Shown piece by piece: positions 1 to 64,000 of a stretch of DNA of 64,000 nucleotides. The DNA comes from a virus, in IMG/VR virus record IMGVR_UViG_3300034101_003081, positions 33,386 to 97,385 of that record; one strand, given 5' to 3'. How positions within the stretch are numbered: the first letter of the stretch is position 1; each line of letters begins with the position of its first letter. The position numbers were made by a program, and so were the translations under genes. Below the pieces are notes generated by a model that was not told the origin of the DNA, did not search any database, and was given only the letters and a program-made list of their open reading frames with translations.

Positions 1-96
1 CGTGCGGCCTCTCTTTTTTTGAAGAACTCGATCGCTGCCTGCTGCTCCTCGCGGAGCCGCTGTTCGTTGTTCATGTTCATGTTGGCGTGTCCAGAC

Positions 97-918
97 TTAG
101 CAAGACTCAAGACTCGGGAGGGAGACCCCGCACTGCTCGCAGAGTTTGGCGACCTCGGCGGCAAGTTCTGCCCTGGTGTGCGATCCAGCGCGGCGTGCCT
201 CGCTCGTCGTGACGCAGCCCTCGTCGACCTCCAGGGCCGCCGGGTAGCAGTGACTTGGCAGGAACCCGAACCGCTCTTGGTGCGACCAGCACAGCCGACG
301 CAGGCTCGCGTTGTGGCACAGGGCAAACGCGAGACGGTCGACGTCGACCGGCTGGTTCGCTGCCTTGACCAGCACCTCGACTTGGTGCTGGGCACGGCCG
401 CCAGACGTCCGCGACGTGGCCTTCGCGGCCCATAGTTCGACTCGCAGTCCCAGGCTTTCCAGAACGTCGACGGCGGCCAGGACAACGGCACCGCGAGCGA
501 AGATCGCCTCGGCCGTCACGCCCGCACTGACGCCCAGGTTGGCGTACAGCCGGACGACCCGCTGCGACCCGAACCGGCCGGTCTCGTACTCGTTGTAAGA
601 GCCGCAGGATTCCGGCTCGCCCGACAAGACGCGGCCGACGTCCACGAAGTCGCCGACGGCGTCCCAGGCGAACTGCTGGCAGGCGGCGACCTTCGAGGCC
701 TCCACGTACTGATCGAGACTAGCCCGAATCTCGGCGACGCGAGCCGCACCCTCGTGCCAGCCAGCGTGCGCCAACTCGACGGCCTGCTCGAACGTGCGAG
801 TGCCGAAGTGGCCTTCGCGGCCGACGTCGCGGCTGCTGATGCCCTTGACCTGCGGCACCTGGCGGACGTCCTCGACGAAGGCCTCGTACGAGTCAAAAGC
901 GTGGCGGATGTGGCTCAT
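97..918 (-). CDS. Putative AAA+ ATPase partner protein (vWA-like), paralog 1
   Basis: ATG at 918 with AGGAGA RBS. Shares GDFxDxGRVLSGEPE and RLAFxLxH.xxLRRL motifs with the two neighbouring genes. Co-oriented with a MoxR-type ATPase. Confidence 0.65.
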   Translation of the reverse strand: MSHIRHAFDSYEAFVEDVRQVPQVKGISSRDVGREGHFGTRTFEQAVELAHAGWHEGAARVAEIRASLDQYVEASKVAACQQFAWDAVGDFVDVGRVLSGEPESCGSYNEYETGRFGSQRVVRLYANLGVSAGVTAEAIFARGAVVLAAVDVLESLGLRVELWAAKATSRTSGGRAQHQVEVLVKAANQPVDVDRLAFALCHNASLRRLCWSHQERFGFLPSHCYPAALEVDEGCVTTSEARRAGSHTRAELAAEVAKLCEQCGVSLPSLESC

Positions 919-987
919 GTTCGATGTCTCCTGGGGATGTCGGATTATTGCCGACGTCCTGAATGAAGTCAAGCGGCCGGTTTGGCT

Positions 988-1827
988 CTATGACACAACA
1001 ATGGATTCCCGCTCTTCGGCCGAGAAAGACACGCCGCACGACTCGCAGACTTGCAAGACTCGGGCCGCCCTGGCCGCCGCCGTTGTGTCACTCTGTCTAA
1101 CCTCGGGCGTCGCGATCGCGCCCTCCTCGACGAGCAGCGGGCACGTCCCCGTGCAGTTGGGGCTGAATCCCAAGTCTTCCTCGACGCTGAAGAACAGCCG
1201 ACGCAGGCTGGCGTTGTGGGCCAAAAAGAACGCGATCCGGTCAGGCTCGAACGGCTGGCTGGCATCTTTGGCCTTGACCAGCACGGTCAACTTGTCGCCT
1301 CTGATGCGACTGTGCGAGCCAGAGCCGAGCCACAACTCGACACGGTGGCCGAGCGTCTCCAGCACGTCGACAGCCGCAAACACGGCGGCTCCAGCACTGA
1401 AAATGCTCTCCTTCTTGACGCCGGCAATCGCGGACAGGTTCGCAACTAACTTGATCACTCTCGTCGACGGCTGCGAGTCTTGCCCCTCGCGGAACGATCC
1501 GCAGCACTCAGGCTCGCCAGACAATACGCGGCCAATGTCGATGAAGTCGCCTGTAGTGTCCCACTCCAGTTTGCACGACTTGGCCGCGACAGCCTTGTCG
1601 ACGACGCTCTCCAACTCGGCGCGGAGTTTGGTCAGCCGCTCGGCGCCTGCGGGCCAGCCCTTCGTGGCGAGTTCGACAGCCTCGCCGAACGTCGCCGTGC
1701 CATGAAACCCAGCCTCGACGCCGCAGTGCGAGACCTTGGAGTTCTCGCCCTTGGTGTCGGCGGCGGCAATGAAGTCGCCGATGGTCTCGAACGTCACGAC
1801 CCGATGATCATCGTTCTTCTTCTTCAC
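988..1827 (-). CDS. Putative AAA+ ATPase partner protein (vWA-like), paralog 2
   Basis: 279 aa with AGGAGA RBS. Contains GDFIDIGRVLSGEPECCG and RIAFFLAHNASLRRL. Confidence 0.65.
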   Translation of the reverse strand: MKKKNDDHRVVTFETIGDFIAAADTKGENSKVSHCGVEAGFHGTATFGEAVELATKGWPAGAERLTKLRAELESVVDKAVAAKSCKLEWDTTGDFIDIGRVLSGEPECCGSFREGQDSQPSTRVIKLVANLSAIAGVKKESIFSAGAAVFAAVDVLETLGHRVELWLGSGSHSRIRGDKLTVLVKAKDASQPFEPDRIAFFLAHNASLRRLFFSVEEDLGFSPNCTGTCPLLVEEGAIATPEVRQSDTTAAARAARVLQVCESCGVSFSAEERESIVVS

Positions 1828-1853
1828 GGTCTAGTCTCCTTGTCTTGGATTGC

Positions 1854-2684
1854 TCAGGCCTTGACCAGTTCTGCGATCTGCTCTTCGTCGAACGTGAGGC
1901 CGCACTTCTCGGCGATCTTGATCACGTTCTCTTTCAGGCTCTTCGCCGACAGGTTGACCGCCGACAGAATCTCGTCGATCTCGACCGTGCCCTGACGCTT
2001 GCCGTAATCGGCGACCGACGCTGGGTGGCAGTTCGACGGGCAGTGCCCGTACAACTCCATCCAGCGAAAACCGAACCGCCGGAAGAACGACGGGTGTGCG
2101 ACGGTGAACGCGAGGCGGTCAGGGTCGACGATCTCGCCAGGCCGCTTGGCGACGACGTTCGCCGTGAGGTGAAGGCCGTGACCGCTCGTCGCCGTCGAGC
2201 AGATGACTTCGCAGCGAATGCCGCACGACTCAAGCAAGTCGACCGCCACCAGCACGGCCACGCCGCGGGCCGCGATCGCGTCGGCGCTGACGGCCCCGCT
2301 CACGCACTGATTGAGCCGTATCGACACGACCTTGGACGACACCGTCTCGCCGTTCTCAAACTCCTGGCCGCAGCACTCAGGCTCGCCCGACAGGACACGG
2401 CCAACGTCGATGAAGTCGCCAGTGACGTCCCAGCCGAACGTCCGAGACTTGGCAGTCTTGGCGGCGGAAATAAACGCCGAGAGTCCATCGCGGTGCTTGT
2501 TCACGCGGGCGACGCCGTCTGCCCAGCCCCTCGCGAACAACTCGCCAGCCTCGGCGTAGGTGTCCGTCCAGAAAAACTCCTTCCGGCCTGTGGCCTGGCT
2601 GTTCTGGCTCACGCCCTTGTCGTCGCGGGCGAGGTCTGCCAGGTAGTCGCTCACGGTCTCGTAGTCTTTGACGATCGTCTTCAC
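1854..2684 (-). CDS. Putative AAA+ ATPase partner protein (vWA-like), paralog 3
   Basis: GTG at 2684 with AGGAGA RBS. Contains GDFIDVGRVLSGEPECCG and RLAFTVAHPSFFRRF. Confidence 0.65.
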   Translation of the reverse strand: MKTIVKDYETVSDYLADLARDDKGVSQNSQATGRKEFFWTDTYAEAGELFARGWADGVARVNKHRDGLSAFISAAKTAKSRTFGWDVTGDFIDVGRVLSGEPECCGQEFENGETVSSKVVSIRLNQCVSGAVSADAIAARGVAVLVAVDLLESCGIRCEVICSTATSGHGLHLTANVVAKRPGEIVDPDRLAFTVAHPSFFRRFGFRWMELYGHCPSNCHPASVADYGKRQGTVEIDEILSAVNLSAKSLKENVIKIAEKCGLTFDEEQIAELVKA

Positions 2685-2773
2685 TGGGATGGTTCTCCTG
2701 GGCGTTGGCTTGTGTCCCCGCTCCCCGGCCGGCAAGCCCATAGCCAGCCGGGGAGCGTATCCAGACAACTCGA

Positions 2774-4039
2774 CTAGAGGTTCGCCTCGATCTTGCTGCG
2801 GGTGTCCTTGTCGAGCCCCTTCCAGACGCAGGCGTCGAGAGTGGCATCGACGGGCCAGCCAGCCCGAAGCAGGGCGACGCCGTTGATGTTCGCACGCGGC
2901 GAGACGATCACCCGCACGCCCTTGCCGAGCGAGGCAATGGCATTACGGACGGCGACGACCTTCTTCACGTACTCGGCGACCCGCTCCTCGGCGACGGCCT
3001 TCTCGACGTCGGTCTTCACCGAATGCACCTTGATCCCCTTGGCCTGCGGGGCCTCGGCGAACAACTCCAGGGACAGGCCGCAGGCCGCCGCCTCGATCCG
3101 GGGATCGTACTGCCAGTCGACCAGCACGAACCGATCGAGCGTCGCCGCGTCGATCTGCTGCCGTCCCACGTACTGCCGATCGGCACCCTGCCCGATCGTG
3201 TTGGCACCGGCGATCAGCACGAAGTCGGCATGCTTCGCGACGACGGCGTCGGGGAACGAGGCGTGCCCGTTGGCGAGCAACTGATTGATCACGACCAGCA
3301 CGGCCGGATTGGCCGCGTCGACCTCGTCGAGCAGGAACACGCCACCATGCTCGTAGGCGTCGCGGAGTTGCGTCCGCACCACCTTGCCGTTGGCGTCGTG
3401 GTAGCCGAGCAGGCTCGACTCGGACGTCTGCGGGCCGACCGACTTGGCGTAGAACGGCAGGCCGAGCGAGTCCGCGACGGCATGCGCCGACGACGTCTTG
3501 CCAGAGCCGGCAGGCCCGACGAGCCAGCAATTCCTGCGGGCAGCAACGGCGGCGAGCAAGGCCTCAAACTGGACGTGCTGGACGCCCACGTCGTTGGCGA
3601 CGCCCTCGACGGTCACGACCTCGATCCGCTGCGGCACCAGGGCCGCGATCCGCTGATCGACGATCGCCGTGACCTCGTCGATATCGACGCCGCCCTTGCC
3701 GCCCTCGGAGGTCACGAGCCCGGTGTCGCGGACGGCCTCGGCGATGATCTCGGCGAGGGAACGATTGCCGCGACCGCCGTCGATCTCCGAGTCAGACTCG
3801 ACCTCGCCGTTACCGTGTCCAGACTTCTCGGCACCGCTCGCCCACAGGCTCAGGCCCCGGCTCGTCTTGACGACCTGCTCGCCGTTGGGTCCGACGAGAT
3901 GGAAGAGACGGGACTGGCGACCCTTCTCGGTCTCGCGGGTCTCGACCCGCTCGATCGTGAACTCCCTGCCGTCCGCGACGGTGATGACGGCGCCGACCTT
4001 GTACGACTGCCACGAGTTGTTGATGACGTTGTTGTTCAC
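2774..4039 (-). CDS. MoxR/CbbQ-like AAA+ ATPase
   Basis: Walker A GPAGSGKT, Walker B FLLDEVD, sensor GANT, arginine finger DAATLDRF, sensor-2 VSPRA. GTG start at 4039 with AGGAGA RBS. Confidence 0.9.
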   Translation of the reverse strand: MNNNVINNSWQSYKVGAVITVADGREFTIERVETRETEKGRQSRLFHLVGPNGEQVVKTSRGLSLWASGAEKSGHGNGEVESDSEIDGGRGNRSLAEIIAEAVRDTGLVTSEGGKGGVDIDEVTAIVDQRIAALVPQRIEVVTVEGVANDVGVQHVQFEALLAAVAARRNCWLVGPAGSGKTSSAHAVADSLGLPFYAKSVGPQTSESSLLGYHDANGKVVRTQLRDAYEHGGVFLLDEVDAANPAVLVVINQLLANGHASFPDAVVAKHADFVLIAGANTIGQGADRQYVGRQQIDAATLDRFVLVDWQYDPRIEAAACGLSLELFAEAPQAKGIKVHSVKTDVEKAVAEERVAEYVKKVVAVRNAIASLGKGVRVIVSPRANINGVALLRAGWPVDATLDACVWKGLDKDTRSKIEANL

Positions 4040-4109
4040 TGGGCTTCTCCTTTTGAAAACCAAATCGACCGGGCTGTGTGATCGAGTGACGTCCACTCGT
4101 CATGCGACA

Positions 4110-4138
4110 AGTATCTCCGCTGTCGGGGATGCTGTCAA
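4110..4138 (-). promoter_or_regulatory. Sigma70-type promoter for the AAA operon
   Basis: TTGACA (4138-4133), 17 nt spacer, GATACT (4115-4110). A hairpin follows at 4083-4099. Confidence 0.75.
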
Positions 4139-4188
4139 GCGGATTCTTTTGACTATGACACAAGACGCAAAAACCCCTGTTTTTCGGC

Positions 4189-4413
4189 CTAAAACGAGGT
4201 TTTTCGGCCGGAGGGCTGTTCCGCCAGCCTGGCGGACAGGTGGGCGACGGCCTCGGATTCGGCGTGGTGCTGGGCGTACCAGGCCACCGCAGGCAGGAGC
4301 CATTCGACGTCGATCGGCCTGCCATTCGATGCCGCGACTGCGGCATCGAAGACCCGCAGATAGAGGTCTCGCTGTGGAGACGTCAGAAACTCCAGCACGT
4401 CGCAGTCACGCAT
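4189..4413 (-). CDS. Hypothetical protein
   Basis: 74 aa ORF with GGAGG RBS, downstream of the TROVE gene. Confidence 0.5.
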   Translation of the reverse strand: MRDCDVLEFLTSPQRDLYLRVFDAAVAASNGRPIDVEWLLPAVAWYAQHHAESEAVAHLSARLAEQPSGRKTSF

Positions 4414-4483
4414 GGCCAGTCCCTCCGCGACGAGAGTAGCGTGTCCAAACTACTCTCGCCGTGCGGGATCATACGTCGCGTGC

Positions 4484-5797
4484 TTAGGCCTGTGCAAGAG
4501 CCTCGCACTCGACGATGTAGCGAATCACGTTTTCAGCGAAGCCGTCAACGTGAGTCCAACCGTCGTGATAGCCGACGCCATGCTGATACGGCGCGACGTT
4601 GATCATGTACGCCGCATCTGCCTTCGGGCGCACAACACGGTCATGCGATTGTTCGTCCGTGACCACGATCAGGCGATCGTGGTCGAACTTCTCGACAGCC
4701 CGAATCGCTTCGCCGAGCAGCGTCCCGCCTCGCGGCTGCGAGAGTTGCACGGCCTCGACGCCAGACAGGCCACGACGAGGAGGCACCTCGACCACTCTGT
4801 CGGAGAATGAAAAGACACGAAGGTCGTCGCAGTTGAGTATTGCCGCGAGCGACGCCGCTGCGTCAAGTCTCGTCAAGTCTGCGCGGCTCGACAGAGGCAC
4901 GTCCATCGAGCCCGAGACGTCGACCAGCACGATCGTCTTGCCTGAGAGCCTCGGCAGTTCGTGGATCGACGCGAGCATCGCGATGTCGAGCGTCGGCTCC
5001 AGCGACGGCGCGGCCTTGGCCGCAGCGACGAAACGAAACGGAAGCACTCGCTCGGCGCCGAGCCTGCCCAAGATCGCGTTCTTGATCAGCGACGTCTCGA
5101 CGCCAGCCTCGACCATGTTCCGTAGGTTGCGGAGCAGGGCGAGGTAGCCGATCTTCTGCTCGCGGATCAGTCGCTCGAACGTGGACTTCTTGTCAGCGCC
5201 GCCTGAGAGCGAGACTTCCCACGTATCGGGAGCAACGAGCGTTCCCTCGACGAGCGATCGCCACAGGCTTGCCTGCTCAGGTGTGTCGGGCTTGGCATGG
5301 CACAGAAATAAGACGTCGCGAAGTTTGATAGCCGACGGCTTGTTGTACTTGGCAAGTTGGTAGGCGTTGAACTTCTTGAACGCCGCCGCGAGGCCTTTCT
5401 TCATCGGGTTCGAGAGCGGCTTCTTGCCGTCGGCCCAGTAGATGGCGACGAGTTCTGCGAGTTCGTCCGCTCGCTGGATCGTGTCGACGATCGCCTGCGA
5501 GACGAGTTTGCCGGAGCCGTGCTTGATCAGCCCCTTGAGCAGGAGCAGCGGAACGTGCCGCAAATGAAACTTTGAGCGAGCCTCGACGGCGAGAGATGCG
5601 ATCTCGTCGGGCGTGACCTTCTCGCACAACGAGAGAATGCGATCCGCAACATCGACGCCATCCTCGTAGTGCGTCGACTCCCACAGCAGGCACGTCAGGA
5701 CGGTGCGTCGCAGTTCCTGGCTGGGCGTGATCCGCACAGCCGGAGCGCCCTCGTGCGTGACTGCGGCATTCGAGGCGGGAGCGGTGTTGAGTCGCAC
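4484..5797 (-). CDS. rsr: TROVE-domain RNA-binding protein (Ro60/Rsr homolog) with C-terminal vWA domain
   Basis: Motifs CLLWE..YEDG, FNAYQLAKY, LRDVLFLCHAKP, TWEVSLS, YLALLRNLRNM, LPFRF, MIDAS DVSGSM and TDEQ. GTG start at 5797 with AGGAG RBS. Confidence 0.9.
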   Translation of the reverse strand: MRLNTAPASNAAVTHEGAPAVRITPSQELRRTVLTCLLWESTHYEDGVDVADRILSLCEKVTPDEIASLAVEARSKFHLRHVPLLLLKGLIKHGSGKLVSQAIVDTIQRADELAELVAIYWADGKKPLSNPMKKGLAAAFKKFNAYQLAKYNKPSAIKLRDVLFLCHAKPDTPEQASLWRSLVEGTLVAPDTWEVSLSGGADKKSTFERLIREQKIGYLALLRNLRNMVEAGVETSLIKNAILGRLGAERVLPFRFVAAAKAAPSLEPTLDIAMLASIHELPRLSGKTIVLVDVSGSMDVPLSSRADLTRLDAAASLAAILNCDDLRVFSFSDRVVEVPPRRGLSGVEAVQLSQPRGGTLLGEAIRAVEKFDHDRLIVVTDEQSHDRVVRPKADAAYMINVAPYQHGVGYHDGWTHVDGFAENVIRYIVECEALAQA

Positions 5798-5828
5798 GGC
5801 TGGGCTCCTGGCTGATGAGGAAGAGAAA

Positions 5829-5903
5829 TGCTGGCGAGAACAGCGAGGCCGGGGGATCAAACAGCCTTAGTGTGAAGTAACCGGACTCTGCACTACGCCA
5901 GCA
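5829..5903 (-). ncRNA. Y-RNA-like stem-loop RNA, copy 1
   Basis: Ends pair (UGCUGGCG/CGCCAGCA). Shares GUAGUGCAG, UACUUC and UGUUCUC with copy 2. Directly upstream of rsr. Confidence 0.7.
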
Positions 5904-5913
5904 AGGCGACAAG

Positions 5914-5984
5914 AGCCGCGAGAACAAACGGACACGGCGTGGTTTCTATCGCAAAGAAGTAGCCGTGGCCTGCACTACGCGGCC
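5914..5984 (-). ncRNA. Y-RNA-like stem-loop RNA, copy 2
   Basis: GCCGCG/CGCGGC closing stem and CACGGC/GCCGUG upper stem, with the same conserved motifs as copy 1. Starts at the predicted +1 of the adjacent promoter. Confidence 0.7.
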
Positions 5985-5991
5985 GAGAGGC

Positions 5992-6019
5992 AGTGTACGG
6001 ATACGCACACTGCGTGCAA
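5992..6019 (-). promoter_or_regulatory. Promoter for the Y-RNA-like pair and rsr
   Basis: TTGCAC, 16 nt spacer, TACACT. Predicted +1 at about 5984. Confidence 0.6.
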
Positions 6020-6027
6020 GAAAGTTT

Positions 6028-6402
6028 TCAGCCCACGCCGGCGGGCAGAGGCTGCCAGTGCGTGGGCTGCGGCTTGAACGTCGCGAGCGAATCAGTCCTG
6101 ACGAACACGCCGTCCTCGCCGCAGCAGCCGACTGAGACGGCGTCTTTGACGCAGACTAGCACGGGTTCGTCGACGTCAGGGAGCCGAGACTTGGCCGCGA
6201 CCCACGGAGACTTGGACTTCTTTGGCTTTCGCTTCGGCGAATCGGACTCGACGAGCGTCATGCTCAGTTCAAGCCGCGACGTGCCTGAGTATTCCTGAGT
6301 CACGGATACGCCCGTGATCCACCCCGTGACGTTGTTGGGCAACGCCCCGCCGTACTGAGACGCGACATAGTCGAGGATCGCGGACGAGAGTTCTTCGTTC
6401 AT
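6028..6402 (-). CDS. DUF551-like phage protein
   Basis: W......RLP...PTHWQPLP signature. Confidence 0.6.
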   Translation of the reverse strand: MNEELSSAILDYVASQYGGALPNNVTGWITGVSVTQEYSGTSRLELSMTLVESDSPKRKPKKSKSPWVAAKSRLPDVDEPVLVCVKDAVSVGCCGEDGVFVRTDSLATFKPQPTHWQPLPAGVG

Positions 6403-6788
6403 GCGATCTCTGCCTCGAATCTCGCCGCCGCCGTCATCACGTCTTCGACCCGCTGAGACCGGACGCCAGACGCTCGCCACGCTCGCCTGGCGGCAATCGC
6501 GAGGGCGGCACCTGCGGCGACTGTCCTGCGAAGTCTCGTCATCTCGGCCAGCACGACGGCCAAGAAGTGCGGATCAGCCGAGACGCAGTCTTGGCGACCA
6601 CACGGATCGCAGTCGGCGACCGCCGCCGCCAGTGACCGCATCACGTCGTCCGACGAGTGCGAGCCGAGCATGCCCTGGTCGGCCAGGTAGCCTCGCAGCC
6701 GCTCGATCTCTGACGCCGCTTCTTCGGCGATTCCGTTGCACATCAAGCACAGAGCGTCGGCGCGGAGTTTCTCGACGACGTCGCTCAT
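6399..6788 (-). CDS. Hypothetical protein
   Basis: MSDVVEKLR...AASEIERLR, GGAGG RBS, ATGA coupling to neighbours. Confidence 0.6.
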   Translation of the reverse strand: MSDVVEKLRADALCLMCNGIAEEAASEIERLRGYLADQGMLGSHSSDDVMRSLAAAVADCDPCGRQDCVSADPHFLAVVLAEMTRLRRTVAAGAALAIAARRAWRASGVRSQRVEDVMTAAARFEAEIA

Positions 6789-6887
6789 GTGTCGTCCTCC
6801 AGCCACTTCGCTGCCTTGATGAGCCAGGCGGCGTACCGTCGCAGGAAGTCCGCCGACTCCCTGCCGTCGTACACGTCGAGCCTGGCG

Positions 6888-7190
6888 TCAACGACCCTCT
6901 CGCCGTCGGCAGTCACGCACTCCGCACGGCTCGTCGCAGTCGAAATCTTCCTCGGCCTCGTCGTCGCAGCAGCCTTCGTCTTCATCGTCGGCAAACCCCT
7001 CCGCGTTGACGTTGAACACCCAATGGACACCGCTGGCGTAGATCGACAGGTCGCACTCTTCCGCGAGAAGGGCTGGAGACAGTCGTCGCGAGCCACCGTC
7101 AAGGCGGGCGGACTCGTTCTCGAAGTACTGCTGCTCGGACTCCAGATACACGAACACGTCGTCATCCAGTTTTTCGACGATGAGCCTCAT
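6888..7190 (-). CDS. Hypothetical acidic protein
   Basis: ATG at 7190 after GGAGG. Acidic, Cys-rich C-terminus. Confidence 0.5.
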   Translation of the reverse strand: MRLIVEKLDDDVFVYLESEQQYFENESARLDGGSRRLSPALLAEECDLSIYASGVHWVFNVNAEGFADDEDEGCCDDEAEEDFDCDEPCGVRDCRRREGR

Positions 7191-7415
7191 TATTTCGCCT
7201 CCATGACAAAGCGGGGAACGGCCAGCCGAGAGAGAATCCACACGCACGAGAGCAGGCAGAGAGATTCCAGCGGCTTGATCGTTTGCATGCCGAACATAGA
7301 CGGCAGGCACCCGTTCCAGGCGGCGGTGAACGCGAGCGATGCCGCCATAAGGACGACTGCCCACACCAGCACGGCCGCAGCAAAGCGGCCAATAACCTCG
7401 GCTGCGGAAACAGAA

Positions 7416-7697
7416 TCACTTCCCACGGTAAGCGTCTCCGTACAAACGAACCTCTTCCTTGAGTCTCTCCACGTACACGGCGGCGTCGAGCAACTCTTCT
7501 TGAAGATGCTGAAGCCATCCGGCGAGGTCGATGTCAGTACGATCCGTGGTCGTGCCGTACTTTCTGTACCCAGACTCGGAGCGAGCAAGCAGGGCTGCTC
7601 GAACTCGCATCACGTTCGTGTCTGGCAACTGGCAGTCGCCGCAAGCGTCTCTCTGAGGCTGCGACGGGCGCGCGAAGAGTTTCTTGAGCAGCGACAT
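7416..7697 (-). CDS. Conserved phage protein (all-alpha NTP-pyrophosphatase-like)
   Basis: GYRKYGTT..R.D....WLQHLQEELLDAAVY motif. Confidence 0.55.
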   Translation of the reverse strand: MSLLKKLFARPSQPQRDACGDCQLPDTNVMRVRAALLARSESGYRKYGTTTDRTDIDLAGWLQHLQEELLDAAVYVERLKEEVRLYGDAYRGK

Positions 7698-7703
7698 GCC
7701 CGG

Positions 7704-7731
7704 AGTGTACGGACACGCCAACTGTGGTCAA
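7704..7731 (-). promoter_or_regulatory. Promoter, probably giving a leaderless mRNA at ATG 7697
   Basis: TTGACC, 16 nt spacer, TACACT; the ATG lies 6 nt after the -10 box. Confidence 0.55.
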
Positions 7732-8174
7732 GATTTTTTTCGCCGCCCCGGTGAGCGTCCGGACGCTCGCTTCTTTGGCGATCGTCGCTCGCCGACGAGA
7801 CGAGGCCTGCCGTACTGCGGCGGATTGGCGAGGTACTCGCGGATGTTTCGTTCGCACGACTCGCGGTCGACCGCCCAGCATTTGTCGTTGAGCCGAAACC
7901 CCTTCAGGCGACCGTCCACGAGCATGCGGCCGATCATGGCGTCCGTGACGCAGACAATGTCACAGGCCTCGGGCACGCTGATCCACCGCCGGCAGGCCTT
8001 TTGGAACGCCTCTAGATTGCAATCCTGTGCAAGCACCGACTCGTGGCAGACCAGCAGACCCTTGCCGCTCAGAGGGACAGCCAGAATCTGTCCCTTGGCG
8101 ATCCGCTTGAGGACGCCGACTTGGGAGATTTTGAGAATTGCAGCCGCTTCGGCCACGGAAATGGGCTGTTTCAT
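7728..8174 (-). CDS. Tandem winged-HTH (excisionase/HTH_17-like) DNA-binding protein
   Basis: Two repeats: ISVAEAAAILKIS...KRIAKGQI and ISVPEACDIVCVT...RMLVDGRL. Divergent from the recombinase. Confidence 0.75.
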   Translation of the reverse strand: MKQPISVAEAAAILKISQVGVLKRIAKGQILAVPLSGKGLLVCHESVLAQDCNLEAFQKACRRWISVPEACDIVCVTDAMIGRMLVDGRLKGFRLNDKCWAVDRESCERNIREYLANPPQYGRPRLVGERRSPKKRASGRSPGRRKKS

Positions 8175-8316
8175 GGTTTGCCTCTCCGTACAAGTTGCCC
8201 AAAAAACCGACCCCCGCAGGGGTCAGTCTTGACAGTGCAATGGCGGGGGTAGGATTATTCGTCAAGAAGCAGCGGCAACGGAATCGCTGCAATGCTCGCG
8301 CACGGAGGATTGGAAA

Positions 8317-8480
8317 TGATCGTCAGGCTTTCACACGTCGACCAGAAGTACGTGCTGCTCGAAGCGATCGAGGACTTCATTGCGAAGTGCAACAAGCAGA
8401 AGCAGTGGCGCGCAGTTGACGCCGCGAGAGACCTGTACGAGCAGGTGAACAAGGCGACACGAAAGACAAAGACGGAATAA
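8317..8480 (+). CDS. Small hypothetical protein (start approximate)
   Basis: MIVRLSHVDQ... preceded by GGAGG, upstream of the recombinase. Confidence 0.45.
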
Positions 8481-8570
8481 AGCGATCGGCACCGTTGGTC
8501 ACACCCTGCCCATGAAGGGTAGGCAACCCTGAAAGGACTCGCACACTCCACCCAAGAAGGAGATGCGACA

Positions 8571-9437
8571 ATGACTCTCAGCAAGTTCTTCGATGACTTC
8601 TACAGGCCTCTCAAGTTGCGAGGCCGTTCAGAAAACACGACAAGGCTCTACGCCAATACGCTGAAGCAGTTCGGCAAGTACCTCGGCCGGGCCGCCACGA
8701 TCGAAGACGATCTCAATGACCTCGCAATCTCGCGATACCTCTCGCATCGAGCGAGAGAGCGAAGCGTGTTCACAGCGGAGAAGGAGCGGTCGCAGTTGCT
8801 GGCCCTCTGGAGGTGTGCGGCGGATCGGCGGCTCATCGACATGCGGCCGTGCGTGCCTCCGACACCGATCCCGATTCGCGTGCCAACGGCCTGGAGCATC
8901 GACCAACTCAAGGCCCTGCTCGCGACGGCCAAAGTGATGAAGGGCAAAGTCGGCGACGTACCGGCGCACGTCTGGTGGACGGCGCTCATTCAAGTTCTCT
9001 GGCAGAGCGCAGAGAGAATTGGCGCGATCATGTCCGTGATGAAAGAGGACTACACGCGGCCTATCGTTCTCGTCCGCGCAGAGTGCCGCAAGGGAGGCAA
9101 GCGGGACAAACTCTACACGTTCACTGACCCCGTCTGCGACCTGCTCGACGTCTTGAAGAAGTCTGGCAACGGCCCGCAACTCTTTGCGTGGCCGAGAGGA
9201 TACGAATACCTGTGGAACAGGTTTGGCAAGATCGTCAAGGCAGCGGGACTCGAAGGCGGGCGTCGCAGCAAGTTTCATCAACTGCGGCGAAGTGCGGCGA
9301 CGCACTTCGCTGCCCGTGGTGGCGATCCGACTGCCCTGCTAGATCACAGTTCGCCTCGCGTCACGAAGGCGTACCTCGATCCGCGATTTATCGACACGGG
9401 GCCGAAGCCGTGCGAAGTCTTGCCTGGACTTGACTAG
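8571..9437 (+). CDS. int: Tyrosine recombinase/integrase
   Basis: Catalytic set ERIG (R), K in RKGGK, FHQLRR (HxxR), LDHSS (H), TKAY (Y). N-terminal SAM-like domain (RSENTTRLY). AAGGAG RBS. Confidence 0.9.
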   Translation: MTLSKFFDDFYRPLKLRGRSENTTRLYANTLKQFGKYLGRAATIEDDLNDLAISRYLSHRARERSVFTAEKERSQLLALWRCAADRRLIDMRPCVPPTPIPIRVPTAWSIDQLKALLATAKVMKGKVGDVPAHVWWTALIQVLWQSAERIGAIMSVMKEDYTRPIVLVRAECRKGGKRDKLYTFTDPVCDLLDVLKKSGNGPQLFAWPRGYEYLWNRFGKIVKAAGLEGGRRSKFHQLRRSAATHFAARGGDPTALLDHSSPRVTKAYLDPRFIDTGPKPCEVLPGLD

Positions 9438-9652
9438 CCAAGAGGCGGCTCTGGAATGGCGTGCCAGTGCGTCGGCGGAATCAATTCAGCGACGTCGTCA
9501 TCTGACTCCCAGTACTTGCCGCCGTTGTCTTCCATCAGCCTGGCAATCGTCACGACGCTGCCGCTCCAGACAAGCACGGCGTCGCCGAGTTGCGGCAATT
9601 TCTCTTCGCAGGGAAACCATCCAAGCATGGGCTCCTCCTTGCTTTTGGGCAT
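9434..9652 (-). CDS. DUF551-like phage protein
   Basis: WFPCEEKLP...PTHWHAIPEPP. Confidence 0.65.
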   Translation of the reverse strand: MPKSKEEPMLGWFPCEEKLPQLGDAVLVWSGSVVTIARLMEDNGGKYWESDDDVAELIPPTHWHAIPEPPLG

Positions 9653-9653
9653 C

Positions 9654-9989
9654 CTACAGGATGGCTACAGGAGACGCCAAATAGACGACTTCCAGGCCCA
9701 GATGCGTCGCGAGAGCCCACTCGACCCTGGCCCCGCCAGACTTCTCCCAGCCTGGCAGCATGGCGATCGCATCTGCGTCGCACAGTGCAGAAAGGTCGCG
9801 ACGCAGTGCGTCTCTCAGGAAGGCCTTCGAGACGACCGTCGTCGCCGGATCGAACCCAACGTCGCGATCGAGTTGGGCTGGATTGATGACGTCGTGCCCG
9901 AGCAGCCTCAGTTTCGCCTCGGCTTCGTCGAACGCCGGGAAGTTAAACAGCGGCAGGCCTGTCATGGGGCCGGCGAGATAGATTTTCAT
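9654..9989 (-). CDS. DUF4406 / nucleoside deoxyribosyltransferase-like protein
   Basis: MKIYLAGPMTG..FNFPAF...VINPA...CDADAI.MLPGWEKSGGARVE. Confidence 0.85.
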   Translation of the reverse strand: MKIYLAGPMTGLPLFNFPAFDEAEAKLRLLGHDVINPAQLDRDVGFDPATTVVSKAFLRDALRRDLSALCDADAIAMLPGWEKSGGARVEWALATHLGLEVVYLASPVAIL

Positions 9990-10606
9990 GCGTTGTCTCC
10001 GATTGTGTAGTGCTTCGGAGACTTGTTCGCATGCAAGGCTCGCAGTCGTTCGACGTGCGGCGTGAGCCGCTTGACGATCTCCGCGTGGCCGCCACTTACC
10101 TGGCGGTCGTCCTTGAGTTTTCCGGCCGCCTCGGCGTCCACGAGGATTGCGAGACATGCGAGGGCCGAAGACAAGTGCGGAACCCCCTCCTCGTCGCACT
10201 CGCGACCCTCGAACCACGCGGCGAGATGCCGCTGGCAGGCGTCCACGTAGATCGACGCACGCACGCCGACGACCCGCCAGTTAGAACGGCCGTACTTGAG
10301 AGCGCCGTTGAGCAGGGCAATGCAGCCCATGGCAGTGGCCGTCGTCGGCCAGAGATGCAGCGGCAGTTTGCCGGTGCCCACGAGGTCTTTCGGATTCTCG
10401 TCGAAAGCCCCAGGAAGCGGCGTCGCGCCGTCCATGTTGGCGGCACTGCGGACGTCGGCTTCGAGGTCTCCGTCATCGTCGTCGGCGAGAATCGACTCGC
10501 TGTGAGCCCTGGATGCGTTTCTCGCCTCGACGATCTCGCGAATAACTCGATTGGAGTCGTCGATGCTCTCGACGTGCCCGCCGTCGACTGCCGTCACCGT
10601 TGCCAT
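9986..10606 (-). CDS. dATP/dGTP diphosphohydrolase-domain protein (DUF5664-like)
   Basis: NPKD..G..KLPL.L.P...GALKYGRSNWR...RHLAAW.EG...D.E.G.PHL. Confidence 0.8.
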   Translation of the reverse strand: MATVTAVDGGHVESIDDSNRVIREIVEARNASRAHSESILADDDDGDLEADVRSAANMDGATPLPGAFDENPKDLVGTGKLPLHLWPTTATAMGCIALLNGALKYGRSNWRVVGVRASIYVDACQRHLAAWFEGRECDEEGVPHLSSALACLAILVDAEAAGKLKDDRQVSGGHAEIVKRLTPHVERLRALHANKSPKHYTIGDNA

Positions 10607-10647
10607 GCCTGGCCTCCTGTGTCCTGGGGCCAGTGAGCGTATCCAGA

Positions 10648-10947
10648 CTAAGGCCGGCGGCAAGCAGATTTTCCAGGGTCGAGCCTGTACCCCAGCGAGT
10701 ACAGAATCTTGGCGATGTCGCTCGCGGCTTGCGTGACGGCTTCCTCGCTCACGACGAACGTACCCATGCTGGCGTGCAAGCCCTCGTGAATCTCGCACTC
10801 TAGTCTTGAGCGGTGCTTGAGACTTGAGTTGATCAAGACTTTGCGCTTTGCGGGCTCTGTCCAGCCGTCGGCGTCGCCTTTGAGCGGCGAGTATCTCCAG
10901 AGCCAGCGGTGGCCTTCGGGGCCTAGTTGGAAGCGATGGTCTTCCAC
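10648..10947 (-). CDS. Small zincin-like (HExxH) protein
   Basis: EIHEGLHA followed by SEE. GTG start with AGGAGA RBS. Confidence 0.6.
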   Translation of the reverse strand: MEDHRFQLGPEGHRWLWRYSPLKGDADGWTEPAKRKVLINSSLKHRSRLECEIHEGLHASMGTFVVSEEAVTQAASDIAKILYSLGYRLDPGKSACRRP

Positions 10948-11177
10948 AGCCTTCTCCTGACGAAGCGCAGCCGGGCCCGCCAGGTCATCTTTGCTGGGCC
11001 GCCGAGATACATGATTATCCGATATTGAACCCGATTCCCCCAAGCGTCGAGCGATGCCATTCTTTGGCCGCAGCCGCAATTTTTTGCTCCGAACAGCCTG
11101 GCGATGCGGGTCTCTGATATGCCGCAGGCGGCCAAAGCCCTGCCGAGGACAGTTCCGATCGGGACGGGGCGGATCAT
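10923..11177 (-). CDS. Hypothetical protein (CGC motif)
   Basis: 84 aa, ATGA-coupled to the upstream giant gene. Confidence 0.5.
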   Translation of the reverse strand: MIRPVPIGTVLGRALAACGISETRIARLFGAKNCGCGQRMASLDAWGNRVQYRIIMYLGGPAKMTWRARLRFVRRRLWKTIASN

Positions 11178-14100
11178 TGAGTCGTGTCCCGAACGGCGAG
11201 GGTGACTGACGGCTGGGACTGTGGCGCCGAGAATCTGTCGTGCGTAGCCCAGCCGTGCATCTCATTAGACCACTTCGGCCGAATCACGCTGACGCTGACT
11301 GGGCTCAGGCATTTACCAAATACTTGAACGGCCACACCAGGCGGGAGCCTCTTCAGGTTGGCTGGGTGCCTGTCGCCTTGCACGAACGTCGGGTGGGAGT
11401 GCGACGCATCAAGCGTTGCTTCAGTCACGAAGCCGTCGTCGAAGAACAGTTCAACGCGAGTAAAGGGCTTGTTTGGGTCAGGCTCTAAGTTCTCGTCCGC
11501 TCCGTAAGAACTCCTAGTAACCCCGAAAGGCGGAATTGACGTCAAAGCAATGCGGCGACTTTTCTCCCCAGCCGGCAACTCGAAGTATTCGTGTGTTGCA
11601 TTTTCGATGCGGACATACTGGCTTTTATTTCCGTCGTAAAAGTCTGCGTAGTCTTTATCTGTTTCGACGAACGACACGGCTGGCGGAGACGTGTAGCCAG
11701 AGCCAGGCGACGTCACGGTGACAGAGACAACCTTTCTGCGGAGAGTGGTTTGCTCTTCGTATCCCATTACGGCGACAGCCGTCGCGCCGCTGCCGCCTCC
11801 GCCATGCAAGACCACGGTCGGCGTCGACGTGTATCCGCCGCCCTGAGACGACACTGATACCGACGTGACTGCGCCGTTGACTACAGTCGACGACGCTGAC
11901 GCTGGAGTGATGAGAGGTCTGCCTCCGGAGACGACCGCTCTCGCAAGAGAGCCATATCCGGCACCGCCGGAGCCGACTAAGGCAGAGCCATATCCGTCGC
12001 TGCCGACAGCCACAGACAGCGACGCGCCGCTGCCGACGTCGCACTCGACTTTCACGGTGGGCGGAACCGAGAACTTGTAGGCAGACACGGGTTGAGATAG
12101 GCCAAGATTAATCCCATCAAAAAACGCGCCAGTTATAGTCCCGCCGGACAGGAACTGAAACACCAACTCGCGAGCGCCTTCTGGAAGAAAGCCTTCGCCG
12201 CGCGCCTGGTAGAGTCGCGTGGTTAAGTCTCCGATCTGGTCTCCAAGTTCGGCTCGCGAAGATTCGAGCAGCGAATTGAGTTCCTGCATGGACTTGGCCC
12301 ACGAGTTGATAGACACCGGCTGCGGAGGCACGCCTGTCTTTTTGCCTACAGCATCAACTCGGAGCGACGTTGAAGAGCGAATGACATGCGTATTCCAGAA
12401 AGAAACGAGTGGCTTTTGCCGAAACCATGTTGGCACTTCAATTGGAGGAACGCCGGGAGGGGAAGTAAGCGAATCAATCGGGCCGCCTGGAGTGTCAAAC
12501 ACATTGACGTTCGCGATTCGCTGCTTGAGGTCCGCAAAGCGGGCCAGGTCCGGAGCGTAAAGCATCCCAGATAGGTGGCCGCCGTAAGGGTCGAACACGA
12601 CTTGATCGACTCGCCCCTCTGCGTGGTGAATCCAGTACCGAGACTGAATCATGTCGCCGTCTCTGAAATACGGAATGTTGTTGCCCCAAGTCTGCCCTGG
12701 TGGAATGCGAGGATACCAAAGGCCTAGCGGTGGCATGCCTGTGAGCGGGTCGTATGGCCCTACAAGTGCCGGATCAAGCCGATAGGCATATCCAGAGCCG
12801 CCGCTTTCGATAGACAGAGATGTGTTTCCCTGTATTCGGGCCTGCGCTGCTGCCCTGTAGGGCTTGACTGACTCGGAAAACTCTTCTTCCGTGATCTCGC
12901 CGGCTGAGAGTTGCTCTTGAAGAGACTGGATAGCCTCGTTGCCTCCTCCTGAAAACGTGATATCAGGAGGAGTCGAATACCCGGAGCCGCCGCTGGTGAC
13001 ATTGCAGTAGATGACAGAGCCGTTGATTTTGCACGTCGCCGCCGCGCCCGATCCGACGGCTGCCGTCGTGGCCGTCGCTGCAGCGCCGGTCCCGCCTCCG
13101 CCTTGGAAGAAGACCTGCGGCGGCCTGTAGTACCCAGAGCCGCGACTTGTGATCTTCATGTCCTCAACAGGGCCCGCAATGAAGGCCGTCGCAGACGCGC
13201 CGCCGCCAGGTTTGCCGGGATGGACGTCGAAACGGACTGCTGGCGCGTGTTGATATCCTCCGCCTTGCGACCCGACGGACACAGCAGAAACGGCGCCGGT
13301 GGTTGGGTCAATCGCCGCAGTAGCAGTGGCCGGAGACGGAGGCCCGATAAAAGCCGTGGCGGACGCGCCTGTGCCGCCGCCGCCGGTGAGGAAAACAGTC
13401 GGCGGCAATGTGTATCCAGAGCCTCTCCCCGAGATCGTGACGCCAAGCACTTCTCCTGTGAACTGGTCTATCGTTGCGGAGGCCGATGCCCCGCTGCCCC
13501 CGCCGCCTGCAAACGAAACGGCTGGAGCAGACGTGTACCCGAACCCAGGAGTGTCAAGTTTGATGTACACGACAGAGCCATTTCCGGCTTTGTGGCCTCC
13601 AGAAAAAAAGACCTTCGGCGGTTCGCTGTAGTTGGCGCCGCCAAAGTCCGTGCGAACGCTCACGACCTTCCCGTCAATCGTGCAGGTTGCGGCCGCGCCA
13701 CTGCCGCTGCCGCCGGTAATCAAGACCGAAGGAGGCAGTGAGTAGCCGCTGCCTCCGGAGCCTAATTCAAGCGATTCAATGTCTGGAACCGGCTCGAACG
13801 TCACGGACGGCGCTGCCCTGTACCTCCCCCCCTCGGAGACAGAAACAGCCGTCACCTTGCCGTCCACGATTCGCGACTCCGCAACAGCGGAGATGCCTGG
13901 CTGCGAAAAGACTACCTTTGGAGCGACGCGGTATCCTGATCCGCCCTGCGTGACGGCTACGGATTCGACTGGACCGGCGATCGCGGCCTGGCAGGAAGCA
14001 CCTCCTGAAATACTAACCGTCGGGACCGTCCTGTACCCAGACCCCTTGTTCGTGATTCCGACACTGACAACTGCTCCATCGAGCGATGCCTCGGCAACCG

Positions 14101-17100
14101 CGACGCCGTCGGGCTGCTCGCTGAACTTCAGAATTGCCGGTTCTGTGTACCGCTCTCCGGCGTTTTCGATCTTCAGTTCGACGTCACCCTTGGACACTGG
14201 AGGGCCAAACGTAGGATGCCCAAGCAGCCAGAGCGACTGATCTTGCTCACGAACTCCGCAGGCTCCTCCAATTCGTAACTGCTCTATCTGCTGCGACTCT
14301 GGAAAACGCGGCGGCGGGATGTCCAGATGCCCCGCGCTCTCGAAACCGTAAAACAATCCGCCGGCTTCCTGCCTTGCGAAACCAGCCTGCGTAATCTCTG
14401 CCCACGGCTCTGCCCCGCCGATTTTGGCCGGCCCAACCCCGCCGTGGCGGAGTTGGCTTGGAACAAGTTCGTACACAGCGCCGCTGCCGGCGGTGTCCAC
14501 AACCTCAAGGGTGCCGTACGAAAGCGGAAACACCTCTCTTGTGTATCCTTTCTTCGTCTGCACGAGGCCCTCGGTGACGTCCGTGCTTGGAGGAATAGGC
14601 GGAACATGCCCAGCAGTCCACGAGTGAAGATTGAACCCGCCATACGCAGTATCGTTGTGCGGGTAGAAAGTGTGGGGGACGACCGAGCCGCACCATGTGT
14701 CGAATCCTCGGAGGCTAGCAAGCGGTTCATTGGGGCTGTCAGGGACGCCGACTAGGTAATTTGCCCCCCACGGGCCGCCAAGCCCTTCCCAGGCCGGAGC
14801 CGCAAACTCGCCCGATGAATGCACAGATGTCTGCACCGAAACAGACTGCAAGGTTGGGTGGTTATTGAAGCCAGTGCCAGCGCAGTCTATTTTTGTATAA
14901 GTTTCCGTTCTTTCGATTATCCGCCAAGCAAACTTTTGGCCTGAGTACCTGAGTTTCGCCTGTCGCGTGTACCCCGAGCCTCCGCTCTTGAGAACAAAGA
15001 CTCCGCTTGTGCCTTGCGGGCCGTCGAAATGATCGCCGGGAGCCTCGATGATATTAAGAGTCTTTGTATAAGCGGGAATCGCAGGAGTCCTCGCGATTGC
15101 TGCGAAAGGCCAAGAAGCCGATGAAACCTTCTGGTAAGTAAGCGAGTAGTCGCCGCTGGTAGCGGCTGTGTTGCGATTCTTGTTTGGCAAGCGACTTCCA
15201 TGCACGGCGGCTGTAGCGTTGAGGTGCCACGCCACGCCGGCTGCGTCAATCGCCATCGCCCGAGAGCCGACGGCGACAACCTGCTCGCACGAGTCTGGGC
15301 CAACGAGACTTGCGGAGGCAGACAAGACAGGCTCCCCGCGGGGCTCAAAGTAGACCTCCGGCAACTCTATGTATCCGCACCCGCCGGTTACGGAGATTTC
15401 GTAGTCTCCTTCGTATTTGATATTGGCGAAATAGTCTCCGGAAAACTCTCTGAAGCCAGCGCCATCGGATGAAACTGCGGAACTCCCCCGAGACTTCTCC
15501 TGACGATTGCAGGAAGCCACCGCCGCATGGATTCCCTCGTACGCCGGTGGAGAAATGAAGATTCTTTCTGGCGAGACTGGGCATGAGTCGTCCCCCATCG
15601 CGGGCGTCGCCGTTATGTAGACCCGCTTGCCGACTGGGCTAGGCTTTAATATTGCATCCGAAAGGCCAGGAACGCTTCCCCACCAATAAACCCGCCCGTC
15701 AGACTTTATTGCAAGTGAGTATCCGCCTTGACCGGCCGCAACAGACTTCCATGTGTCAGTTCCGACTTGTCGCCATCGCTGCCTGAAAGATTCGATCTTC
15801 ACGATTGGCTCGGAAGAGTATCCGTACCCGCCATCAGTTAAAACTGGCTGCTGGATAACTCCCTCCGGAGAGGCTGTCGCCGTTCCGGCTGCGTCTGCTC
15901 CGGAGTGCGAGAGGAATTGAAGGTTGTACATTACGGATTCGATTGGCGGGCCATCCCACCCAGAAGCCGGCACTCGGCCTGCTACCCACTTCTTGATATG
16001 CGGAGCAACTTGACCAGAGATCGTCACTTGCGGAGCGGGGGTGCCGGGCGGCGGATTCTCTCGAATGCCGACCTTTCGCTGGACAGCGTAAAGGCCTCCA
16101 TCGACAATCTTTGCCTCAACTTCGGCGTCACTTTCCGAAAACGAAACAGACGCTGACGTCCAATAATTGCCAAAGATACCAATCCCACCAATGCCCACAG
16201 CCTGCTTAACAACACTTGGGTTCGGCGACTGAGCAGGAAAAGGCGGAAACGCCTGCTCCCACGGAGCGCATGTTGGAAACACGTTCCCCGTCGCAGCGAT
16301 GTATGTGTACGGAGGGCTGTCTGTAGGCTGAACTGTCCCCGTGACAACAATCCACGGCCTGCACGGCCATCCGTCCGAATTGGACGTGACAGTGACAGTC
16401 CCGCTTTCGTCTGCGGCGATTGTCTCTGATCGCCCTCCAACAACGAGAGAGACTTGATACTCGCCTGCTGGATAGTATCCAAGCACAGTTCCGCTTTTGA
16501 CTCTCCCGAAAGTCTGCTTCGGAAACGCAACCTGGCTCGCATTTGGCCCAAGAGTAAGCGACTGGACTGGGCCGGGCTCAATTTTGCACACAAACGCTGC
16601 TGCGTTTGATGGAACGCCGAGGCCTATGCCGTCCAAATAGGACAGCGTAGGCGAGTCTTGAAACTCGTCGCTTGGGTCTCTAGAGAACACGACAAATGGC
16701 GAACGCCTAAGTTCACCGTCACTTGTCGAGTGCGAAAACCTGGCAGTCGTGTAGCCGTTTCCAGGCGACTTGATTACAACCGACTCGACAACGCCTTCTG
16801 ACTTCGCCGCTGCCTCGGCGCCGCTGCCTCCCCCCCCCGAGAAGACAATCTTTGGCTTCTCTTTGTAGCCGTCATAGCGGGCAGGGCTTGCCGACGAGTT
16901 CACCGTCACCGAGTGAACGTAGCCATTCCCAAAGGTCGCGGTGGCCGTCGCGCCGGAGCCTGGCCCGGAAAAAGTTATCGGGTAGCCCGATCCTCCTTGG
17001 CCGCCGTACAGGCCTGGGGTGCCTACTGTGACTTCGAGGACGTGATTCAAGACAAGGCTGGCAGTGGCCGACGCCCCGCTCCCGCCTCCGCCGGTAAAAC

Positions 17101-18634
17101 GAATCTGCGCCGACTCGGCGTCGACTTTTAGCCCAGGCTCAACCTGAACGGACGAAACAAAGCCGTTGGTAAGGATCGCAGTGAGGCCAGCCAGCGGCCT
17201 TCCGTTTACCGTAACAGTTGGCGGAAAAGAGTATCCGCCCCCTGGGTGCGTCACGGAAATGCCCTGGATGATCGAGCCCATCCTTGATACCGTTGCCGTT
17301 GCCTGCGAGCCGTACCCAGACCCAGGAGTAATCACGCTCGGCCTTGTCGTGTACCCAGAACCTCCGTTGGTGACATTTATCGCCACGATCCCGTACCGCA
17401 TGTTTGCAGTAAGGACGGCGTTCCCGCTGCCGACGGAGTCGAGCGACACAGTGCTTGCTTCCGCAGTCGCTCCAGAGCCGCCGTTAGTTGGCTCGAAAGA
17501 CACAGAGGGGGGGTCTTTGTAGCCTTCCCCGCCTCGCGTGACAGAAACAGTCTGAACCTGATCGCCTTCGAGCGTAACAAATCCAGTTGCGGTCGCTCCT
17601 CCTGAAGTGCGGAAAATAAGCGGATACGACCCAGGCATCGTCCGGGCCAATGAGGAGGCCGGGGTAACGCCAACAACGGCTCCGGAAGGAGAAAGGACAG
17701 AATAACCAACATGGCCTTCGCGGCCATCTGGCATTATGTACCGGACATCCGATGCGTACGAGTAGCCTGAACCGCCGTTTGTGATGGTCACCGAGGCCAC
17801 CTTGCAGTACATTTCCGTAACAGTCGCAGTGGCCTCGCTTGTGTTCAGTCCGGAAAACACAACACGAGGAGGGGACTTGTAACCAGACCCTCGCTCGCGG
17901 ACGACAACTGCGGAGACGGCGAGATTTCTCTCGGCCGGTCCAAGCGAGAGGCCGTCCTCTTCGAGTGTGACTCTCGGAGGAGACGAGTACCCGCTTCCGC
18001 CGTTCGTGACCTCAACGGAAGTGATCGAGTAGTTCATCACTGCTTCCGCGACGGCCGGCTCTACAACTGAGTCCTCTGTCCAGTTTCGATCGTTAGGCCA
18101 TTGGTTCGACTGCCTGGACATTTGCTTGACGATGGCCGTGGGCCTTTCTGAGTACTTGCCTCTCAGGCCAGTCGGCTCCGCTGATGCGATCGGCCGGGAC
18201 AGGATGGCGCGAATGGTTTCAGCCCTGTCGTCGAGGTATGGCGGTTCAGTGAGCCCGACGGCAGCACTCCCCCTACCCCACAGTGTTCCGTCTTCACGAA
18301 TTGCGATCTCATGCCCAGACGACGCCGAAACGTCTTCCCACTTGTGTTCTCCACCGACAAGAGTCGGACTGGAGCCAACCTGCCCACCCCACTCCCACAG
18401 GCTACCGTCAGAAAGTATTCCGAACCCGCGACCTCCGTCAGCAGACACCGCGACTTTCAGCCAATCGCCTTGCTTTTCAATTGTCGGAGGTGCGGTGCCA
18501 ACGAGCGGGAAGTCAGGCCTGGACGAGCCCTCGACCCCCAACTGACCAGAGTCGTTCTGCCCCCAGCCATAAACTTTCGGGAAGCAGCAGAAGAGTTTCT
18601 TGAAGCACTCGAATCCGAAGTTCATCACGAACAC
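11174..18634 (-). CDS. Giant repeat-rich virion/tail protein with RCC1-like blades
   Basis: More than 20 GxGY..xPxV...GGGGSGAxAxA repeats. RCC1-like segments WGQNDSGQLG, AIREDGTLWGRG and AIKSDGRVYWWG. Lies at the end of the tail module. Confidence 0.75.
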   Translation of the reverse strand: MFVMNFGFECFKKLFCCFPKVYGWGQNDSGQLGVEGSSRPDFPLVGTAPPTIEKQGDWLKVAVSADGGRGFGILSDGSLWEWGGQVGSSPTLVGGEHKWEDVSASSGHEIAIREDGTLWGRGSAAVGLTEPPYLDDRAETIRAILSRPIASAEPTGLRGKYSERPTAIVKQMSRQSNQWPNDRNWTEDSVVEPAVAEAVMNYSITSVEVTNGGSGYSSPPRVTLEEDGLSLGPAERNLAVSAVVVRERGSGYKSPPRVVFSGLNTSEATATVTEMYCKVASVTITNGGSGYSYASDVRYIMPDGREGHVGYSVLSPSGAVVGVTPASSLARTMPGSYPLIFRTSGGATATGFVTLEGDQVQTVSVTRGGEGYKDPPSVSFEPTNGGSGATAEASTVSLDSVGSGNAVLTANMRYGIVAINVTNGGSGYTTRPSVITPGSGYGSQATATVSRMGSIIQGISVTHPGGGYSFPPTVTVNGRPLAGLTAILTNGFVSSVQVEPGLKVDAESAQIRFTGGGGSGASATASLVLNHVLEVTVGTPGLYGGQGGSGYPITFSGPGSGATATATFGNGYVHSVTVNSSASPARYDGYKEKPKIVFSGGGGSGAEAAAKSEGVVESVVIKSPGNGYTTARFSHSTSDGELRRSPFVVFSRDPSDEFQDSPTLSYLDGIGLGVPSNAAAFVCKIEPGPVQSLTLGPNASQVAFPKQTFGRVKSGTVLGYYPAGEYQVSLVVGGRSETIAADESGTVTVTSNSDGWPCRPWIVVTGTVQPTDSPPYTYIAATGNVFPTCAPWEQAFPPFPAQSPNPSVVKQAVGIGGIGIFGNYWTSASVSFSESDAEVEAKIVDGGLYAVQRKVGIRENPPPGTPAPQVTISGQVAPHIKKWVAGRVPASGWDGPPIESVMYNLQFLSHSGADAAGTATASPEGVIQQPVLTDGGYGYSSEPIVKIESFRQRWRQVGTDTWKSVAAGQGGYSLAIKSDGRVYWWGSVPGLSDAILKPSPVGKRVYITATPAMGDDSCPVSPERIFISPPAYEGIHAAVASCNRQEKSRGSSAVSSDGAGFREFSGDYFANIKYEGDYEISVTGGCGYIELPEVYFEPRGEPVLSASASLVGPDSCEQVVAVGSRAMAIDAAGVAWHLNATAAVHGSRLPNKNRNTAATSGDYSLTYQKVSSASWPFAAIARTPAIPAYTKTLNIIEAPGDHFDGPQGTSGVFVLKSGGSGYTRQAKLRYSGQKFAWRIIERTETYTKIDCAGTGFNNHPTLQSVSVQTSVHSSGEFAAPAWEGLGGPWGANYLVGVPDSPNEPLASLRGFDTWCGSVVPHTFYPHNDTAYGGFNLHSWTAGHVPPIPPSTDVTEGLVQTKKGYTREVFPLSYGTLEVVDTAGSGAVYELVPSQLRHGGVGPAKIGGAEPWAEITQAGFARQEAGGLFYGFESAGHLDIPPPRFPESQQIEQLRIGGACGVREQDQSLWLLGHPTFGPPVSKGDVELKIENAGERYTEPAILKFSEQPDGVAVAEASLDGAVVSVGITNKGSGYRTVPTVSISGGASCQAAIAGPVESVAVTQGGSGYRVAPKVVFSQPGISAVAESRIVDGKVTAVSVSEGGRYRAAPSVTFEPVPDIESLELGSGGSGYSLPPSVLITGGSGSGAAATCTIDGKVVSVRTDFGGANYSEPPKVFFSGGHKAGNGSVVYIKLDTPGFGYTSAPAVSFAGGGGSGASASATIDQFTGEVLGVTISGRGSGYTLPPTVFLTGGGGTGASATAFIGPPSPATATAAIDPTTGAVSAVSVGSQGGGYQHAPAVRFDVHPGKPGGGASATAFIAGPVEDMKITSRGSGYYRPPQVFFQGGGGTGAAATATTAAVGSGAAATCKINGSVIYCNVTSGGSGYSTPPDITFSGGGNEAIQSLQEQLSAGEITEEEFSESVKPYRAAAQARIQGNTSLSIESGGSGYAYRLDPALVGPYDPLTGMPPLGLWYPRIPPGQTWGNNIPYFRDGDMIQSRYWIHHAEGRVDQVVFDPYGGHLSGMLYAPDLARFADLKQRIANVNVFDTPGGPIDSLTSPPGVPPIEVPTWFRQKPLVSFWNTHVIRSSTSLRVDAVGKKTGVPPQPVSINSWAKSMQELNSLLESSRAELGDQIGDLTTRLYQARGEGFLPEGARELVFQFLSGGTITGAFFDGINLGLSQPVSAYKFSVPPTVKVECDVGSGASLSVAVGSDGYGSALVGSGGAGYGSLARAVVSGGRPLITPASASSTVVNGAVTSVSVSSQGGGYTSTPTVVLHGGGGSGATAVAVMGYEEQTTLRRKVVSVTVTSPGSGYTSPPAVSFVETDKDYADFYDGNKSQYVRIENATHEYFELPAGEKSRRIALTSIPPFGVTRSSYGADENLEPDPNKPFTRVELFFDDGFVTEATLDASHSHPTFVQGDRHPANLKRLPPGVAVQVFGKCLSPVSVSVIRPKWSNEMHGWATHDRFSAPQSQPSVTLAVRDTTQ

Positions 18635-18996
18635 TCAGCAGCAACAAGAATCCACGTTGTGCCCTCAAGGGCAACCGCGCAGCGACGTGTTTGTCCAGAA
18701 GGCGGCGCCGCAATGTGCGAAAAGATGTTGCTCGCAATCGCCGTAGCCGCCGTGTCCCTAATAAAAGTGATCGTCTTGAGCGTGTCCTTGCTCCATGAGC
18801 CAGTAAACCTGGCTGTTGCAAAAGAGCCGCCGCCGCCGACAGCGCGAGGTAATGAACTCGGATTACGGTCTCTCCTTGCGGTCTCGACCGTATGGACAAC
18901 GCTGGCGATCCGCTGGGCGTCTCGCTGCCGAAACTGAACAGGCTGCTCGCCTTTGTTTGCGGAGGCCTTCTTCTTGAATTGGCTGATATTCAACAT
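18625..18996 (-). CDS. Minor tail protein, hypothetical
   Basis: Position in the tail module; ends in WILVAAEC. Confidence 0.55.
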   Translation of the reverse strand: MLNISQFKKKASANKGEQPVQFRQRDAQRIASVVHTVETARRDRNPSSLPRAVGGGGSFATARFTGSWSKDTLKTITFIRDTAATAIASNIFSHIAAPPSGQTRRCAVALEGTTWILVAAECS

Positions 18997-19000
18997 GGAA

Positions 19001-19978
19001 TCACGTCGCAGGGATAGGCGGCTCGCTGTACGGATAGCCAGAGAACACGTCATTCGGAATCTGGTGGAACGTCCCAACAAACGGAAGCGTCCTGTAGATT
19101 CGAAACGTCAGCATGTCAGGGGGGAGGCCTGGGGCTTTCTGTGACCCGTTTGGGTTGAGAGCCATCGGCTCACTTGCAGGCTCGCTGCCGACAAGAATCT
19201 TTTCCTTTCTGCCTGCCTTGAGTTCATTAAAGCCGACATTCCAAGTCTGCAAGTCCCAGCCTGTGTTCCTGTACGCGCACGTGATCGACGTCTCGTAGTA
19301 GATAACTTTTACCGGCGGCAGGTCGGGCGTCGTATTAGGGAGCGTCTCGATTTTGCGGTTCGCCGTGATGCTCTGGCACTTCCACGTCTTCGGCTGGCCG
19401 CCGCTCCAGACGTCAGAATTGATCGCGCCTACGTAAGCCTGGGCTTTTGCGTAGTCGAACGGTGGCTTCTGGTTGTAGGAGATAGTGACGTTGAACTCGC
19501 CTTCATCGCGGTCCAGGCCAGAGAGCGGGTCTTTCGCCGTGTTGACAATAATCTCCTTGGTGTTGTTGTCTCCGGCGTTTTTGTAATACCAGAAACAAGG
19601 AGCAGAGGCGAGCGACCCAGAAAACGAGAAAACTGGCGGCCTCTGCCACGGAATCTTTTCAGACTCGTCGAGATACCTGTACTGGTATGTGACCTTGTAG
19701 TGAAACGCCGATTCGCCGTCTTGCTGCGTGCTGGACTCAACGAGAAACGCATTGGCGTCGGTCGGAAACGCATCTCTCCATGCAATCCCAGGTGCGGCTG
19801 CAACCTGCGACAGGCTTGGGTTTATTGTGTTGACGCGAACAAGAAAGATGCGAGTGTAGGTCGGATTTCCGTCAACGCTCGCCTGGCGAGACTTGCCGCG
19901 GTACAGTTCCCGGCAGTCTGTGACGTGCGGGAGCAGCGGGTTCGACCACGGCGCTCCTGTAGAGTTCGGTTCGGGCAT
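19001..19978 (-). CDS. Putative distal tail/hub protein
   Basis: 325 aa beta-rich ORF directly after the tape measure gene. Confidence 0.5.
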   Translation of the reverse strand: MPEPNSTGAPWSNPLLPHVTDCRELYRGKSRQASVDGNPTYTRIFLVRVNTINPSLSQVAAAPGIAWRDAFPTDANAFLVESSTQQDGESAFHYKVTYQYRYLDESEKIPWQRPPVFSFSGSLASAPCFWYYKNAGDNNTKEIIVNTAKDPLSGLDRDEGEFNVTISYNQKPPFDYAKAQAYVGAINSDVWSGGQPKTWKCQSITANRKIETLPNTTPDLPPVKVIYYETSITCAYRNTGWDLQTWNVGFNELKAGRKEKILVGSEPASEPMALNPNGSQKAPGLPPDMLTFRIYRTLPFVGTFHQIPNDVFSGYPYSEPPIPAT

Positions 19979-19993
19979 GTGTGCGTGTCCGTA

Positions 19994-22900
19994 CTATCGG
20001 GCTGAGAGTTGGGCGATGACTTCGGCAGCCTCCGGCTGGGCTGCTGCTTCGGCGAGGATGCGGGTGTTTCTCGCGACCTCCAACTGAGCCTTGAGGCCTG
20101 GATTGTCGTTGCCACGAAGAATCCGGAAGAACGTGTCCACGCCCGCCTTGCTGCGGACGTCCGATGACTCGATGGCTCGGCGATCGGGAGCGACCTTGTC
20201 GAGGGCGGGCTTGAGGTCTTCTTGGAGTTGGGCTTGGAGGACTTTTTTCCGCTGGGTGCCGTCTTCGTCGGTAATCAGCCCCTCCTCGACCGCCCTGTTG
20301 ACGGCGTCGAGGTCTCGCTCGAACTTCTTCACGGGGCTCTCCGCTTCGCCGCCTGGGAGCATCGCCCGGCGGGCCTCGTCTTGGCCGCGAGTGAACTCCT
20401 CTTGCGAAATGAGGCCCTTGTCGAACGCTTCGCGAAGGTCGCCAAGCCGCTCGCCGAGTTGTGTCACTGGGTCAAGAGGAATGCCGAGCGACTGGAGCAG
20501 CGAATCCTTCGCCTTTTGCGACCCCTTGGCGAACTCCTCGGCGCTGATCTGTCCCTTGTTGAACGCCTCGTCGAGTTTCTTCAGCGACTCCTCGGCGGCC
20601 TGGGCCGGGCTCTTGTCGATTCCAAGCGACTGAAGCAGTTTGTCCTTGGCTTCCTTGAGCCCCTTCTGCAACTCCTCTGGCGTCAGTTCGGCGGCATTCT
20701 CTTTGATCTTCGCGATTGCATCCTCGAAGTCCTGTGCGGGCGTTTTTGAGATTCCAAGCGAAGACAGCAAGGCGTCCTTCTGTTCTTTGACGGCCTTGTT
20801 CATCTCCTGCTCGGAGATGACTTTGTCGTTGAACGCCTTCTCAAGTTTTGCCCGAGACTCTGCGAGTTTCTGGGCGCCGCTTTTTTCGACGCCCAGATTT
20901 GCCTTCACGGCCTCAGAGTTCTTCTTGATCGCCTCTTGGTACTCCGCGAACTTTTCGGGGCCGAGTTCCTTCTGAATCTCCGTGAGAGACTTGCCAGCAA
21001 CGCCGAACACGTCATTGATGTTGTCAACGCCTGCTTTGAGTTGCTGAGCAGGGCTAGCGTCGAGGCCAGCAGCCTTGCGTCGCTCGATGTCCAGTTTTGT
21101 CCTCTCGGTCGACGCCCTGACTTCGCCGGCCGCGCGAGAGCCTTCCGAAGACATGAACGCCGTTCTGCCGTACTGGTCGACGGCGGTCGCATTTGCGAAC
21201 ATACCTTCCTTGTCTCTCAGCGAATCTCCGGCAGACTTGCCGAACGTCGACTCCACCATCTGCTTCTGCTCCGCGATGGTGGCAAGAGACTTCTCTTGGG
21301 GAGTGAGAGACTTGTTGTTGGCAATCTCCTTGAGTTTCTTCTCGTACTTTTGGACTGGGGACAAAAATGCGTCTTCGAGAGCCTTGCGAATATCGTTCGC
21401 AAAAGACACGTCGGCTTCGATCTTCTTGTTGTTGCGGTCGAGATTCGCCTTTGCCTGCTCTCTCGCCTGTGCTGCCGCACGAAGGGCCTTCTGTCCCTGG
21501 CCGAAGTCTCCTCTCTGGAGAGCCTCTTCGATGCGAATCAGTTCGTCTTGGTATGCCATCGCGAACTTCTCTGCCGACTGCTTGACTTCGTCAGACGTCG
21601 GAAAGAAGCGGTCTGTATTCAGGTCGCTGCCGATGTCGCTGCCCCGCATCAGGGATCGCGTTTGGGCAAATGCTTCTTCGACAGACTTCCGCATCTCTTC
21701 TGCCGATTGCTGGAACTGCTCCGGCGAGATCACGTCCGCAAGATTCAAGTTTTCTTGCAGGCGGCCTCGTATTTCCCGCGTGCGGCGCTCAAAAGCCTCG
21801 ACTGCCGTCTCAGTCCGCTTCGTGCCGTCCTCGTTGACAATGACCTTGAGTTCAAGGGTTCCGTCGGCGAGTTGCTGCTGGAGTTTGTCGAAGTCAGCCT
21901 TGGCGGCCAAGAACGACTTGCGGCCAGCCTCGCCGAACCGCGAAGCGTTCAGCGAAAGCCCGATCATGTTTTCCCTGGCGACGCCGACTGACCTCGCAAG
22001 CGCGTCGTAGTCTTCAGTCGGCATCTCTGGCGTCTTGCCAGTGAATCCAGCCACTGCGGCCTCGGCCTGAAACTTCGCCGTTTCTTGCCCGCGACGCGAC
22101 TGAACGACGTCGCCGACAGATGCAGTCGCCGCGTTGATTTTCTCTGGTGTTTTAATTCCGCTAATGGACTTAATGATGCCGCCGATGATGCCACCGAAGA
22201 AACCCGTTACGGTTTCGGCCACCGTCTTGAACGCGCCGAAGATGGCGTCTGCAATCGCGGTGCCTACCTCGGCGAGCCCATCGAGCGTGAACAACTTTCC
22301 AATATTGTCGCCAAAATTGGAAAAGTAGGCGTAGAGTTTGTCAAAGTTCTGAATGAGGGCGATGATCGCCACTGCGACCGCCGCGAGGCCCAGCGTGCCA
22401 ATAATCCAGGCAGCAGCCATGGCGTATCCGGTAGCCGTTGCGGACACCGCGATCGCCGAGTTTCCAGTAATAACCATCGCCACTGACGTCATAAACGGCG
22501 TGAGCAGTTGGGCGAGCGTAGACGTTCCGGCGACAATCATGCTCGCCACCCACTTCGACGACATCGCGACGACGTCGATGGTGAGCATGCGGACCAACTT
22601 GATGATTCCGCCGAAGATGGTCGCGAAATTGAGGCCCGACAGGCCTGCGGCAAACTTCGCAAGTGCTGCGCCTGCTTGGATTCCAAACGACTGCATGACA
22701 GCAGACGCCACGCCGGCCGACACGACCACAGTGGCGAACGTCTTGACGATGAAAACCAGTCTGTCAAAAAGGCTTGCAGACTCTTCGATTACTGGATTGA
22801 GTTCAGAAGAGAACGCAGATGCGATTTGCTGCACATAGTCAACGCTCTTTTCGATCTCTGCGAGCGCGTCCTTGATGATTGTCCCGAGCGCCGTCCACGC

Positions 22901-24757
22901 GGGGGCGATTGCGGTCGCGTTCGCAAGCGCAGCCGCGAACGTGCCGATGACGCCGATGACTCGCAGGAGAATGTTCAAAACCCTCCCCGTGACTTCCAAG
23001 AACACCTGAATCGGCACCGTGGCTTGTGCCATCAGCGTGCGGACAGGCCCCAAGGCGGCAACGAGACCGCCCTTGAAGTCGGCAAGAAAATTGTTGATGC
23101 CAGTCTGGAGCGGAGCAAAAGCAACCAGCATCGTCGCCGCCAGGTTGCCGCTCGCTTGCTTGAGCCTGTCAAACGAGGCATCGACTCCCTCAAACATCTT
23201 GAAGTCGATGTCCTTCGTGACAGTACCCAGTCGCCCTGCGTCTGCCGCAGCCTCCTTGAGGCCCTTCAGAGCCGGGAGGATGTTGACCGCCTGCTTGCCA
23301 AACAAGTCAAAGGCGATCGCGGCCCGGTCGGCTGGGTCTTTAACGGCAAGCAGTTTGTCGGAGACAAGCCCAAAGACTTCCTGCGGGTTCTTGTTCCTGA
23401 GTTCGTCGATCGAGACGCCAAGCCTGTCGAATGCAAACTTGGCCTCTTGGACAGAATCGACGTTGAGTTGTCCGATCTTGACCTTGCTGATGTTCGTAAA
23501 GAAAGTCTGCGTCGCCTTTGCGAGTTGCGACATGCTGACGCTGGCTGCGTCGGCTGCGAACGTGAGAATCTCCATCTCGCCGGTGGTTGCCCCGAAGCGA
23601 TCGGCCATATTGCGGATGGACTCAGCCTTGGCGCCAATGCCTTCGAGGGCCTTCGAGAACTCCCCCGACGCGACTCTCGCGAGATTGAATACAGCCAGCA
23701 CGCGAGTGAGGTTTATCAACATCGACGCAGATGCGTCGGCAACGCCCTTGCCTGCGGCGGAAAAAATCTTTGTCAGCACTTCTCCCGCTGACGACGAACT
23801 CCAGATGGCGTTGGAAATGAGAGAGAAAGACACAGCCCCGGCCTGCGCTGCCGCAGCCGCAGAGATGAGCGACGCTCCCATTGCGACAAACGTCTGGATG
23901 TAGCCGCGAGCCTCCTCGCTCATTCCGGCCGTGAGAGCCCTAGTGGTCGCCATAATTGCGGCGAACACGCCGACGCCAGTCGCAGCAGAGACGAGCGATG
24001 CGCCGAGTGACCCGACGACTTTTGCTGCTGCGGCAGCGCTGCCGCCGAACGCAGCAGTTACTGCCGCCGTTCCGCCGATAGTCTCGATGATTACCCTGCC
24101 GGTTGCGACCGTTGCGGAGAACGCCGCGTACGCTGAATTGGCCCGCCCCGCAGCGACGACAATGCCCTCGATCGAGTCGCCTGCTCCGCTCAGGACGCCT
24201 TCAACTGACTTGATGGCGTTTCCTGTGGCCGTGAACGCGCCGGCGGTTCCGCTCAGGACGCCTTTTGTGTTCGACAGCAGACTTGCGGTTGCCGAGCCAC
24301 GAGCGAGGAAAATCTCGTTCTTCTTGACGGCAGAGTCCAGAGACTTGCCCCACTCGCCAAGACCGCCGGCGGCTTTCGCGGATGCGTTTCTGAGAGACTC
24401 ACCCCAGTCGCTCAGCGACCCGGCAGCATCTTTTGCCGACTCTCCAAACGTCTTTAGGACGTCCTTGATGCCGGACAGTTTTTTTTCAGTGTCCTCGCTG
24501 TCGGCTTCTATCTTGACTTTATTCTTCTTGGCCGTTTCCGAGAGGGTCTCGACGTCCTTCGCAGCCTTTGCGACTTCGCTGGTGTCCGCCGTGGCGGTCA
24601 CCTTAATCTTCCTGTCAGCGACGCCTTCAAGTTTCTCTGCGAGTTCACTGGCAGACTCCGAGAGATCGTCGAAAAGATCAACGACTTCCTCGATGCCGCT
24701 TTCGAGGCCCTTCAGGTCTGCCGTAAACGCAACAGACAAACTCCCAATCGTTGCCAT
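19994..24757 (-). CDS. Tail tape measure protein
   Basis: 1587 aa, Ala-rich and helical. MATIGSLSVAFTAD start, AAIAFDLFGK motif, C-terminal KDxLLxSLGI repeats. Follows the chaperone genes. Confidence 0.9.
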   Translation of the reverse strand: MATIGSLSVAFTADLKGLESGIEEVVDLFDDLSESASELAEKLEGVADRKIKVTATADTSEVAKAAKDVETLSETAKKNKVKIEADSEDTEKKLSGIKDVLKTFGESAKDAAGSLSDWGESLRNASAKAAGGLGEWGKSLDSAVKKNEIFLARGSATASLLSNTKGVLSGTAGAFTATGNAIKSVEGVLSGAGDSIEGIVVAAGRANSAYAAFSATVATGRVIIETIGGTAAVTAAFGGSAAAAAKVVGSLGASLVSAATGVGVFAAIMATTRALTAGMSEEARGYIQTFVAMGASLISAAAAAQAGAVSFSLISNAIWSSSSAGEVLTKIFSAAGKGVADASASMLINLTRVLAVFNLARVASGEFSKALEGIGAKAESIRNMADRFGATTGEMEILTFAADAASVSMSQLAKATQTFFTNISKVKIGQLNVDSVQEAKFAFDRLGVSIDELRNKNPQEVFGLVSDKLLAVKDPADRAAIAFDLFGKQAVNILPALKGLKEAAADAGRLGTVTKDIDFKMFEGVDASFDRLKQASGNLAATMLVAFAPLQTGINNFLADFKGGLVAALGPVRTLMAQATVPIQVFLEVTGRVLNILLRVIGVIGTFAAALANATAIAPAWTALGTIIKDALAEIEKSVDYVQQIASAFSSELNPVIEESASLFDRLVFIVKTFATVVVSAGVASAVMQSFGIQAGAALAKFAAGLSGLNFATIFGGIIKLVRMLTIDVVAMSSKWVASMIVAGTSTLAQLLTPFMTSVAMVITGNSAIAVSATATGYAMAAAWIIGTLGLAAVAVAIIALIQNFDKLYAYFSNFGDNIGKLFTLDGLAEVGTAIADAIFGAFKTVAETVTGFFGGIIGGIIKSISGIKTPEKINAATASVGDVVQSRRGQETAKFQAEAAVAGFTGKTPEMPTEDYDALARSVGVARENMIGLSLNASRFGEAGRKSFLAAKADFDKLQQQLADGTLELKVIVNEDGTKRTETAVEAFERRTREIRGRLQENLNLADVISPEQFQQSAEEMRKSVEEAFAQTRSLMRGSDIGSDLNTDRFFPTSDEVKQSAEKFAMAYQDELIRIEEALQRGDFGQGQKALRAAAQAREQAKANLDRNNKKIEADVSFANDIRKALEDAFLSPVQKYEKKLKEIANNKSLTPQEKSLATIAEQKQMVESTFGKSAGDSLRDKEGMFANATAVDQYGRTAFMSSEGSRAAGEVRASTERTKLDIERRKAAGLDASPAQQLKAGVDNINDVFGVAGKSLTEIQKELGPEKFAEYQEAIKKNSEAVKANLGVEKSGAQKLAESRAKLEKAFNDKVISEQEMNKAVKEQKDALLSSLGISKTPAQDFEDAIAKIKENAAELTPEELQKGLKEAKDKLLQSLGIDKSPAQAAEESLKKLDEAFNKGQISAEEFAKGSQKAKDSLLQSLGIPLDPVTQLGERLGDLREAFDKGLISQEEFTRGQDEARRAMLPGGEAESPVKKFERDLDAVNRAVEEGLITDEDGTQRKKVLQAQLQEDLKPALDKVAPDRRAIESSDVRSKAGVDTFFRILRGNDNPGLKAQLEVARNTRILAEAAAQPEAAEVIAQLSAR

Positions 24758-24760
24758 GCG

Positions 24761-25081
24761 TCAACCTCCGGGCCTGTTGGAGTTGGCAGCAGCCAACTTC
24801 CACAGTTCGGCGAGCATCTCTTCCTTGGTCTGCTGACGCTTGCGGTGGCTGGGCATGAGCATCTCTTCTTCCAGACGCTTGCAGCCCCACGCCGTGCATA
24901 GAGCCGTGGCGAGACGAGCGGTCTGACGCCACTCGTCTCCCCACGGTTCAATAGACCAGAAGGACTCCCACTCTGCGAGTTCCGCAGCGTCCACCGACGC
25001 GAGAAGTTCGGCGTGAGACCGTCCGAGCGCGAGCGCGAGTCGGAACTCGAAGAGCCGGCGGGGACGGTCTAGGAGTTTTTT
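24761..25081 (-). CDS. Tail assembly chaperone gpT part (-1 frameshift extension)
   Basis: Reached from gpG by a -1 shift at A AAA AAC. Contains FRLALALG...ELAEW...EPWG. Confidence 0.8.
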   Translation of the reverse strand, partial: KKLLDRPRRLFEFRLALALGRSHAELLASVDAAELAEWESFWSIEPWGDEWRQTARLATALCTAWGCKRLEEEMLMPSHRKRQQTKEEMLAELWKLAAANSNRPGG

Positions 25082-25413
25082 GCGAGGTCGTCCACGTCCT
25101 CTTTCGAGAACCTGTTCAACTTCATGCACTCAGCGAAGAGACGGTCAAGAACCGCAGCGGACTTCTCGCCCAACTGGGGAATCTCGGTCTCGGTGAAGAG
25201 CCGCTCCCCCTTCTCGTCGCACAGGCACTTGGCGACCAACTTCGCCCGCACCATATCGACGCTCTTGTTACCGTTGACGAACTCGGACTCGAAGCGATCT
25301 CGCTCAGTGCCCGTCATCACCCGGAGTTTGACCGCGCCGCCCCACTCGGGGACGTCGTGATCGACCATCTTCTTATCGTCCGCAGCGATGATCGCCGCCT
25401 TGCTCAGAGCCAT
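25069..25413 (-). CDS. Tail assembly chaperone gpG
   Basis: VPEWGG.V..R.MTG.ERD.FE and LCDEKGERLF; ends LAKNS at a slippery heptamer. Confidence 0.85.
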   Translation of the reverse strand: MALSKAAIIAADDKKMVDHDVPEWGGAVKLRVMTGTERDRFESEFVNGNKSVDMVRAKLVAKCLCDEKGERLFTETEIPQLGEKSAAVLDRLFAECMKLNRFSKEDVDDLAKNS

Positions 25414-25449
25414 TTACTTACCTCATCTTCCTGTTGAAAACGACGGGCA

Positions 25450-25878
25450 TTATCTGCCCGTGACACGAAACGTAGCCGAACCCTTCACGTACTCCCCGGT
25501 GGTCGCACCTAACTGCATCTGAGTTAGGATTGCCGTTTTCTGAATAGAAAGACCTACTCCTTGCCCAAGTTCATTCGACGGAAACCGAAGCCAAAAAGCC
25601 CGCTTGGACCCCACGACGTCGAAGTAATGCGTCGCCGTGAGGTTCGGTGATGCGTAGAACTCGATCGAAAAGTCGCTTCCATATCTCGCCGACACCGACG
25701 TGTCGTAGTCGGGCACGATCATCTTGCGGTCACTGTTCGACGGATCGCTGACAACCTCGGAAGACATCGACGTGATGTCGATTTCACTTCCGGCGTTGGC
25801 AGAAACTTGCAGCGATGCAATCTGAAAAGTGAACGTGCCCCACGTAAACGTGGCGCCCTGCGGTGATATGTACGGCAT
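25450..25878 (-). CDS. Tail tube-like protein, paralog B
   Basis: MPY.S.QG..F...IDIT...GEYVKGSATFRVT, homologous to the adjacent gene. Confidence 0.6.
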   Translation of the reverse strand: MPYISPQGATFTWGTFTFQIASLQVSANAGSEIDITSMSSEVVSDPSNSDRKMIVPDYDTSVSARYGSDFSIEFYASPNLTATHYFDVVGSKRAFWLRFPSNELGQGVGLSIQKTAILTQMQLGATTGEYVKGSATFRVTGR

Positions 25879-25881
25879 TCA

Positions 25882-26253
25882 TCAAGTCAGCGTGATTCGC
25901 AACGTCGCCGAGCCCTTGATCAGTTCGCCGGCCGCGGCCTGCAACTGAGACGAGGTGCAAAGGGCGATCGTCGGGAGAGACGAGATCAGGGCCGAGTTCG
26001 AGCCAGTGCCGTCCATCGACCACGCCAGGATGCCCGTCGCGGTCATCTGCGGGAAGTCCATGCCGTAGAACTCGATCGACAGTTCATCGCCGTCGCGGAC
26101 GGGCGCGGGGCGATACGAACGGTACGCGCCGTGCGCTGTCTTCAGGTCAGTCACGTCAACTTCGGCGACCTTCTTGCTGAACGAGATGCTGGTGAGCAGG
26201 AACGTCTTGCCGCTGAACGTGAACGACAAGCCCTGAGCGGATTCGTAAGGCAT
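25882..26253 (-). CDS. Tail tube-like protein, paralog A
   Basis: MPYESAQG...VDVT...GELIKGSATLRIT; lies after the tail terminator gene. Confidence 0.65.
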   Translation of the reverse strand: MPYESAQGLSFTFSGKTFLLTSISFSKKVAEVDVTDLKTAHGAYRSYRPAPVRDGDELSIEFYGMDFPQMTATGILAWSMDGTGSNSALISSLPTIALCTSSQLQAAAGELIKGSATLRITLT

Positions 26254-26256
26254 TTT

Positions 26257-26664
26257 TTACGTCCCTCCTTGGACGCTTTCGTAGAACCGAACTTCGTACA
26301 CCTGATCGACACGGTACAGTGGCTTCGCCTGGCCCTCGGCTGGACGTTCCATGTTGTCCGCCTCGGATACGAGCGAGGTAAATACAATTGTCAGGCCAGA
26401 GTAGTTACCCGTAAAGTTGTCAATTTTGAGGCGAACCGACTCTGCGATGTCCTTCGCTTCGCTGTAAGTCTCGGCTACGACGGAGACGGAGAACGTGGCA
26501 ATCGGCCTGCCGACGTTGCCGATCATGTCCCTCTCTCGGCGAGTGCCCGTCCGCCGGTAGACGACGAGCGGAAAGGGGGCATTTTGCGGGGCGAGAATGG
26601 GATGGATTCCGGCCGTCGTCGCCTCGTCCAACTTGGATCGGAGCCACTTTTCAGGATAAGCCAC
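26257..26664 (-). CDS. Tail terminator/completion protein (DUF3168-like)
   Basis: IHP..APQ...FP.VVY and AETYSEAKDIAE.VR motifs; synteny. Confidence 0.75.
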   Translation of the reverse strand: MAYPEKWLRSKLDEATTAGIHPILAPQNAPFPLVVYRRTGTRRERDMIGNVGRPIATFSVSVVAETYSEAKDIAESVRLKIDNFTGNYSGLTIVFTSLVSEADNMERPAEGQAKPLYRVDQVYEVRFYESVQGGT

Positions 26665-27064
26665 GGCTCAACTCCTCGGCGAAACGCGACTCCATGAACA
26701 CCGACCCTTCTGAGGCGTAGGCGTCAAATGTCTCTTGAAGAACAGATTCGAGTTCTGAAGACTTGACCCAGTTTCGTGCCAAGACGGACTTGCCTCGCCG
26801 CTTTGGTTTGGTGACGCTGTCCAGGCTGGAGTTCCCGGCGGTCTCTACTCCAGGCTCGTACCCGACTTCGCCTTGCTCGTTGTCTGCCGAGTAGATCACC
26901 GAGTCTCTCAGGCGCCCGCTGTACCCCTTTGGGGTCGCTGCCCGGAGCCTTGCCGAGAACTGCTGGGCGACGTCATCGAAGACAGACTTGCGGTCTATGG
27001 ACGTCGGGACATTGCGGATGGACTCCAGAAGTTCGTCCAGGCCTTTTAGTTCGACCGTGATCAC
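26651..27064 (-). CDS. HK97 gp10-like tail completion protein
   Basis: KGLDEL...ATP...SGRLRDSV; synteny. Confidence 0.6.
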   Translation of the reverse strand: MITVELKGLDELLESIRNVPTSIDRKSVFDDVAQQFSARLRAATPKGYSGRLRDSVIYSADNEQGEVGYEPGVETAGNSSLDSVTKPKRRGKSVLARNWVKSSELESVLQETFDAYASEGSVFMESRFAEELSRGLS

Positions 27065-27396
27065 GAGACTTGCTCCCTACAGACAAGTCTCTGGCCTTCC
27101 CGGTTGGCGTCCTCGGTAATCTGGGTCACGTCCAGGGTCCTGGCGGGAGCCCGGCTGTTCCAGACAAGCCGCATGCCAGCCTTGAGGCCGGGCACGTACC
27201 GAAACTCGACCTCGTACGTGGCGACGGTATAGGGCTGCTGGGCGCTCATAACTTCGTCGACTCGCAGGCTGCGAATCGCGGCCCTGCGGGTCGCAAAGTC
27301 CGCCCAAGACAGAGTGGCTTCGCCGTAGTCGTTGGTCTGCTCGGTCGAAACCTGAACCGTGACAGACTCGCGAAGATCGCCAGCACGAATAGGCAT
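27061..27396 (-). CDS. Head closure protein (SPP1 gp16-like)
   Basis: AGDLRE.V.VQ....NDYGE...W..FATRRA and RY.PGL..GMR. Confidence 0.8.
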   Translation of the reverse strand: MPIRAGDLRESVTVQVSTEQTNDYGEATLSWADFATRRAAIRSLRVDEVMSAQQPYTVATYEVEFRYVPGLKAGMRLVWNSRAPARTLDVTQITEDANREGQRLVCREQVS

Positions 27397-27397
27397 G

Positions 27398-28024
27398 TCA
27401 GCGGTACTGCCCCCAGTTAATCGCGCCAAGCAGCACCTCGACGGCCATGGGGACTGGGTTCATGCCGCCCTGGACGACGGCCTCCCTGTTTGCGTACCAC
27501 GAGGCCACGAGCATGAGAACGCAGTGGCGAGCAGGCGTGGGCACGTCCGTCGAAGACGGGCCGTAGCCGGCCCAGTACGTGATCGTCACGTCGTTCTCGG
27601 CCCCTCGGGACGAAGGCCAGGAGCCGTTCCACTGGGGCCGAATCACGGCCGGCGTGGCGTCGCCGTCGATGCGAAAGTTGGTGAACGATACTGGCAAATA
27701 GACGGCGTCCGAAGGAACGTACGAGACCGTCACGTCGCCAGGAGCGAACGGCGGCCTGGGGAGTTCAATGTCCCATGACGGGAACACGTCCATCTTCATC
27801 TGCCACTGCGACCGAATGAGAGTCCGGTCGCTCACGGTCTCGACGTGGATGCGGGCTGCCGAGATCAGCGACTGCAAATAGATGTCGTCGTCTGTGAAGC
27901 CAGAGTCGATGCGGAGATGAGCCTTCGCCTCTGCAATAGAGACCGGCTCCACCGTCGGTCCAGTAATTCGCCGAAGAGACCGATACCGGAGATTGCCTCG
28001 CTGGACGACCTCGTAGTACTTCAT
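27398..28024 (-). CDS. Head-tail connector (HK97 gp6-like)
   Basis: EPVS.AEAKAHLRID...DD...LI.AAR and LMLVA.WYANRE. Confidence 0.9.
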   Translation of the reverse strand: MKYYEVVQRGNLRYRSLRRITGPTVEPVSIAEAKAHLRIDSGFTDDDIYLQSLISAARIHVETVSDRTLIRSQWQMKMDVFPSWDIELPRPPFAPGDVTVSYVPSDAVYLPVSFTNFRIDGDATPAVIRPQWNGSWPSSRGAENDVTITYWAGYGPSSTDVPTPARHCVLMLVASWYANREAVVQGGMNPVPMAVEVLLGAINWGQYR

Positions 28025-28230
28025 GGATGCCTTCTAGGCTTGCGGCCGACGACAGCCCGCTCGACAGCCTCGGCCGTCTGGTCGACAGCCTGCTCGACGT
28101 CGATGGACCGAGACTCGGCGAACTCCTCGGCAATCCCGTTAAGAAGCCAATTGCGAGCCGTTGGCTCGAAGACTTCTGCGACTTCGCCCCGCTTGTGGTA
28201 CGACCAATCTCTCAGGAGTCGAACTCTCAT
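28021..28230 (-). CDS. Small head-associated protein
   Basis: MRVRLL....GEV.EV....A..W...GIAE, a type often found after the MCP gene. Confidence 0.6.
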   Translation of the reverse strand: MRVRLLRDWSYHKRGEVAEVFEPTARNWLLNGIAEEFAESRSIDVEQAVDQTAEAVERAVVGRKPRRHP

Positions 28231-28232
28231 CG

Positions 28233-29018
28233 CTATCTAGCCTCACACTTCGCTGCATGTTCAGGAGAACCCCACGCCTCCGGTGGTCGCCGCCCGCCTG
28301 CCTGCCAGTAGTGATTCGGATACTGATGGACTGCCTTGAGTTGCTGGTCAGGCCAGGTAATCACCAGTTCTGCGTGGCCGATCGAGACTTGCGGACAGAT
28401 CGCCAGCGTGTTGCCGCACTCCCGCCACTTGCGCCACATGTAGATGTCTGGATCGACTCTCGCGGTCTTGCCGTCGCCAGGCTCGACGTCCGCCCAGTCT
28501 CCGTCGGAGTTTGGCACGCCCAGGAACCACGGCTTCGGCATGCGGCGAAGGGCAGACGTCCGCAAGACCGTCAGGCCAAAGTGGGCCGAGTCCACAGGCT
28601 GAACTGGCTTCTCCCACCACTCCAGCGGCAGCGTCACGACGCGATCGTGGTCACCCGACAGCCCCTTCGGCGTGAACATCAACTTCTGATCGTCTCGCTT
28701 CGTCTGAAGCGGCGCGACGGCGTCGTAGCCGGAGATAAGACACGCCGACACGAGCCGCGAGATGCACTCGGGCTCGTACACGCTGTCGTAGTCCATCGTG
28801 ATAATGAAGTCGTATCCGGACTCTTCACGGCTCAAGTCCGTGAGAATCCGAGACATGACCTGATCCCAGAAGGCCCCGGTCCCCTTTGTGAGGGGGATGC
28901 CAAACTGAGAGAACGCCTGAATAGAGCAATAGTAGTTGTCCATAAAGCCTAATCGCGGGACCGAGATGGCGCCCGCGATCTTGACTTCATGCTCAACATT
29001 ACCGACGACGATTCGCAT
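28233..29018 (-). CDS. GT-A fold glycosyltransferase-like protein
   Basis: YDFIITMDYD (DxD), HFG.TVL, KPWF, D.D.Y.W......G..L.....VSIGH. Confidence 0.65.
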   Translation of the reverse strand: MRIVVGNVEHEVKIAGAISVPRLGFMDNYYCSIQAFSQFGIPLTKGTGAFWDQVMSRILTDLSREESGYDFIITMDYDSVYEPECISRLVSACLISGYDAVAPLQTKRDDQKLMFTPKGLSGDHDRVVTLPLEWWEKPVQPVDSAHFGLTVLRTSALRRMPKPWFLGVPNSDGDWADVEPGDGKTARVDPDIYMWRKWRECGNTLAICPQVSIGHAELVITWPDQQLKAVHQYPNHYWQAGGRRPPEAWGSPEHAAKCEAR

Positions 29019-29050
29019 TTATCCCAAGCCTCTTGATGGAGTACACGAAG

Positions 29051-29102
29051 AGGCGGCTTGGGCATCCGTGCCCAGTCAAAACCATCCGTGGTTGAGCCGC
29101 CT
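29051..29102 (-). promoter_or_regulatory. Three-way RNA structure with two CACGGAUG hairpins (CsrA-site-like)
   Basis: Outer stem AGGCGGCT/AGCCGCCT encloses UGGGCA-CGGA-UGCCCA and AACCA-CGGA-UGGUU. Confidence 0.5.
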
Positions 29103-29129
29103 GTTTTTGGCTCCCCCCCGAAACTTGTT

Positions 29130-29564
29130 TCAACCGCTCACGAAAGCGTCGACACCGGCAGCGTTCTTCTCGACGGGCATGTCCTCGATCTTCGAGAGAC
29201 GAGCCACCGTCGCGACCGCGGCGGGATTGCCCGGCGTGGTCACGACCGTGAGATACCGCTTCTTGCCGCGGCAGTCGATGTTGAACCGGGCCAGAGCCCC
29301 GGTCACGCCGACGCCGGTCGTCCGACCAGCACCGGCCACTACCGAGAGACCAGAGACGTCAACCTGGCCGCTGCCAGCCGTGTCGCTCTGCTGCACCTTC
29401 AGCACCGTGGCGTACGAGGTCGTCGCGGCGGTGAAGTGGCTGTACACCACGTCGACCGACACGTAGTCGGCACCGTAGGTGTCGATCTCGGCGCTGTGCG
29501 TCGCGCCGGCGGCCACACTCGGCGAAATCCTCGCAACGGTCTTCGTTCCTTCGAGATGATTCAC
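29130..29564 (-). CDS. Putative capsid decoration/cement protein
   Basis: 144 aa beta-rich ORF right after the MCP (IDT.G, K.QQSDT, KRYL). Confidence 0.55.
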   Translation of the reverse strand: MNHLEGTKTVARISPSVAAGATHSAEIDTYGADYVSVDVVYSHFTAATTSYATVLKVQQSDTAGSGQVDVSGLSVVAGAGRTTGVGVTGALARFNIDCRGKKRYLTVVTTPGNPAAVATVARLSKIEDMPVEKNAAGVDAFVSG

Positions 29565-29615
29565 TGTTCAGAGTCTCCAGTCAGGGATGGGGCAGGGTGA
29601 GTGTGTCCGTACTTA

Positions 29616-31106
29616 TCACGACGCAGCGGTCTTGAGGGCCACGATCGGACCAGCCTTCGTGTTGTCGCCGCAGTCAGCGGTGACGCAATCGAAGCGGCTC
29701 GTCGCCACGATCAGGGTCTGATCGAGTTCCGCATAGCGGTCGGTCGAGGTCTTCAGCGTCAGGCCACGACGAGTCGCGTAGTACGAACTCATCGAGAGAT
29801 CGCCGAAGAGGAACTTCACGACACCGGGATCGGCGCCCACCGCGCTCGAAAGCGTGTGGACGAAGACCACCGGATAGCCGAGCAGACGCATCTCGGCGGA
29901 AGCCGCAAGGTTCGCAGCGGTGTTGCCGCCGGCGAGGCCCACGTTGTTGACCAGGCCGAGACGCTGCACACTGGCGGCGAACACGGCAGGATTCACGTAC
30001 CACTTCGCGTTGCCGCGAGCGTACAGCGGAAGCCGGCCAGCCGTGGCGATCAGATCGTCCACGTCGAGGGTCAGGGCCCCGGTGTTGCCCGTCGCAGCCG
30101 TCACGACGCCGCCCGTGTGGGCGCCGTCGTTGATCTTGGTGGCGACGCCAATCATGCCGCCATGATCACCGCTGCCATTGCCAACGAAGCCAACAACGTC
30201 GACCAACTCGGCCAGCGACCTGGCGATCTCGCCTGTGATGTAGTCCGCCAGATTCAGGACGGAGTCCTCAAGAACCTCGCTCGACATGCGGTTCGCGACC
30301 GCGACCTTCTTGCAGACGAGTTGCACACGATCCCAACTGGCGTCGGAATCCTGCACTTGGGTATTTTCCCCAATAAAATAAGCCTTCAGGCCGCCAGTCC
30401 GACGGGGGATCACGAGGGTGTCCGACTTCATCTGGAGGTTGCGGGCGTTCGCGGGGAACGCGCCGTACTCTTCGACGAGGACGATCACCTCATTGAGAAC
30501 CTCCTCGGCCGTAAAGATTCCGCCGGCCGAATTGACGCCCTCGCTCAGGGCACGGCTGTCGATCACGCCGTGGTCAGCACACCAGCGAGCGGCGTTCTGA
30601 TCCTTGAGCAGCGTGGCCTTGTAGAACTGACCGGCGCGGTACGCACGCTCTTCGGCGTTCTGGCCCTTGAAGTTCTTGAGACGACCGGCACCTGGCAGAT
30701 TGTGATAGATCGACACAGACCGGCCCTCCTTGGCCCTGGGGTAAGCGACCGCCGATTCAGTGGCGGGCGTAGACTTGTCGAGGACCGCCCGGAGTTCCAA
30801 CTCCTTGGCAGCAACGCCCTCGTAGAACTTGATCTTCTCGCGGAGTTTCTCAGCCCGCTCGCAGAGGCAGCGGAGTTTCTTCTCCTTCTCCTCGTCCTCC
30901 GGCATCGCGCCTTCGGCGTCCTCGACGCCCTCGGGCTTGAAGCCGTTCTCCTCGACGTCGTCCTCGTCCTCGTCCTCTTCGCCCTCAACGGGCGGGACAG
31001 TCTCGGAACGCTCGTCGGACGGCGCCTCGTCCTGAAGGGCGCCCATCTCAGCCAGCACGGCAGCGAGTTCGTCGAGGAGAGACTTGATCTTGGCGGACGA
31101 TTCCAT
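29616..31106 (-). CDS. Major capsid protein, HK97 fold, with N-terminal delta domain
   Basis: Coiled-coil/acidic N-terminus, DSRALSEG..SAGG, A.FIGE, S.EVLEDS, G.G.G, LLGYPV, LFGDLS. Confidence 0.95.
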   Translation of the reverse strand: MESSAKIKSLLDELAAVLAEMGALQDEAPSDERSETVPPVEGEEDEDEDDVEENGFKPEGVEDAEGAMPEDEEKEKKLRCLCERAEKLREKIKFYEGVAAKELELRAVLDKSTPATESAVAYPRAKEGRSVSIYHNLPGAGRLKNFKGQNAEERAYRAGQFYKATLLKDQNAARWCADHGVIDSRALSEGVNSAGGIFTAEEVLNEVIVLVEEYGAFPANARNLQMKSDTLVIPRRTGGLKAYFIGENTQVQDSDASWDRVQLVCKKVAVANRMSSEVLEDSVLNLADYITGEIARSLAELVDVVGFVGNGSGDHGGMIGVATKINDGAHTGGVVTAATGNTGALTLDVDDLIATAGRLPLYARGNAKWYVNPAVFAASVQRLGLVNNVGLAGGNTAANLAASAEMRLLGYPVVFVHTLSSAVGADPGVVKFLFGDLSMSSYYATRRGLTLKTSTDRYAELDQTLIVATSRFDCVTADCGDNTKAGPIVALKTAAS

Positions 31107-31211
31107 TCGTTCTGTTCCTTGGTCTCGTGGTGAGTTGTTCCTGCCGCGTGTAAACGACAGGATTCAACCTACGAGACAAAGAACAGAGACCCGAAGAGGC
31201 TCAGAGTTGTG

Positions 31212-31385
31212 TCACACAACTTTTTCGCGTCGCCACGATCGACTGGCAGAGACGACCGATCGAGCCTGGGCTCCGCAAGCACTGCACCGCAGATAGCGAA
31301 CTTGGTATTCGCCGCAGGGTTTGCTCGTGCGAGTGGTCATGCGACCGCGACCGCACATCCGGCATTTATCACCGCTTTGCGTCAT
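31212..31385 (-). CDS. Ogr/Delta-like zinc-ribbon protein (57 aa, not in the ORF track)
   Basis: Manual translation: MTQSGDKCRMCGRGRMTTRTSKPCGEYQVRYLRCSACGAQARSVVSASRSWRREKVV. Confidence 0.6.
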   Translation of the reverse strand: MTQSGDKCRMCGRGRMTTRTSKPCGEYQVRYLRCSACGAQARSVVSASRSWRREKVV

Positions 31386-31387
31386 CA

Positions 31388-33304
31388 CTACTTCTTCTTG
31401 ATGGAGTCAACGACGCCCTCCATTGCCGCGACTGCAACCGATGCAGAAGTCGGCAGAACGACCGTGGCTATGAGATTCCCGGCCGCGTTGGCCGTGACCT
31501 TAAAGCCCTTTCGGACAAGTTTCGCCATATACGACGGCGACCGAGACTTCACGACGACGTTGACTTCTTTCGGGGCGTTCTCTTCAGCGATCTTTTTCAC
31601 CTGGGCGATCTCGTCGCCCGTGAGCGTGCCAGACTTTCTGGACGGCGTGATCGTGTACCGAGACTTCCCCATGTCGACGTCGAAGACTTTCTCGCCCTTG
31701 CTGTCCTTGACGCGAAGCGTCAATTTTCCCTCTTTGACGGTCGCGACAGATTGCGGCGATCCACCGAGACGCTCGACAAGGCTCGCCACTTGCTTCTCGC
31801 TCGTGCCGATCTCGTCGATCTTCTTCATCACCCGCGTGGGTTGCATGCTGTTGTCGTAGAGCCCCTTCACGGCCCCGACGGCAGCCCCGACAGCAGCACC
31901 CTTGATGACATAGGGCGGGAACGGGCCCGTGACTCCAGCGGCAATCACGGCGCCTTTGACTGCCCCTGACGCTGCCCCTGCTGCGGCGTCGGCAATCTTG
32001 CCTCCGGCGCAGGTGTTTCCCTTCTGGAAGCCGCCTTCGCCCGTGCCGCAATTGCGGGACTGCGAGAAGGCCAGAAGACTAGCGTATCGACACTCAAGCG
32101 AGTCTTGCCTGAATCCTCGCCATTCTGCGAGATCGCGGCTTGTCGTGAGGGCGAACTCGCAAAACTCCTCGTACGATCTCTGCCCTCGATCCTTGGCCTT
32201 CTTCACCCGCTCCAGCATCTTCTTGTATCGCTGGTATCCGGCGCTGTTCTTGTCGGAGAAGTCGAGCGTGAGGTTGATGCTGCTGCCTTTTCTTGACCAG
32301 TACTTCTCTCCAGCCTTAGTGCTGAGAAGGTCTTGGAGCGTCAGCACTTCGCCGTTGCGTGCCCTGGCCTCGTTCTGCGGAGACAGAACGGGCTCCGGAA
32401 GGTTCTTGCTGTCTTCGAGGATTTGCGAAACGCGAGCGGGCGAAAGCGGAGCGTCAAACCCAAATCGGCCCCACAGCCTGTACCCCTTGTACGTAGAGTC
32501 TGATTCGCTGCCGGCTGCGAACGTCGCGGCTTTGGACGCTCCGGCTTGCTCTGCCTCGGCGAGCGACGCAATCATCTTGTCGATGATTGCCGCGCCGATG
32601 TTTCGCTCGATTGCCGACTCTCCGTGAGGCGAAGCGGCCTTCTCTCTTCCGATTGCTGCCTTGATGTCGTAGTCAACAGAAAAGAGGCCGTAATAGGCAA
32701 CCGGCGGATCATCGCCGTTCTTTCGCAACTGAACTTCCAGCGTGACATTGCCGACTGGCCTCTGCCCAGGCTCAGGGTTGCCTCCCATGTACACTGGGAC
32801 AGTGGACTCGATCTTGACTCCCTTTCGGTCGGAAAAGCCATCTGGAGTCCTCACTTTCAAGACTTCAGAAGTGAGATCAACTTCTGCATTCTTGCCGTCG
32901 CCTGCGCCGAAGCGGACGAGCGACGCGACGCTCTTGAATCCAGACTCCTTTGCAATCTCCGTGACCTGCTTGGCGTTGTCTGCGCTGATTTGCTGGATGT
33001 CCGGAACTCCCGGCAGGCCGCCGCGATGCGACAGCGGACGATCCTTGTTCCACGCCGCAGGAAAACCGTTGGACGTGTTTGCTCGCGGGCCGCCGGTAAC
33101 TGGGTTGGGGCGTGGCCGCGGAGGCCTCGCCTGTCCGCCTGGTGAGTCCTGGCCGCCGCCGCCTCCGTCGCCGGAAGCGCAAGTATTGCCTGGCGCGAAC
33201 TGCCCTGACTGGCGACCGCAGTCTTCGCCCATCGGCAGCATCAACTGCCGATCTCGCTCTTCGACGAAAGCGATGAGGTCTGCGTACCTCGCCTGCAAAC
33301 TCAT
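31388..33304 (-). CDS. Two-module head-associated protein (GNAT-like domain; Gly-zipper plus a domain shared with the portal)
   Basis: Two SL..RY..L.AF / C-x12-C tags and GYRLWGRFGFD. C-terminal domain is similar to part of the portal extension. Confidence 0.7.
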   Translation of the reverse strand: MSLQARYADLIAFVEERDRQLMLPMGEDCGRQSGQFAPGNTCASGDGGGGGQDSPGGQARPPRPRPNPVTGGPRANTSNGFPAAWNKDRPLSHRGGLPGVPDIQQISADNAKQVTEIAKESGFKSVASLVRFGAGDGKNAEVDLTSEVLKVRTPDGFSDRKGVKIESTVPVYMGGNPEPGQRPVGNVTLEVQLRKNGDDPPVAYYGLFSVDYDIKAAIGREKAASPHGESAIERNIGAAIIDKMIASLAEAEQAGASKAATFAAGSESDSTYKGYRLWGRFGFDAPLSPARVSQILEDSKNLPEPVLSPQNEARARNGEVLTLQDLLSTKAGEKYWSRKGSSINLTLDFSDKNSAGYQRYKKMLERVKKAKDRGQRSYEEFCEFALTTSRDLAEWRGFRQDSLECRYASLLAFSQSRNCGTGEGGFQKGNTCAGGKIADAAAGAASGAVKGAVIAAGVTGPFPPYVIKGAAVGAAVGAVKGLYDNSMQPTRVMKKIDEIGTSEKQVASLVERLGGSPQSVATVKEGKLTLRVKDSKGEKVFDVDMGKSRYTITPSRKSGTLTGDEIAQVKKIAEENAPKEVNVVVKSRSPSYMAKLVRKGFKVTANAAGNLIATVVLPTSASVAVAAMEGVVDSIKKK

Positions 33305-35238
33305 CTCGACCGTTCCTTCAGGAAGGCCAGCGTTTCGCTGATGACTTCGCGAGAACGCTTCAACTCTTCGATGCTTCGCTTGGATGGCTTCTTTCCAAGC
33401 ACCTTCTCTGAAACAGACTTCTGGGCGGCAGAGATTTTCTTATTGATGGCAGTCTTGGCCTTGTAGGCAACCTTGCCGATCGCGCCCTTGGCTGCTCCAA
33501 CGACGCTCCCAGTGACGGCCCCTGCGGCAGCGCCGACGACGCCGCCTGCGACGACGCCAAGCCCGGCACCTATGGCAGCGCCCGCTGCTGCATTTCCGGA
33601 GACAGTCGGCTCGTTCGGGTCGACAGGAGTCTCTTCGGCGTCCTCTTTCTTTTTGGCCTTTTCCTTGCCGGCTCTCTTTGGAGACTTGCCGGCACTGCCT
33701 CCAGCGCCGCACGAGTTGTCGACGCCGCCTCCGGAGCCCGTGGCGCAGAACGCTCTCTCTTCAAGGAACTGCTTCGTCTTCGCCAACTCTTCAGCGGCCT
33801 TGGCCTTGGTCTTGTTACGGGCGTCAGCGTGTCCAGACTTCTGGGCCACGAACTGCTGGTAACTCCGCTTCGCAACGGCAACGGTGGCATCGCCATACGC
33901 CGGGTAGGTTACTGGACCGGCGTCCAGTAGAGACTTGATCTTCGTGACAAGCCTCGTAGACCGTCCGCCTTCGTAACTCCACTTCTCGCCGCCTTCTGCG
34001 ACCACGAAACTGAAACTTGAGCCACGCAAGTCTCCTCTCGAAATCGACTCGGCGATGTCCTGGCGAGACTCCGGAAGCAGGCACTCGTACCGCAAGCCCT
34101 TCTCGTCGACGGTCATCTTCATCGTCGTCGGGAATCGGCCCAGGAGGTGGTTGGGGTCGTGATTGAACAGGCAGCGGGTCTCTAGTGGCCTCCCCTCACT
34201 GTCCTCGCGGCTTTCGACAAGCGAGAACGCACCGGGGTCAATTCTCTCGACAAAATCCCCCAGAAGCAACGAATCTTTCCCAAATCGGGCCGCGTACCCG
34301 ACGATGTAGGTCTGCGGCTTGCCCGTGGTCTGATCAGCACGCTTTTCGACCCGGAGAAGTTCTGGGTCAGCCTTCTCGACGTTGCTGAAGTTGCCAAGAA
34401 ACCGACGCTCGACGTTGGGCAGCACTGGGGCACTCCTTTGCTCGGTGGCGAAATAACGCTCGACAGCCTCTCGCAATTCCTTCGCGACGGGCTGGCGTTC
34501 CGGGTCTTCCTCGATTCGCTTCAGGCACTCCTCTCTTGGAGTGTCGATGTGGATGTACTCGACCGGAATATCTGACAGTTGTCCCTTCATCTCGTCGCCG
34601 ATATTCGTGGCGATGATCCACGTCCTGTCGACCGACGGCTGACGAAGGGCCTTTTTGATGATAAGGGCTCTGATGTCCGTACAGTAAGAGATCAGGTTCT
34701 TGTTTTTCTGGTGCGGAGGGAGTCCAGACAGGGCGCTCATTACTTTGTCAAAGTCAAAGACAACGTCATTGTCGCCCTTGTTTTGCATCACGTAGGAAGT
34801 CTTGCCGCTGGCGGGGGCGCCGTGAACGACGAAGACCTTCGGCTTGATGCCTTGTGTTGAGCCAAAGGGCCGCAGCGACCGGCCCTCCGCTTCGTCAGCC
34901 GCGTTCATCTGCTCGACGACCTTGCGGGCATACGCCCACCCGGCGTCGGAGCCCCAAAGAGCCCAGGCGATTCTCCCGTTGGACGGGAAGCCGTCGTCGC
35001 CTGGCTCCCAACCCCGGCCTTTCTTGTCGATCTCGTGCCGATCGAAGTACGCCTTCATGCGACGCACTGTGGCCGGCGAGAGTTTCTTGCCGTTCGACAA
35101 GTCTCGGGCTCTCGCGATACCGACGGCGGTGCCGCCTCGGCCGTGTTCGCGACGCCAGGCGAGGCCCTTCTCGGCCTCCTCGCGGACGCCGTCGGGCGGG
35201 GTGAAGTCGATGTGGGAGTATTTTTCAGGGATTGCCAT
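33301..35238 (-). CDS. Multidomain HK97-type prohead protease
   Basis: Protease core IVGYAARF, FVERIDPGAF, LFNHD, GRF, DEKGL, G.SFSF, VTYPAY. Extra N-terminal domain (RRMKAYFDRH..IAWALWG), P-loop GAPASGKT and C-terminal Gly-zipper. Confidence 0.9.
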   Translation of the reverse strand: MAIPEKYSHIDFTPPDGVREEAEKGLAWRREHGRGGTAVGIARARDLSNGKKLSPATVRRMKAYFDRHEIDKKGRGWEPGDDGFPSNGRIAWALWGSDAGWAYARKVVEQMNAADEAEGRSLRPFGSTQGIKPKVFVVHGAPASGKTSYVMQNKGDNDVVFDFDKVMSALSGLPPHQKNKNLISYCTDIRALIIKKALRQPSVDRTWIIATNIGDEMKGQLSDIPVEYIHIDTPREECLKRIEEDPERQPVAKELREAVERYFATEQRSAPVLPNVERRFLGNFSNVEKADPELLRVEKRADQTTGKPQTYIVGYAARFGKDSLLLGDFVERIDPGAFSLVESREDSEGRPLETRCLFNHDPNHLLGRFPTTMKMTVDEKGLRYECLLPESRQDIAESISRGDLRGSSFSFVVAEGGEKWSYEGGRSTRLVTKIKSLLDAGPVTYPAYGDATVAVAKRSYQQFVAQKSGHADARNKTKAKAAEELAKTKQFLEERAFCATGSGGGVDNSCGAGGSAGKSPKRAGKEKAKKKEDAEETPVDPNEPTVSGNAAAGAAIGAGLGVVAGGVVGAAAGAVTGSVVGAAKGAIGKVAYKAKTAINKKISAAQKSVSEKVLGKKPSKRSIEELKRSREVISETLAFLKERSR

Positions 35239-35389
35239 GTTCGTCCTCCTCTATAGGCTCCTGCTCTTTGGCTGGCTTCTTGCCCTGCATGAGCGAATAG
35301 AGCGACTTGCCGCCAAGCAGTTGCGTGGCCTGCTCGACGCGAGACAGGAACTCCTGCTGCGACTCTCCATCCTTCGGAACGATGAACAT
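35225..35389 (-). CDS. Small hypothetical protein (54 aa, not in the ORF track)
   Basis: Manual translation MFIVPKDGESQQEFLSRV...; it fills the gap between the giant gene stop and the protease start. Confidence 0.55.
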   Translation of the reverse strand: MFIVPKDGESQQEFLSRVEQATQLLGGKSLYSLMQGKKPAKEQEPIEEDEHGNP

Positions 35390-38300
35390 TTACTTCCTCT
35401 TCTTTTTCTCGCGACGACGGTCGGCGATCCCGCTCTCGCCGTACTTTGACTGGGCGGCATCGCTTTTTCTTGGCGGCTTCATGTCGACAGCCTTGAACAC
35501 TTCATCGAACTGCTCGTCATTGCGGACATAGCCGAGCGTGACGCCAGTCCAGTACTCAGCCAAGAACTCAAGCGGGTCTGTCATTCCGTACATCGAGACG
35601 TCCATGGCGCGATCAAGCATGTCCTTGCTCGCCCCAGCCGGCGGCTTTGGCTGAGAATGGTCCGCCCGAAAGTATTGATTGTTGTGTATTGCGGAGATGG
35701 CGTCCATGACTTGATTTCTGAACCGGCCAACGAAATCCGACGTTACCTTGTCCTTGCCGCCTGCCCACGATGCAATCACGTCGTGCTGTAACTTGTGTGC
35801 GTATTCGTGCAGGACATAGTGCGACGGGTCGTCGGTCGAAAACCAGCCCCTGTCGTACGCTCGCGAGAGAGACTTCTCGTCGTCGGCACGATCTTGGATG
35901 ACAGTGATCTCTCCGTTCTTCAGATTACACGCCGCTTTGGCTCCGACCATCGAGGCGGCAAGCCTGATCTTCTCGATGATGCTAGTGATGCCTGCCTCTG
36001 CGGCGAATGTGTCTACCGTCGCGTTGAACTTCGAGAAGTTGAACGACGAGTCCTTGAGGCCAGGAGCGTGCTTGGCGGCGAGAGCCAATTTCGCCAAGTG
36101 ATTGGCCGCTGACTTTGCCGGGTCTCCTGTTAAGAAAGAAAAAAAGCCGGGCTTCTTGCTGGCGTCACGGTCGAACGAACCGTCGATATCGAACGACGTG
36201 AACCCAAGTTGCTTTGCCACCTCGGACGGCGGCATGGACTCCATCAGAAACGCGATGTCCTCTGCCGCGTGCTTGGCGTTTCCTCTGTCGACGTGTTCTC
36301 TGACTCGCTTTATGGCAAGCGGATTTGCGGCATCGCTATACGCGCCTTTGGATGGCCTTGGGCTTTCTTGGCCGCTGCCTTTGTCCTGGCAGTCGTTCTT
36401 CGGCCCGAAACGTCCGTCGTCGTCCCTCCCGCAGTCGGCAGAGCGAGACTCGACCCACTCATAGTCATCCAGTTCCCCGTCATCCCAAATCTCGTTCCAC
36501 ATTTCATCAAGCCGCAGCATGTCCTCGGGGGACAGCCATTCGTCGCCAGACCCGAGCGGCATTTCGCGACGATCGGTGCCGAACTTCTTGATGAAGCGAT
36601 CCATGATTTTGGACTGCGGGCTCGACCTGTCTTTCAAGTCGAACGTAACGTCCAAGTCTTCGCCGTTGTCTCTCCACCAGCGGGTGCCCTCGGGGGTGGC
36701 ATGGAGATCGAGCAGAGACTTGGCGTGCGACAAGTCTGGCGGCAGTTTCGACTTGATGCTCGCCGGGAGTGGTGCATCAAACCCCATGCGGGGCCAGATC
36801 GTGTAGCCACGCCATGGAGTGGCCGTGACGCCGCCTTTGGTAGCAGACGAGTTCCCGGCCGCGTTGAGGACGATGCGAGACACGCCTGACTTACGGGCCG
36901 CTTCAACGGACGAGACCATGGCTCGGTAGAACTCGCGAGCAGCGGCGTGCCGCTTTGCGTCGTCGCCTTTGATGGCGTCCGCGACGTTGACCGTGCTGTG
37001 GTAAACAACCGTCTCGCCAGCAGCCGTGACGCCGATCACCGACGAGCCGTGCAGGCCGCCGCCTACGCCGGCGAAGTCCCGCTCGAAGGCGAACATCACA
37101 GGCGTGACTTTTGAGTCTGGAAACTCCATAGAGAAGTCTGGGGCAGGGCGGACGAACACGTCCGAATCTTCGCTGCCGCCGGCGACCATTGGGGCCAACT
37201 TCGGGTCGATGCCAGCCGCATCGAGCGACGACTTCACTGTCTTCGGAGCCGAGATGTTGATCGAGCCGTACCGGCCGTCGCCAAGCGGTGGCGAGGACGA
37301 ATCTCGCGATGTCTCAGGCCACGTCAGCGACTCGCTCGAAGACCAGCGATCGCCTCCAGGCGAGGCTGTCGCTTGGCCGGGGGAGTCGTCTGCGCTGCAC
37401 GAGTTGTCGACGCCGCCGCCTTCTCCCGTAGGGCAGAAGGCGCGGGCGTTTCGGCGATTCTTTTCGAGAACGTACCGGCCGTAGCGATTCAGGCGAGCGC
37501 CGAGCGACTCGTACGCCTTCTTTGCGGCGGGCGCTACATTATGCTCCTCGTCTGAGATTACATCGAACTGCTCAGACATGGAGTCTAGCAGCGACTTGTA
37601 GGCTCCCTGTCCCCTGAAAGGCTTAGACACTTCCGAGTAATGAACGTACAGTGCTTTTTTGTCAGAAGACAAATCCACATGCACGAACGCCTTCACTTTG
37701 CTTTTGTCGTCGAGGAGGCTGACGACGTGGCTCGCCGCTTCATCGCGACCGGGGGGCTTGTTGCCCTTTGTGTTTTGTTCCAGAAACCATTTGCCGTGCT
37801 TTGTGGAGCCAGTCGCGTCAACCTTTCCCATCCATGATGGCTGTCGAACTGCGTCCCCGCTGCTGCCTCCATCCTTCGACGAGCAGTCATTCTTGACGCC
37901 GCCGCCATCTCCGGTTGGGCAGAAGGCGCGAGACTCTTCAGGGGACTGCATCAGCCACGGCCGCACCTTGATGTGCTGGTAGCCGAGCGGCTCGTCGCCG
38001 TCGCCCTTGCCCTCGGCACGGCTCGACTTCTTTTTCCGCTTCGCCAACTCTGCCTTGATGATCTCTGGGCCGATCTTCGAGGCGTAGGCATTCTGGGCTG
38101 CGTAGTTGCCGGTCTTCTCGTAGACGGCGTTCTGGCCGAACGTCTCGGCGAAAAGAGCAGGCCACGCGCTTTCAGGGAGCGTCGAGGCATGGGTCAGCAT
38201 GCCGTTGTATTCGCCGTTGGTCGAGAACGAGTAGCCGCCGCGAACGTGCGCGACCATGTCATGCACGACCCGGAATAGGTCGTTGGCGATCATGGGCTCG

Positions 38301-41300
38301 CCGTCGGCGGTCTTGTACTTCGTCTCGCGAAGCATCGGATGATCTGGCGTGGCCGAGCCTGTGCCGAACCCTCGCTCGGTCATAAAGAACGAGAACTCGC
38401 CGGTCTTGGCGACCTCTTCTCGCATCTTGTCCGAGTTGGGCTTCGTGCTGCCCGGCGGATCGCCGTACGGCTCGCCATCGCCTCGCCAGGCCTTGGCCTT
38501 GAGCCCGGCCGCCACGAGGGCCTCGTACTGCCTGCCGATCTCGTCGACGAGGTCGGCGTAGGACTTCTCGGCCTCTGGAGTCAGCGACGACCCAGAAGAC
38601 GTCTGCTCGTCGGCGGCCGACGTGAGAATCTTTTCAGGCGGCGTGTCCGCGCGACCTTTTGCCCTGTCCCAGACAGACTTCGGATCGGGCGAGACGGAGT
38701 CGATGGCGTCGCGGAACTTATCGGAGCCGCGAGGGAAGGACTTGGGCAGCGACTCCTGCGTGCGGCCAGGCGAGCCTGCCGCAGGCGAGCCGTCGTCAGA
38801 GCCGCACGAGTTGTCGACGCCGCCGCCGTCGCCTGTTGGGCAGAAGGCGCGGCTGCTCTTCTTTGGAGGATTGTTCAATACAATCCACTCAGACTCCTGA
38901 AAGTCGTCAGTGCCGTCTCCGGCACTCCCGAATCTCGAAAGATCAAGGCCGGTTGCGTTCTTTAGCGTGTAGACTTGACCGCCGTACTTCTTGGCCCACT
39001 TTTCTGCGACCTGCTTGTCGGATGTCCAACCCAGGAGCGTAGAGTCGTTGTCGCTCGGTGGCTTGTCGTCGCCACGGTATAGCGTCGGGGCGGGCTCGCC
39101 GTTCTCGATGACCTCGCGGAGAATGGCTTTTGCCTGCTCTCGCATCTTCGCGCCAGATGCGGACTGCGGCGCTGGTCTTCCGCTCAACTCGTCCTTCAGG
39201 TGCAAGTCAATCTCGGAGGTGAATCCCTTCCACCTCGCAACAGCAGACTTGAGAACGCCTCCATCGCTTGAGTTGCAATCGTTCTTGATCCCGCCGCCGT
39301 CGCCCGTGGGGCAGAAGGCGCGAGACTCCTTGGCTCGCTTGGTCAGGAACTCAACCGCGAGGTCGGCGAACTCATCGTCGTCCATGCTCGCGATGAAGTC
39401 CGCGAACAGAGCCTGCTCGGGGCCGCCCTTCTGGTCGGAATACAGAGGCAGGCTCATCGGCTCGGCGATGACTCCGAGAGAACGCTTGCTCTCTCGCCGC
39501 CGCTTCTGGTAGTTCGCTGGCTCGGTGACGATCTTGCGGATCACTTCCGAGTAGAGCGAGGGCTCGCCTGGGACCGTGGTCGTGCGAGACCCAAGCGTGC
39601 CCCACGCATCCTGCTCGTCCTGCCACAGGATGTCCTGCATGTAGGCGACCGAGACTCCGGTTCGCTGGGCGGCCTCACGCATCGCGCGGATCATGTTCGC
39701 CCGCATGACCGACGTCGTCGGCGCCCGCATGACGTTGGCTTGGTTTTTCAGGATGGCAACAGCCAAGCGATCCAGTTTGTACCGCTCTGCCGTGCCAGTC
39801 CCCTTGTCGGGGTGCGGGAACTTGTCCTTCTTGTACTGCTTGTCTCTCGCCTCGGCCCAGTCGGCGATCTGCTGCGGGATGGCGCCAGTTCTCTTCATCT
39901 GGGCGACGAGCGTCCGGAACTGCCTGCCGTCCAGCCCCATCGCGGTGAGTTCCTTGCGGGGGATGTCCTTGGTCGACGCCATCAAGTCGGAGGCATGCTT
40001 CTTCGCGAGAGACTCCGACGACTTGGACACCAACTCGCCGGAGAGCCTGCCCCACGTTCTCGTGAACCAGATGTCAGCGGTGAGAGCCTCATCGTCGCCG
40101 GTGTTGTTGGCGAAGAACGGGCCAACTTTTGGGCCGAAGATGCTGAACGGCGGGACAACTTCGGCGACGGCGTAGTCATTCGCCTTGTAGCGATCGCCTT
40201 CGGTGCCAGGAACCTTCGAGAGGAAGAACTTCTCGAAGTCGCTGACCTTGATCGGCGGCCCGGTGAATATCCGGCGAGCCTCTTCAAGGCCGACACGGTC
40301 GATGATCTTCTGGAGTCTCGCGAAGTTAGCGAGCGTGTTCTCGGCTCCGGCTCCGGCAATGCGAATGCCGCTGCCGAGTTTCGCCTTGCTTGGGTCGGGC
40401 TCCTCGAAGAACGCCGTCAGCACGGCGTCCGCACGGAGCATGTTCTCGTACGGGTTCGCTTCCGGAGAAGTCAAAGCCTGAGCGGCACGGAACAGAAACT
40501 CTGCCTGCGGCGAGATGCCTTCAGACGGCTCGCACTCTCCGCTGGGGGTCTCGACGCCGACGCAGAACCCTGACGCTGTCCTGCCGCCTCGCATGAGCGG
40601 CTGAATCTTGGCGTACTCTTCGATCTGTGCCCGGCGGTCCTCTGGGCTGTAGAAGTTGGGCGAGACTCCGCGAGCCCTTGCGGACTCAACCTGGGACACG
40701 ATGCCAGACACCATGTACTCGAAGTCATCTCCTTCGAGCGGCTTCGTAGTGTCGATGGTGCGGCCACGATGCTCGGCCTGCCTAGCGACGAGGTAGTTGC
40801 CGACCGAGATCGGGTCGATCTCGTCCTTGCCTGCAAGTCCACGCACTGGCGTGGCGCCTGGGATGGACGTGGAAAGAATCTTCTTGCCGTCGTCGCTCCG
40901 CTTGGTTGGGCTCTTCTCGACAGACTCCTTGAAGACGTCGACGTGGCTCGCGCCAGGTGTCCACTTGAGCGGCTCCTGCGACGGCGATTCGGCTTTCTTC
41001 GCAGCGCGGGGTTTCTTCTCTTTTTCCTTCGACGGCGATCCGTCGCCCTTCGCGCAGTCGTTGCCCTTGGCGAACTGACCGCTCTCGGTCTGCTCGCAGT
41101 CGTCGCGATGCTCGACGCCATCGTCGAACGCACTGCGAGTCTTGTTGCGTTCCTTCAGCCGGGCAAGCATCTTCTTCATTCGCTCGAAACGCTTGTAGCC
41201 AGCAGTGGTCTGGTCCGTGAAGTCGAGCGTCAGTTCAATCGTCGTGCCGTTCTCGTTCCACCAGCGATCGCCCTCGGGCGTGGCGATCAAGTCCTGAACG

Positions 41301-44080
41301 GTCATGGCGCCGGCGTTGGCCTTCCGCTTCTGTTGTGGCGTGAGTTTGACGTCCTCCTTGATCGTGTCGATGTCGGCCCGATCAAGAGGGCCGTCGAAGC
41401 CAAACTGCGGCCACAGCCGATATCCTTGCAGGGCACTGGTCGATGTTCCTGCGGCGATCGTGTCGGCCCGGATTGCTCCGGACTTCTCGGCGACCGAGAG
41501 CGAATCCGTCATTCGCTCCAGCACGAGACTGACGATTCGCCGCCTGTCGGCCGAGTCGTCTTCCAAGTCTCCGCTGATGGAAGACATGGCGGCAGAATCG
41601 AGCGACATGCTGTCGTAGTTGACGACGAGATTCCCGTCGTCGTCCTTCATCAGCGACACCATGTTCTCGATATTTCCAAGACGGCCAGAGCCGTCCGGTG
41701 CAACTGGAATCGAAGAGTTGACGATGACGGATTCGCCGAAGGCGTCGATGCTGACTGATCCGCCAGGCCGAACACCGCCGCTGATCGCGACAACGTCCTC
41801 GACGCCTCGGACTCTTCCGAAGTCAGAGAGCGTGTCCTTCAGAGACTGGACGTCGTTCACGGCGAACGAGTCGAGGACTTCGGCGCCCTTAAATGGGGGC
41901 GACGACGAAATGGCTTCTGCGTCCATGTCGACGCTCTCTTCGTCCTCCCACGACGAGCCGCCTTCGTTTTCGTCGGCCGCGCAGTCGTTGCCGGCCCCGA
42001 ACCTTCCGCCTGCGGCTCGGCCGCAGTCGGCCCCGGCCCTGAACTCTGCCTGCTCGTCGAGCCACTCGAAGAACGCCCTCGACTGGTTGCGGGACTTGAG
42101 CCTCTTGAGCCGAGCCGCCTGCTTCTGGAATCTCGCGTAGCCGAGGCTTTTCTTGTCATTGAGGTCAATAGACATACTGAGCGTCGAGCCGTTCTCGTTC
42201 CACCAAACATCTCCCTCGTGGAACGAAATCAAGTGCTGGACGGTAATCTTGGACCGCGGCAGAGCCGCGACGAGTGCAGCGTGCGGCGGCACATAGCGAG
42301 TAGCGAACAAGTCTGGCCTCGCCGCTCGCATCAACTTCTCTACGAACTGCGGAGAAGCCTGCGAGATCGCATGCAGTTGTGTGTTTTCGAGTTCTGCATC
42401 GAACCCAAACTGCGGCCAGAGTCGGTAGCCCTTGAGGTCGTACTCCGGTCCTCCGGCGGCGGACATCTTGATGCGACTCAGGCCAGTATCATCAGCGGCG
42501 AGCATCGCTTCGATGACAGCCTGCTGCATGAGGCTCGTCGCTCTCGCAACCCGCTGCGGAGTCGCGTTGACTTCCGGGCTTGGGTGCATCCCATTTAGTC
42601 CAAGGACATGCTCTCTGCCTTCCTTGTACACGGCGATATTTACGTTGAAGTGGCCCTCAGACGGGTCTCCGTCGCGAGATAGCGGGATTTCATTTTCAAC
42701 GCTAATGTAGGCGCCGAAATCTGGATGGCCGGCGCCTGAAAATACTGCCTTGCTGCCACGAACAGTCGCGCCGCCCATCGTGGCAAGGTGGTCGAGAGAC
42801 TTGATTCCAGCCTGGGCCATTCCGCCCTGGAGAGACTGCGGGTCGGGAATATCAACGCTCGTGGCTTTGTCTGCTCCGGCGTACGGAGGCTTGTCTTTCA
42901 GGTCGCTGCCGGAGAGCAGTACAGAAGATTGCGAGTCTTGCCATGACTTGTCGACCTTGGCCGGCGACGCAGAAGGCGACTGCTCGCCAGGACTGCACGA
43001 GTTGTCGATACCGCCGCCTTCGCCGGTGGGGCAGTACGCTCGCACTTCAGCCCACGCCTCGTCGAGAATGCCGCGGCATTCGACGTCAAAGAATGCGTCG
43101 GCCAAGTCCAGGCCCCGCTTCGAGAACTTCTGGCGGATCGCCTGGAATCGCTTCCAGCCTGGGCTCTTCGAGCCGATCTTGAGCGACATCTCCATCTCGC
43201 CGCCATTCTTTTCCCACCACTCCTGGCCCTCTTTGGTCTCGTAGAGGGCCTGGATCGTGAGAGCGCCTGCGGCTTTTTCTTTCCTGGCTCGCGGTGAAAG
43301 AATCCTGTCAGACAGTCCGCTGCCGTAGGAACTGAAGAACCCCTTTGCGAGCGACCATGTCGGCGTAATGCGGCCTCGCGGGATCACCCCGTCGAATCCA
43401 AGCCTCGGCCAGATGCGATACCCGCTGAACTCCTTGTGCCTGCTGCTGCCGGCGGCCAGCATCTCGATCCGGTCGACGCCGATCTTCTCGGCCTCGACGA
43501 TGCTGCTGACCGTGCCCTTCATCATCTGCCTTGCGATCGCGACACTCGAAGCCTGTCTGGCCTTTTCGCTGACCATCAGCATCGTGTAGGACATGACGAG
43601 GTCGTCGTTCTCTTCACGCGACAGAGAGACGGCCGTCTGGGCTGCGCCCTGAACCCCTGCGATGGGCATGCTGCTGATCACGGTGACCGTGTCTTCGATC
43701 CACCGCTCTGGATCACTGCCGGTCATAAAGTCAGTCAGTGCGCGCATGCCTCCGTGGCCGATCGTGACCTGCGAGTCATGGTCAACGGCCGCGCAAGCGC
43801 GAGCGGCCTGGTCGAGCGTGACGCCGATCTCTCGCAAGGACTTATTGACGAGTTCGCCGTCGACGATCACGACGGAACTGACGCCAGCCAGTGACTTCGC
43901 CGGCGGCGACTCTTTCAGTTCGTCGCCCTTGTACACAACAGTGCCTTGCTCTCGCTTCCAACTGCTGTCGGCTTTTACTTTGCCAGCGCCGCCAGGCTCG
44001 CCAGACGAGCAGTCGTTCTTGACGCCGCCGCCTTCGCCGGTGGGACAGAAGGCCCGGTACTCTTCTTCGAGAAAAATCAC
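35390..44080 (-). CDS. Giant polyvalent head-associated protein (about 2900 aa) made of tagged enzyme-like modules
   Basis: GTG at 44080 overlaps the portal TGA. Contains nine Cys/Gly tags, four GY.[IL]WP..GFD domains, and ART-like, HhH-like, HDxxxH, GNAT and HEYAH modules. Occupies the MuF position between portal and protease. Confidence 0.85.
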   Translation of the reverse strand: MIFLEEEYRAFCPTGEGGGVKNDCSSGEPGGAGKVKADSSWKREQGTVVYKGDELKESPPAKSLAGVSSVVIVDGELVNKSLREIGVTLDQAARACAAVDHDSQVTIGHGGMRALTDFMTGSDPERWIEDTVTVISSMPIAGVQGAAQTAVSLSREENDDLVMSYTMLMVSEKARQASSVAIARQMMKGTVSSIVEAEKIGVDRIEMLAAGSSRHKEFSGYRIWPRLGFDGVIPRGRITPTWSLAKGFFSSYGSGLSDRILSPRARKEKAAGALTIQALYETKEGQEWWEKNGGEMEMSLKIGSKSPGWKRFQAIRQKFSKRGLDLADAFFDVECRGILDEAWAEVRAYCPTGEGGGIDNSCSPGEQSPSASPAKVDKSWQDSQSSVLLSGSDLKDKPPYAGADKATSVDIPDPQSLQGGMAQAGIKSLDHLATMGGATVRGSKAVFSGAGHPDFGAYISVENEIPLSRDGDPSEGHFNVNIAVYKEGREHVLGLNGMHPSPEVNATPQRVARATSLMQQAVIEAMLAADDTGLSRIKMSAAGGPEYDLKGYRLWPQFGFDAELENTQLHAISQASPQFVEKLMRAARPDLFATRYVPPHAALVAALPRSKITVQHLISFHEGDVWWNENGSTLSMSIDLNDKKSLGYARFQKQAARLKRLKSRNQSRAFFEWLDEQAEFRAGADCGRAAGGRFGAGNDCAADENEGGSSWEDEESVDMDAEAISSSPPFKGAEVLDSFAVNDVQSLKDTLSDFGRVRGVEDVVAISGGVRPGGSVSIDAFGESVIVNSSIPVAPDGSGRLGNIENMVSLMKDDDGNLVVNYDSMSLDSAAMSSISGDLEDDSADRRRIVSLVLERMTDSLSVAEKSGAIRADTIAAGTSTSALQGYRLWPQFGFDGPLDRADIDTIKEDVKLTPQQKRKANAGAMTVQDLIATPEGDRWWNENGTTIELTLDFTDQTTAGYKRFERMKKMLARLKERNKTRSAFDDGVEHRDDCEQTESGQFAKGNDCAKGDGSPSKEKEKKPRAAKKAESPSQEPLKWTPGASHVDVFKESVEKSPTKRSDDGKKILSTSIPGATPVRGLAGKDEIDPISVGNYLVARQAEHRGRTIDTTKPLEGDDFEYMVSGIVSQVESARARGVSPNFYSPEDRRAQIEEYAKIQPLMRGGRTASGFCVGVETPSGECEPSEGISPQAEFLFRAAQALTSPEANPYENMLRADAVLTAFFEEPDPSKAKLGSGIRIAGAGAENTLANFARLQKIIDRVGLEEARRIFTGPPIKVSDFEKFFLSKVPGTEGDRYKANDYAVAEVVPPFSIFGPKVGPFFANNTGDDEALTADIWFTRTWGRLSGELVSKSSESLAKKHASDLMASTKDIPRKELTAMGLDGRQFRTLVAQMKRTGAIPQQIADWAEARDKQYKKDKFPHPDKGTGTAERYKLDRLAVAILKNQANVMRAPTTSVMRANMIRAMREAAQRTGVSVAYMQDILWQDEQDAWGTLGSRTTTVPGEPSLYSEVIRKIVTEPANYQKRRRESKRSLGVIAEPMSLPLYSDQKGGPEQALFADFIASMDDDEFADLAVEFLTKRAKESRAFCPTGDGGGIKNDCNSSDGGVLKSAVARWKGFTSEIDLHLKDELSGRPAPQSASGAKMREQAKAILREVIENGEPAPTLYRGDDKPPSDNDSTLLGWTSDKQVAEKWAKKYGGQVYTLKNATGLDLSRFGSAGDGTDDFQESEWIVLNNPPKKSSRAFCPTGDGGGVDNSCGSDDGSPAAGSPGRTQESLPKSFPRGSDKFRDAIDSVSPDPKSVWDRAKGRADTPPEKILTSAADEQTSSGSSLTPEAEKSYADLVDEIGRQYEALVAAGLKAKAWRGDGEPYGDPPGSTKPNSDKMREEVAKTGEFSFFMTERGFGTGSATPDHPMLRETKYKTADGEPMIANDLFRVVHDMVAHVRGGYSFSTNGEYNGMLTHASTLPESAWPALFAETFGQNAVYEKTGNYAAQNAYASKIGPEIIKAELAKRKKKSSRAEGKGDGDEPLGYQHIKVRPWLMQSPEESRAFCPTGDGGGVKNDCSSKDGGSSGDAVRQPSWMGKVDATGSTKHGKWFLEQNTKGNKPPGRDEAASHVVSLLDDKSKVKAFVHVDLSSDKKALYVHYSEVSKPFRGQGAYKSLLDSMSEQFDVISDEEHNVAPAAKKAYESLGARLNRYGRYVLEKNRRNARAFCPTGEGGGVDNSCSADDSPGQATASPGGDRWSSSESLTWPETSRDSSSPPLGDGRYGSINISAPKTVKSSLDAAGIDPKLAPMVAGGSEDSDVFVRPAPDFSMEFPDSKVTPVMFAFERDFAGVGGGLHGSSVIGVTAAGETVVYHSTVNVADAIKGDDAKRHAAAREFYRAMVSSVEAARKSGVSRIVLNAAGNSSATKGGVTATPWRGYTIWPRMGFDAPLPASIKSKLPPDLSHAKSLLDLHATPEGTRWWRDNGEDLDVTFDLKDRSSPQSKIMDRFIKKFGTDRREMPLGSGDEWLSPEDMLRLDEMWNEIWDDGELDDYEWVESRSADCGRDDDGRFGPKNDCQDKGSGQESPRPSKGAYSDAANPLAIKRVREHVDRGNAKHAAEDIAFLMESMPPSEVAKQLGFTSFDIDGSFDRDASKKPGFFSFLTGDPAKSAANHLAKLALAAKHAPGLKDSSFNFSKFNATVDTFAAEAGITSIIEKIRLAASMVGAKAACNLKNGEITVIQDRADDEKSLSRAYDRGWFSTDDPSHYVLHEYAHKLQHDVIASWAGGKDKVTSDFVGRFRNQVMDAISAIHNNQYFRADHSQPKPPAGASKDMLDRAMDVSMYGMTDPLEFLAEYWTGVTLGYVRNDEQFDEVFKAVDMKPPRKSDAAQSKYGESGIADRRREKKKRK

Positions 44081-47000
44081 GTCGAGAACTTTCCATTCGT
44101 GACCGCAGACAGAAGCCGCATGACGTCGTCGCCGTAGTCCTTCCCAGACCACAAGCCAGCCAGAGTCTCTGCGACGAACTCACGGTGGCTCGTCGCTGCG
44201 TAGCGAGAGACGCTCTCGGCGACCTTTCGGCCCTCGTCGCCGAATGAGAGAGCAGAAGAAGCCTCGTACGACTCTTCGTCGGCCAAGGCGTGATGGCGAT
44301 GAGCCAGTTCGTGAAGCAGCGGATTCGGCTGCGAGAGCCAGCCGCGTGCAGAGGCCAGCCGGAACGAGGCAACAGCCTCGTGGTTCAGAGATTCAGAAAC
44401 GTAGATTGAGTCCGTGTCGAGGTCGTACTCGGCAATAGCCCTGCATTCGGCTGCTGGCCGAAACACAACGCTCGGGACGTCGACCTCGCCGGACTCTCTC
44501 AGTTCTGCGGCGAGGTCTTCTGCTGCTTGGCTGCCCGCTCGACCCTGACCCTCTCCCTCATCGCCTCGATCGCCGCCGCGATCTCGTCCGCCTTCGCCCC
44601 CGACGGGAAGTCGAACCGCACGAGTTTCTCTTTTTGGCCTTGTTCGTCTGCCATCGTATTCATCCTTTCTGATTTCTTTCTTTTCGTTCAAATCCCAGAT
44701 CGCGAGTTGACTCGTCGACTCAGCCGAATCAATGGCGTCGTTGATGTCGTCAAACGGCTCCGACAGATCAAGGTACACCGCATCTTCTTCGGCATTGTAC
44801 CAGCCGCCGATGTGAAGTGCAGGCCTGTCTGCGAACTTAGACTTGTTCTCATCCAAGAACTTGGAGATCACCTGTCCTGTGACTTTCTGCCCAGACGGAA
44901 CAATGGTCTCTGACTCGGGAACGACAGACACCATGTAGCCAGACGTGGGACTCGACTCCGAAACAGGATGGATAGAGAAGCCCTTAGTCTTTTCGAGAGA
45001 CTTGATCGCCATGTCTGCGATTCGGTCAGACTTGGCGCTGCTGCTTTCTTTGCCGCTGCCGCCCCCTGTGCCGCCGCCTGTGTCGGGAGCAAGTTTTTCT
45101 CCAGCGCCGCACGAATTGTCGATCCCGCCGCCTACGCCCGTCGGGCAGAACGCCCGCTGTTGCTTGCCCTTCTTGGCGATGCGACCGCCAGTCTTGAGGG
45201 ACGAGTCGTCGCGGTGAGCAGAGACAGGGTACTCTTTGCCTCTGTTGTAGAGCCGGTCGCTGATCTTCTCGGGGAACGCTGGCTTGGCGAGCGACTCGAT
45301 CTTCGACGCCTGATCTTTCGACAGCGTCTTGCCGACAGGGACAATGCCAGCGCCGCTGTAGCCCATCTCCACGTAGAAGATGTCTTTGCCGGACGAGTCG
45401 CGAACGCTGATGCCGATCTTGTCGCCAGCAACTTTTGCCGACGACCGGCCAGGCTTGCCGCCGAGTTGACGCACCAAGTCCTTGATGCGACGCTCGGACG
45501 TGCCCATCTGGTACAGTTTCTTGGCGACGCGAGTCTGCTTTTTGTCGCCTTCGCCGCGACGAAAGCCGCGGACAGGATCGTCGCTTTCGCTGGCGCCGGC
45601 TCCTGTGCCACAGTCGCGAGACTCCGGCATGCTCAGTTTCTCTTCAGGAATGATCCACAGTTTGCAGATCGCGTTTGGAGAGATGATTCCCTTCACGACC
45701 TCGCACGATCCGCCCTCTTCGTAGTAGATGCAGTTCCGGCATGCGATGCCGCGAGACGCGAAGGGATTCTTCTCCATGTAGTGAGCGCCGCTCGGGCCCT
45801 GCTGCGGCCAGCGACCACTCTTCTTGACGATCTCTTCCTGGGCGTCGTACAGGGCCTGGTTCTGCGGCGAGAGGGCTCGCTTCTCTTGGATCGGCTTGAG
45901 TTGCGAGACCTTGATTCCAGCCTCTTCGCCTGTCTCTTCGTCGACGACGAGGGCTACTGGCTCGCCTGGCTGGACTTCGATCTTCTCGCCGGACTTGAGG
46001 TCAAGCGTGCCCTTCTCCATGACATGCTTGACGCGGCCAGTCTTGCCGTCGCCGTAAGAAACAAGCACGCCTTCTTCTTTCGGCTTCGACTGCTCGCCAT
46101 GCTCGGCAGGGTTCGGAGACTTGCCAGTCTTGACCTCCGGAAGACTCGGCACGCCTCCTTGGGCCGGCGGCGGCGGGCCGCCTGGTGCGGGGTCCATCAT
46201 CGGGTCAGGCTTCGGCTTGACTGCATCTTCGAGGGTCTGCATGTTCATGCCGACGAAGTGCTTGTCGCCGTTTTCGAGCGGCGCCATGTTCTCCAGCCGG
46301 CGGCAGTCGTTGATCGAAAAAATCCCGAGGTTCGTCATCGTGGAGTAGTAGCCAGCGCGAGAGTTGGAGTCCCCTCGCATCAGCCCGCGGACGTCGAACT
46401 CGGCAACGAACAAGTCGTCGTTGTAGATCAGCGACCGAGAGATCGCGCTCTCGATGCGACGCAGCCAAGGCACCAGCGTGTAGGTGACGAAGTCCTGGCC
46501 CTCGATCTCCGGGTTGCCGCCCGACTGGCCCTGCACGAGCCTGAGAGGCAAGCGATAGACCCTCGCGATCTCTTCAGACTGAAACCTTCGCGTGGACTCG
46601 AACTGCGACTGCTCGGCCGTGAAGCCGACAGGCTCGACCTTGAGTCCGTTGGTGAGGATCGCCGTCTTGTACGCACGATCGACGCCGCGATGGAGTCTCT
46701 CCCAATTGTCTCGCAGCCGCTCGGCGGCCTCGGGCGAGAGCGATGCGTCTGTCTGTAGCACCATGCCAGGCCGGGCAGAGTTCGCCCAGAACTTGGCAGC
46801 GTGAATCTCGCAGGCCCTCGCGAGAGCAATCGCCTCGCGGGCAACCTCGACCGGGACCATGCCCTTGATGCCGTCGGGCTCCGGCGTCCACCGGACGTGC
46901 ATGATCTGGTCTTGCGTGGACGGCTCCAGCCTGCCCGTTTCTGGATTCGTGTACATGTAGCGAAGGCGGCCGTTTTCAAGCCGCTCCACTTCCATGCGAG

Positions 47001-47445
47001 ACGGGTGGAGGTTGATCAATTCAGAGACAGCGCCATACCGGCCACTCTTGATCTGCGTGTAGGAGTTGCCCCACAGGCAGAGGTTCATCACCATCTGCTC
47101 GAAGAACTCGAACTTGGTCTGCCAAGCGTTGGGCGCGAACGACAAGACCCGGTGCAAGGGGATGTCGCGGGCGATGTCTTTGCTTCCGCCTTCGCCGCGT
47201 CGATAGACGTGCAAGGGAAGGGAACTAATCGTTTCTGCCAAGATGCGGCAACAGGCCAAGACAACAGTGGACTGGAGAGCCGTCTCGGGCGTGACTCGGA
47301 CCTCGGCGTCTGTTCGCCACCGGCCGCCGTAGTTTTCTCCCGAGAGCAGGAAGTTGTTCCACGAGATGCCGCGAATCTCTGGATCAGACAGCCCGCGTTC
47401 TGGTGTCCAGACAATGTCAGACAAGGCGCGATCTTCGGTACTCAC
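44077..47445 (-). CDS. HK97-family portal protein with a roughly 700-aa C-terminal extension
   Basis: Portal core: V.AC..ILAETISSLP, PN.WQT..EF, WGNSY, LHP.R, QF.E.R....EIARVY..P, SIND.R..EN. The extension carries Cys/Gly tags and HELAH. Confidence 0.95.
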   Translation of the reverse strand: MSTEDRALSDIVWTPERGLSDPEIRGISWNNFLLSGENYGGRWRTDAEVRVTPETALQSTVVLACCRILAETISSLPLHVYRRGEGGSKDIARDIPLHRVLSFAPNAWQTKFEFFEQMVMNLCLWGNSYTQIKSGRYGAVSELINLHPSRMEVERLENGRLRYMYTNPETGRLEPSTQDQIMHVRWTPEPDGIKGMVPVEVAREAIALARACEIHAAKFWANSARPGMVLQTDASLSPEAAERLRDNWERLHRGVDRAYKTAILTNGLKVEPVGFTAEQSQFESTRRFQSEEIARVYRLPLRLVQGQSGGNPEIEGQDFVTYTLVPWLRRIESAISRSLIYNDDLFVAEFDVRGLMRGDSNSRAGYYSTMTNLGIFSINDCRRLENMAPLENGDKHFVGMNMQTLEDAVKPKPDPMMDPAPGGPPPPAQGGVPSLPEVKTGKSPNPAEHGEQSKPKEEGVLVSYGDGKTGRVKHVMEKGTLDLKSGEKIEVQPGEPVALVVDEETGEEAGIKVSQLKPIQEKRALSPQNQALYDAQEEIVKKSGRWPQQGPSGAHYMEKNPFASRGIACRNCIYYEEGGSCEVVKGIISPNAICKLWIIPEEKLSMPESRDCGTGAGASESDDPVRGFRRGEGDKKQTRVAKKLYQMGTSERRIKDLVRQLGGKPGRSSAKVAGDKIGISVRDSSGKDIFYVEMGYSGAGIVPVGKTLSKDQASKIESLAKPAFPEKISDRLYNRGKEYPVSAHRDDSSLKTGGRIAKKGKQQRAFCPTGVGGGIDNSCGAGEKLAPDTGGGTGGGSGKESSSAKSDRIADMAIKSLEKTKGFSIHPVSESSPTSGYMVSVVPESETIVPSGQKVTGQVISKFLDENKSKFADRPALHIGGWYNAEEDAVYLDLSEPFDDINDAIDSAESTSQLAIWDLNEKKEIRKDEYDGRRTRPKRETRAVRLPVGGEGGRDRGGDRGDEGEGQGRAGSQAAEDLAAELRESGEVDVPSVVFRPAAECRAIAEYDLDTDSIYVSESLNHEAVASFRLASARGWLSQPNPLLHELAHRHHALADEESYEASSALSFGDEGRKVAESVSRYAATSHREFVAETLAGLWSGKDYGDDVMRLLSAVTNGKFST

Positions 47446-47455
47446 GGAGCCCCCT

Positions 47456-49123
47456 TCACAGTAAGATGATCTCCGGATCGGCCATCTTTGGTGCAGCCTC
47501 TGCGTCGCTGGCGAGTGCGAGAGCCATGACGAGAGCGATCATGCCGTCCACTCTGGCCGGGCTCATGGCAGACGGCTTCGCGATCTTGATGTAGCCATCG
47601 GCATTGGTCTTGATCGTGCAATTTCCGGCCATCCAGTTCAGGATCGGGTTGTCGCTCGTTCGCAGTCGCCCCTGCGAAATCAGCCCGTCGAGTGCGCGAG
47701 TAGGCGCATTCATGGCTGAAAAGTTCTGGGAGAAGCCTAACACGTCCAATCCTTCGGCCTGAAGTTGTTGGACAAGGTAATGGGAGTTGTATGGGTCGGT
47801 GGCGATCCGCCTGAGAGTCCGCTCCTTGGCAAACTTCAAGATGTCCCGCTTGATGAACTCGTAATCACATGTGTCGCCAGGCGTCAGCGTCAGGCCGGTC
47901 TTCGGGTCTTTAGCCCACTGGATGTACGGCACTTCTTCGCGTCGGGTGTCAGCGTTGTCGGCAGGAATCCAGAACTTGCAGATCACGTCGAACACGTCGT
48001 CGTGGGCCTTCGAGACAGCCACGAAAGCGTTGACGTCCCAGGTTTGGGCAAGGTCGAGCCCGCCGTACCAGACCCGCGACGAGTCGAGCAGTCCGGAGTG
48101 GCCCTTGCACTGCTCCCACTGGGTCAGGTTCACGAACTTCTCTGTGCCAGCCACCCAGACATTGAGCCTGTACCGCAAGAACGACGAGAGCCTAGACGGC
48201 GACTGCTCGGCCTCGCGGACGTCCGCCTTGAAACTCTCCTCGTCCATGGTGACGCCGAAGGACGGATTTGCAGCCCGCCAAACTGCTGGGTCGCGGTAGT
48301 CATCTTCAGCCGTGGCCGCCGCGATGTAGGCGAAGTACTGGGGATCGAGACTTGGGTCTTGCATGACCTTGAGGGCATGCTCGTGCTGCTCGTAGCAGAT
48401 CGACGACCTGTCGTAGCCGGCCGTAGTAATCGCCAAGACTAGGCTCTGGCTGCGAGAAATACCGCCGTAGCGGATCGCATCCCAAAGTTTTCTGTCCTTT
48501 GCGGAGTGCAACTCGTCATAGCACAGGGAATGGATATTGAGCCCTTCTGCCCGGTGGCTGTCGCTAGAGATAACCCGCCAGAATGAGTTCGTCGGCACGC
48601 AGGCGATTGTCTTGCGGGAGTCGACGATCTCCAGACGCTTGGACAGGTACGGGCTGGAGCGGACAAGTTCCGCCATCTGCTTGTAGACGATCCCTGCTTG
48701 ATCGCGTGACGTTGCCGCCCCGAAGCACTCAGCGGCTGGCTCGGAGTCGGCCACCGTCATGTAGAGCGAAATGCCCGAGAGAAGAGTCGATTTGCCTTGT
48801 GACGACCTTGGCCCCCGCGGCTACCACGCCGTGGGGGCCAAGGCGCCATTTTTTTTGGGCACCTCGATGTAGCCAACCCTGAACCTTCGCGTGTCGTTGT
48901 CGACCCGCATCCAGCCGAAAAGTTCCTCGATCACCTCGTCCTTCTGCCAGGGAAGGAGAGTGAACGGCTTTCCGGCGAACTGACCCTTGGAGTGGATCAG
49001 AAAGTTCTCGAAGAAGCCGACAGCGTGGGCTGCCTTGGCCTCGTCGAAGTAGTAATCGTGTCCGAGACTAAGCGCCTCGGCTTTTGATATACGCTTCCAG
49101 CGGGTCTTCTTGGGCAGCGGCAT
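47456..49123 (-). CDS. terL: Terminase large subunit, interrupted by a 51-nt in-frame stop-containing insert in Walker A
   Basis: 5' part LLPWQ...RRFR...EVPKKNG. 3' part GKST...DQA..V, DELH (Walker B), ITTAG, ANPS, GLDLA, DPYN, RVDG. Both parts are in one frame, with TAG at 48823-48821. Confidence 0.9.
48794..48844 (-). other. 51-nt hairpin insert in terL (candidate bypass element or mini-intron)
   Basis: An 11-bp plus 4-bp stem with the UAG at the loop, flanked by GGC codons at 48847-48845 and 48796-48794. Confidence 0.8.
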
Positions 49124-49532
49124 TCGATACCTTCATGGTCGACCGGGCGGCGGCAGTCATGCCGAACTGTTGCTCGATTCGCATCAGTTCCCCCGGCAGG
49201 CTCTTGAACAACGACCCCTCCGCTGTCAGTTGGCTGTACCCAGTCTGAGTCAACTGGGTCATGCCATTCTCTTGGACGTGCTTCACGACATGGAGCCACT
49301 GCTCGTGCATGAGGCAGTACCGCTCGATGACGCTCCGGTCGGCCTGGGTGAAGACGCCCATGCTCGACAAGAGCGGAACGATCTCGTTCCACATGTCGAG
49401 GGCCGGGCCGCCGAGTCGGGCCGGGGGAGACGTGTCCGCCGGAGGCGGCTTCGGCTCGTCAGTGTTGATCGGTCGCTGGCCCGGATTGCCCCGGATGACC
49501 TTCAAATTGGTGGGAGTTGGTGGACGTCCCAT
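49068..49532 (-). CDS. terS: Terminase small subunit, P27 family
   Basis: MGRPPTPT.LK..RGNPG.RP.N..EP, RYC, FGMT.AAR. Confidence 0.92.
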   Translation of the reverse strand: MGRPPTPTNLKVIRGNPGQRPINTDEPKPPPADTSPPARLGGPALDMWNEIVPLLSSMGVFTQADRSVIERYCLMHEQWLHVVKHVQENGMTQLTQTGYSQLTAEGSLFKSLPGELMRIEQQFGMTAAARSTMKVSNAAAQEDPLEAYIKSRGA

Positions 49533-49774
49533 GATGCCGACTACTTTTTTCGGCGGCTCCTCGGTCTTCCAGGGTGGCCGACGGAAATATGCGTTTTCTC
49601 GGGCAAAAAGCCCCCTCGAAAAGTTTCGCAGCCGCTCACGGAAGGGCGCAGGCTGGGTCTTGGCCTCATTTTCAATTTCGGCCAAGACACTCCCCCGGAG
49701 TGGGCACAATCAAGACTCGCACAGAAGCCAAGTCCAGTAAAGTAAAAATCTTCTCTGGATTTTTTGGCAGGCAT

Positions 49775-49852
49775 GAGCATGAGCATGAGCATGAGCATGA
49801 GCATGAGCATGAGCATGAGCATGAGCATGAGCATGAGCATGGGCATGAGCAT
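49775..49852. repeat. Hexamer tandem repeat (GAGCAT) x13, one variant
   Basis: Read directly from the sequence. Confidence 0.95.
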
Positions 49853-49867
49853 GGGCCGGGCAGGCAT

Positions 49868-50092
49868 GGGCTTGGCCTGGCATGGGCTTGGCCTGGCATG
49901 GGCTTGGCCTGGCATGGGCTTGGCCTGGCATGGGCTTGGCCTGGCATGGGCTTGGCCTGGAATGGGCTTGGCCTGGAATGGGCTTGGCCTGGAATGGGCT
50001 TGGCCTGGAATGGGCTTGGCCTGGAATGGGCTTGGCCTGGAATGGGCTTGGCCTGAGCATTGGCAGGCCTGAGCATTGGCAGGCCTGAGCAT
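49868..50092. repeat. 16-bp tandem repeat GGGCTTGGCCTGG(C/A)AT x11, then GAGCATTGGCAGGCCT x2
   Basis: Five CAT copies followed by six AAT copies and a partial copy. Confidence 0.95.
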
Positions 50093-50448
50093 TGGGCTGG
50101 GCCTGGCATGATTTCCCCAGCCAGCAGGCCTGGATTTCCCCAGCCAGCCCCGCCTTGCTTTGTGGGAACCCGAGAACCTCTCTTCTCCTGTTCAAGTCTT
50201 TCCCTATATAGGAGGCAAAACGCTATTATCATTCGAGTCTGACTCCCGTTTTTGACCCTTTCCTACTTGGAGACCTCTGCTTTTGGATTGGTAGTTCCAA
50301 TATTTTCCTATATGGGAACTGGAAAATAGAAGTCCCCAAGTACCAGCCTCGCCTGAGCCCCACATTTGAGATATGAGGGCTGATTTGCTTTCTGGCCTCT
50401 GGATAGCCTATCCAGACAAACGCCCCTCAGAGAGGCCGCCAGGGGCCT

Positions 50449-50748
50449 CTATTGCAGCCTGGCGTCTGCATGCACCTTCTTGGCATTGCAGCGGGCACAG
50501 AGGCATTGCAGATTCTCCATTGTGTCCAAGCCCCCCAGCCTCTTGGGGACAATGTGATCGCAGTGGGCCTCTTTGCTGTCTGTGCAGACCCTCCCGCAGG
50601 CCCGGCACTGCCAGTTGTCCCTGAGCAGCACCTTCAGCCGGAGGCTCTCCCAGGCCTTGCCTCCATAGCCTCGCTTGGATGCGCTGGGCTTGGTTGGCCT
50701 CTGCCGAGATCGCTTGGGCTGAAAGAAGGAGAATCTCTCTGGGCTCAA
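50449..50748 (-). CDS. HNH endonuclease (terminase-associated, HK97 gp74-like)
   Basis: RGYG..W..LR..VL.RD.WQC..CG, DHIVP...GG.D..ENLQCLC..CN. Upstream of terS. Confidence 0.9.
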   Translation of the reverse strand: MSPERFSFFQPKRSRQRPTKPSASKRGYGGKAWESLRLKVLLRDNWQCRACGRVCTDSKEAHCDHIVPKRLGGLDTMENLQCLCARCNAKKVHADARLQ

Positions 50749-52241
50749 GACACAGAGCCTTTGGCAACAAGCCTCCATCCTGCTCCGCCGCCTGGCCCAG
50801 CCACGCCCTTGAATGCCACAAAAAGCCCCCACTCGCCTCCGCTCAAAGTGGCGCTTAGGCTCGACTCCCAGAAGGAGTTTTGAGCCACTTCGATAACAGA
50901 GGAACTAGCCCCAGCATTCACAATGTGCCGCTCGTCTCCGTGTTCGGTGTGCCACGGCTCAGGGAGATTAACCACTCGCGTAACCCCGCCTGGGACGCCA
51001 GTGAGCATCCTATATTTGGACGAACCACTTAGGAATCCGGCGTTGCTGTTGAAGTAAGCATCGAAGCCGTCTTCGTATGCGTGATGTGAAACTCCCTTTC
51101 CTGGCTCTGACCCTACCCAGCCCTCGCCCATCAAGACCCATTGCGGCTGCGCCGGCGCGCCAGCAGCAGTCTTCGCAACAAAAAAGCCCCACGCTCCACC
51201 CCGCAGCGTCGCCAGTAAGTGCGAGCCTGACCACACGCTCACCCTTGAAGATGAGTTTCCTCTGTTCAGCAAGAGCCTCGTTTTGCCAGTCTCTTCCGCA
51301 GGAAGCCAAACATCTACCGATGAGTCTTCGGGCATGCCGTCGATATACCCATAGTTCGCAAGCACGTACCCGGTCTGAAACAAGTCGTTTACAGTAAATC
51401 CGAATGGATCGGTGTACTTTGCGCCGGCGATCGTCGGCGGCAAGGCTACGCTCGCAGAGGCGATCTCAACTGTTCCAGCAGCCTCGTTTTGGGTGATGGT
51501 GACATTCGCCCCAGCCTTGACGACGGAGTTGACTACCGAGAACGGCGTCGGGAAGTTCTGGATATCCGATACGCTGTGCGTATGCGACGCAGCGGCGACT
51601 CCAGAAACTTCCGATGCGCTGTGCGTATGCGACGCAGCGGCGACTCCAGAAACTTCCGATGCGCTGTGCGTATGCGACGCAGCGGCGACTCCAGAAACTT
51701 CCGATGCGATGTGCGTATGCGACGCAGAGGCGGCAGTCAGGTCGACGACGGACAGAGTCACAGTGCCTGTCTTCCCTTGGACGCTGACGACTCGGCCAAA
51801 TGTCTGAATAGTCGATGTCAGGCCGGAGATGTCTGTTGTCGTCAGCGACACATTGCCGGTCCTTCCGGCCACGCTCTTGACTGGCGCAGCCGCGGCAGCC
51901 GCTGCCGTGAATGAGGCAATCTCTGTTGTGGTGTGCGAATGGACGGCAGGCGAAGCCGTGACGTCCGCTGCACTCAGGACAACCTCACCAGACTGGCCGT
52001 TCACTGACTGGACCGGAGGGTCGAGGCCAATAACAGTGATCCCCCCGCCAGTGGTCGTGATCGTGATGTTTGCCCCTGCGATAAACGGATTTATTCCGGC
52101 AACGCCCAGGATTGACGTGCTGGTTCCGTTGACGATGACGGAAGGGCCTATCCCTGGAGAAAGTCCGACCTGAATCACTCCATCGTTGGCGGGAGTGAGG
52201 GCAACTTGAACCGCGCCTCCTCCGACGACATTTACGCTCAC
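50745..52241 (-). CDS. Tail fibre-like protein
   Basis: SV.G.TG.V.L repeats, HTH (HxH) repeats AAASHTHSASEVSGV, and a duplicated C-terminal domain. Confidence 0.75.
   Translation of the reverse strand: MSVNVVGGGAVQVALTPANDGVIQVGLSPGIGPSVIVNGTSTSILGVAGINPFIAGANITITTTGGGITVIGLDPPVQSVNGQSGEVVLSAADVTASPAVHSHTTTEIASFTAAAAAAAPVKSVAGRTGNVSLTTTDISGLTSTIQTFGRVVSVQGKTGTVTLSVVDLTAASASHTHIASEVSGVAAASHTHSASEVSGVAAASHTHSASEVSGVAAASHTHSVSDIQNFPTPFSVVNSVVKAGANVTITQNEAAGTVEIASASVALPPTIAGAKYTDPFGFTVNDLFQTGYVLANYGYIDGMPEDSSVDVWLPAEETGKTRLLLNRGNSSSRVSVWSGSHLLATLRGGAWGFFVAKTAAGAPAQPQWVLMGEGWVGSEPGKGVSHHAYEDGFDAYFNSNAGFLSGSSKYRMLTGVPGGVTRVVNLPEPWHTEHGDERHIVNAGASSSVIEVAQNSFWESSLSATLSGGEWGLFVAFKGVAGPGGGAGWRLVAKGSVS
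51572..51726. repeat. 45-bp tandem repeat inside the fibre gene (about 3.4 copies)
   Basis: Unit GCGCTGTGCGTATGCGACGCAGCGGCGACTCCAGAAACTTCCGAT. Confidence 0.9.
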
Positions 52242-52588
52242 GGGCTCCTCGCAACAACAGCGCCAGAGAGAACAGTCCGGGTCACGATCCCAGGCGAGAC
52301 CCAGCGAAAAAACCAGCGGTACGCGACGCCGAGTTCCAGGGCGGCTGTCTGGGCCTCTGTCAGGGAGAGGTTCATCCTTCCGGCGGTGAGGTCAACCGGC
52401 GTCTGCGTGAAAGTCGTCACGTTCTGATATGACACGACGTCTCCGCCAGACACAGACAGAACTTTGATGATCCGAGTCTCGAAGGTGTATCCAGTCAAGT
52501 CTTGGTCGAAGTCCAGAAGCACGTTCAGTTCGTCGCCTTGGACGAACACGAAGTCAAGAGTGTCTGGGAGTTGCGTAAACGTAGGCAC
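52238..52588 (-). CDS. Putative fibre-attachment/baseplate (BppU-like) protein
   Basis: QGD......DLTGYTF...G...LSLTE.QT..L...Y.W....RTVLSG. Confidence 0.6.
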   Translation of the reverse strand: MPTFTQLPDTLDFVFVQGDELNVLLDFDQDLTGYTFETRIIKVLSVSGGDVVSYQNVTTFTQTPVDLTAGRMNLSLTEAQTAALELGVAYRWFFRWVSPGIVTRTVLSGAVVARSP

Positions 52589-52746
52589 AGTGCTGTCCCT
52601 CCTTGGACGGCACTGATTTTACGACTCTTCTTGAGGTCACCCGAAGTTCTCGATCTTCTGCCAGCCAAAAACGCACGCCCGAGGAATCGAACCTCGCCAG
52701 TCAGATTTGGAGTCCAACTCGCCAGCCTTGGAACATTGGCGTGCAG

Positions 52747-53019
52747 TCACTCTCGCTCCGGCTTTCGCGTCAGGCACGGGCAATCCGGGTGATGGCAGAA
52801 GGTCGCCGGCACCGACGCCGCAGCGGCCGAGATCACCCACAGATGGTCGTCATGTTTCACTGTTTGCAGCAGCCACGTTTTCGGCGGCTCGGCGGGGCCG
52901 CCGCGGCGTGCCGCCGCGTCTCTTGCGGCAAGCACTGCTGGCAAGAGCAGTCCGATCATCGTGGCGATGATTGCCAGGGCTACGAGAGCCTCGACGAGCG
53001 TGTAGGCTTTTCGCATCAT
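52747..53019 (-). CDS. Miniature prepilin-type N-terminal cleavage/methylation protein
   Basis: MMRKA/YTLVEALVALAIIATMIGLLLPAVLAARDAAARR. Confidence 0.8.
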   Translation of the reverse strand: MMRKAYTLVEALVALAIIATMIGLLLPAVLAARDAAARRGGPAEPPKTWLLQTVKHDDHLWVISAAAASVPATFCHHPDCPCLTRKPERE

Positions 53020-53051
53020 TTCACCTCCGGCGGGGGCTGGCGTTAGGTGCA

Positions 53052-53354
53052 TCAGTCAAACCCGCCAGAGCATCCAGAGTCATACGAACTGCCAGCGTTG
53101 TAGCCGCCGTCGCTTTGCTGCCAGCCTGAATCGCTCGCTGGCATGGCCTCTGGAGTCGCCCTGTCGATCTCGGATGTGTTCATCGCGTCCCCGATGAGTC
53201 CACCGGCAATGTTGCCGCCAATAATGCCGCCGACGATCCCGTCATTCATGGCGTAGCCAATCGCAATCGAAGTTGCCAGCCCGTCGTCTGTCGATGTCGG
53301 CTGTTGAACCATCCGCACCGGCTGCGTTTTCTTTTTTTTGAACCATCCAAACAT
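53052..53354 (-). CDS. Hypothetical Gly/Ser-rich protein
   Basis: MFGWFKKKK..., Gly-zipper and low-complexity tail. Confidence 0.55.
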   Translation of the reverse strand: MFGWFKKKKTQPVRMVQQPTSTDDGLATSIAIGYAMNDGIVGGIIGGNIAGGLIGDAMNTSEIDRATPEAMPASDSGWQQSDGGYNAGSSYDSGCSGGFD

Positions 53355-53412
53355 GAAAGCACCTAACCACGCAATGCAGCGGTCGCGGGCCGCTGATCCT
53401 GCGTGTTCTGTG

Positions 53413-53667
53413 TCACCCAAGACGGCTCAACATGGCGTCGATGTGGTCGGCCATGAGTTCCATTTCCCTGCAATCGTCGTATGACGCCACCCGCTTTGCC
53501 GCCACACGGAGGGCGTTGGCCCCGCACTGCACTGCCCTCATCTCTTCTGCGGTGAACGACGAAGAATCAACAGGCTCGGAAAACGTAAGCCCGCAGCGAG
53601 GGCACGCGGCCGAAACGAATGGCGGTTCGCCGAGTATTTCATTAGACCGCTCATCAACGTCGCTCAT
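53413..53667 (-). CDS. Hypothetical protein
   Basis: 84 aa, GAGGGTG RBS, CPRCG; ends beside an attC-like site. Confidence 0.55.
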   Translation of the reverse strand: MSDVDERSNEILGEPPFVSAACPRCGLTFSEPVDSSSFTAEEMRAVQCGANALRVAAKRVASYDDCREMELMADHIDAMLSRLG

Positions 53668-53716
53668 TGAATCACCCTCCCTTTTTCGCGGATGCTGAAT
53701 GTCGCCCCTGCCACAC

Positions 53717-54043
53717 TCACGGGTCGTCGCGCCAGTCGCTCAGGTCGCAAAGCGGAAGGCGAATGCCGTACCCATTCTCTGCCGTCAGGTCTTCCGTCAC
53801 ACCGACGTCCCCGAACCTAGACACCATGACAAGTTTCACGGTGGCGCCAGCCGAAACGGGAATCTCCACTTCTTTCGTGTTGCGGAGGTGCCGCATGACC
53901 ACGTCACGCTTCAGTGTCGCGTACCTGTGCGGCCACGTTTCAGGCCTGTGTGGCATCCAGCCGCGAGACATGGCATGGTCTGCCCCAGCCAGAGCGAAGT
54001 GGTCTCGGTCGCCACCGTACTGCGATGTGGATGAATCACTCAT
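53717..54043 (-). CDS. Hypothetical protein
   Basis: VMVSRFGDVGVTEDL...GY..R; AGGAG RBS. Confidence 0.55.
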   Translation of the reverse strand: MSDSSTSQYGGDRDHFALAGADHAMSRGWMPHRPETWPHRYATLKRDVVMRHLRNTKEVEIPVSAGATVKLVMVSRFGDVGVTEDLTAENGYGIRLPLCDLSDWRDDP

Positions 54044-54074
54044 GCAATGCTCCTGATGTGTGTCTTTGCATGCG

Positions 54075-54446
54075 TCAGTCGAAGCCGCCAGAGTCGCAAG
54101 AACCGCTGTCGGCTGGCGGCTCGGGTAGCGGTGCCCAGTGTGTGATGCCAAATGAATCTACGTCGTCATCGTCCATATCGCAGAAACGCCACATGACGCC
54201 GTCGCGCGAAGCCATTTGAGCAAGTCGAATGTTTTCCGGAAAAGCCCTTGTGACAGCCAAGACGGTTGTATCCACTACTGGCAGCCGCTCGCCCACGGGT
54301 ATCCAGCGTCGCGCGTTCATGTCCTCGACCATCTCGTCAAGAAGTTCCCTCGAAATGACGGTCGCAGTGGCACCCTCGGGCCAGTGAACGGTCACGCGGC
54401 CGTCCTTATCGCGAGAGTACTCCACGTTGGGCACAAGGCCGATCAT
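54075..54446 (-). CDS. DUF551-like protein
   Basis: WIPVGERLP...ITHWAPLPEPP. Confidence 0.7.
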   Translation of the reverse strand: MIGLVPNVEYSRDKDGRVTVHWPEGATATVISRELLDEMVEDMNARRWIPVGERLPVVDTTVLAVTRAFPENIRLAQMASRDGVMWRFCDMDDDDVDSFGITHWAPLPEPPADSGSCDSGGFD

Positions 54447-54733
54447 CACGTCACCTCCGGCGGCTCTTTCGTCCAGACCTTCACGGGCAACTCCCCGATT
54501 CGTTTCGATGCGCCGCCGACCGTGAGGAACGCCCACACGAACAGCGTCGCCAGCCTCGCGGCCTGAAACACTGTCGCGTGCCGGCGAGCAACCATGAAAT
54601 GCGACCACCACAGCCAAGGCGTCGAAAGCACCTTCTTCCACTTCGGCTGTCTGCATAGCCTGACCATCTCGCGTGGCTCGCAATGCAGTCGCTTCCATTC
54701 GGAGTACAGCAACGAGACGTTGGGCTCGCCCAT
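54446..54733 (-). CDS. Hypothetical protein
   Basis: TGATG-coupled on both sides with GGAGGTG RBS. Confidence 0.55.
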   Translation of the reverse strand: MGEPNVSLLYSEWKRLHCEPREMVRLCRQPKWKKVLSTPWLWWSHFMVARRHATVFQAARLATLFVWAFLTVGGASKRIGELPVKVWTKEPPEVT

Positions 54734-55029
54734 CACTTCACCTCCGGCGGTGCGGGTAGCGGCATCCAATGTCGCGGCATCTCGTCTCCGTACTCGCTCG
54801 TCCAGAGGTTGTGGCCGTCTATCCGGTCCAACGTCGCCACGGTAATCATCCCGCCATTGCCGTCGCATCCGATGCAAGACGGCGTGCCGTTTTTGTCTAG
54901 GAACCGGAGGAACACCAGCACAGATTCGCCCGGCTCCGGCAACGCTTCCTCGACGGGAATCCACCGTCGCGCCCACTTGTGCGGCTTCGGTTCCATGGCG
55001 GCGATCTCCTGGTGCTTGAGGTGGCCCAT
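54733..55029 (-). CDS. DUF551-like protein
   Basis: WIPVEEALP...HWMPLPAPP. Confidence 0.7.
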   Translation of the reverse strand: MGHLKHQEIAAMEPKPHKWARRWIPVEEALPEPGESVLVFLRFLDKNGTPSCIGCDGNGGMITVATLDRIDGHNLWTSEYGDEMPRHWMPLPAPPEVK

Positions 55030-55502
55030 CACTTCATCTCCGGGGGTTCTGGCAGTTTCATCCAGTGGGTGATGCCTGGGTAAAGGTCGCTCTCTTGTGA
55101 CTCTCGCCATTCGCCGTTTCTGTATTCGCAGAGAACGTGTCCCTGCCACGGCTTTAGGCATTGGCCGCCGCCGTTCCACACCAATACTTCCTGATCCTCT
55201 TCCGGCAGCCGCTCGCCCACGGGAATCCAACGTCGTTCATTCCGTAGATGCTCGATCTCGTCTGCCGCGTGCGTGACGCAATAGTGCAGCAGCGAAGCCG
55301 AGTCGCCCGCCTGCGGCGACACTGCTGAGAACCCGACGCCGCGAAGCACTGTCACGATGTCCGTGATGTCTTCCCCGGCCCGCATCGTCTCGTCGTAGCC
55401 GCGACGCTCTTTCGCCAGGTCTGCCAGTTCGCACGCTGCTGCAATGGCGTCGTCGCCTCCGTTTCGGATTCGAGCGTCGAGTTCTTTCATGTAGCCGCTC
55501 AT
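55029..55502 (-). CDS. DUF551-like protein
   Basis: AADEIEHLR..WIPVGERLP...ITHWMKLPEPP. Confidence 0.7.
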   Translation of the reverse strand: MSGYMKELDARIRNGGDDAIAAACELADLAKERRGYDETMRAGEDITDIVTVLRGVGFSAVSPQAGDSASLLHYCVTHAADEIEHLRNERRWIPVGERLPEEDQEVLVWNGGGQCLKPWQGHVLCEYRNGEWRESQESDLYPGITHWMKLPEPPEMK

Positions 55503-55846
55503 CGAGAAACGTAGATGCTCGCCTTTGGGTACTTCTTGCAGGCCTCAAGATACTCGTGGCACCACTTCACGAATCCGTCAAAAGTTCCCCATCCGTTGCT
55601 GGGGTTAAAAGTCCGGTAGTGGTCTGGCCTGGCCTCCATGTCTGCCAGGCCAGCGGCCAGCGGCTCGACGATCTGCCTGGCCTCATTGATGCCGTGTTCG
55701 TCTGGGCGCCAGAGGCATTCGTAGATTCCAGCCTCCGAAGCCATCTCGTTCAGATTGTGGGTGATGTTGCCCGAGAAAACGACGTGAGACTCTGGATTGT
55801 CGTGACCAACATCGACTGGGAAGTACAGCGAAACATCAAGACTCAT
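55499..55846 (-). CDS. Conserved phage hypothetical protein
   Basis: NITHNL..MA..AGIY..LW.P...NP.NGWG. Confidence 0.65.
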   Translation of the reverse strand: MSLDVSLYFPVDVGHDNPESHVVFSGNITHNLNEMASEAGIYECLWRPDEHGINEARQIVEPLAAGLADMEARPDHYRTFNPSNGWGTFDGFVKWCHEYLEACKKYPKASIYVSR

Positions 55847-56102
55847 AGGCTTGGCCCATCCTGCTCAGCAGCCCCCGCAGTGTCTCTGGCACGGTGCCGA
55901 TGCCTTGCTTCTCGCACAATTCTGTGCAGAACACGATTGCCGCCCACTCTTCGTCGAGCAGCGTTCCGGACTGGTACAGTGGGGTGATCGTCGATCCGTG
56001 TGGCCTTTCTGCCGCTCTCTCTTCAGCCAACCCGCGAGAGAAGCAAAGGCTCCTGCCAAGTACCTGATGCTCGACGACATACGCTGTTGGCTCATTCATC
56101 AT
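55836..56102 (-). CDS. Hypothetical protein (EEREAI-module family, diverged)
   Basis: EP.AY...PLY...LDEEWAAI...TLRGLL.R. Confidence 0.55.
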   Translation of the reverse strand: MMNEPTAYVVEHQVLGRSLCFSRGLAEERAAERPHGSTITPLYQSGTLLDEEWAAIVFCTELCEKQGIGTVPETLRGLLSRMGQAYES

Positions 56103-56404
56103 GCCTCCTTCACGAACACGCCCTCCGGCGTGAGATAGCCACGCCGGTCTTTGATCGTCTCGTACGCTGACTCCAGGCTCCCGCGAATAGAGAGCCCAGA
56201 GAGTTGGGCATAGATAATCAGCGTCACCAGAACGTCACCAAGTCCGTCTACTTTCTCTGCGAGGTCGTTCTTGAGAGTAGCATCGGCGAGTTCCCCGAGT
56301 TCCGACATGGTCTTCATCAGTTGGGCCTGCGGCGTGCTGTTCGGCACGATCTTGCGGGCCGCCGCCCAGTCTTCGACAGCGAGAATCAGTTCATCAATAG
56401 TCAT
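56099..56404 (-). CDS. MazG-like nucleotide pyrophosphohydrolase
   Basis: Q..K..SELGELA...DGLGDVLVTL...AY.TIKDR.G....G.FVKE. Confidence 0.85.
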   Translation of the reverse strand: MTIDELILAVEDWAAARKIVPNSTPQAQLMKTMSELGELADATLKNDLAEKVDGLGDVLVTLIIYAQLSGLSIRGSLESAYETIKDRRGYLTPEGVFVKEA

Positions 56405-56573
56405 CGTCTTGCCTTTCTTTGGCTGAAGTAATCTGCTTCCGATGGTTGTGCTGCCGACCTCGCGAGCAGTATGGGCACGTCCCGCCAGGCCTGCACGTTC
56501 TGTCTACAGCAGCAGACTTGTGATACTGCCTGCGTTTTTCTTTTCCGTGCTGGATGGACTTGTCGAGGCTCAT
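56394..56573 (-). CDS. Small Cys-rich basic protein (59 aa, not in the ORF track)
   Basis: Manual translation MSLDKSIQHGKEKRRQY...DRTCRPGGTCPYC... Confidence 0.55.
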   Translation of the reverse strand: MSLDKSIQHGKEKRRQYHKSAAVDRTCRPGGTCPYCSRGRQHNHRKQITSAKERQDDDY

Positions 56574-56768
56574 GTCTTTATTGCGTGTCCAGACAAGGCA
56601 GCATGGCGATGATCTTCGTTGAGTGTCAAGCCGCTTTTTGACTGACGCGGCTCACTCACCACCCGCGTGTGGCCCGTTCGCCCCAGAACCACGCGATGCA
56701 GCGGACCCGCGATGCCGCTGCCGGTATGGTAACTCAGCGGTCGCGGGCCGCTGATCGCTGGCGTTCTC

Positions 56769-57062
56769 TCACTTACCCGACTCGTCATCTGCCGGTGGCG
56801 TGTACGGCACCAGTTCGATCTCGTTGAACGTGTCGATTTCCCGTACGTACCCCGCCGCCTCACCGAAGTACGCCCGCACCTTGTAGTGCAACTGCACGCC
56901 GCCGGGACACTCTTGGTACAGCCGCTCGATGATTTGCATGGCGGGAGTGCCTCGCTCGCGAGTAAAGAATCCCTTCTGCTTGCCAAAGCCTAGCGTCACC
57001 GAAATCGGCTGAACGAAGTCGCCAACCTTGAACTTGAAATGCTCGTACTGCGGACTTGCCAT
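56769..57062 (-). CDS. Cassette ORF, hypothetical (FKVGD SH3-like start)
   Basis: Fills the space between two attC-like sites; AAGGAGA RBS. Confidence 0.65.
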   Translation of the reverse strand: MASPQYEHFKFKVGDFVQPISVTLGFGKQKGFFTRERGTPAMQIIERLYQECPGGVQLHYKVRAYFGEAAGYVREIDTFNEIELVPYTPPADDESGK

Positions 57063-57161
57063 GTCGTCTCCTTACAAGAGAACCACGCGATGCAGCGGAC
57101 CCGCGATGCCGTCTGCCGGTATGGTAAGTCAGCGGTCGCGGGCCGCTGATCGCAAGCGTTC

Positions 57162-57545
57162 TCATGCTAGCCGCTCAATCAGTCCCCTGAGCGTGCAGGC
57201 GGCAGCGGCATCCATCGGTCCAGCATCCGCTGAAACGTCCTCTACGCCAACAAGGGAGTCGATGCCACGCTCAATCGCCTCCCGCTCCTCGTCGGTGAGC
57301 CGCAGTCTTGCAAGCCTCTCCTCTGCCTCTGTCAAGAGGCCGTGTAGCCACTGGAGGCTCCCTCGCTGCTGCTCAATCTCATCGACAGCCCACCGAACAA
57401 TGTCGCTCGCCTCAACTCGGTCGCCACTGTCCGGGTCGCCCAGCCCCATGCCACGCACGCCGTCGATCAGCGTGCGAAGGACCGAAAGCGTGTCGCCGTG
57501 AGAACCACGCGATGCAGCGGACATCTCATCTACCTCGTTTGTCAT
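57162..57545 (-). CDS. Cassette ORF starting inside an attC-like site (EEREAI family)
   Basis: MTNEVDEMSAASRGS leader; LTDEEREAIE. Confidence 0.65.
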   Translation of the reverse strand: MTNEVDEMSAASRGSHGDTLSVLRTLIDGVRGMGLGDPDSGDRVEASDIVRWAVDEIEQQRGSLQWLHGLLTEAEERLARLRLTDEEREAIERGIDSLVGVEDVSADAGPMDAAAACTLRGLIERLA

Positions 57546-57584
57546 GGTTGCTCCTGTGTTCGATGCCGCTGATCGCTGGTGTTC

Positions 57585-57926
57585 TCACTTCGTCCGCTCA
57601 AGCAGTGCGCGGAGCGTAGCCCTGCGGTCAGGGCGTGGCGTGCCGTCGTATTCGGTGTATGGGCCGTCGGGCAAAAACGGGATGGCAATCTCAATCGCCT
57701 CCCGCTCCTCGTCGGTGAGCGTGGGGGCAAAATACAACGGTGCGAGCGGCAGTGGTCGGTTGGTTTCGCCAAAAAGGCACTCTCTTGCGAGACTCATGGC
57801 CTCGTCCTTCTGGTGGTCCGCGAATGCCTCATAGACCGACAGATCGCCCGGCGGGCCGTCAGTCACCGCCCACGCCACCGGCTGAGAACCAGCCGATGCA
57901 ACAGACCGCTCATTTTCGTCGTTCAT
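57585..57926 (-). CDS. Cassette ORF starting inside an attC-like site (EEREAI family)
   Basis: MNDENERSVASAGS leader; AAGGAGG RBS inside the site. Confidence 0.65.
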   Translation of the reverse strand: MNDENERSVASAGSQPVAWAVTDGPPGDLSVYEAFADHQKDEAMSLARECLFGETNRPLPLAPLYFAPTLTDEEREAIEIAIPFLPDGPYTEYDGTPRPDRRATLRALLERTK

Positions 57927-57974
57927 AGTTGCCGCCTCCTTTGTTCGCGGCTGTTGATCGTTCACGTTCTGTGG

Positions 57975-58394
57975 CTAACCGTTCTCTGCGAAAGATTCCG
58001 CCGCCATAGCGTCCAGCATCCGTCTGCGTGTGGTCGCGTCCGAGACGGATGCCGCAATCTCCATCAAGGCCGCCGCCGTCTTTCGCAGTTCGACCAGTTC
58101 CGCATCTCGCTCGGCAACCTGCTTTTGCAGCCACGCCTCGCATGTACGCAAGGCGTCTCTCTCTTGAGCCACCTTCACCAACTGATGCTCTAGCAAGTCG
58201 CCAGCCGCAAGCAGCAGGCTTTCCTTTTTCCGCAGCCGCTCTATCTCTTGTGCAGCCTCGTCCATCATCTCTCCAGGCGTTGGGTAGCCGCGCTCGTCTC
58301 TCCATGCCGCTAGTTGCGAGGCCACGCTATTCGCCACAGAACCAGCGGATGCAAGAGACGGCTCGGCCGCGTCTCGCGTGTTGTCATCGCTCAT
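57975..58394 (-). CDS. Cassette ORF starting inside an attC-like site, coiled-coil
   Basis: MSDDNTRDAAEPSLASAGS leader; EAAQEIERLR. Confidence 0.65.
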   Translation of the reverse strand: MSDDNTRDAAEPSLASAGSVANSVASQLAAWRDERGYPTPGEMMDEAAQEIERLRKKESLLLAAGDLLEHQLVKVAQERDALRTCEAWLQKQVAERDAELVELRKTAAALMEIAASVSDATTRRRMLDAMAAESFAENG

Positions 58395-58421
58395 AGTTCG
58401 CCGCTCCTGATCCGTGTCGTT

Positions 58422-58589
58422 CTACCTCTCGCCACCACCACTTGCTTCTGCCTCCACTTGCGGGGCAGGCTCGGAATGCGTTGCCGACCGCCTGTACCCA
58501 GCCGTCGCCAGAGAGAACGCCAAGATCACAACGAACAGAACCCCAAAAGCGGCGTTGAAATCGTCATCCGGCGTTACTGGGCAGACCAT
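58422..58589 (-). CDS. Cassette ORF, small membrane protein
   Basis: Hydrophobic stretch AAFGVLFVVILAFSLA; GAGG RBS. Confidence 0.5.
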   Translation of the reverse strand: MVCPVTPDDDFNAAFGVLFVVILAFSLATAGYRRSATHSEPAPQVEAEASGGGER

Positions 58590-58663
58590 CGTTTTCCTCT
58601 CTTGTGAATCCGGTAGAACCACGCAATCCAGCGGACGGGCCGCTGATCGCTGGTGTTCTGTGG

Positions 58664-58858
58664 CTACTTGCCGTCCGATGGCGGGGCCGGGAGCGACATC
58701 CAGTGGGTGACGTTGCTGGTGATTCGGATGCTTCCTTCCCAAAACTCACCCTCCCAACGCACGGCGACGCGGCACTCGCGGCCATTCTTGTGCCAGACAA
58801 GGCACTGTACATCGTCGTCCGGAAGCCGCTCCGTCACCGGAATCCACTCCCCGCTCAT
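58664..58858 (-). CDS. Cassette ORF, DUF551-like
   Basis: MSGEWIPVTERLP...VTHWMSLPAPP. Confidence 0.7.
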   Translation of the reverse strand: MSGEWIPVTERLPDDDVQCLVWHKNGRECRVAVRWEGEFWEGSIRITSNVTHWMSLPAPPSDGK

Positions 58859-58950
58859 ATTCGTAATCCGTCGCTTTCCGTTGGTTTTCAAATACGTTCG
58901 GTTCGCCGCAGAACCACGCGATGCAGCGGACGAGCCGCTGATCGCTGGCG

Positions 58951-59232
58951 TTATCTGGAAATCGAAACCATGATTCGGCCATCCTTACTCGTGACCGTAC
59001 ATGACGCCCTAAGAGTCCGAATGCCGTCAAGGGTTTCGGCCTCATACTGAACGCCTTCGACTTGAAACGTCACGCGGTAGCCGCCCCAAATCCCGTCATA
59101 GGTTCCATCGGGGATGCGATCTACGCTTTCAATCCGCCTTAGTTTCCCAGCGAGTGTCGCCATTCCGGCCTCCAGATAACCAGCGGATGCAGGAGACGGC
59201 TCGGCACCGTCCTGCGTGTTATCGTCGCTCAT
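58951..59232 (-). CDS. Cassette ORF starting inside an attC-like site
   Basis: MSDDNTQDGAEPSPASAGY leader; the stop codon lies within the GTTA of the neighbouring site. Confidence 0.65.
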   Translation of the reverse strand: MSDDNTQDGAEPSPASAGYLEAGMATLAGKLRRIESVDRIPDGTYDGIWGGYRVTFQVEGVQYEAETLDGIRTLRASCTVTSKDGRIMVSISR

Positions 59233-59265
59233 AGTTCGCCGCTCCTGATCCTGCGTGTTCTGTGG

Positions 59266-59454
59266 CTACTTGCCGCTCAACTGCCTCGCCACAGAAATCT
59301 GCACTGACTGCCACCACGCAACCGAAACAGCGTCTCCGTGCAAGGACCGCGCATTTGCTTGTGGGCATGGAGGCAAGTCAGCAGGCCAGAGGCCGCGACG
59401 GCCGTTCGGCACAGAACCAGCCGATGCAACAGACCGCTCGTCAGTGTCGCTCAT
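59266..59454 (-). CDS. Cassette ORF starting inside an attC-like site
   Basis: MSDTDERSVASAGS leader. Confidence 0.5.
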   Translation of the reverse strand: MSDTDERSVASAGSVPNGRRGLWPADLPPCPQANARSLHGDAVSVAWWQSVQISVARQLSGK

Positions 59455-59494
59455 GTGCGCCGCCTCCTTTGTTCGCGGCTGTTGATCGTTCACG

Positions 59495-59767
59495 TTATGC
59501 TACAGTTGGCCCGGCTATCGTCGTTCCAGTTACGGCCGCGTCAATTACTACCCGCATCGCCTTTGCCAGCATCCAGCAGTGCCACCCGGCCCCTTCCTTT
59601 GTCTTGCAATCCGCCACCTTGAAATGCTGCGGCCCGATGGTCAGCCACGCGGAATGCGCGTCGGGCCAATCTTCGTCGATGGCCTTCGTCACCCGCGTGT
59701 ACCTCTCAGCCAAAGCCCAGTCTCGGGCGGTCGCTTCCGTTGGCAGTTCAGGCATCATCCAGTTCAT
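59495..59767 (-). CDS. Cassette ORF, hypothetical
   Basis: Spans from one site's R'' box to the neighbouring site's R' box. Confidence 0.6.
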   Translation of the reverse strand: MNWMMPELPTEATARDWALAERYTRVTKAIDEDWPDAHSAWLTIGPQHFKVADCKTKEGAGWHCWMLAKAMRVVIDAAVTGTTIAGPTVA

Positions 59768-59858
59768 GGCATAACCACGCGATGCAGCGGACCCGCGATG
59801 CCGTCTGCCGGAATGGTAAGTCAGCGGTCGCGGGCCGCTGATCGCAAGCGTTATGCCA

Positions 59859-60092
59859 CTACCGCAGCGCCGGTGTCTTTGGAGCCGCCAAGTCGCTCAC
59901 ATACAAGGCGTAATCGACGCCCTGCCGCGTGCCGACTCGGTTGATGAATCCCGTCAGGATGGTGTCGATTACATCCTGCGGCGGGCATTCCGTGACAGTG
60001 TGCATATGAGCATTTCGCTGGTAGTGGTCAGCGTCATTGCGGAAGTCTCGGGCGATGTCAGTGAGCATTTGCAGCAGTTCGATCTTCGTCAT
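59859..60092 (-). CDS. Cassette ORF, hypothetical
   Basis: AAGGAGA RBS; fills the cassette. Confidence 0.6.
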   Translation of the reverse strand: MTKIELLQMLTDIARDFRNDADHYQRNAHMHTVTECPPQDVIDTILTGFINRVGTRQGVDYALYVSDLAAPKTPALR

Positions 60093-60162
60093 GTCTGTCT
60101 CCTTCGTTGAAAAAGCATAACCACGCGATGCAGCGGACGAGCCGCTGATCGCTGGCGTTCTC

Positions 60163-60426
60163 TTATTTCTTGCTCGCCCGTTGGGCAGCCCTGCGGCACT
60201 TCGGACACTCGTATGTCACGCCGTCCGACCAGTAGCGGGAAAAAAACGCCACCATGTCTGGCGACATCGGCTTCTTCAACTTGCCGACTCCGTTCGTCAG
60301 CACCTCTGTCCGCTCGTAGCCGCACGGCCACCGATAGGTGACGTTGCTGCCGTCGCGAGCCACAACGCGGGCGCGGTGGCCGTACATCCCGCACTGCGTC
60401 AGCGGCTTTTTGATTGTGTTTGCCAT
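60163..60426 (-). CDS. Cassette ORF, Zn-ribbon-like protein
   Basis: C...GH, WPCG, CPKC. Leaderless start behind TGGACA-17-TACCAT. Confidence 0.55.
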   Translation of the reverse strand: MANTIKKPLTQCGMYGHRARVVARDGSNVTYRWPCGYERTEVLTNGVGKLKKPMSPDMVAFFSRYWSDGVTYECPKCRRAAQRASKK

Positions 60427-60466
60427 GCCCATATGGTATCCAGTCGGATACAGGCTGTCCAGCGGT

Positions 60467-60652
60467 TTAGTTTTTCTCGCCTTTCCCGTAGTTTTCCGCA
60501 TCCGACCGCCTGACGAAGTTCTGGCCGTCGATCCTGACGCCGGGCAGGCGGCCCTGTGAGATGAGCCGGTTGATGTAGGCCCGCGTGACGCCTGCCATCT
60601 TTGCGGCGGTGCCGACGCGAACGTATTCATCGGGGTCGATTTTTTTTGCCAT
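60467..60652 (-). CDS. Cassette ORF, HTH_17/excisionase-like DNA-binding protein
   Basis: TAAKMAGVTRAYINRLISQGRLPGVRIDG. Leaderless start behind TACAAT. Confidence 0.75.
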   Translation of the reverse strand: MAKKIDPDEYVRVGTAAKMAGVTRAYINRLISQGRLPGVRIDGQNFVRRSDAENYGKGEKN

Positions 60653-60731
60653 GCCAGCATTGTAGCCAATCGGATAGCGACGAGAGAGAACCAAGCGATG
60701 CAGCGGACAGAGCCGCTGATCGCAAGCGTTC

Positions 60732-61082
60732 TCACTTTGTCCGCTCAAGCAGTGCGCGGAGCGTAGCCCTGCGGTCAGGGCGTGGCGTCCCGTCGTATTC
60801 GGTGTATGGGCCGTCGGGCAGAAACGGGATGGCAATCTCAATCGCCCCCCGCTCCTCGGCGGTGAGCGTAGGCTGCGGGTTGCGGTAGAGCGGGACGACC
60901 TGCGCCATCCCGACAACCGCACCTTGGGCGTCCTGCCGATGGTACGCCAGCCACAGCGGCACGCCGTTCTTTCCGACCGCTGCCCAGGCTACAGGCACGC
61001 CGTTCCATCGCGATGCCGACCCGTGAGAACCAGCGGATGCAAGAGACGGCTCGGCCGCGTCATGCGTGTTGTCAGTGTTCAT
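60732..61082 (-). CDS. Cassette ORF starting inside an attC-like site (EEREAI family)
   Basis: MNTDNTHDAAEPSLASAGS leader; 3' end nearly identical to 57585-57720. Confidence 0.65.
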   Translation of the reverse strand: MNTDNTHDAAEPSLASAGSHGSASRWNGVPVAWAAVGKNGVPLWLAYHRQDAQGAVVGMAQVVPLYRNPQPTLTAEERGAIEIAIPFLPDGPYTEYDGTPRPDRRATLRALLERTK

Positions 61083-61110
61083 AGTTCGCCGCTCCTGATC
61101 CGTGTCGTTC

Positions 61111-61407
61111 TCAACCTATCCGTTCCAGCATGGCCCGCAACGCAACCGCCCGCTTTCCGTCCTCAACGTGGCCCATCTGCGTTGCGCCTTGCTCGTAGAT
61201 CATGGCCGCAACCTCAATCGCCTCCCGCTCCTCGTCGGTGAGCGTGCTATCCATCGTCACAGTCACGTTGCCGTCGCACACCGACAGCGTGGCGTCCTGA
61301 TCCGCGAGTCGGCGGATGGCCTCGCGCAGCCGTTCGATCTCGGCCCGCTGATCCTGCATGATCTGATCCGCCTGCTCCCATGACATGATGCCCGCATCAG
61401 GACTCAT
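61111..61407 (-). CDS. Hypothetical protein (EEREAI family)
   Basis: EIERLR...LTDEEREAIE...ALRAMLER. Confidence 0.6.
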   Translation of the reverse strand: MSPDAGIMSWEQADQIMQDQRAEIERLREAIRRLADQDATLSVCDGNVTVTMDSTLTDEEREAIEVAAMIYEQGATQMGHVEDGKRAVALRAMLERIG

Positions 61408-61649
61408 TTCGTCCGCTCCAGTAGGCCGCGAAGCGCCACCACTCTGCCGGGCTCAGGCCCGCCGTACCACTCGGCGTCCAACTCTCTCCCGATGGCAATC
61501 TCAATCGCCTCCCGCTCCTCGTCGGTGAGCCGCAGTCGCTCAATCGCGTCGGCCGCCTCTGTGATGCACTGCACGGCGATCCCGTCCTCGCAATGGATGT
61601 CGCGAGCGAGGACACGCAAGGCCCGAACAAGTGTGGCGGTGTCGCTCAT
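61404..61649 (-). CDS. Hypothetical protein (EEREAI family)
   Basis: EAADAIERLRLTDEEREAIE...LRGLLERTK. Confidence 0.6.
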   Translation of the reverse strand: MSDTATLVRALRVLARDIHCEDGIAVQCITEAADAIERLRLTDEEREAIEIAIGRELDAEWYGGPEPGRVVALRGLLERTK

Positions 61650-62518
61650 TTCGTCCTCGCCAGTAGCCCAAGCAACTGCTCTCGTATCCACTGCGCCCGG
61701 CCGCCAGGGTCTGGGTGGTAGAGGTGATCGTAGGCGGCCAACTCAATCGCCTCGCACTCCTCTGCGGTGATCGCGGGCTGGCGGTAGAGCGGGACGATAC
61801 CGTGATTCCCGGTTACTGCCTCGTCAATCGCCTTGGCGTCCTCTTCGATGGCATAGACATCGTAGATGCGTTCACCGCCCGCGAGCATGACAGCCCACGC
61901 AACTGGCTCCTGTGTATCTCGCCCCCGCCCACCCGCTGCGTGATCCCTTGTCGGGGCGCCCGCGTCTAGGGGCCGCCACTCGTCGCTGCCGACGCGCTGC
62001 GTTGCGGCGGCTGGTGGCACACACTTGCGCGACGAGTCGCGATCTGTCTCCACGCATGGTGGAGCAGTCTGATTGCCGGTGCCCGCATCGCTCTCGCGAC
62101 TCCGACAGGCGGCATGATCCGCCTCCGGCAACTGGGCTCTCGCCGCCGGCGCGGCGTCATGATTTGATTTGGCGTCGATGCGACGGCGGTAGGCGTGCTC
62201 GTCTTCACACGGCCGCCCCAGCAACTGAGATTTGCGCCATCCGCCGTCACTCCCGATGTATTCGTCTCCAGCCATCAGGGCCTCGTCAGCCTCCACCCAC
62301 CGCCAGCCCTCGCCCGGCGAATCATTGTCCTCGCCTGCCGATTTGCCGGCACCGGACAATCGCTCCAACGCCGCCACTCGCCGCTCAAGATTCGCGTTGG
62401 CGAGTTTGGCCCGCAGGGACGCGATCTCGTCGGCGGCCTCGCGAATCGCAGGCCTGGCAGCCAAAAACGTGGTGTTTTCAGCCAGATACTCAAGTCTCTG
62501 AACGATGTCTTGGCTCAT
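61646..62518 (-). CDS. Mosaic hypothetical protein (EEREAI family)
   Basis: EAADEIASLR, EPVAWAV...VPLYRQP.ITAEECEAIE...LLARTK. Confidence 0.55.
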   Translation of the reverse strand: MSQDIVQRLEYLAENTTFLAARPAIREAADEIASLRAKLANANLERRVAALERLSGAGKSAGEDNDSPGEGWRWVEADEALMAGDEYIGSDGGWRKSQLLGRPCEDEHAYRRRIDAKSNHDAAPAARAQLPEADHAACRSRESDAGTGNQTAPPCVETDRDSSRKCVPPAAATQRVGSDEWRPLDAGAPTRDHAAGGRGRDTQEPVAWAVMLAGGERIYDVYAIEEDAKAIDEAVTGNHGIVPLYRQPAITAEECEAIELAAYDHLYHPDPGGRAQWIREQLLGLLARTK

Positions 62519-62732
62519 ATCTCTCGTACCACTCGTTGACGGCAGCCGCATCGAACGAGTCTTTGTCTCCAAGGTCGTGCGGGTGTGGGAAGTGCCGCAG
62601 AACTCGCCTCGCCTCTTCGCGAACCTCGCGGCGTATCCCCTTGATTCCGCCCTCGGCATAGACGTTCGAGAGCCGCAGGAGAAAGTCCTGGGCCCGAATC
62701 ACGGCCCAGGTTCGCTCATTGGGGAGAGTCAT
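62490..62732 (-). CDS. BPSL0761-like phage protein
   Basis: MTLP.ERT.AV.....FL..L...VREEAR..LRHFP. Confidence 0.65.
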   Translation of the reverse strand: MTLPNERTWAVIRAQDFLLRLSNVYAEGGIKGIRREVREEARRVLRHFPHPHDLGDKDSFDAAAVNEWYERYEPRHRSET

Positions 62733-62786
62733 GCGGCGGTGTCCTTATCCAGACAAAGCCGCATGGTAGTGACGCCGGAGTGCGAG

Positions 62787-63110
62787 TCAAGCGGGTTTTG
62801 CTCCCTGCCGCCTCTCTAAGTATCTCGCCGCGTCTTCTCGCACATGCGGGTTTGATATCGTCCACGAAAGCAGGTGCCCGAAAACGAAGTGGCACGGCTC
62901 GCCGCACAGCGTGACAAGATTTCCTGGGTCAAGTTCCCGAGACGAGTCTTGGCTCACCGGGACAACGTGATGGACTTCTAGAGACTTGCCCCGCCCGCAG
63001 GCGATGCACGCTGGCTCCCTGGCGAGATGATCTCGACGAACGCGAGGCCACGAGCCTGACCTTGGAGAGCCGAACGACTCGACGGTGGCTCGCAGCCAGC
63101 GGAGGAGCAT
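62787..63110 (-). CDS. HNH endonuclease
   Basis: W..VR..HL...P.C..CG....LEVHH..P......ELD..NL.TLC...CH. Confidence 0.85.
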   Translation of the reverse strand: MLLRWLRATVESFGSPRSGSWPRVRRDHLAREPACIACGRGKSLEVHHVVPVSQDSSRELDPGNLVTLCGEPCHFVFGHLLSWTISNPHVREDAARYLERRQGAKPA

Positions 63111-63222
63111 CACTTCACCTGCCTCGCCCCCGCCACCCACCTCGGCGTATACGGGCAGTTGACGCATCGCCGTCCGCAGCAGCGGCCGTTTGCCATGAGC
63201 AAGGCGGCAGGGGTGGGGGTGG

Positions 63223-63690
63223 TCACAGCGTGGATGCCTCGCGGAACGCGACATCGACCTGGGCTTCGGTGAGCCCAAGAGCCGCAGCCATCTGCACGAG
63301 CCATGCGTGGGTTCGCTCAACGTGCGGGGCGTATTCCCATTCGACTCGCACGCTCTCCCGCGTCATAACGTCTTGGATGCCGTCGATGGCTGCATCGACC
63401 ATCGCGAGGCTGACGCCATGCGAGACGAGCCAGAGGCGAATCTGGCGGGCGGAAATGGAGTCGGGAATACTAGGCTCGTCTGGCAGCGGCTCATCGCCGG
63501 AATATGCGTATCCATCAGGCAGGGCAGCCAGGATGTCGGTTGAGTTTGGCCTGCCGCGCAGCGAATGAGTGACAAGCGGCGGCTGGCAGGTGCGAAAATC
63601 CTGCTCCGATGAAAACTCTTCTAGCGAGTAGCGACCGTCCATGATGGCGGTGACTACGGCAAATCGACTTTTGTGAGTAAATGTAATCAT
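63223..63690 (-). CDS. Tail-fibre-associated/chaperone-like protein
   Basis: ISARQIRLWL...EWEYA...ER.H..L..MA..LGLT..QVD..F.EA. Confidence 0.55.
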   Translation of the reverse strand: MITFTHKSRFAVVTAIMDGRYSLEEFSSEQDFRTCQPPLVTHSLRGRPNSTDILAALPDGYAYSGDEPLPDEPSIPDSISARQIRLWLVSHGVSLAMVDAAIDGIQDVMTRESVRVEWEYAPHVERTHAWLVQMAAALGLTEAQVDVAFREASTL

Positions 63691-63714
63691 GTATTAATTC
63701 TCCTATTCGCTTTG

Positions 63715-64000
63715 TTAGAACTTGTTGAAATATGCAGACAACAGGACGTTTACATCGAACGAACGACCGCCTCCGTAAATGCGCGCAGTCGTCGCGTTGG
63801 TTGGCACGCAAAACACGCGACCGTCCGGGAGCAGCACGCCACCGCCGTAGGCGGTGCCGCCTGGATACGAGCCGCTGGGCGTAGTGAGCGTGTTGGTGAC
63901 TGGGTCGTAAATGCGCGCAGTCGTCGCGCTGGCTGGCACGCAAAACACGCGACCGTCCGGGAGCAGCACGCCACCGAAGTAGGCGGCGCCGCCCGGATAC
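63715..64000 (-). CDS. Kelch-like beta-propeller repeat protein (5' end outside the window)
   Basis: Repeated GGVLLPDGRVFCVP....TARIY units of about 120 bp. Confidence 0.7.
   Translation of the reverse strand, partial: YPGGAAYFGGVLLPDGRVFCVPASATTARIYDPVTNTLTTPSGSYPGGTAYGGGVLLPDGRVFCVPTNATTARIYGGGRSFDVNVLLSAYFNKF

What the first reader, a model, noticed from the sequence alone, without database searches (positions are those of the whole stretch)
4484..6019. Phage Ro60/TROVE gene with two minimal Y-RNA-like hairpins on its own promoter
Seen in sequence: two 71-75 nt elements (5829-5903 and 5914-5984) fold the same way although their stems differ (UGCUGGCG/CGCCAGCA versus GCCGCG/CGCGGC; CCGG/CCGG versus CACGGC/GCCGUG). 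The motifs GUAGUGCAG, UACUUC and UGUUCUC are shared. A TTGCAC-16-TACACT promoter places +1 at the first base of the upstream copy. Established: bacterial Rsr genes lie next to Y RNAs, many with tRNA-like domains, and are often near RtcB. Inference: these are stripped-down Y RNAs that keep a Ro-binding stem but have only a short variable loop, possibly acting as decoys or tethers against RNA-cleaving defences.
Basis: partly seen in the sequence, partly recalled or inferred. Interest (0 to 1): 0.75.

Follow-up and report, generated by a model that had tools for sequence, protein, structure and literature searches.

The report
Two handle-only Y RNAs beside phage Ro60
An uncultured 97-kb phage carries a gene for the ring-shaped RNA-binding protein Ro60, preceded by two small hairpin RNA genes from a large, covarying family of Ro60-partner (Y-type) RNAs; it is a stripped-down example of a known kind of system, not a new one.

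Summary
Two hairpins lie on the minus strand (A 5914-5984, B 5829-5903) between a conserved promoter-like site and a TROVE+vWA (Ro60-like) gene (4484-5797). Their stems differ but their boxes are shared.

A covariance model built only from 25 similar elements of other phages finds exactly these two sites in the 64-kb window (48.7 and 37.0 bits). A motif-only scan of IMG/VR returned 49 loci. The model confirms 37 of them, and 32 of those have a TROVE gene on the same strand. In the seed alignment 92.7% of cells pair, against 69.8% in shuffles.

In related phages the same "handle" also encloses tRNA-like inserts that give sub-threshold Rfam YrlA hits. This phage has only the insert-free form: no YrlA hit at E<=10 in the 99%-complete genome, and no RtcB.

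The protein's best solved relative is Thermus phage phiLo Ro60 (E 6e-30), which binds small hairpin Y-like RNAs in vitro. Binding, discrete transcripts and function are untested here.

Verdict: a new member of a known kind. The handle family itself is not in Rfam or in the papers I could search. The scan has already reported this family on other DNA.

The parts
6029..6069 (-). Terminator-like GC-rich hairpin over the last codons and stop of the upstream DUF551 gene, followed by GAAAACUUUCUU
   Evidence: Fold at -28.4 kcal/mol, z -2.78; DUF551 match in Pfam
5992..6019 (-). Promoter-like site: TTGCAC (6019-6014), 16-nt spacer, TACACT (5997-5992); +1 inferred at about 5985/5984
   Evidence: Sequence; hexamers conserved while the spacer varies in L011, L002 and L001; single occurrence in the window, 0.03 expected; not called by the sigma-70 scan
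5914..5984 (-). Y-like RNA A, handle only: closing stem, U bulge, AG:CU, UU bulge, U.G/G.U, internal loop, inner stem CACGGC/GCCGUG, loop starting CUACUUC
   Evidence: Fold; R2 hit 5912-5985, 48.7 bits, E 6.6e-14; alignment to the model; C-G to U-A and U.G changes in the closing stem of orthologues
5829..5903 (-). Y-like RNA B, same build with different stems (UGCUGGCG/CGCCAGCA; CCGG/CCGG), loop starting UUACUUC
   Evidence: Fold; R2 hit 5828-5903, 37.0 bits, E 6.4e-10; in orthologues one helix position reads U/C, G.U, G-C and U.G
5805..5828 (-). Pyrimidine-rich spacer (UUUCUCUUCCUC...) and AGGAG ribosome-binding site (5809-5805). It is unstructured; relatives have a run of six U here
   Evidence: z +0.43, no structure
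4484..5797 (-). Ro60-like gene (TROVE + vWA with DVSGS MIDAS motif), 437 aa, protein P0001
   Evidence: Pfam TROVE E 2.2e-14; PHROG 850 'RNA-binding protein' E 8.8e-50 over residues 7-433; phiLo Ro60 PDB 9KOP/9L5Y E 6e-30 over residues 12-431
4428..4461 (-). 13-bp hairpin after the Ro60 stop codon, without a U tract; possible end of the unit
   Evidence: Fold at -28.8 kcal/mol, z -2.25

Best explanation
The two hairpins are genes for small Y-type RNAs, the RNA partners of the Ro60-like protein encoded just downstream. They are the insert-free, 'handle-only' form of a large phage RNA family. Inferred: one promoter at 6019-5992 starts transcription about 5985 and the transcript runs through A, B and the Ro60 mRNA. 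No strong terminator follows B, only a pyrimidine tract, and in Mycobacterium smegmatis YrlA and YrlB upstream of rsr are cut from one precursor (PMC4201824). Shown by comparison: each RNA folds into a closing stem, a bulged U, two pairs (AG:CU here, GG:CC in most relatives), a UU bulge, two more pairs, a small internal loop, an 8-pair variable stem and a loop that opens with YUACUUC. Inferred: the Ro60 ring binds this bulged helix through a basic patch. Speculative: with no tRNA-like effector domain, the RNAs act as gates or regulators of the ring, or as scaffolds towards a host exonuclease such as PNPase, rather than as tRNA mimics.
For: 1. Model R2, built from 25 elements of other phages with no sequence of this lineage, hits only 5912-5985 (48.7 bits) and 5828-5903 (37.0 bits), both on the Ro60 strand, in the 64-kb window. 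Model R1, built from the B orthologues, finds only these two sites in the whole 97-kb genome.
2. The MAFFT seed alignment covaries: 92.7% of cells pair against 69.8% in shuffles; covariation score 0.608 against 0.164 (0 of 500 shuffles reach it) and at most 0.173 when partners are slid. On 114 model-aligned elements 95.3% pair. The core pair reads GC 100, AU 13, with no one-sided change.
3. A motif-only scan of IMG/VR gave 49 loci. R2 confirms 37 of them, and 32 of those hold a TROVE homologue, always on the same strand. None of the 12 unconfirmed loci does. Only 97 of 50,697 phage records have such a gene.
4. In Xanthomonas, Brevundimonas and Caulobacter phages the same handle encloses tRNA-like inserts that are sub-threshold Rfam YrlA hits of 30-56 bits.
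5. Both hairpins are kept in three diverged relatives (86-93% protein identity) with compensatory stem changes.
6. The protein aligns over its full length with phiLo Ro60. That protein binds small stem-bulge-stem RNAs, with Kd about 17 nM for a minimal mimic (PMC12135203). K133, K134, R160 and K169 align with its RNA-contact residues K141, K142, R169 and R178 (my mapping).
Against: There is no transcript or binding evidence. Rfam Y_RNA and YrlA give nothing at E<=10. The CGAA / GNCGAAN0-1G box used to recognise Y RNAs is absent from both copies, which have UGCA at that place. Four of the eight basic residues tested in phiLo Ro60 are not kept (S129, S155, F164, E184). No clear terminator separates B from the mRNA, so the hairpins could stay part of the 5' leader. 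phmmer links the protein to phiLo Ro60 but not to Xenopus or Deinococcus Ro60 at E<=0.01. R2 does not detect anything in phiLo's upstream non-coding region, where the paper places the experimentally tested Yrl1 and Yrl2, so the in-vitro binding data come from a different RNA sequence family.
Confidence: 0.8

Rival explanations
1. The hairpins act only in cis, as protein-binding sites in the 5' leader of the Ro60 mRNA that let the protein control its own translation or mRNA stability. They are not released as separate RNAs.
For: B ends 32 nt before the start codon and no strong terminator lies between. The unit appears to have a single promoter.
Against: In L045, L070 and L073, and in phiLo and crAss001, elements of the same family lie downstream of the Ro60 gene. 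Neither hairpin covers the ribosome-binding site, and that stretch is unstructured. Arrays of up to six R2-scored elements span several hundred bases upstream in relatives. Long family members carry tRNA-like domains typical of free Y RNAs. The two roles are not mutually exclusive.
Confidence: 0.12
2. They are decayed remnants of longer tRNA-like Y RNAs that lost their insert and no longer function.
For: Relatives carry longer elements with tRNA-like domains. The window copies lack the CGAA box.
Against: Both copies are conserved with compensatory changes across four lineages. In the loci held here, several other phages have only elements without a T-loop motif, for example L047, L058, L060 and L063. 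The altered core pair is changed on both sides (AG:CU), not broken.
Confidence: 0.05
3. They are generic terminators, attenuators or intergenic repeat elements unrelated to Ro60.
For: GC-rich stems are followed by pyrimidine tracts.
Against: They occur nowhere else in the 97-kb genome. Their conserved boxes go with TROVE genes in unrelated phages of 26-67% G+C. The terminator scan does not call them.
Confidence: 0.03

Closest known systems
Thermus phage phiLo Ro60 with Yrl1 and Yrl2 (Hu et al., NAR 2025, PMC12135203; PDB 9KOP, 9L5Y)
   Same: A phage Ro60 gene with two small Y-like RNAs reported upstream of it. The protein is the best solved relative of the window's protein (E 6e-30, full length). 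A minimal stem-bulge-stem RNA is enough for binding. The box sits at nt 10-13 of Yrl2, against about nt 9-12 of the family consensus counted from the closing stem, and about nt 12-14 in the window's copies, whose closing stems are longer.
   Different: Yrl1 and Yrl2 were picked by their CGAA motifs. R2 finds nothing in phiLo's upstream non-coding region at E<=10, but finds one family-type element 12 nt downstream of the phiLo gene. The window copies have UGCA in place of CGAA. Protein identity is low.
Bacterial and actinophage Rsr with YrlA/YrlB (Chen et al. 2014, PMC4201824; Rfam RF02553)
   Same: RNAs are encoded next to the Ro60 gene on the same strand. The ends pair into a stem with a conserved 5' box followed by a YUAY-type motif. 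Small partners without a full tRNA-like domain (YrlB) exist. The RNAs can be co-transcribed with rsr. Long members of the present family give YrlA hits of 30-56 bits.
   Different: The window has no tRNA-like domain and no Rfam hit. R2 does not score the YrlA-like elements of Gordonia phage Neville or Streptomyces phage Satis. This phage has no RtcB.
Deinococcus radiodurans Rsr-Yrn1-PNPase (RYPER) and metazoan Ro60-Y RNA particles
   Same: Same logic: a ring protein bound to a bulged terminal helix of a small RNA, whose other end decides what the particle does (established knowledge; PMC4201824 introduction).
   Different: No detectable sequence relation of the RNAs. The effector end is reduced here to a short loop. 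The partner nuclease is unknown.

Membership tests
Y RNA in the broad sense (Ro60-partner small RNA) | Encoded beside a Ro60/TROVE gene, on the same strand | tested here: met
   Both hairpins lie 32-187 nt upstream of the TROVE gene on the minus strand. The family motif is on the same strand as the TROVE gene in all 32 IMG/VR loci that hold one.
Y RNA in the broad sense (Ro60-partner small RNA) | 5' and 3' ends pair into a stem holding a conserved bulged helix | tested here: met
   Folds; covariation in the family; the window copies fit the model with a compensatory core pair.
Y RNA in the broad sense (Ro60-partner small RNA) | Discrete stable transcript bound by Ro60 | not testable with these tools
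   Needs RNA-seq or Northern blots and a pull-down or gel shift.
YrlA (Rfam RF02553) | Match to the Rfam covariance model | tested here: not met
   No hit at gathering score in the window, none at E<=10 in 5500-6300, none at E<=10 in the whole genome.
YrlA (Rfam RF02553) | tRNA-like domain (T arm, D arm, acceptor-like stem-loop) | tested here: not met
   The loops are 28-31 nt with no T-loop motif. ARAGORN finds only tRNA-Trp at 52672-52744.
YrlA (Rfam RF02553) | GNCGAAN0-1G box near the 5' end | tested here: not met
   The window copies read AGUGCAG at the homologous place. The family consensus is GGCGUAG and L001 copy A reads AGCGAAG.
Phage TROVE-linked handle RNA family (model R2, defined here) | Significant hit to a model built without this lineage; YUACUUC loop start; core pairs kept | tested here: met
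   48.7 and 37.0 bits, the only hits in the window; alignment; the A:U version of the core pair is seen in 13 of 114 elements.
phiLo Yrl1/Yrl2 | Same RNA sequence family as the experimentally bound RNAs | tested here: not met
   R2 gives no hit at E<=10 in phiLo's upstream non-coding region, where the paper places Yrl1 and Yrl2. Its only hit lies downstream of the gene at L085 3073-3141 (23.7 bits).
Ro60 / Rsr protein | TROVE domain | tested here: met
   PF05731, 53.9 bits against a cut-off of 23; PHROG 850, E 8.8e-50.
Ro60 / Rsr protein | C-terminal vWA domain with a MIDAS site | tested here: inconclusive
   VWA_2 scores 22.6 bits, below its cut-off of 27. DVSGS, GGT and TDEQ motifs are present and align with the phiLo Ro60 vWA domain.
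Ro60 / Rsr protein | Closed HEAT-repeat ring | not tested
   Inferred only from full-length homology to phiLo Ro60, whose crystal structure is a ring (PMC12135203). No model was built.

The most novel reading that the evidence does not exclude
The handle (GUGGCGUAG ... YUACUUC ... UUGUUCCC) defines a widespread phage Y-RNA family that is not in Rfam and not in the papers I could search. Interchangeable inserts, from none to a full tRNA mimic, plug into this one Ro60-docking stem. This lineage has co-evolved a private handle variant (AG:CU core pair, UGCA box) with its own Ro60, giving a particle that does not cross-react with other Ro60 systems. It works through the handle alone, for example on host PNPase.
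Probability: 0.2. Interest if true: 0.55.

Novelty: new member of a known kind. Interest (0 to 1): 0.33.

Why it matters
Ro60/Y-RNA particles are known from animals, bacteria and some phages, but what phage versions do is open. This locus is the minimal layout: one promoter-like site, two docking-stem-only RNAs and one Ro60 gene, with no tRNA-like RNA and no RtcB in a near-complete genome. That makes it a convenient system for asking what the docking stem alone does. Chen et al. [quoted passage not shown] The family model also flags a candidate partner RNA in phiLo, 12 nt downstream of its Ro60 gene, whereas the published study describes Yrl1 and Yrl2 as upstream. For the scan, this is a repeat sighting of a family already reported on other DNA.

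Tried and rejected
1. Rfam at gathering and at E<=10 gave no Y_RNA or YrlA match. The weak hits nearby (TB8Cs3H1, scr4677, isrG) lie outside the hairpins.
2. I first read the window's GCGUAG as the family's GGCGUAG with a UGCAG insertion. The model alignment shows no insertion: GUAGUGCAG equals GUGGCGUAG position for position.
3. A MAFFT alignment of copies A and B together put the stems out of register and gave a poor consensus fold. I used separate orthologue alignments and model-based alignment instead.
4. The 10-bp hairpin in the promoter spacer (about 6013-5990) is not kept in L001 or L002, while the hexamers are. I read it as a promoter, not an RNA element.
5. RtcB (PF01139) is absent from the genome.
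6. The MoxR-type AAA+ module downstream sits next to TROVE only in this phage's own lineage (6 loci), not in the other TROVE loci (63 in all hit by TROVE). No functional link is supported.
7. R1 also scored the reverse strand of one B copy (28.1 bits), as expected for a near-symmetrical stem. R2 hits are strand-specific.
8. Twelve of the 49 IMG/VR pattern hits are chance matches: no R2 hit and no TROVE gene.
9. I did not run structure prediction or complex prediction. Full-length homology to a solved phage Ro60 seemed enough, and the complex tool does not take RNA.

Full report
**What is there**

The window is part of a 97,385-base virus record estimated 99% complete. On the minus strand a 437-aa gene (4484-5797) encodes a TROVE protein with a C-terminal vWA-like part:
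- Pfam TROVE scores 53.9 bits, E 2.2e-14. VWA_2 scores 22.6 bits, below its cut-off.
- PHROG 850 'RNA-binding protein' matches residues 7-433 at E 8.8e-50.
- The MIDAS-type motif DVSGS is present.
- The start is GTG 5797, 7 nt after AGGAG. The longer TTG frame from 5860 would overlap hairpin B. Relatives align from residue 1 of the GTG version.

The 230-nt gap up to the preceding DUF551 gene holds, in order:
- a strong hairpin over that gene's stop codon;
- TTGCAC-16-TACACT at 6019-5992;
- hairpin A (5984-5914), a 10-nt spacer, then hairpin B (5903-5829);
- a pyrimidine-rich unstructured stretch and the ribosome-binding site.

**Checking the observation**

The plus-strand versions fold less well (z about -2.1). 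The composite motif occurs twice in the window, with none expected.

Three diverged relatives (L001, with L010 the same sequence in this region; L002; L011; 86-93% protein identity) keep both hairpins. Their changes preserve pairing:
- The second pair of A's closing stem reads C-G, U-A, U-A and U.G.
- One position inside B's helix reads U/C, G.U, G-C and U.G.
- The promoter hexamers are kept while the spacer and the stretch after the -10 box change.

The promoter reading is plausible but unproven. By my count it matches the sigma-70 consensus at 7 of 12 positions, and the scanner did not call it.

**What the hairpins are**

Rfam gives nothing for them. The answer came from relatives of the protein.

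*Arrays in cultured phages.* TROVE homologues occur in 97 of 50,697 phage records. In Xanthomonas phage 10KY502B (59% identity), the Brevundimonas phages Gurke and Marchewka, and Caulobacter phage CcrColossus, the gene is preceded by a long non-coding stretch. That stretch is filled with tandem elements that all begin GGUGG(C/U)GUAG, then a variable stem, then (A/U)UACUUC, and end with UGUUCCC or a variant such as UGAUCCC. Some carry a tRNA-like insert and give sub-threshold Rfam YrlA hits of 25-56 bits. Others are short hairpins built like the window's.

*Association with TROVE.* A motif-only scan of IMG/VR returned 49 loci. By tblastn, 32 contain a TROVE homologue, always on the same strand and usually directly downstream.

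*Covariation.* I aligned 25 short elements from that scan by sequence only, using none from the window's lineage. The alignment supports this fold: closing stem, bulged U, GG:CC, UU bulge, C-G/G.U, small internal loop, 8-pair stem.
- 92.7% of cells pair, against 69.8% in shuffles.
- The covariation score is 0.608, against 0.164 in shuffles (0 of 500 reach it) and at most 0.173 with slid partners.
- 11 of 17 pairs change on both sides.
- The boxes fixed by the search pattern are invariant by construction and say nothing. The stems were free to vary.

*Independent test.* Model R2, built from that alignment, finds exactly two hits at E<=10 in the 64-kb window: 5912-5985 (48.7 bits, E 6.6e-14) and 5828-5903 (37.0 bits, E 6.4e-10), both on the Ro60 strand. 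It confirms 35 of the 47 scan loci searched. With the two loci of the window's own lineage (L071, L078), that makes 37 of 49. All 12 unconfirmed loci lack a TROVE gene. Conversely, model R1, built from the B orthologues, finds only the two hairpins in the whole genome.

*The local variant.* The model alignment corrected my first reading. The window's GUAGUGCAG is the family's GUGGCGUAG with no insertion.
- The first core pair has changed on both sides, G:C to A:U.
- The third has gone from C-G to U.G.
- Among 114 model-aligned elements that first pair reads GC 100 and AU 13, with no one-sided change (this alignment is fitted to the model, so it leans towards the structure).

*Handle-only status.* R2 also scores long elements of 104-153 nt in which the handle encloses a T-arm or a full tRNA-like domain. 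The window's RNAs are therefore the handle-only form of a modular family.
- In the loci held here, several other phages have only elements without a T-loop motif, for example L047, L058, L060 and L063.
- Those loci are partial. Here the whole genome shows no YrlA-like match, and its single tRNA is tRNA-Trp.

**Relation to known systems**

*Bacterial YrlA/YrlB.* Chen et al. 2014 (PMC4201824) defined YrlA/YrlB next to rsr in over 250 bacteria and 22 phages. They described a 5' GNCGAAN0-1G box, a YUAY motif and a tRNA-like domain in at least one RNA per species, and noted smaller Rsr-bound RNAs that escaped computational detection.
- The family box GGCGUAG is one base off GNCGAAG. One orthologue (L001 copy A) reads AGCGAAG at the same place.
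- The Rfam model instead aligned its box to the inner stem plus UUACUU. Which stretch corresponds to the published box is unresolved.
- R2 does not score the YrlA-like elements of two actinophages. The outer handle therefore belongs to this clade of phage Ro60 genes.

*Thermus phage phiLo.* The only solved structures matched at E<=0.01 are those of Thermus phage phiLo Ro60 (9KOP, 9L5Y; E 6e-30, residues 12-431).
- That study (PMC12135203) shows a ring of HEAT repeats plus vWA.
- It shows binding of two small RNAs reported upstream of the gene, about 17 nM affinity for a minimal stem-bulge-stem mimic, 3-4-fold losses on mutating CGAA, and formation of complexes with host PNPase that slow it.
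- Using a +8 offset between chain and paper numbering (all eight residue types fit), the window protein keeps a basic residue at four of the eight tested positions: K133, K134, R160 and K169.
- The tested Yrl1 and Yrl2 are apparently not members of the R2 family. R2 finds nothing in phiLo's upstream non-coding region, but finds one element 12 nt after the gene's stop codon.

**Mechanism and rivals**

The best reading (0.8) is two trans-acting Ro60 partner RNAs, co-transcribed with the gene and processed out, binding through the bulged handle.

Their role without an effector domain is inferred only. They may gate or regulate the ring, or act as a scaffold towards a host exonuclease.

A purely cis, autoregulatory role (0.12) is weakened by several points:
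- Arrays lie downstream of the gene in L045, L070 and L073, and single family-type elements do so in phiLo and crAss001.
- The ribosome-binding site is free.

Decay remnants (0.05) and generic terminators or repeats (0.03) do not fit the conservation, the compensatory changes or the exclusive link to TROVE genes.

**Novelty**

This is a known kind of system in a stripped-down form.
- The handle family is not in Rfam, and I found no description of it in two targeted full-text searches beyond the two papers above.
- Earlier notes of this scan report the same family on other genomes. I reached the same reading independently and do not count those notes as evidence.

Noticed in passing
L085 3073-3141 (Thermus phage phiLo, MH673673.1): R2 finds a family-type handle element (23.7 bits, E 9e-7, with GGGUACUUC) 12 nt downstream of the phiLo Ro60 gene. 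It overlaps the annotated small CDS phiLo_25. It finds nothing in the upstream non-coding region, where the 2025 paper places Yrl1 and Yrl2. This may be a cognate RNA that the paper did not test.
   Followed up: partly
L003 2198-2323 and 2329-2460 (IMGVR_UViG_3300005326_000051); also L088 4124-4267 (crAss001): These are tRNA-shaped genes with intact acceptor, D and T arms but a 65-66-nt insert where the anticodon loop should be. In L003 2198-2323 the insert reads 3' handle strand, loop, then 5' handle strand (GUAGCGUAG ... UUACUUC). That is a circularly permuted Y RNA with its ends at the acceptor stem.
   Followed up: partly
L045, L070, L073; L088 3946-4032: In these phages the handle-RNA array lies downstream, not upstream, of the TROVE gene. 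crAss001 has about 900 nt of non-coding DNA after gp96 that holds such elements.
   Followed up: no
window 97-4096: The MoxR-type AAA+ gene and its vWA-like partners lie directly downstream of the Ro60 gene. They accompany it only in this phage's own lineage, in 6 of the 63 TROVE loci held.
   Followed up: yes
window 4189-4413 (-): A 74-aa ORF between the Ro60 gene and the AAA+ gene has no Pfam or PHROG match. It is conserved at 78% in L012. A promoter-like site (TGCACA-17-TATGAT, 4496-4468) overlaps the Ro60 stop codon.
   Followed up: no
L006 1822-1889; L007 1766-1840; L009 1128-1195: The GenBank records of Xanthomonas phage 10KY502B, Brevundimonas phage Gurke and CcrColossus annotate 'tRNA' genes in these arrays. 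They overlap Y-RNA-like elements (YrlA-type or R2 hits) and are probably tRNA-like domains of Y RNAs, not tRNAs.
   Followed up: partly

Follow-up and report, generated by a model that had tools for sequence, protein, structure and literature searches.

Two-cysteine tags between the modules of four consecutive phage head proteins as candidate headers of cargo cassettes

The window, that is, the whole 64,000-nucleotide stretch that was analysed (positions 33,386 to 97,385 of IMG/VR virus record IMGVR_UViG_3300034101_003081), contains a head-gene module in the order TerL, portal, giant protein, protease, 638-aa protein and major capsid protein (MCP). Four consecutive genes of this module carry copies of a short two-Cys loop, here called the tag (Table 1). 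A six-frame regex scan recovered all eight type-A tags ([FY]C[PA]TGxGGG[VI][KD]N[DS]C) and, counting the hybrid at 32009, all five copies of the C-x12-13-C variant (type B) that an earlier note on this DNA had listed. Every tag is on the minus strand and within the four open reading frames, and no additional copies were found elsewhere in the whole 97,385-bp genome of this uncultured phage. A truncated RDCGTGAG was also present as claimed; it is better described as a decayed type-B tag, since the homologues P0088 and P0085 have a complete loop there. The hybrid type is repeated six times in another protein (P0156).

Table 1. Head-module features in window coordinates; the arrow marks the predicted cut
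Feature	Position	Strand	Evidence or remark
Portal fusion, 1122 aa	44077..47445	-	PF04860 3.9e-93; phrog_12
HELAH motif, C-terminal zincin-like module of portal fusion	44299..44313	-	
Giant polyvalent protein, 2920 aa as longest ORF	35390..44152	-	9 tags, 10 modules
HEYAH motif, C-terminal zincin-like module of giant protein	35795..35809	-	
Variable cassette, ART-like module 5 of giant protein	38849..39259	-	comparison with L062, L001/L022
Protease fusion, 645 aa	33301..35238	-	S78 PF04586 6e-30; PF13671 1.4e-5
638-aa protein	31388..33304	-	sequence
MCP, 186-aa delta domain	29616..31106	-	PF05065 2.9e-35 from residue 195
Type-A tag 1	44009..44050	-	EYR↓AFCPTGEGGGVKNDC; regex scan
Type-A tag 2	42995..43036	-	EVR↓AYC...; regex scan
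Type-A tag 3	39275..39316	-	ESR↓AFC...; left junction of variable cassette
Type-A tag 4	38804..38845	-	SSR↓AFC...; right junction of variable cassette
Type-A tag 5	37883..37924	-	ESR↓AFC...; regex scan
Type-A tag 6	37397..37438	-	NAR↓AFC...; regex scan
Type-A tag 7, portal extension	45109..45150	-	QQR↓AFC...; regex scan
Type-A tag 8, C-terminal to protease domain	33709..33750	-	EER↓AFCATG...; regex scan
Type-B tag	41981..42025	-	EFR↓AGADCGR...GNDC; regex scan
Type-B tag	41054..41098	-	EHR↓DDCEQ...GNDC; regex scan
Type-B tag	36389..36433	-	ESR↓SADCGR...KNDC; regex scan
Type-B tag, N-terminus of 638-aa protein	33179..33220	-	no Arg within 10 residues
Hybrid tag	32009..32050	-	SQSR↓NCGTGEGGFQKGNTC; regex scan
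Decayed type-B tag	45595..45624	-	ESR↓DCGTGAG; portal residues 608-617
Loop-less site E-K-R↓A-L-S, portal extension	45868..45885	-	full tag at equivalent position in homologous portals
E-K-R↓A-D-Q immediately N-terminal to S78 domain	34330..34347	-	sequence and homologues

The portal fusion runs from the portal core (61-386) through a Pro-rich linker, small domains and a four-Cys cluster to the decayed tag, after which come a shared domain, a type-A tag, a module and the zincin-like HELAH end. The giant protein probably starts at a GTG at 44080 that overlaps the portal stop as GTGA, so that a leader, M-IFLEEEYR, precedes its first tag; the homologue P0068 begins MIFLEEEYR. In the protease fusion, an N-domain is followed by an AAA_33 kinase-like domain (135-258), the S78 domain (300-463), a type-A tag at 498 and a Gly-zipper tail. 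The 638-aa protein consists of a leader, a type-B tag, a GNAT-like module (X5), the hybrid tag, a Gly-zipper and a C-terminal domain that is common to the portal extension. Pfam returned no match to the giant protein or the 638-aa protein and only sub-threshold matches to single modules (GNAT 0.008, DUF7178 and Gly-zipper). No protein of this phage matched PF04233 (MuF) or the MPTase Pfam models, while HExxH motifs are present; tag-bearing relatives do have PF04233. The modelled module paralogue, aligned with the other four, has a GNAT-like fold (VIA Z 5-7, Foldseek E about 1e-3), with GNAT in nearly all of its best 50 structural matches, and a profile of module X gave no sequence-level match to solved structures.

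The tags lie at module boundaries with Gly/Ser-rich spacers downstream, in keeping with the claim that each opens a domain and precedes a flexible linker. Where folded parts were examined, the tags were outside them: in relatives, Pfam domains sit between tags, and in an AF2 model of a tag-module-tag segment the core (about 40-325) was confident and both tags appeared disordered (pLDDT <50, 38 aligned rows). This architecture resembles that of the phage polyvalent proteins, for which packaging, processing and delivery with DNA have been proposed (Iyer, Burroughs, Anand, de Souza and Aravind 2017; PMC5512222). Those proteins bear many effector domains per chain (at least two, among them ART, GNAT, zincin, 2H and toxins) and are encoded beside portal/MuF head genes; the giant protein has 10 modules, and the gene order places it in the same setting. 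Here, unlike there, each module has a fixed two-Cys header and a junction residue that tracks the head protease, with the portal and the protease themselves among the carriers. The words “cysteine,” “linker,” and “glycine” are absent from that paper (PMC5512222), and we found no mention of the header in the searchable literature.

What is conserved in the tag is the peptide sequence. Its degenerate DNA pattern had eight matches against 0.00 expected (100 shuffles), yet mean DNA identity among copies is 76%, the longest common run is 24 nt, and synonymous sites vary in almost all conserved codons. Consequently, recent DNA repeats were rejected as the source of the similarity, and the “48-bp conserved DNA” of the earlier note was an overstatement, though exchange breakpoints do fall at tags. 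In a by-eye comparison, no intein-like, lipobox, sortase, RTX or sulfatase motif fitted the tag consensus. An intein/Hint module exceeds 130 aa, starts with Cys/Ser and ends in His-Asn directly followed by Cys/Ser/Thr; the tag, 13-15 residues long, lacks His and places one residue between Asn and Cys. Zinc knuckles and ribbons have two CxxC-type pairs or four ligands per unit, whereas the tag has just two Cys, 11-13 apart, and no conserved His.

A tag profile matched 580 protein clusters at E<=1e-3 and 164 at <=1e-10, mostly in multiple copies (2-10), and the tag is present in about 60 IMG/VR contigs versus 2 of 185,579 prokaryote genomes. Portals, prohead proteases and MuF proteins carry it, and so do toxin-like modules. 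In tag-bearing relatives, ART, Ntox46, zeta toxin, GNAT and 2H domains lie between tags. Each of the two Cys is conserved in 99% of 869 tag copies (226 proteins), with a fixed distance between them (C-x11-C or C-x13-C); the Asn is invariant, and an aromatic residue is kept. Tags also stand at protein N-termini, behind leaders of 3-16 residues, and on stand-alone small proteins, so every module has its own header. Given the conserved peptide, the varying synonymous sites and the 580 clusters, the tag appears to have spread by selection on the peptide; judged by this distribution, it is a family trait and not a local repeat. A tblastn search of 50,697 phage records with the 40-aa tag found no match, probably owing to low-complexity masking. 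Against cultured phages, the matches of the giant protein and of a portal homologue were limited to single domains or to the portal core, so there is no experimental relative.

All eight type-A tags have Arg at -3 from Cys1, five of them with Glu at -5, and four of the five type-B tags have Arg 2-5 residues ahead of Cys1; for the tag at 33179, the closest E-E-R lies 11 residues upstream. The proposed likeness to the delta boundary of the MCP is supported, as E-x-R↓A of the tags compares with [DE]-[SA]-R↓A in the MCP, kept in 13 R-lineage relatives and one distant one. The predicted maturation site of this phage, D-S-R↓A-L-S, occupies residues 184-189 (nt 30543-30560). In the R lineage, the predicted site lies nine residues ahead of an A-G-[GS] motif, with spacing as in HK97 (N-K↓S-L-G-S-D-A-D-S-A-G-S), and R186↓A187 here aligns with K103↓S104 of HK97, the established capsid cut. 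The S78 protease and the MCP, a PF05065 protein with a delta domain, are encoded in one module, and the predicted sites share the MCP-maturation motif. Ahead of the S78 domain, E298, R300 and A301 are invariant across 14 homologues. E-x-R alone defines no site, because some copies are inside folded domains and the tag at 33179 has no Arg nearby.

The residue at -3 is uniform in 132 of 138 multi-tag proteins (against 70.6 on average and at most 80 in shuffles), which could partly reflect internal duplication. It is constant per contig and varies by lineage (R 164, N 29, K 8, Y 7, F 4, L 4, E 2, H 1); the two tags of one genome, G009, differ (Y and H). In the K lineage, which has an S78 protease, the MCP reads L-E-Q-K↓S-L, its K matching the -3 residue of the tags. 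The N lineage has a DUF6260 MCP and a DUF2213 protease; in its MCPs (n=8), Asn is invariant where conservation begins, with column identity of 0.36 before and 0.73 after, the cut site being placed by this conservation profile alone. Asn is an unusual P1 for a serine protease. P3 also agrees, with E/D in R-lineage tags and MCPs and V/T in the N lineage. To judge from these alignments, the -3 residue matches the predicted capsid-maturation P1 in the three testable lineages (R, K and N). Because this co-variation crosses lineages with different protease families, it strengthens the idea of cutting, and a head-protease cut immediately ahead of A-F-C is likely. Neither PF05065 nor the MCP of this phage was found in N, Y or L lineage genomes, and searches for the MCP of the Y lineage and of the L lineage did not locate it. 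The E lineage, a single genome for which no relatives were found and which is an anecdote only, has V-E↓A at the Pfam start of the MCP part. A protein in ENA/Logan (P0051) is a lambda-portal protein of this lineage. A predicted complex of the S78 domain (301-480) with the 40-aa tag alignment scored 0.12 against a mark of 0.32 and weighs neither way.

The reader of the tag might instead be the zincin-like (HExxH) modules on the same polyproteins, cutting in cis or trans; zincin-mediated processing of polyvalent proteins was proposed by Iyer et al. (PMC5512222). Of 226 tag proteins, 78 contain HExxH (7.7 expected), mostly within the final tenth of the chain, and five of six complete genomes have it on tag proteins; a zincin would provide a reader common to the lineages. 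However, this explanation does not predict the match between the -3 residue and MCP maturation, G009 is tagged yet has no HExxH on its tag proteins, and the modules belong to several unrelated subfamilies, none of which matches Pfam models, MPTase included. We regard zincin cutting as highly improbable.

Comparison with near-identical relatives directly bore out the claim of module shuffling at tags. The window and L062 are 96.6% identical up to 39260, unrelated across 39259-38849 and 98.8% identical from 38848, with an unrelated module in L062 in place of ART-like module 5; at the same position, L001/L022 have a single tag and no module. Presumed homologues of the ART-like module between the same two tags were likewise unrelated modules. 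Tag-centred windows, which span about 17% of the protein, take in 62-66% of protein HSP ends. Tags are therefore junctions for the gain, loss and replacement of cassettes among related phages. The same breakpoints, together with the disorder of the tags in the AF2 model, would also fit tags that are uncut flexible joints easing module recombination, with polyproteins that act intact and a match to the MCP site that is coincidence or shared ancestry. Some polyvalent proteins are transferred uncut, for example N4 vRNAP and TraC1 (PMC5512222), which counts for this possibility. Yet a plain linker has no need of the conserved Cys pair, invariant Asn and aromatic residue, nor of a lineage-specific -3 residue tracking the MCP site in three lineages, and tags at protein N-termini have nothing to join. 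Uncut joints consequently seem quite unlikely.

On balance, we think it rather probable that the tag is a cargo-cassette header, with modules released by the head protease at E-x-R↓A, a loop that serves another role, and tags that double as exchange junctions. One cassette would comprise the two-Cys loop, a Gly/Ser-rich spacer, a folded module and a short tail ending in the preferred P1 of the head protease. Cassettes would be strung on proteins built into the prohead, namely the portal C-terminus, the protease, the giant MuF-position protein and the 638-aa protein. At head maturation, the S78 protease would cut E-x-R↓A, the motif at the capsid delta/mature boundary, and so free about a dozen modules starting A-F-C-P-T-G. 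Cutting cannot explain why the loop is conserved, because E/D-x-R↓A-L-S stands without it in the MCP and at one portal site. Since the loop would be dispensable for cutting and is independent of protease family, we infer that it has a different use for the module once released or loaded; our leading guess is a two-Cys clasp or handle for retention or exit.

One specific form of this guess is a redox or metal clasp, in which a disulfide or a metal shared between tags forms in the virion and opens in the host cytoplasm, holding or releasing cargo. It is compatible with cutting. The fixed spacing and near-invariance of both Cys speak for it, and we found no lineage-specific gene common to all tag-bearing phages, an absence that favours chemistry needing no reader. 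The AF2 model lends it no structural support, with tags below pLDDT 50 on 38 aligned rows, and the tag has no CxxC or His partner; we consider the clasp unlikely. The invariant N-x-C could be read as a rare glycosylation sequon for the head-module glycosyltransferase (28233-29018). That enzyme is absent from four complete tagged genomes (N, Y and L lineages), G013 of the R lineage being the one genome in which it was found; on this ground the idea, barely credible to us, was rejected. A broader proposal is that the two-Cys loop is a universal, protease-independent cargo signal of tailed viruses, for which a feature of the HK97-fold head or redox/metal chemistry decides retention or exit with the DNA. 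We hold this to be possible but doubtful. If true, the proteins that uncultured phages inject could be listed from sequence alone by means of the motif, which might also serve to load proteins of choice into capsids.

To our knowledge, phage proteins that are carried in the capsid and injected are known for just a handful of model phages. If the header marks cargo, injected effectors (ART-, GNAT-, toxin- and zincin-like) would become predictable from metagenomes. It would also yield a testable specificity rule for head proteases, in which the -3 residue equals P1 of the capsid maturation site, and would explain how arsenals are reshuffled, given that near-identical relatives have a module, a different one or none between two tags. 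What appears to be new here is the lineage-specific -3 residue matching the predicted capsid P1, and the tags as cassette junctions.

Several known systems share parts of this picture. In T4, an N-terminal capsid-targeting sequence of about 10 aa is cut from internal proteins by gp21 and the cargo is injected. The likeness lies in a short N-terminal signal with a prohead-protease cut, here a predicted one, at a motif that the capsid protein also has. In T4, however, the signal is ahead of the cut, discarded and present once per protein, and the protease is of family S77. Here the conserved element follows the predicted cut and would remain on its module, several modules are joined in one chain, and the protease family is S78 or DUF2213. 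The gp21 motif is (I/L)-x-E, as cited in a bioRxiv preprint (10.64898/2026.03.04.709575). With motif, protease family and position all different, the tag is not a T4-type capsid-targeting sequence. In SPN3US and phiKZ, head or ejection proteins such as gp245 and gp175, respectively, are cut by the prohead protease, and one protease motif is common to capsid, portal, protease and ejected proteins; there, the cuts take N-terminal propeptides off separate proteins (13/14 sites), with no repeated header and no polyprotein (PMC10052503). Removal of the HK97 gp5 delta domain by gp4 (S78) involves the same protease and MCP families and the same predicted-site spacing. We know of no cargo polyproteins or Cys-loop in HK97. 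Encapsulin cargo-loading peptides are likewise short conserved peptides on unrelated enzymes of an HK97-fold shell; they are usually C-terminal, lack Cys and bind a defined shell pocket without proteolysis.

The tags, two-Cys peptides that open each enzyme-like module in four consecutive head genes, are cassette junctions. The window phage (record of 97,385 bp, 60.6% G+C) was compared with a related locus, L062. Identity between the two is 96.6% up to 39260, which lies 15 nt beyond tag 3; from 39259 to 38849 they are unrelated, and from 38848, the start of tag 4, identity is 98.8%. At this position, loci L001 and L022 have a single tag and the module is absent. Other breakpoints lie 0–63 nt from tags or within the decayed tag of the portal. 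With the module replaced or absent between its flanks, exchange occurs at the tags; this could reflect recombination in short DNA in common, or the survival of in-register joints only. Such cassette polymorphism is new in this analysis.

Head genes in gene order (all on the minus strand) and other features of the window
Feature	Positions	Strand
TerL	47456-48760	(-)
Portal fusion, 1122 aa	44077-47445	(-)
Giant protein, 2920 aa, no Pfam match	35390-44152	(-)
Kinase-like domain and S78 prohead protease fusion, 645 aa	33301-35238	(-)
638-aa protein, no Pfam match	31388-33304	(-)
Capsid protein, PF05065	29616-31106	(-)
Tag 3	39275-39316	(-)
Tag 4	38804-38845	(-)
4-Cys cluster in portal extension	45664-45741	
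Gly-zipper, protease fusion	33400-33700	
Gly-zipper, 638-aa protein	31850-32000	
C-terminus of protease fusion	33304-33324	

All of the tag coordinates in the earlier note were confirmed, giving eight type-A copies ([FY]C[PA]TGxGGG[VI][KD]N[DS]C) and five with C-x12-13-C. The portal has one remnant, a tenth of a kilobase downstream of a compact 4-Cys cluster (CxxC...C...C), which its homologues show to be a decayed type-B tag; in some homologous portals such a cluster precedes the first tag. No other tag-like sequence was found in the whole genome, and shuffled sequence gave zero matches to the pattern. The copies vary synonymously in almost all conserved codons and share on average 76% DNA identity, with 24 nt the longest run in common; selection thus acts on the tag peptide. 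The most probable start codon of the giant gene is a GTG at 44080, which shares a GTGA overlap with the portal stop and leaves a leader of 9 residues ahead of the first tag. The protease and 638-aa genes overlap by 4 nt. The TerL ORF (434 aa) covers only positions 247–674 of an 812-position PHROG profile; thus, the N-terminal ATPase part is absent from this ORF.

Tags lie at the ends of modules. The best relatives of the giant protein differ module by module, some being portal fusions, and 62–66% of HSP ends fall within tag-centred windows that make up ~17% of the protein. When a module was modelled in AF2 together with the tags on either side (38 rows; overall pLDDT 76), the core (~40–325) was confident, with pLDDT <50 at both tags. 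This core, present in five copies in the window phage, is predicted to resemble GNAT folds with middling scores (Foldseek E ~1e-3; VIA Z 5–7, GNAT in nearly all top rows). Since first modules are also headed by a tag, after leaders of 3–16 residues, and small stand-alone proteins carry one at their head, each module seems to need its own copy. Two such proteins of ~150–200 aa, in virus records G009 (71758-72378) and G010 (15111-15563), are made up of a leader, a single header and a single domain, and one of the two sits far from the head genes.

Of 8000 scored candidates, 174 proteins (120 of them listed) matched a profile built from the 13 window copies. Across 1.84 billion representatives the profile picked up 580 clusters (50% identity), of which 164 had E<=1e-10. 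Nearly all tag-bearing proteins have 2–10 copies, and their recognisable domains (HK97- and lambda-type portals, S78, MuF, ART, Ntox46, zeta toxin, GNAT and 2H) fall between tags. Type-A tags, 254 copies in all, have the consensus E-x-R-A-F-C-P-T-G-E-G-G-G-[VI]-D-N-S-C with a spacer rich in Gly/Ser after it, and Cys1 and Cys2 are each 99% conserved across 869 tag copies. A strict DNA pattern occurred in 86 stretches in ~60 IMG/VR contigs and, among 185,579 prokaryote genomes, in only 2 MAG contigs, so the carriers are apparently not common prophages. The phage collection searched contained no close cultured relative. The motif string was not found in the searchable literature, and the words cysteine and linker are absent from the polyvalent-protein paper (PMC5512222). 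A metagenome protein of 1370 aa, P0156, has six repeats of a third flavour, N-C-G-T-G-A-G-G-F-Q-P-G-N-T-C, to which the hybrid tag at window position 32009 belongs. In L071 (5775-6350), a degenerate A-F-C-P-T-G-D-E-A-R-S-C followed a few residues on by G-K-F-A-S-G-N-T-C looks like a decaying A/B hybrid. The 823-aa TerL of G009 (L101:12115-14586), a tag-bearing phage, matches the terminase profile in two separate stretches (56–378 and 729–810), which suggests an inserted element, e.g., an intein.

The residue three before Cys1 (-3) keeps one identity throughout a given contig or protein: 132 of 138 multi-tag proteins are uniform (shuffles: mean 70.6, maximum 80). It is R, N, K, Y/F, L or E depending on lineage. 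The tag is identical everywhere from A-F-C onward. We compared it with P1 of the capsid maturation cut, and their co-variation, also new here, holds at MCP boundaries in three lineages (R, K and N). In the R lineage, [DE]-[SA]-R-A is kept in 13 MCP relatives and a distant one, 9 residues ahead of A-G-[GS]; this spacing equals that of N-K↓S-L...S-A-G-S in HK97, whose capsid cut is established as lying between K103 and S104. The K-lineage MCP (G006) reads L-E-Q-K↓S-L. The N lineage has a DUF6260 MCP and a DUF2213 protease instead of S78; Asn is invariant in 8/8 MCPs exactly at the onset of conservation (0.36 before, 0.73 after), with Ala next in 7/8. P3 also matches (E/D in R, V/T in N). The window phage has E/D-x-R↓A-L-S without the loop in its MCP, and in its portal where homologues have a full tag; E-x-R-A is invariant immediately ahead of the S78 domain. 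The best reading of this agreement and of the loop-less sites is that the head protease probably cuts directly before A-F-C. The same results show that the loop is neither needed for, nor specific to, the head protease.

We infer, rather than observe, packaging, cutting and delivery of the tag proteins and any chemistry of the loop. No lineage-specific gene was common to all tag carriers, and the head-module glycosyltransferase was absent from four complete genomes (N, Y and L lineages). Zincin-like HExxH modules are enriched ten-fold on tag proteins, yet are not universal. Two ideas remain: the loop may be a redox or metal clasp that needs no reader, or some feature shared by HK97-fold heads may recognise it. 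Long Gly/Ala-rich hydrophobic stretches immediately follow a tag in the protease fusion and the 638-aa protein; these "Gly-zippers" (0.003 against PF13441, sub-threshold) could be membrane-active segments of ejected proteins. The protease fusion ends in F-L-K-E-R-S-R, which resembles the P-side half of a junction that lacks its loop, and the ending in homologues is R-R-A; gene ends thus seem to coincide with cassette junctions.

Follow-up and report, generated by a model that had tools for sequence, protein, structure and literature searches.

A small mobile hairpin cassette in the P-loop of a phage large terminase gene is a candidate site of programmed translational bypassing

The interrupted terminase gene

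The window analysed here, a 64,000-nt stretch of a 97,385-bp viral contig, carries on its minus strand a terL gene whose Walker A motif is interrupted by a short insert (Table 1). Read along the mRNA, the Asn codon AAU and a Gly codon GGC are followed by the insert, a second GGC and then AAA UCG ACU. The original prediction described this motif as split by a 51-nt, stop-containing hairpin with matched GGC codons, and our reading of the sequence agrees, including the fold, in which an 11-bp and a 4-bp stem place the UAG at the loop. Deletion of the 51 nt in silico reproduced the predicted outcome, rejoining the Walker A motif as PKKNGKST within a TerL of 538 amino acids.

Pfam recognizes TerL_ATPase and TerL_nuclease, one on each side of the insert. 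The nearest solved structure is HK97 TerL (6Z6D, E = 3e-47), in which the P-loop KNGKT lines up with the rejoined motif. This is the single terL in the whole viral contig, which CheckV estimates to be about 99% complete. The portal gene lies downstream of terL, and a Terminase_4 terS gene and an HNH gene lie upstream. A cassette-linked homing endonuclease was considered in this connection and rejected, as the HNH gene beside terS is present regardless of the cassette and occurs in cassette-free relatives as well. The closest TerL proteins in named genomes belong to Planctomycetota MAGs (48-51% identity); among the GenBank phages searched, the best TerL was only 39% identical and no cassette was found. 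From their identifiers, we take most of the related contigs to come from freshwater lake metagenomes.

Table 1 Features of the interrupted terL gene in the window.
Feature	Position	Strand	Remarks
terL, whole gene	47456..49123	-	ATG at 49123, stop at 47456-47458; sequence reading
Upstream ORF, 100 aa	48821..49123	-	
terL 5' segment	48845..49123	-	Codons 1-93, Met1-Gly93, ending ...IEVPKKNG; aligns to the TerL N-terminus in all relatives
Shine-Dalgarno-like GAGGUG (Glu88-Val89)	48860..48865	-	12 nt 5' of the take-off codon
AAA AAA AAU (Lys-Lys-Asn), run of eight A then U	48848..48856	-	AAU at 48850-48848
Proposed take-off codon GGC (Gly93)	48845..48847	-	Sequence
Insert, 48 nt, predicted to be untranslated	48797..48844	-	With the landing codon, a 51-nt coding gap
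G+C-rich hairpin, 38 nt: outer 11-bp stem, inner 4-bp stem, 6-nt loop	48806..48843	-	Perfect 11-bp arms at 48843-48833 and 48816-48806; fold, covariation, covariance-model matches
UAG in the apical loop, in frame	48821..48823	-	8 codons past the first GGC; translation
Purine tract AAGG, candidate mini Shine-Dalgarno	48806..48809	-	3' foot of the hairpin, 9 nt 5' of the landing codon
Proposed landing codon GGC	48794..48796	-	First GGN 3' of the hairpin; decoding would resume at AAA (Lys)
terL 3' segment, GKST... through the nuclease domain to the stop	47456..48796	-	446 open codons from the landing GGC; Pfam, HK97 TerL 6Z6D

The 101-nt stretch around the hairpin has a calculated folding energy of -51.6 kcal/mol (z = -5.3 against shuffled sequence). 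No second such hairpin occurs in the window, none of 100 shuffles matched it, and a genome-wide hairpin scan of the 97-kb phage genome detected no second copy. An Rfam search with the cassette returned nothing above chance, and RtcB was not found in the phage genome. On the plus strand, an extended form of the stem is followed directly by eight T. In the mRNA, the order of GAGGUG, the A8 run, a 5-nt spacer and the hairpin is like that of the dnaX frameshift site.

Hairpin cassettes in related terminase genes

TerL sequences of relatives were taken from viral, metagenome and genome collections and the residues flanking the site were located in each; further copies were recovered by pattern scans and a covariance model. 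By count of contig names, about 110 contigs from many datasets carry hairpin cassettes of the same kind in terL, and a profile-guided junction search yielded 116 instances representing 62 distinct alleles. The recurrence of the cassette with sequence variation in so many contigs rules out an assembly artefact. Related terL genes had been suggested as the place to look for variable hairpins at the same codon, and such cassettes were found there, with lengths of 46, 47, 48, 49, 50 and 51 nt at the window's Gly site (site 1). Across the family the gaps span 46-52 nt, with every length modulo 3 represented.

The cassettes occupy seven positions in terL: after Leu of IEL (take-off/landing codons CUG/CUG), after Pro of EVP (CCG/CCG and CCG/CUG), after Asn of PKKN (AAU/AAC), after Gly of PKKNG, which is the site in the window (~52 contigs, mostly GGC/GGC), after Arg140 (CGG/CGA), after Trp214 (~48 contigs, codons not matched) and after Arg328 of FLRYR (CGG/CGG and CGG/CGA). 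Among close relatives, the P-loop spot exhibits three states, being empty, occupied by a hairpin cassette, or followed one codon downstream by a homing intein. Four TerL genes that are 93-94% identical to that of the window (L003-L006) have no cassette, and one of these, L003, retains the AAU and GAGGUG states.

Cassettes are scattered over three distant clades of the TerL tree, a distribution that needs at least 6-8 changes of state, and near-identical hairpin cores are common to distant TerLs. The cassette therefore also moves horizontally and is lost cleanly. Short direct repeats lie beside most copies. Outside terL, every pattern match in 2.9 million viral contigs was an unrelated sequence; thus, within this survey of viral contigs the family is terL-specific. 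By these comparisons, the cassette is a family of small mobile elements inside phage terL. A MITE or REP-like repeat was rejected, with a single copy in this phage genome and a family found only inside terL among the viral contigs, and so was an attC-like site, for which the AAC/GTT ends are missing.

The genes that carry cassettes appear to be maintained. Pairs of cassette-bearing genes have dN/dS values of 0.08-0.37 in both terL halves at dS of 0.5-2, and the frame that begins at the landing codon is open for 446-452 codons in all cassette-bearing genes that do not run off the contig. Judged by these rates, both halves of the interrupted terL are under purifying selection, and the earlier argument that intact flanks speak against decay is borne out.

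The hairpin itself bears the marks of selection as RNA. In an alignment of 17 alleles, 97.6% of cells are paired in a 15-bp stem. Five stem pairs have changed on both sides, with exchanges of G-C for C-G recurring among them, and some 29 cells hold G.U, which can pair on the sense strand only. The sense fold is the more stable in 59/59 distinct alleles, by a mean of 8.6 kcal/mol, these alleles being related rather than independent trials; on the antisense strand the G.U pairs turn into A.C mismatches, which weakens the fold. The orientation-specific pattern has 45 sense matches within terL against a single antisense one. Hairpins of the main clade have kept their pairing while diverging together with their genes, and at every site the hairpin starts 0-2 nt past the take-off codon. 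Taken together, covariation and strand bias indicate that selection acts on the hairpin in its mRNA-strand form.

Codon register and skipping of the insert

Most relatives with a site-1 cassette have stops in the zero frame, and stops in the resume frame often lie just before the landing codon. By inspection of a first set of alleles, 11 of 16 distinct site-1 alleles have a loop with an in-frame stop. Gaps of 46-51 nt share one codon position, and stops interrupt the zero frame and frequently the resume frame as well; the comparison of alleles therefore indicates that the insert is skipped and not read through. The view that simple readthrough is unlikely thus gains from the relatives' gaps of every length modulo 3, in addition to the in-frame UAG of the window. 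An intein was rejected on similar grounds (in-frame UAG; gaps of 46, 47, 49 and 50 nt in relatives). Termination followed by re-initiation was also rejected, as the landing frame has no start codon and a split P-loop could not work.

The codon that precedes the hairpin recurs, in codon register, directly before the resume codon at six of the seven positions. At the Gly site the pair is GGC/GGC in most of ~30 distinct alleles, with GGU/GGC, GGC/GGU and GGC/GGA also present. At the Asn site four alleles have AAU/AAC, and here AAC is invariant while the next Gly codon takes all four wobble bases. At Arg328 the pair is CGG/CGG in four alleles and CGG/CGA in one. The take-off and landing copies thus differ mostly at the wobble base. 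This six-position register argues against chance 3-bp target duplication, for which p ~ (1/3)^6, roughly 0.001, assuming independent insertions.

Identical hairpins carry tails of either 7 or 10 nt (gaps of 47 and 50 nt), and the landing GGN abuts the resume codon (AAR) whichever the tail length. The resume point therefore tracks the codon rather than any fixed spacing from the hairpin, which is hard to reconcile with a hairpin-recognising endonuclease. The tails are short and A/C-rich and contain no earlier cognate codons, as in the gene 60 family (bioRxiv 10.1101/2022.08.31.505936). In many Gly-site alleles the resume frame contains a UGA one or two codons upstream of the landing codon, and landing would therefore have to be exact. 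Take-off at the codon before the loop stop was also considered for the Gly site and rejected, as there is no cognate landing codon in the resume frame.

The codon rule has exceptions. At site 1 the take-off codon is GGC or GGU in almost all alleles; it is GGG in L204, and L021 and class II have none. The landing codon of L009 is UGC, L021 has no matched pair and the pair in L024 is CCG/CUG. At the exact Trp214 junction, UGG is paired with AGA, CGC, CGA or UGA. An alternative hop at this site, from a GGC at the hairpin tip (often followed by UGA) to the first GGC past the hairpin, would add eight residues; it fits most alleles, but not the L145 type, L290 or L264. All Gly-site alleles, including L009, L017 and L021, would be explained if cleavage followed the first base of each flanking codon. 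The codon after take-off is GCC in the window and GUC, UCC or CGC in relatives, and is neither a stop nor a rare codon.

Sequences on either side of the gap may contribute to skipping. Synonymous-site identity in GAGGUG, which matches the anti-Shine-Dalgarno sequence, is 0.87 and 1.00 among cassette-bearing alleles versus 0.49 and 0.33 among cassette-free alleles. Identity at the first Lys codon AAA and at the Asn codon AAU is 1.00 in every comparable cassette-bearing pair, and most cassette-free alleles have AAC for this Asn. The wobble position of the adjacent Pro codon varies freely in both groups. Fixation of the synonymous sites of GAGGUG, AAA and AAU is confined to cassette-bearing alleles and points to a putative mRNA signal 5' of the take-off codon. 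On the 3' side, the counterparts in relatives of the window's AAGG are AAGGAG, AAGGUGA or GAAGGA, placed 3-9 nt upstream of the landing codon. As these bases also belong to the 3' stem arm, where complementarity forces their sequence, the tract is weak evidence of a Shine-Dalgarno role.

The directly observed anatomy, family, RNA-level constraint, purifying selection and matched-codon rule are best accommodated by programmed translational bypassing of the 51-nt insert, to which we assign a probability of roughly 0.55; the hop, how efficient it is and what the flanking signals contribute are inferences from them. In such a process the ribosome would decode through Gly93 (GGC) in the P site, and the very stable hairpin, starting one nt past the take-off GGC, would block decoding of the next codon. 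The peptidyl-tRNA(Gly) would release its codon and the ribosome would slide across the hairpin and the short tail. The tRNA would then re-pair with the first GGC past the hairpin, possibly placed there by the purine-rich Shine-Dalgarno-like tract, and decoding would restart at AAA to give an intact PKKNGKST P-loop and the 538-aa TerL. Ribosomes that do not hop would terminate at the loop UAG. The original prediction had offered either a hop from GGC to GGC or RNA excision, as a possible limit on terminase output. The requirement for skipping stands, and the comparative data favour the hop. Against bypassing count the ordinary sense codon after take-off with the stop only eight codons on, the exceptions to the codon rule, the unmatched Trp214 junction and the single cutting rule that would fit the Gly site. 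A G+C-rich 15-bp hairpin would also be a strong obstacle for a sliding ribosome, and the matched codons may alternatively be target-site duplications.

The mobility of the family, at seven positions in three distant TerL clades with at least 6-8 changes of state, would also suit a selfish miniature insertion that breaks terL and leaves its carriers defective, helper-dependent or reliant on rare hopping or precise DNA deletion. So would the near-identical genes with and without the cassette (that of the window and L003), the short direct repeats that flank most copies and the alleles that break the codon rule. We nevertheless consider this unlikely, given ~110 carrier contigs with both gene halves open and dN/dS of 0.08-0.37, hairpins that have diverged with their genes while compensatory changes kept the pairing, and upstream synonymous sites that are constrained only in cassette-bearing alleles. 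The contig of the window, moreover, is 99% complete with one terL, and the element is found only in terL among 2.9 million viral contigs. A MITE-like insertion in a defective prophage had been named beforehand as the competing scenario; of this, the small mobile element and the short flanking repeats stand, but the genes remain functional. Excision of the 46-52-nt hairpin cassette from the mRNA as a mini-intron, with religation of the ends by phage or host enzymes, appears quite unlikely. Exact removal would restore the protein at all seven positions, including Trp214 with its unmatched codons, cleavage one base into each flanking codon would account for every Gly-site allele, and a selected sense-strand RNA hairpin suits an RNA-processing signal equally well. 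However, the 3' boundary has no conserved sequence and its distance from identical hairpins varies by 3-5 nt, and excision leaves without explanation both the repeat codon register and the invariant AAC before a freely varying Gly codon. By inspection, the flanks are not complementary and cannot form a bulge-helix-bulge; both this and an Ire1-type splice site were rejected, the required structures being absent. Group I or II and tRNA-type introns were likewise rejected, since 46-52 nt is far below group I or II intron size, the Rfam search gave no match and the flanks lack complementarity. The phage has no RtcB, and we know of no such mRNA splicing in bacteria.

A feature that acts on DNA or transcription, a frameshift site or an assembly artefact is very improbable as the explanation. 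The extended stem and T8 of the plus strand would suit an antisense terminator, but the antisense fold is the weaker in 59/59 alleles, and an antisense terminator was rejected as the selected function. The arrangement of GAGGUG, A8, 5-nt spacer and hairpin on the mRNA would suit a dnaX-like -1 frameshift site; the A-run, however, is Lys-Lys-Asn coding sequence that is present in cassette-free genes too, and no single shift rejoins the frame across gaps of 46-52 nt, in which stops block read-through. Frameshifting by -1 or +1 at the A-run was rejected, with gaps of all phases, stops, and a -1 frame that never rejoins terL. Transcriptional slippage at the A8 run was also rejected, as a stop-containing insert is not removable in that way. 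The third variant, an assembly artefact, is at odds with the sequence variation among the ~110 contigs noted above.

Significance and comparison with known systems

Hairpin coding gaps in terL were not described in the literature searched, in which the nearest case is the set of 10-nt UUA blocks in Streptomyces phage Hau3 (PMC10732093). If bypassing is the mechanism, the ~60 natural alleles at seven positions would be a ready mutational series for recoding research, in which take-off at five different residues, tails of varying length and a highly stable hairpin would probe ribosome release, sliding and landing. T4 gene 60 and the mitochondria of Magnusiomyces are, to our knowledge, the only natural cases of long-range programmed bypassing, with the 10-nt gaps of Hau3 as a further candidate. 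Excision as RNA, were it to prove the mechanism, would be an even greater surprise, since the cassettes would then be a new kind of hairpin mini-intron with a mechanism new to bacteria; it would also explain the Trp214 site without matched codons. In either case, gene callers split essential phage genes at the cassettes, so that terL is mis-annotated as two ORFs.

The P-loop hotspot is shared with the homing inteins of TerL. L026, L024 and several prophages carry an intein at GK|S, and that of L026 contains a LAGLIDADG domain. Inteins are in frame and removed as protein, whereas the terL cassettes have stops and lengths that are not multiples of three. The shared hotspot raises the idea that the cassette spreads by homing or protects against it.

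In the terminase gene of Hau3, one of the 10-nt UUA blocks lies at the P-loop G|K junction (PMC10732093). The terL cassettes resemble this system as a candidate bypass in a large terminase gene and at the same P-loop spot. They differ in that the Hau3 gaps are 10 nt long, have a rare UUA trigger, lack a large hairpin and are known from three genes.

The byps of M. capitatus and M. clavatus mitochondria are mobile inserts of 27-55 nt between matched codons, in the account of Lang et al. (2014) as relayed in part by PMC13461519. Gly is the commonest take-off residue of the Magnusiomyces byps, with GGA/GGU pairs common (PMC13461519). The terL cassettes are likewise short mobile inserts (46-52 versus 27-55 nt) at many positions in conserved coding sequence, with matched flanking codons. 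Take-off at Gly is again the commonest, and wobble-mismatched Gly pairs occur. Unlike byps, which are mitochondrial, the terL cassettes lie in a bacterial virus and in one gene so far, and their first insert codon is an ordinary sense codon; byps reportedly begin with a stop or unassigned codon.

For T4 gene 60, Gly is the favoured take-off codon, and gene-60-type cassettes, which have homologues in Myoviridae, were found only in topoisomerase genes (Manning and Atkins, bioRxiv 10.1101/2022.08.31.505936). In contrast, the carrier gene here is an unsplit terL with no linked mobA-like endonuclease, and the family occupies seven positions with codons for five amino acids. The terL cassette has no stop or rare codon right after take-off, its UAG lying eight codons on, and its G+C-rich hairpin of 15-17 bp is much stronger than known bypass stem-loops, that of gene 60 being a short stem with a UUCG loop. 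As to a nascent-peptide signal of the gene-60 type, the upstream peptide here is ordinary TerL sequence in all relatives. By eye no sequence similarity was noted between the two cassettes, and Rfam gave no match. The likenesses lie in the organization. Both have a gap of about 50 nt between matched Gly codons, with wobble variants allowed, and a stem-loop that starts at the take-off codon. The mini Shine-Dalgarno tract of the gene 60 type, 5-7 nt 5' of the landing codon, has a candidate counterpart in the purine-rich tract of terL, the bases of which also form a stem arm. In both, the tail before the landing codon is unstructured and G-poor. Like the gene 60 cassette, finally, the terL cassette is mobile and resides in an essential phage gene, with clean presence and absence among relatives.

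A terL allele free of the cassette

The terL gene of L003, a contig whose TerL is 93-94% identical to that of the window, has no cassette, yet across L003:3250-3290 it retains both the AAU codon and the GAGGUG tract just 5' of the glycine codon, two states that are otherwise confined to cassette-bearing alleles. Judged from these retained nucleotides, the L003 gene looks like the product of a recent and clean cassette loss.

Inteins and hairpin cassettes within single terL genes

The contig L026 encodes a TerL with 97-98% identity to that of the window, and carries both a hairpin cassette and an intein. A mini-intein-like insert and a hairpin cassette at Trp214 likewise occur together in one terL, that of a further relative, L027; a Pfam search with the 133-aa insert returned no match.

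Features of the relatives' terL genes and of the phage genome
Feature	Location	Strand	Description
Hairpin cassette	L026:1925-1975		51 nt, CCG ... CCG; a cassette different from the window's, placed four codons upstream
Intein	L026:1996-3003		336 aa, inserted after GK; LAGLIDADG domain present
Mini-intein-like insert	L027:2982-3380		133 aa, at P-loop of terL
Hairpin cassette	L027:3690-3741		52 nt, at Trp214
Portal ORF	window 44077-47445	minus	1122 aa, directly downstream of terL
tRNA-Trp (CCA) gene	window 52672-52744	minus	
Further G+C-rich hairpins	window 2719-2757, 6029-6069; genome positions 16357-16392, 21167-21210		stems 10-12 bp

Genomic surroundings

The portal protein has a C-terminal extension of ~700 aa. 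Between terS and an HNH gene lie long tandem repeats (window 49760-50090), the first a hexamer run that reads, depending on the frame, as alternating His-Glu, Met-Ser or Leu-Met, and the second with a unit of ~45 nt; these repeats may mark the packaging-site region. The four further G+C-rich hairpins show no sequence relationship to the cassette in terL.

Apart from the tRNA-Trp gene, the phage has no tRNA genes. UGG is the codon that precedes the cassette at the Trp214 site of the relatives, and it also stands directly before the loop UAG in the window.

Follow-up and report, generated by a model that had tools for sequence, protein, structure and literature searches.

How a phage without an integron integrase has come to carry a row of small genes separated by hairpins resembling integron recombination sites, and what might exchange these genes, are the questions raised by the locus studied here. 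It is part of a stretch of 64,000 nucleotides (the window) taken from a 97-kb virus record.

Identification and Structure of the Sites

Two motif searches, one for the 5' arm and one for the 3' arm, returned an identical set of 14 imperfect hairpins, the very number of palindromes given in an earlier note on this DNA. All are located on the + strand, end in AAC and GTT, contain one bulged G each and measure 41–43 or 79–82 nt. The 5' arm pattern was matched 16 times vs. 4.8 times expected, the 3' arm pattern 15 times vs. 1.2 expected, and no shuffled sequence reached these values. The earlier note had treated positions 53362–61112 as one array, which holds for the 13 sites lying within 4.4 kb at 56.7–61.1 kb but not for site 1, which is solitary at 53.4 kb, 3.3 kb away. 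The attC-type sites are as follows, with bit scores referring to the host-attC covariance model introduced below:

53365–53407, + strand: site 1, 43 nt, solitary; 30.6 bits, E 1e-5
56687–56765, + strand: site 2, 79 nt, type A with long non-coding inner stem, low-coordinate end of the array; 44 bits
57081–57160, + strand: site 3, 80 nt, type A, long; 45 bits
57503–57583, + strand: site 4, 81 nt, type A, loop with AGGAG, ATG at 57545 and leader of the bottom-strand gene; 37.6 bits
57887–57968, + strand: site 5, 82 nt, type B with compensated L box, loop ATG at 57926; 29.8 bits
58340–58421, + strand: site 6, 82 nt, type C, loop ATG at 58394, ribosome-binding site belonging to the L' arm; no match at E 0.1
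58617–58657, + strand: site 7, 41 nt, short; 30.5 bits
58912–58952, + strand: site 8, 41 nt, short, own R box mismatched (AGAAC with GTTAT); 35.9 bits
59178–59259, + strand: site 9, 82 nt, type C, loop ATG at 59232; 24.3 bits
59415–59496, + strand: site 10, 82 nt, type B, loop ATG at 59454; 31.5 bits
59773–59852, + strand: site 11, 80 nt, type A, long, self-matched R box; 54.6 bits, the best of all
60119–60159, + strand: site 12, 41 nt, short, identical to site 8; 36.2 bits
60689–60730, + strand: site 13, 42 nt, short; 38.3 bits
61028–61109, + strand: site 14, 82 nt, type C, loop ATG at 61082, high-coordinate (transcription-upstream) end of the array; no match

Altogether, 575 sites of this type are present in at least 215 loci of viral or metagenome origin, and within any one locus all sites share one direction. 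AAC/GTT triplets enclosing an imperfect inverted repeat (R''-L''...L'-R') are present in 14/14 window sites as well as in the 575 sites of the 215 loci, where 315 sites measure 79–83 nt, 208 measure 41–43 nt and 50 measure 47–50 nt. Typical attC sites are about 55–140 nt long, such that the short sites (41–43 nt) fall below this range. Each hairpin is made up of an R box (AAC/GTT), a spacer that is left unpaired (5 nt on one side vs. 6 nt on the other), an L box in which one base is bulged, and a loop that varies. Pairing of the L boxes is strongly maintained (95.8% of the cells paired vs. 32–37% with a shifted partner) and compensatory changes are frequent (CG to GC 40 times, GC to AT 47 times). 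As single-stranded DNA, site 11 has a predicted fold of -31.3 kcal/mol. The unequal central spacer and the single bulge on the 5' arm create a strand asymmetry, and the same geometry is found in the host sites described below. The bulge is a G on the 5' arm of the top strand in 155/161 distinct sites and hence a C on the bottom strand. In attC sites the extrahelical base is usually a G on the bottom strand; the C of the phage sites recurs in the host sites beside intI. The R-box consensus, nSAKAAC/GTTMTSn, does not meet the canonical RYYYAAC/GTTRRRY and agrees with it only in the AAC/GTT triplets; TAAC/GTTA is present in about 15% of the phage-type sites.

In the sense of the mRNA, site 1 directly precedes a small gene of glycine-rich, membrane-like character.

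Relationship to Planctomycetota attC Sites

Two Planctomycetota MAGs (G001 and G003) encode integron integrases scoring 455–485 bits against TIGR02249 (cut-off 265). The arrays directly adjoining these intI genes and pointing away from them exhibit the same L boxes, bulge and spacer lengths as the phage sites, combined with canonical R boxes. A covariance model trained on 70 attC sites from these host arrays, with no phage site included, matched 12/14 window sites (24–55 bits, E 2e-12 to 7e-4), all on the + strand, and nothing else in the 97-kb phage; two type C sites (6 and 14) were beyond its reach. Rfam contains no family matching the sites. The proposal that the sites are of the attC type, for which a comparison with host chromosomal attC had been suggested, is thereby borne out by homology to attC sites beside bona fide intI. 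As far as sequence can tell, phage sites and attC sites of the sedentary chromosomal integrons of Planctomycetota form one family, with identical L boxes, the bulged base and the 5/6-nt spacer in common.

The likeness extends to the inner ACCCGC...GCGGG stem of the host sites, which reappears in the long type A sites of the phage, and to the homogeneity of sites within an array. On the other hand, intI, R boxes of the form GnCTAAC/GTTAGGC, sites of 50–53 nt and larger cassettes are confined to the host arrays. No cargo is common to both in the sample compared: the phage cassette proteins gave 0 matches in about 150 kb of sampled host arrays, and phage-type sites were absent from 401 Planctomycetota genomes searched.

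Gene Content and Orientation of the Cassettes

In the arrangement we infer, each site would close one cassette, which would begin with the TT of one GTT, end with the G of the following one and comprise one small bottom-strand gene (two in one case) followed by its own attC on the top strand. The cassette genes are:

56769–57062, - strand: 97 aa, no family
57162–57545, - strand: 127 aa, start inside site 4
57585–57926, - strand: 113 aa, start inside site 5, paralogue of 60732–61082
57975–58394, - strand: 139 aa, start inside site 6
58422–58589, - strand: 55 aa, small hydrophobic protein as read from the sequence
58664–58858, - strand: 64 aa, DUF551 (Pfam, 43.7 bits, cut-off 22)
58951–59232, - strand: 93 aa, start inside site 9, TAA stop formed by the TTA of the GTTA of site 8
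59266–59454, - strand: 62 aa, start inside site 10
59495–59767, - strand: 90 aa
59859–60092, - strand: 77 aa
60163–60652, - strand: two-gene cassette, 87 aa (60163–60426) and HTH_17 protein of 61 aa (60467–60652; Pfam, 27.6 bits), with similar sequence upstream of each gene
60732–61082, - strand: 116 aa, start inside site 14, paralogue of 57585–57926

DUF551 and HTH genes had been named as cargo before, in accord with the Pfam matches. Its statement that the genes are carried on the attC bottom strand is likewise supported, and this orientation is opposite to that of host arrays: a GC3 test, which assigned the orientation of 8/8 known genes correctly, placed 71 viral cassettes on the bottom and 9 on the top strand, compared with 5 and 24, respectively, for the host cassettes. 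Because the genes are inverted, the attC sites come to lie in the 5' part of the mRNA of each cistron, and sites are indeed found at the 5' end of every cistron. Among long sites, 95/116 (82%) contain a loop ATG followed by an open frame of 40 codons or more. Most long loops comprise a ribosome-binding site, an ATG and a short leader, while in type C sites AGGAG itself is part of the stem. In our view, most long sites have been taken over as start modules, the loop providing ribosome-binding site, ATG and about eight codons and the R''-L'' arm being translated as a shared leader ending in ...AS.GS.

A function of the sites as intrinsic transcription terminators was ruled out, as terminator-like matches were close to chance (9 vs. 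6.6 ± 2.6 expected) and none coincided with a site on the coding (-) strand.

End Pairing and Junctions

The bases following each GTT pair with those preceding the AAC of the next site. Within the window, contiguous matches sum up to 59, a value reached in 0/100,000 permutations (mean 23, sd 5.7), while pairing of the sites with their own flanks sums up to 29, i.e., to chance level. With the GTT included, the 12 array units match over 6–10 nt, in line with the at least 6–7 nt that the earlier note had read for 12 units, and both of its 10-of-10 cases are correct. The four sites for which it had listed internal mismatches (ATAAC with GTTCT, or AGAAC with GTTAT) correspond to sites 8, 9, 10 and 12. 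Among 292 non-redundant cassettes from other contigs, the mean run is 4.4 to the next site vs. 2.0 to the own flank and 2.0 at random; runs of at least four occur in 75% of next-site comparisons vs. 17% for both own-site and random ones. Pairing of the core-site remainder after the G with the inverse core of the next cassette, a criterion for attC sites, is thus met. Strand exchange at the G/TT of folded sites, the proposed step by which cassettes would be excised and inserted, would explain why the bases after GTT match those before the next AAC and not those of their own site.

Related loci were compared for their junctions by determining linkage to the flanks in combinations that share one flank only. 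When the right flank is shared and the left is not (216 combinations), excess linkage amounts to 0.56–0.98 in the ten bases after GTT and to 0.00–0.12 in the six bases before it. When the left flank is shared and the right is not (176 combinations), linkage continues into the hairpin (0.37–0.81). The hairpin therefore travels with the gene on its AAC side, a polarity that one would predict from the way host attC sites are oriented relative to intI. Homology among relatives breaks sharply at GTT, and exchange is also seen between site types with only a few bases in common. Linkage of the hairpin to the left flank is incomplete, such that AAC-side exchange, gene conversion or homologous recombination must also occur, and in short sites linkage was measurable to neither of the flanks.

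Gene order varies among relatives, as the view of mobile cassettes had demanded: 106 families are represented among 146 cassette proteins, and the neighbours of shared families differ. In the clearest case, contig L342 contains four extra cassettes (1,315 nt) compared to L366, with both junctions exactly at GTT and flanks that are 99–100% identical over 100 nt. That related phages differ by whole cassettes would likewise follow from the proposed strand exchange at G/TT.

Candidate Recombinases

In agreement with the earlier statement that no intI is visible, an integron integrase (TIGR02249) was detected neither in the 97-kb phage nor in 24 array-bearing virus records, 11 of them at least 90% complete, nor in 239 loci totalling 1.7 Mb. 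In the absence of a TIGR02249 match, the definition of a complete integron (intI, attI and promoter beside the array) is not fulfilled. The phage does possess a single tyrosine recombinase:

8571–9437, + strand: tyrosine recombinase, 288 aa, Xer/phage-integrase type, not IntI

This gene, 44 kb from the array, had escaped the earlier note. The protein matches phrog_1 with E 1e-24, stays far below the cut-offs of the XerA/XerD models (35–53 bits) and does not match TIGR02249; its simplest reading is that of a lysogeny integrase.

It is nevertheless conceivable, albeit unlikely, that the sites are derived from attC and are served by an enzyme of the phage itself, either this recombinase or an unrecognized protein, making up an autonomous system. 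One PF00589 recombinase is present in 18/24 array-bearing virus records, homologues of the protein encoded at 8571–9437 (28–41% identity) are located 1–12 kb from sites in 10 loci, and the deviant R box (AGAAC/GTTCT) could indicate a different specificity. However, adjacency is not consistent, the gene is remote from the array in the phage studied here, and 3/11 records that are at least 90% complete lack a tyrosine recombinase altogether. The protein scores as an ordinary phage integrase, and neither a Y1 transposase nor a serine recombinase is present.

REP elements and hairpin transposition of the RAYT or IS200 type were excluded, since there is no match to PF01797 (Y1/HUH transposase) and the sites of every locus point in one direction, while the extragenic palindromes of such systems frequently come as inverted pairs.

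Taken together, we consider it likely that both the clustered and the solitary sites are integron-type attC sites and that cassettes are exchanged between them at G/TT. Given that the phage has no integron integrase, this exchange would most probably depend on the IntI of an infected or lysogenized host. The identity of the enzyme, recombination by IntI and ongoing activity are inferred, and it is equally an untested inference that a host IntI is responsible and that this locus gives rise to new cassettes.

A Possible Role of the Hairpins as RNA Elements

The position of the hairpins in the transcripts suggests a different role, namely that they mainly serve expression, as 5' leaders with a sequestered ribosome-binding site or as processing or stabilizing hairpins between cistrons, and that their conserved sequence merely offers short homology for homologous or microhomology-mediated recombination of co-infecting phages. 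Their place at the 5' end of each cistron in the mRNA, the presence of a ribosome-binding site and an ATG in most long sites and the AGGAG in the type C stem would fit, as would the missing linkage of short sites and the incomplete linkage to the left flank. The paralogous cassettes 57585–57926 and 60732–61082 have near-identical 3' halves, from which we conclude that homologous recombination acts here. Yet homologous recombination does not explain why the flank after GTT pairs with that before the next AAC. Covariation connects the two arms within a site but the flanks across a gene, and it changes over precisely at the triplets. The breakpoints are both sharp and asymmetric, exchange takes place between site types with few common bases, and the sites are homologous to DNA recombination sites beside intI. 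Considering in addition that terminators are not in excess, with none at sites on the coding strand, and that Rfam gave no match, we regard this explanation as improbable; a regulatory role of the hairpins in RNA, in addition to recombination, remains an inference.

Conserved intergenic linkers for which a role in modular gene shuffling of phages has been proposed include the T4-type promoter-stem-loop cassettes and the start-associated sequences of cluster K mycobacteriophages. They resemble the phage sites as repeated elements 5' of many small early genes, with translation signals and mosaicism, but differ in that they act via homology or expression and are not known to show chained end pairing, crossover at AAC/GTT or kinship to attC.

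The array might also be seen as an inert relic: a host integron fragment acquired in a single event of illegitimate recombination and transmitted only vertically since. The lack of an integrase in cis and the passive capture proposed for some phage CALINs (PMC9892861) could be cited in its favour. This already disfavoured reading can hardly be maintained, however, given that the cargo is phage-type (DUF551, HTH) and inverted relative to host arrays, that sites recur across at least 215 loci, that 146 cassette proteins represent 106 families whose neighbours vary, that near-identical contigs are separated by a whole-cassette indel, that end pairing is retained in 75% of cassettes and that stems are maintained by compensatory change.

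Comparison With Known Systems

Exchange of integron-type cassettes by host IntI, the reading we prefer, leads to a wider and more tentative picture, in which a large group of freshwater phages without an integrase of their own would maintain a cassette pool apart from that of the host, with inverted genes and attC sites as 5' leaders, and would use host IntI to gain, lose and reorder accessory genes. We hold this to be possible rather than probable. If true, integron recombination would be a general engine of mosaicism in phage early regions, and selection would act on attC sites, which would often provide ribosome-binding site, start codon and a shared N-terminal tag, in three capacities at once: DNA recombination site, mRNA structure and coding sequence.

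The locus meets the definition of a CALIN (at least two clustered attC sites without a nearby integrase), with 13 sites in 4.4 kb and no intI in the 97-kb record. It is less unprecedented than the earlier note had assumed: Qi, Rajabal, Ghaly, Tetu and Gillings (2023) identified 17 CALINs, each with at least two sites, in 10,705 NCBI phage genomes and showed phage attC sites to be substrates of IntI1 with junctions at G|TTRRRY (PMC9892861). None of the deposited phages matches the phage studied here. Both cases represent attC arrays in phages without intI. Compared with the published arrays, the present one is made up of 13 sites and forms part of a large group of uncultured freshwater phages (at least 215 loci). 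While cassettes in the best published examples are oriented as in bacteria (PMC9892861), here gene inversion is systematic, and translation starts are located in the attC loops.

The phage and its array of attC-type sites

The source of the window is a tailed phage, whose IMG/VR record comprises 97,385 bp with a CheckV completeness of 99% and of which the window represents the final 64 kb. A large terminase (phrog_9, 392 bits) and a head maturation protease are encoded along with a tail-like protein, MazG, an HNH endonuclease and several DUF551 genes, and none of the deposited phages matches this one.

Features of the window
8571-9437 (+), the only tyrosine recombinase of the phage, 288 aa (phrog_1 integrase, E 1e-24; XerA/XerD-like, 35-53 bits)
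52672-52744 (-), tRNA-Trp (CCA) according to ARAGORN; in Rfam only a weak tRNA-Sec-like match (33.8 bits)
54075-54449, 55029-55502 and 58664-58858, three DUF551 genes
56099-56404 (-), MazG-like pyrophosphatase, flanking the array region
62787-63320 (-), HNH endonuclease, flanking the array region

The earlier note had described 14 palindromic sites with AAC and GTT at their ends, and each of two independent motif searches returned the same 14, all on the plus strand and far above chance. Thirteen of them form an array at 56,687-61,109, and a solitary one lies at 53,365. Every site starts with AAC, finishes with GTT and measures either 41-43 nt or 79-82 nt. Inside the triplets lies an unpaired spacer (left, 5 nt; right, 6 nt), followed by a 9-bp stem formed by GATGCAGCGG and CCGCTGATC with one bulged G; the loop closed by the stem comprises either 5 or about 45 nt. 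The predicted fold of the single-stranded DNA is the expected bulged hairpin. The R boxes outside the triplets read nSAKAAC and GTTMTSn, unlike the canonical consensus. Three stem variants occur, termed A (sites 2, 3, 4 and 11, counted by rising coordinate), B (sites 5 and 10) and C (sites 6, 9 and 14), in which pairing is preserved by changes on both sides. Shifting the partner by one lowers the proportion of paired stem positions from 95.8% to 32-37%, and double changes are many; the stem is selected as a structure.

Several other identities were considered for the hairpins and rejected. A terminator/promoter scan was without enrichment, an Rfam scan of 52-64 kb found no family at the sites, and REP-like elements were dismissed for lack of a Y1 transposase. 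Back-to-back terminal inverted repeat units with borders in the loop were discarded, as covariation of the arms is confined to single sites and does not extend to neighbours.

Kinship to attC sites beside integron integrase genes

Two large Planctomycetota MAGs encode integron integrases scoring 455-485 bits against TIGR02249 (cut-off 265), and arrays of 50-53-nt sites that are oriented away from intI directly adjoin these genes. The host sites have the same stem, bulge and 5/6 spacer as the phage sites but possess canonical R boxes (GnCTAAC and GTTAGGC); their inner ACCCGC...GCGGG stem is retained in the long type A sites of the phage. A covariance model derived from 70 distinct host sites and no phage sites matched eight window sites in local mode (E 5e-8 to 3e-5). 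Applied to the whole phage genome, it matched nothing but the sites, reaching 12 of the 14 on the plus strand with E values from 2e-12 to 7e-4; the two that it missed are of type C. The comparison with host chromosomal attC sites, to which the earlier note had pointed, thus upholds its assignment. As all matches of the host-site model are on the plus strand, the plus strand of the phage is equivalent to the top strand of attC, for which the location of intI in the host serves as the reference.

This kinship offers a lead towards the host of the phage, which has not been identified. AttC-like sites with GATGCAGCGG / CCGCTGATC L boxes were found in six further loci, the MAG labels of which are Phycisphaerales, Rhodothermales, Latescibacterota and Pseudomonadales. 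Since the L-box type is found across several phyla, it is widespread among environmental integrons, and a host cannot be assigned from it alone. A loose-pattern scan of genome contigs gave mostly chance matches, the real sites being those of Planctomycetota and a few others; no phage-type sites were found in the 401 Planctomycetota genomes searched, and phage cassette proteins have no match in the sample of about 150 kb of host arrays. Host assignment by TerL was abandoned, because the Planctomycetota homologues share only 28-41% identity and no other phylum was compared.

The recombinase question

In our opinion, the structure is probably an integrase-less integron array, in which host-supplied IntI would exchange cassettes, i.e., one or more genes with their own attC, at G/TT and in which the attC sites may have been adapted to act as 5' leaders and start modules. 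IntI is inferred as the enzyme, because the sites are akin to attC beside intI and because IntI1 can use phage attC (PMC9892861), while the proposed adaptation rests on the fact that the genes run the opposite way. With regard to the integrase itself, the earlier note had seen no intI, and none came to light in database searches: TIGR02249 has no match in the phage or in 24 array-bearing virus records, 11 of them at least 90% complete, and a tblastn search with host IntI returned nothing in 239 loci (1.7 Mb in total) among the matches listed.

Exchange of the cassettes by a phage-encoded recombinase is possible in principle, and we consider it unlikely. Homologues of the tyrosine recombinase at 8571-9437 (28-41% identity) are present in 10 related loci at 1-12 kb from attC-type sites. 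The protein is of the ordinary Xer/integrase type and not an IntI, it suggests a temperate lifestyle, and its gene is 44 kb away from the array. Relatives occur in many, not all, array-bearing phages, and their adjacency to the array is inconsistent. Neither a Y1 transposase nor a serine recombinase was found.

Cassette ends and cassette movement

It had been proposed in the earlier note that the bases following GTT are complementary to those preceding AAC of the next site and not of their own. Over the window, contiguous matches to the next site add up to 59, a total not attained by any of 100,000 permutations (mean 23, sd 5.7), and the sum for own-site pairing (29) is at chance level. For 292 non-redundant cassettes of other contigs (among the matches listed), the mean run is 4.4 with the next site and 2.0 with both the own flank and random partners; runs of at least 4 are found in 75, 17 and 17%, respectively. 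The proposal is therefore fully supported.

Exact-motif scans of IMG/VR and JGI metagenomes provided at least 575 sites in at least 215 loci, and site orientation is never mixed within one locus among the matches listed. A rough count of sites at contig ends was not above expectation. Cassette content is very diverse, with 146 cassette proteins falling into 106 families among the matches listed, and shared families have different neighbours. Site pairs from different contigs were compared as position-by-position identity above background, the pair counts not being phylogenetically independent. Where the right flank is shared and the left differs (216 combinations among the matches listed), excess linkage is 0.56-0.98 in the ten bases after GTT and only 0.00-0.12 over the six that precede it, i.e., homology stops within the triplet. 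Where the left flank is shared and the right differs (176 combinations among the matches listed), linkage extends into the hairpin (0.37-0.81). From these patterns it follows that the hairpin is coupled to the AAC-side gene and that the joint is at GTT. This is the integron rule, according to which a cassette consists of TT, the gene and its attC through to G, and the polarity agrees with that derived independently from the host arrays.

A direct case is provided by two related contigs, L342 and L366, the former of which contains four extra cassettes (373, 238, 346 and 358 nt) between flanks that are 99-100% identical over 100 nt, with both junctions exactly after GTT. No cassette indels had been found before metagenome loci were included; with them, there is one clean and one doubtful case. 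The shuffling suspected in the earlier note is in line with the order and content of cassettes in related contigs, where order varies, and the comparative evidence shows that cassettes move in this phage group.

Homologous recombination acts on the array as well, because two paralogous cassettes, 57585-57926 (-) and 60732-61082 (-), share near-identical 3' halves: identity is 54% overall and almost complete over the last 50 residues or so. These paralogues carry different attC types (B and C), and the pair shows duplication or recombination within cassettes. Furthermore, left-side linkage is incomplete and short sites have no measurable linkage to either flank, so that some AAC-side exchange, gene conversion or homologous recombination must also be assumed. 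That the sites are merely expression hairpins shuffled by homology is nevertheless slightly more doubtful still than a phage-encoded recombinase; this model explains neither the chained end pairing nor the sharp, one-sided breakpoints. An inert relic is very unlikely.

Inverted genes and translation starts within attC loops

Longest-ORF strand calling is unreliable in this GC-rich DNA, and cassette strands were instead called by a GC3-minus-GC2 frame test that was right for all 8 genes whose strand was known. At 44968-46758, 29601-31133 and 1845-2777, the longest plus-strand ORFs have GC1 > GC3 and probably just mirror genes of the minus strand as antisense shadows, which makes longest-ORF calls misleading in this genome. 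Viral cassette genes reside on the bottom strand in 71 and on the top strand in nine cases (among the matches listed); for host cassette genes the numbers are five and 24. The Pfam matches in window cassettes (DUF551, HTH_17) are likewise on the bottom strand, as the earlier note had stated for the cassette genes.

The loops of sites 4, 5, 6, 9, 10 and 14 contain AGGAG together with ATG and the initial codons of the gene, and the R''-L'' arm encodes a leader with ...AS.GS at its end, as read from the ORFs. Overall, a start in the loop (ATG etc.) is a feature of 95 of 116 long sites (among the matches listed). The AGGAG of type C doubles as the L' arm and would therefore be paired in the mRNA. 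One cassette is filled completely by its open frame, which uses the TTA of the preceding GTTA as stop codon. By this inverted design with loop starts, one sequence serves recombination, mRNA structure and coding at once, and every cassette becomes a self-contained expression unit that does not need a promoter beside attI.

Comparison with known systems

Integrons are regarded as bacterial devices, and their activity is induced by stress in known systems. If a host integrase drives the exchange, a host enzyme shuffles accessory genes of the phage, probably for host takeover or counter-defence, and stress-inducible integron activity would feed phage evolution. A 2023 survey of 10,705 NCBI phage genomes revealed 17 CALINs, i.e., attC clusters without integrase, and IntI1 recombined five of six tested phage attC sites (PMC9892861). 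The window array is of the same kind. On the other hand, those CALINs are few and small, whereas the array comprises 13 sites and has hundreds of related loci; its sites are clearly akin to a named host attC family, its genes are systematically inverted and translation starts lie within attC loops. Neither systematic gene inversion nor translation starts inside attC loops are described in the literature searched. A whole group of uncultured phages bears long arrays with very diverse, phage-specific cargo.

Array borders and a two-gene cassette

A 15-bp motif, GCGTGTCCAGACAAG, is located at 56583-56597 (+) in the 110-nt gap separating site 2 from the next gene and delimits the array on its low-coordinate side. 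At the other end, a decayed right half-site at 61345-61362 (+), within the ORF 61111-61407 (-), consists of CCGCTGATC, 6 nt and GAT in place of GTT. Two ORFs past site 14 share an LTDEEREAIE-type motif with array cassettes and may be former cassettes fixed through attC loss; the run of small genes without hairpins at 53.4-56.6 kb may also have originated as fixed former cassettes. Both genes of the sole two-gene cassette (an 87-aa ORF and an HTH_17 protein) have upstream of them, at 60430-60470 and 60655-60690 (-), similar stretches of some 35 nt that include a small palindrome and have ...GGCATGGCAAA at the start. At 60461-60433 there is a sigma-70-like match (TGGACA, 17 nt, TACCAT), and the upstream sequence may be an internal promoter/operator of a self-regulated pair.
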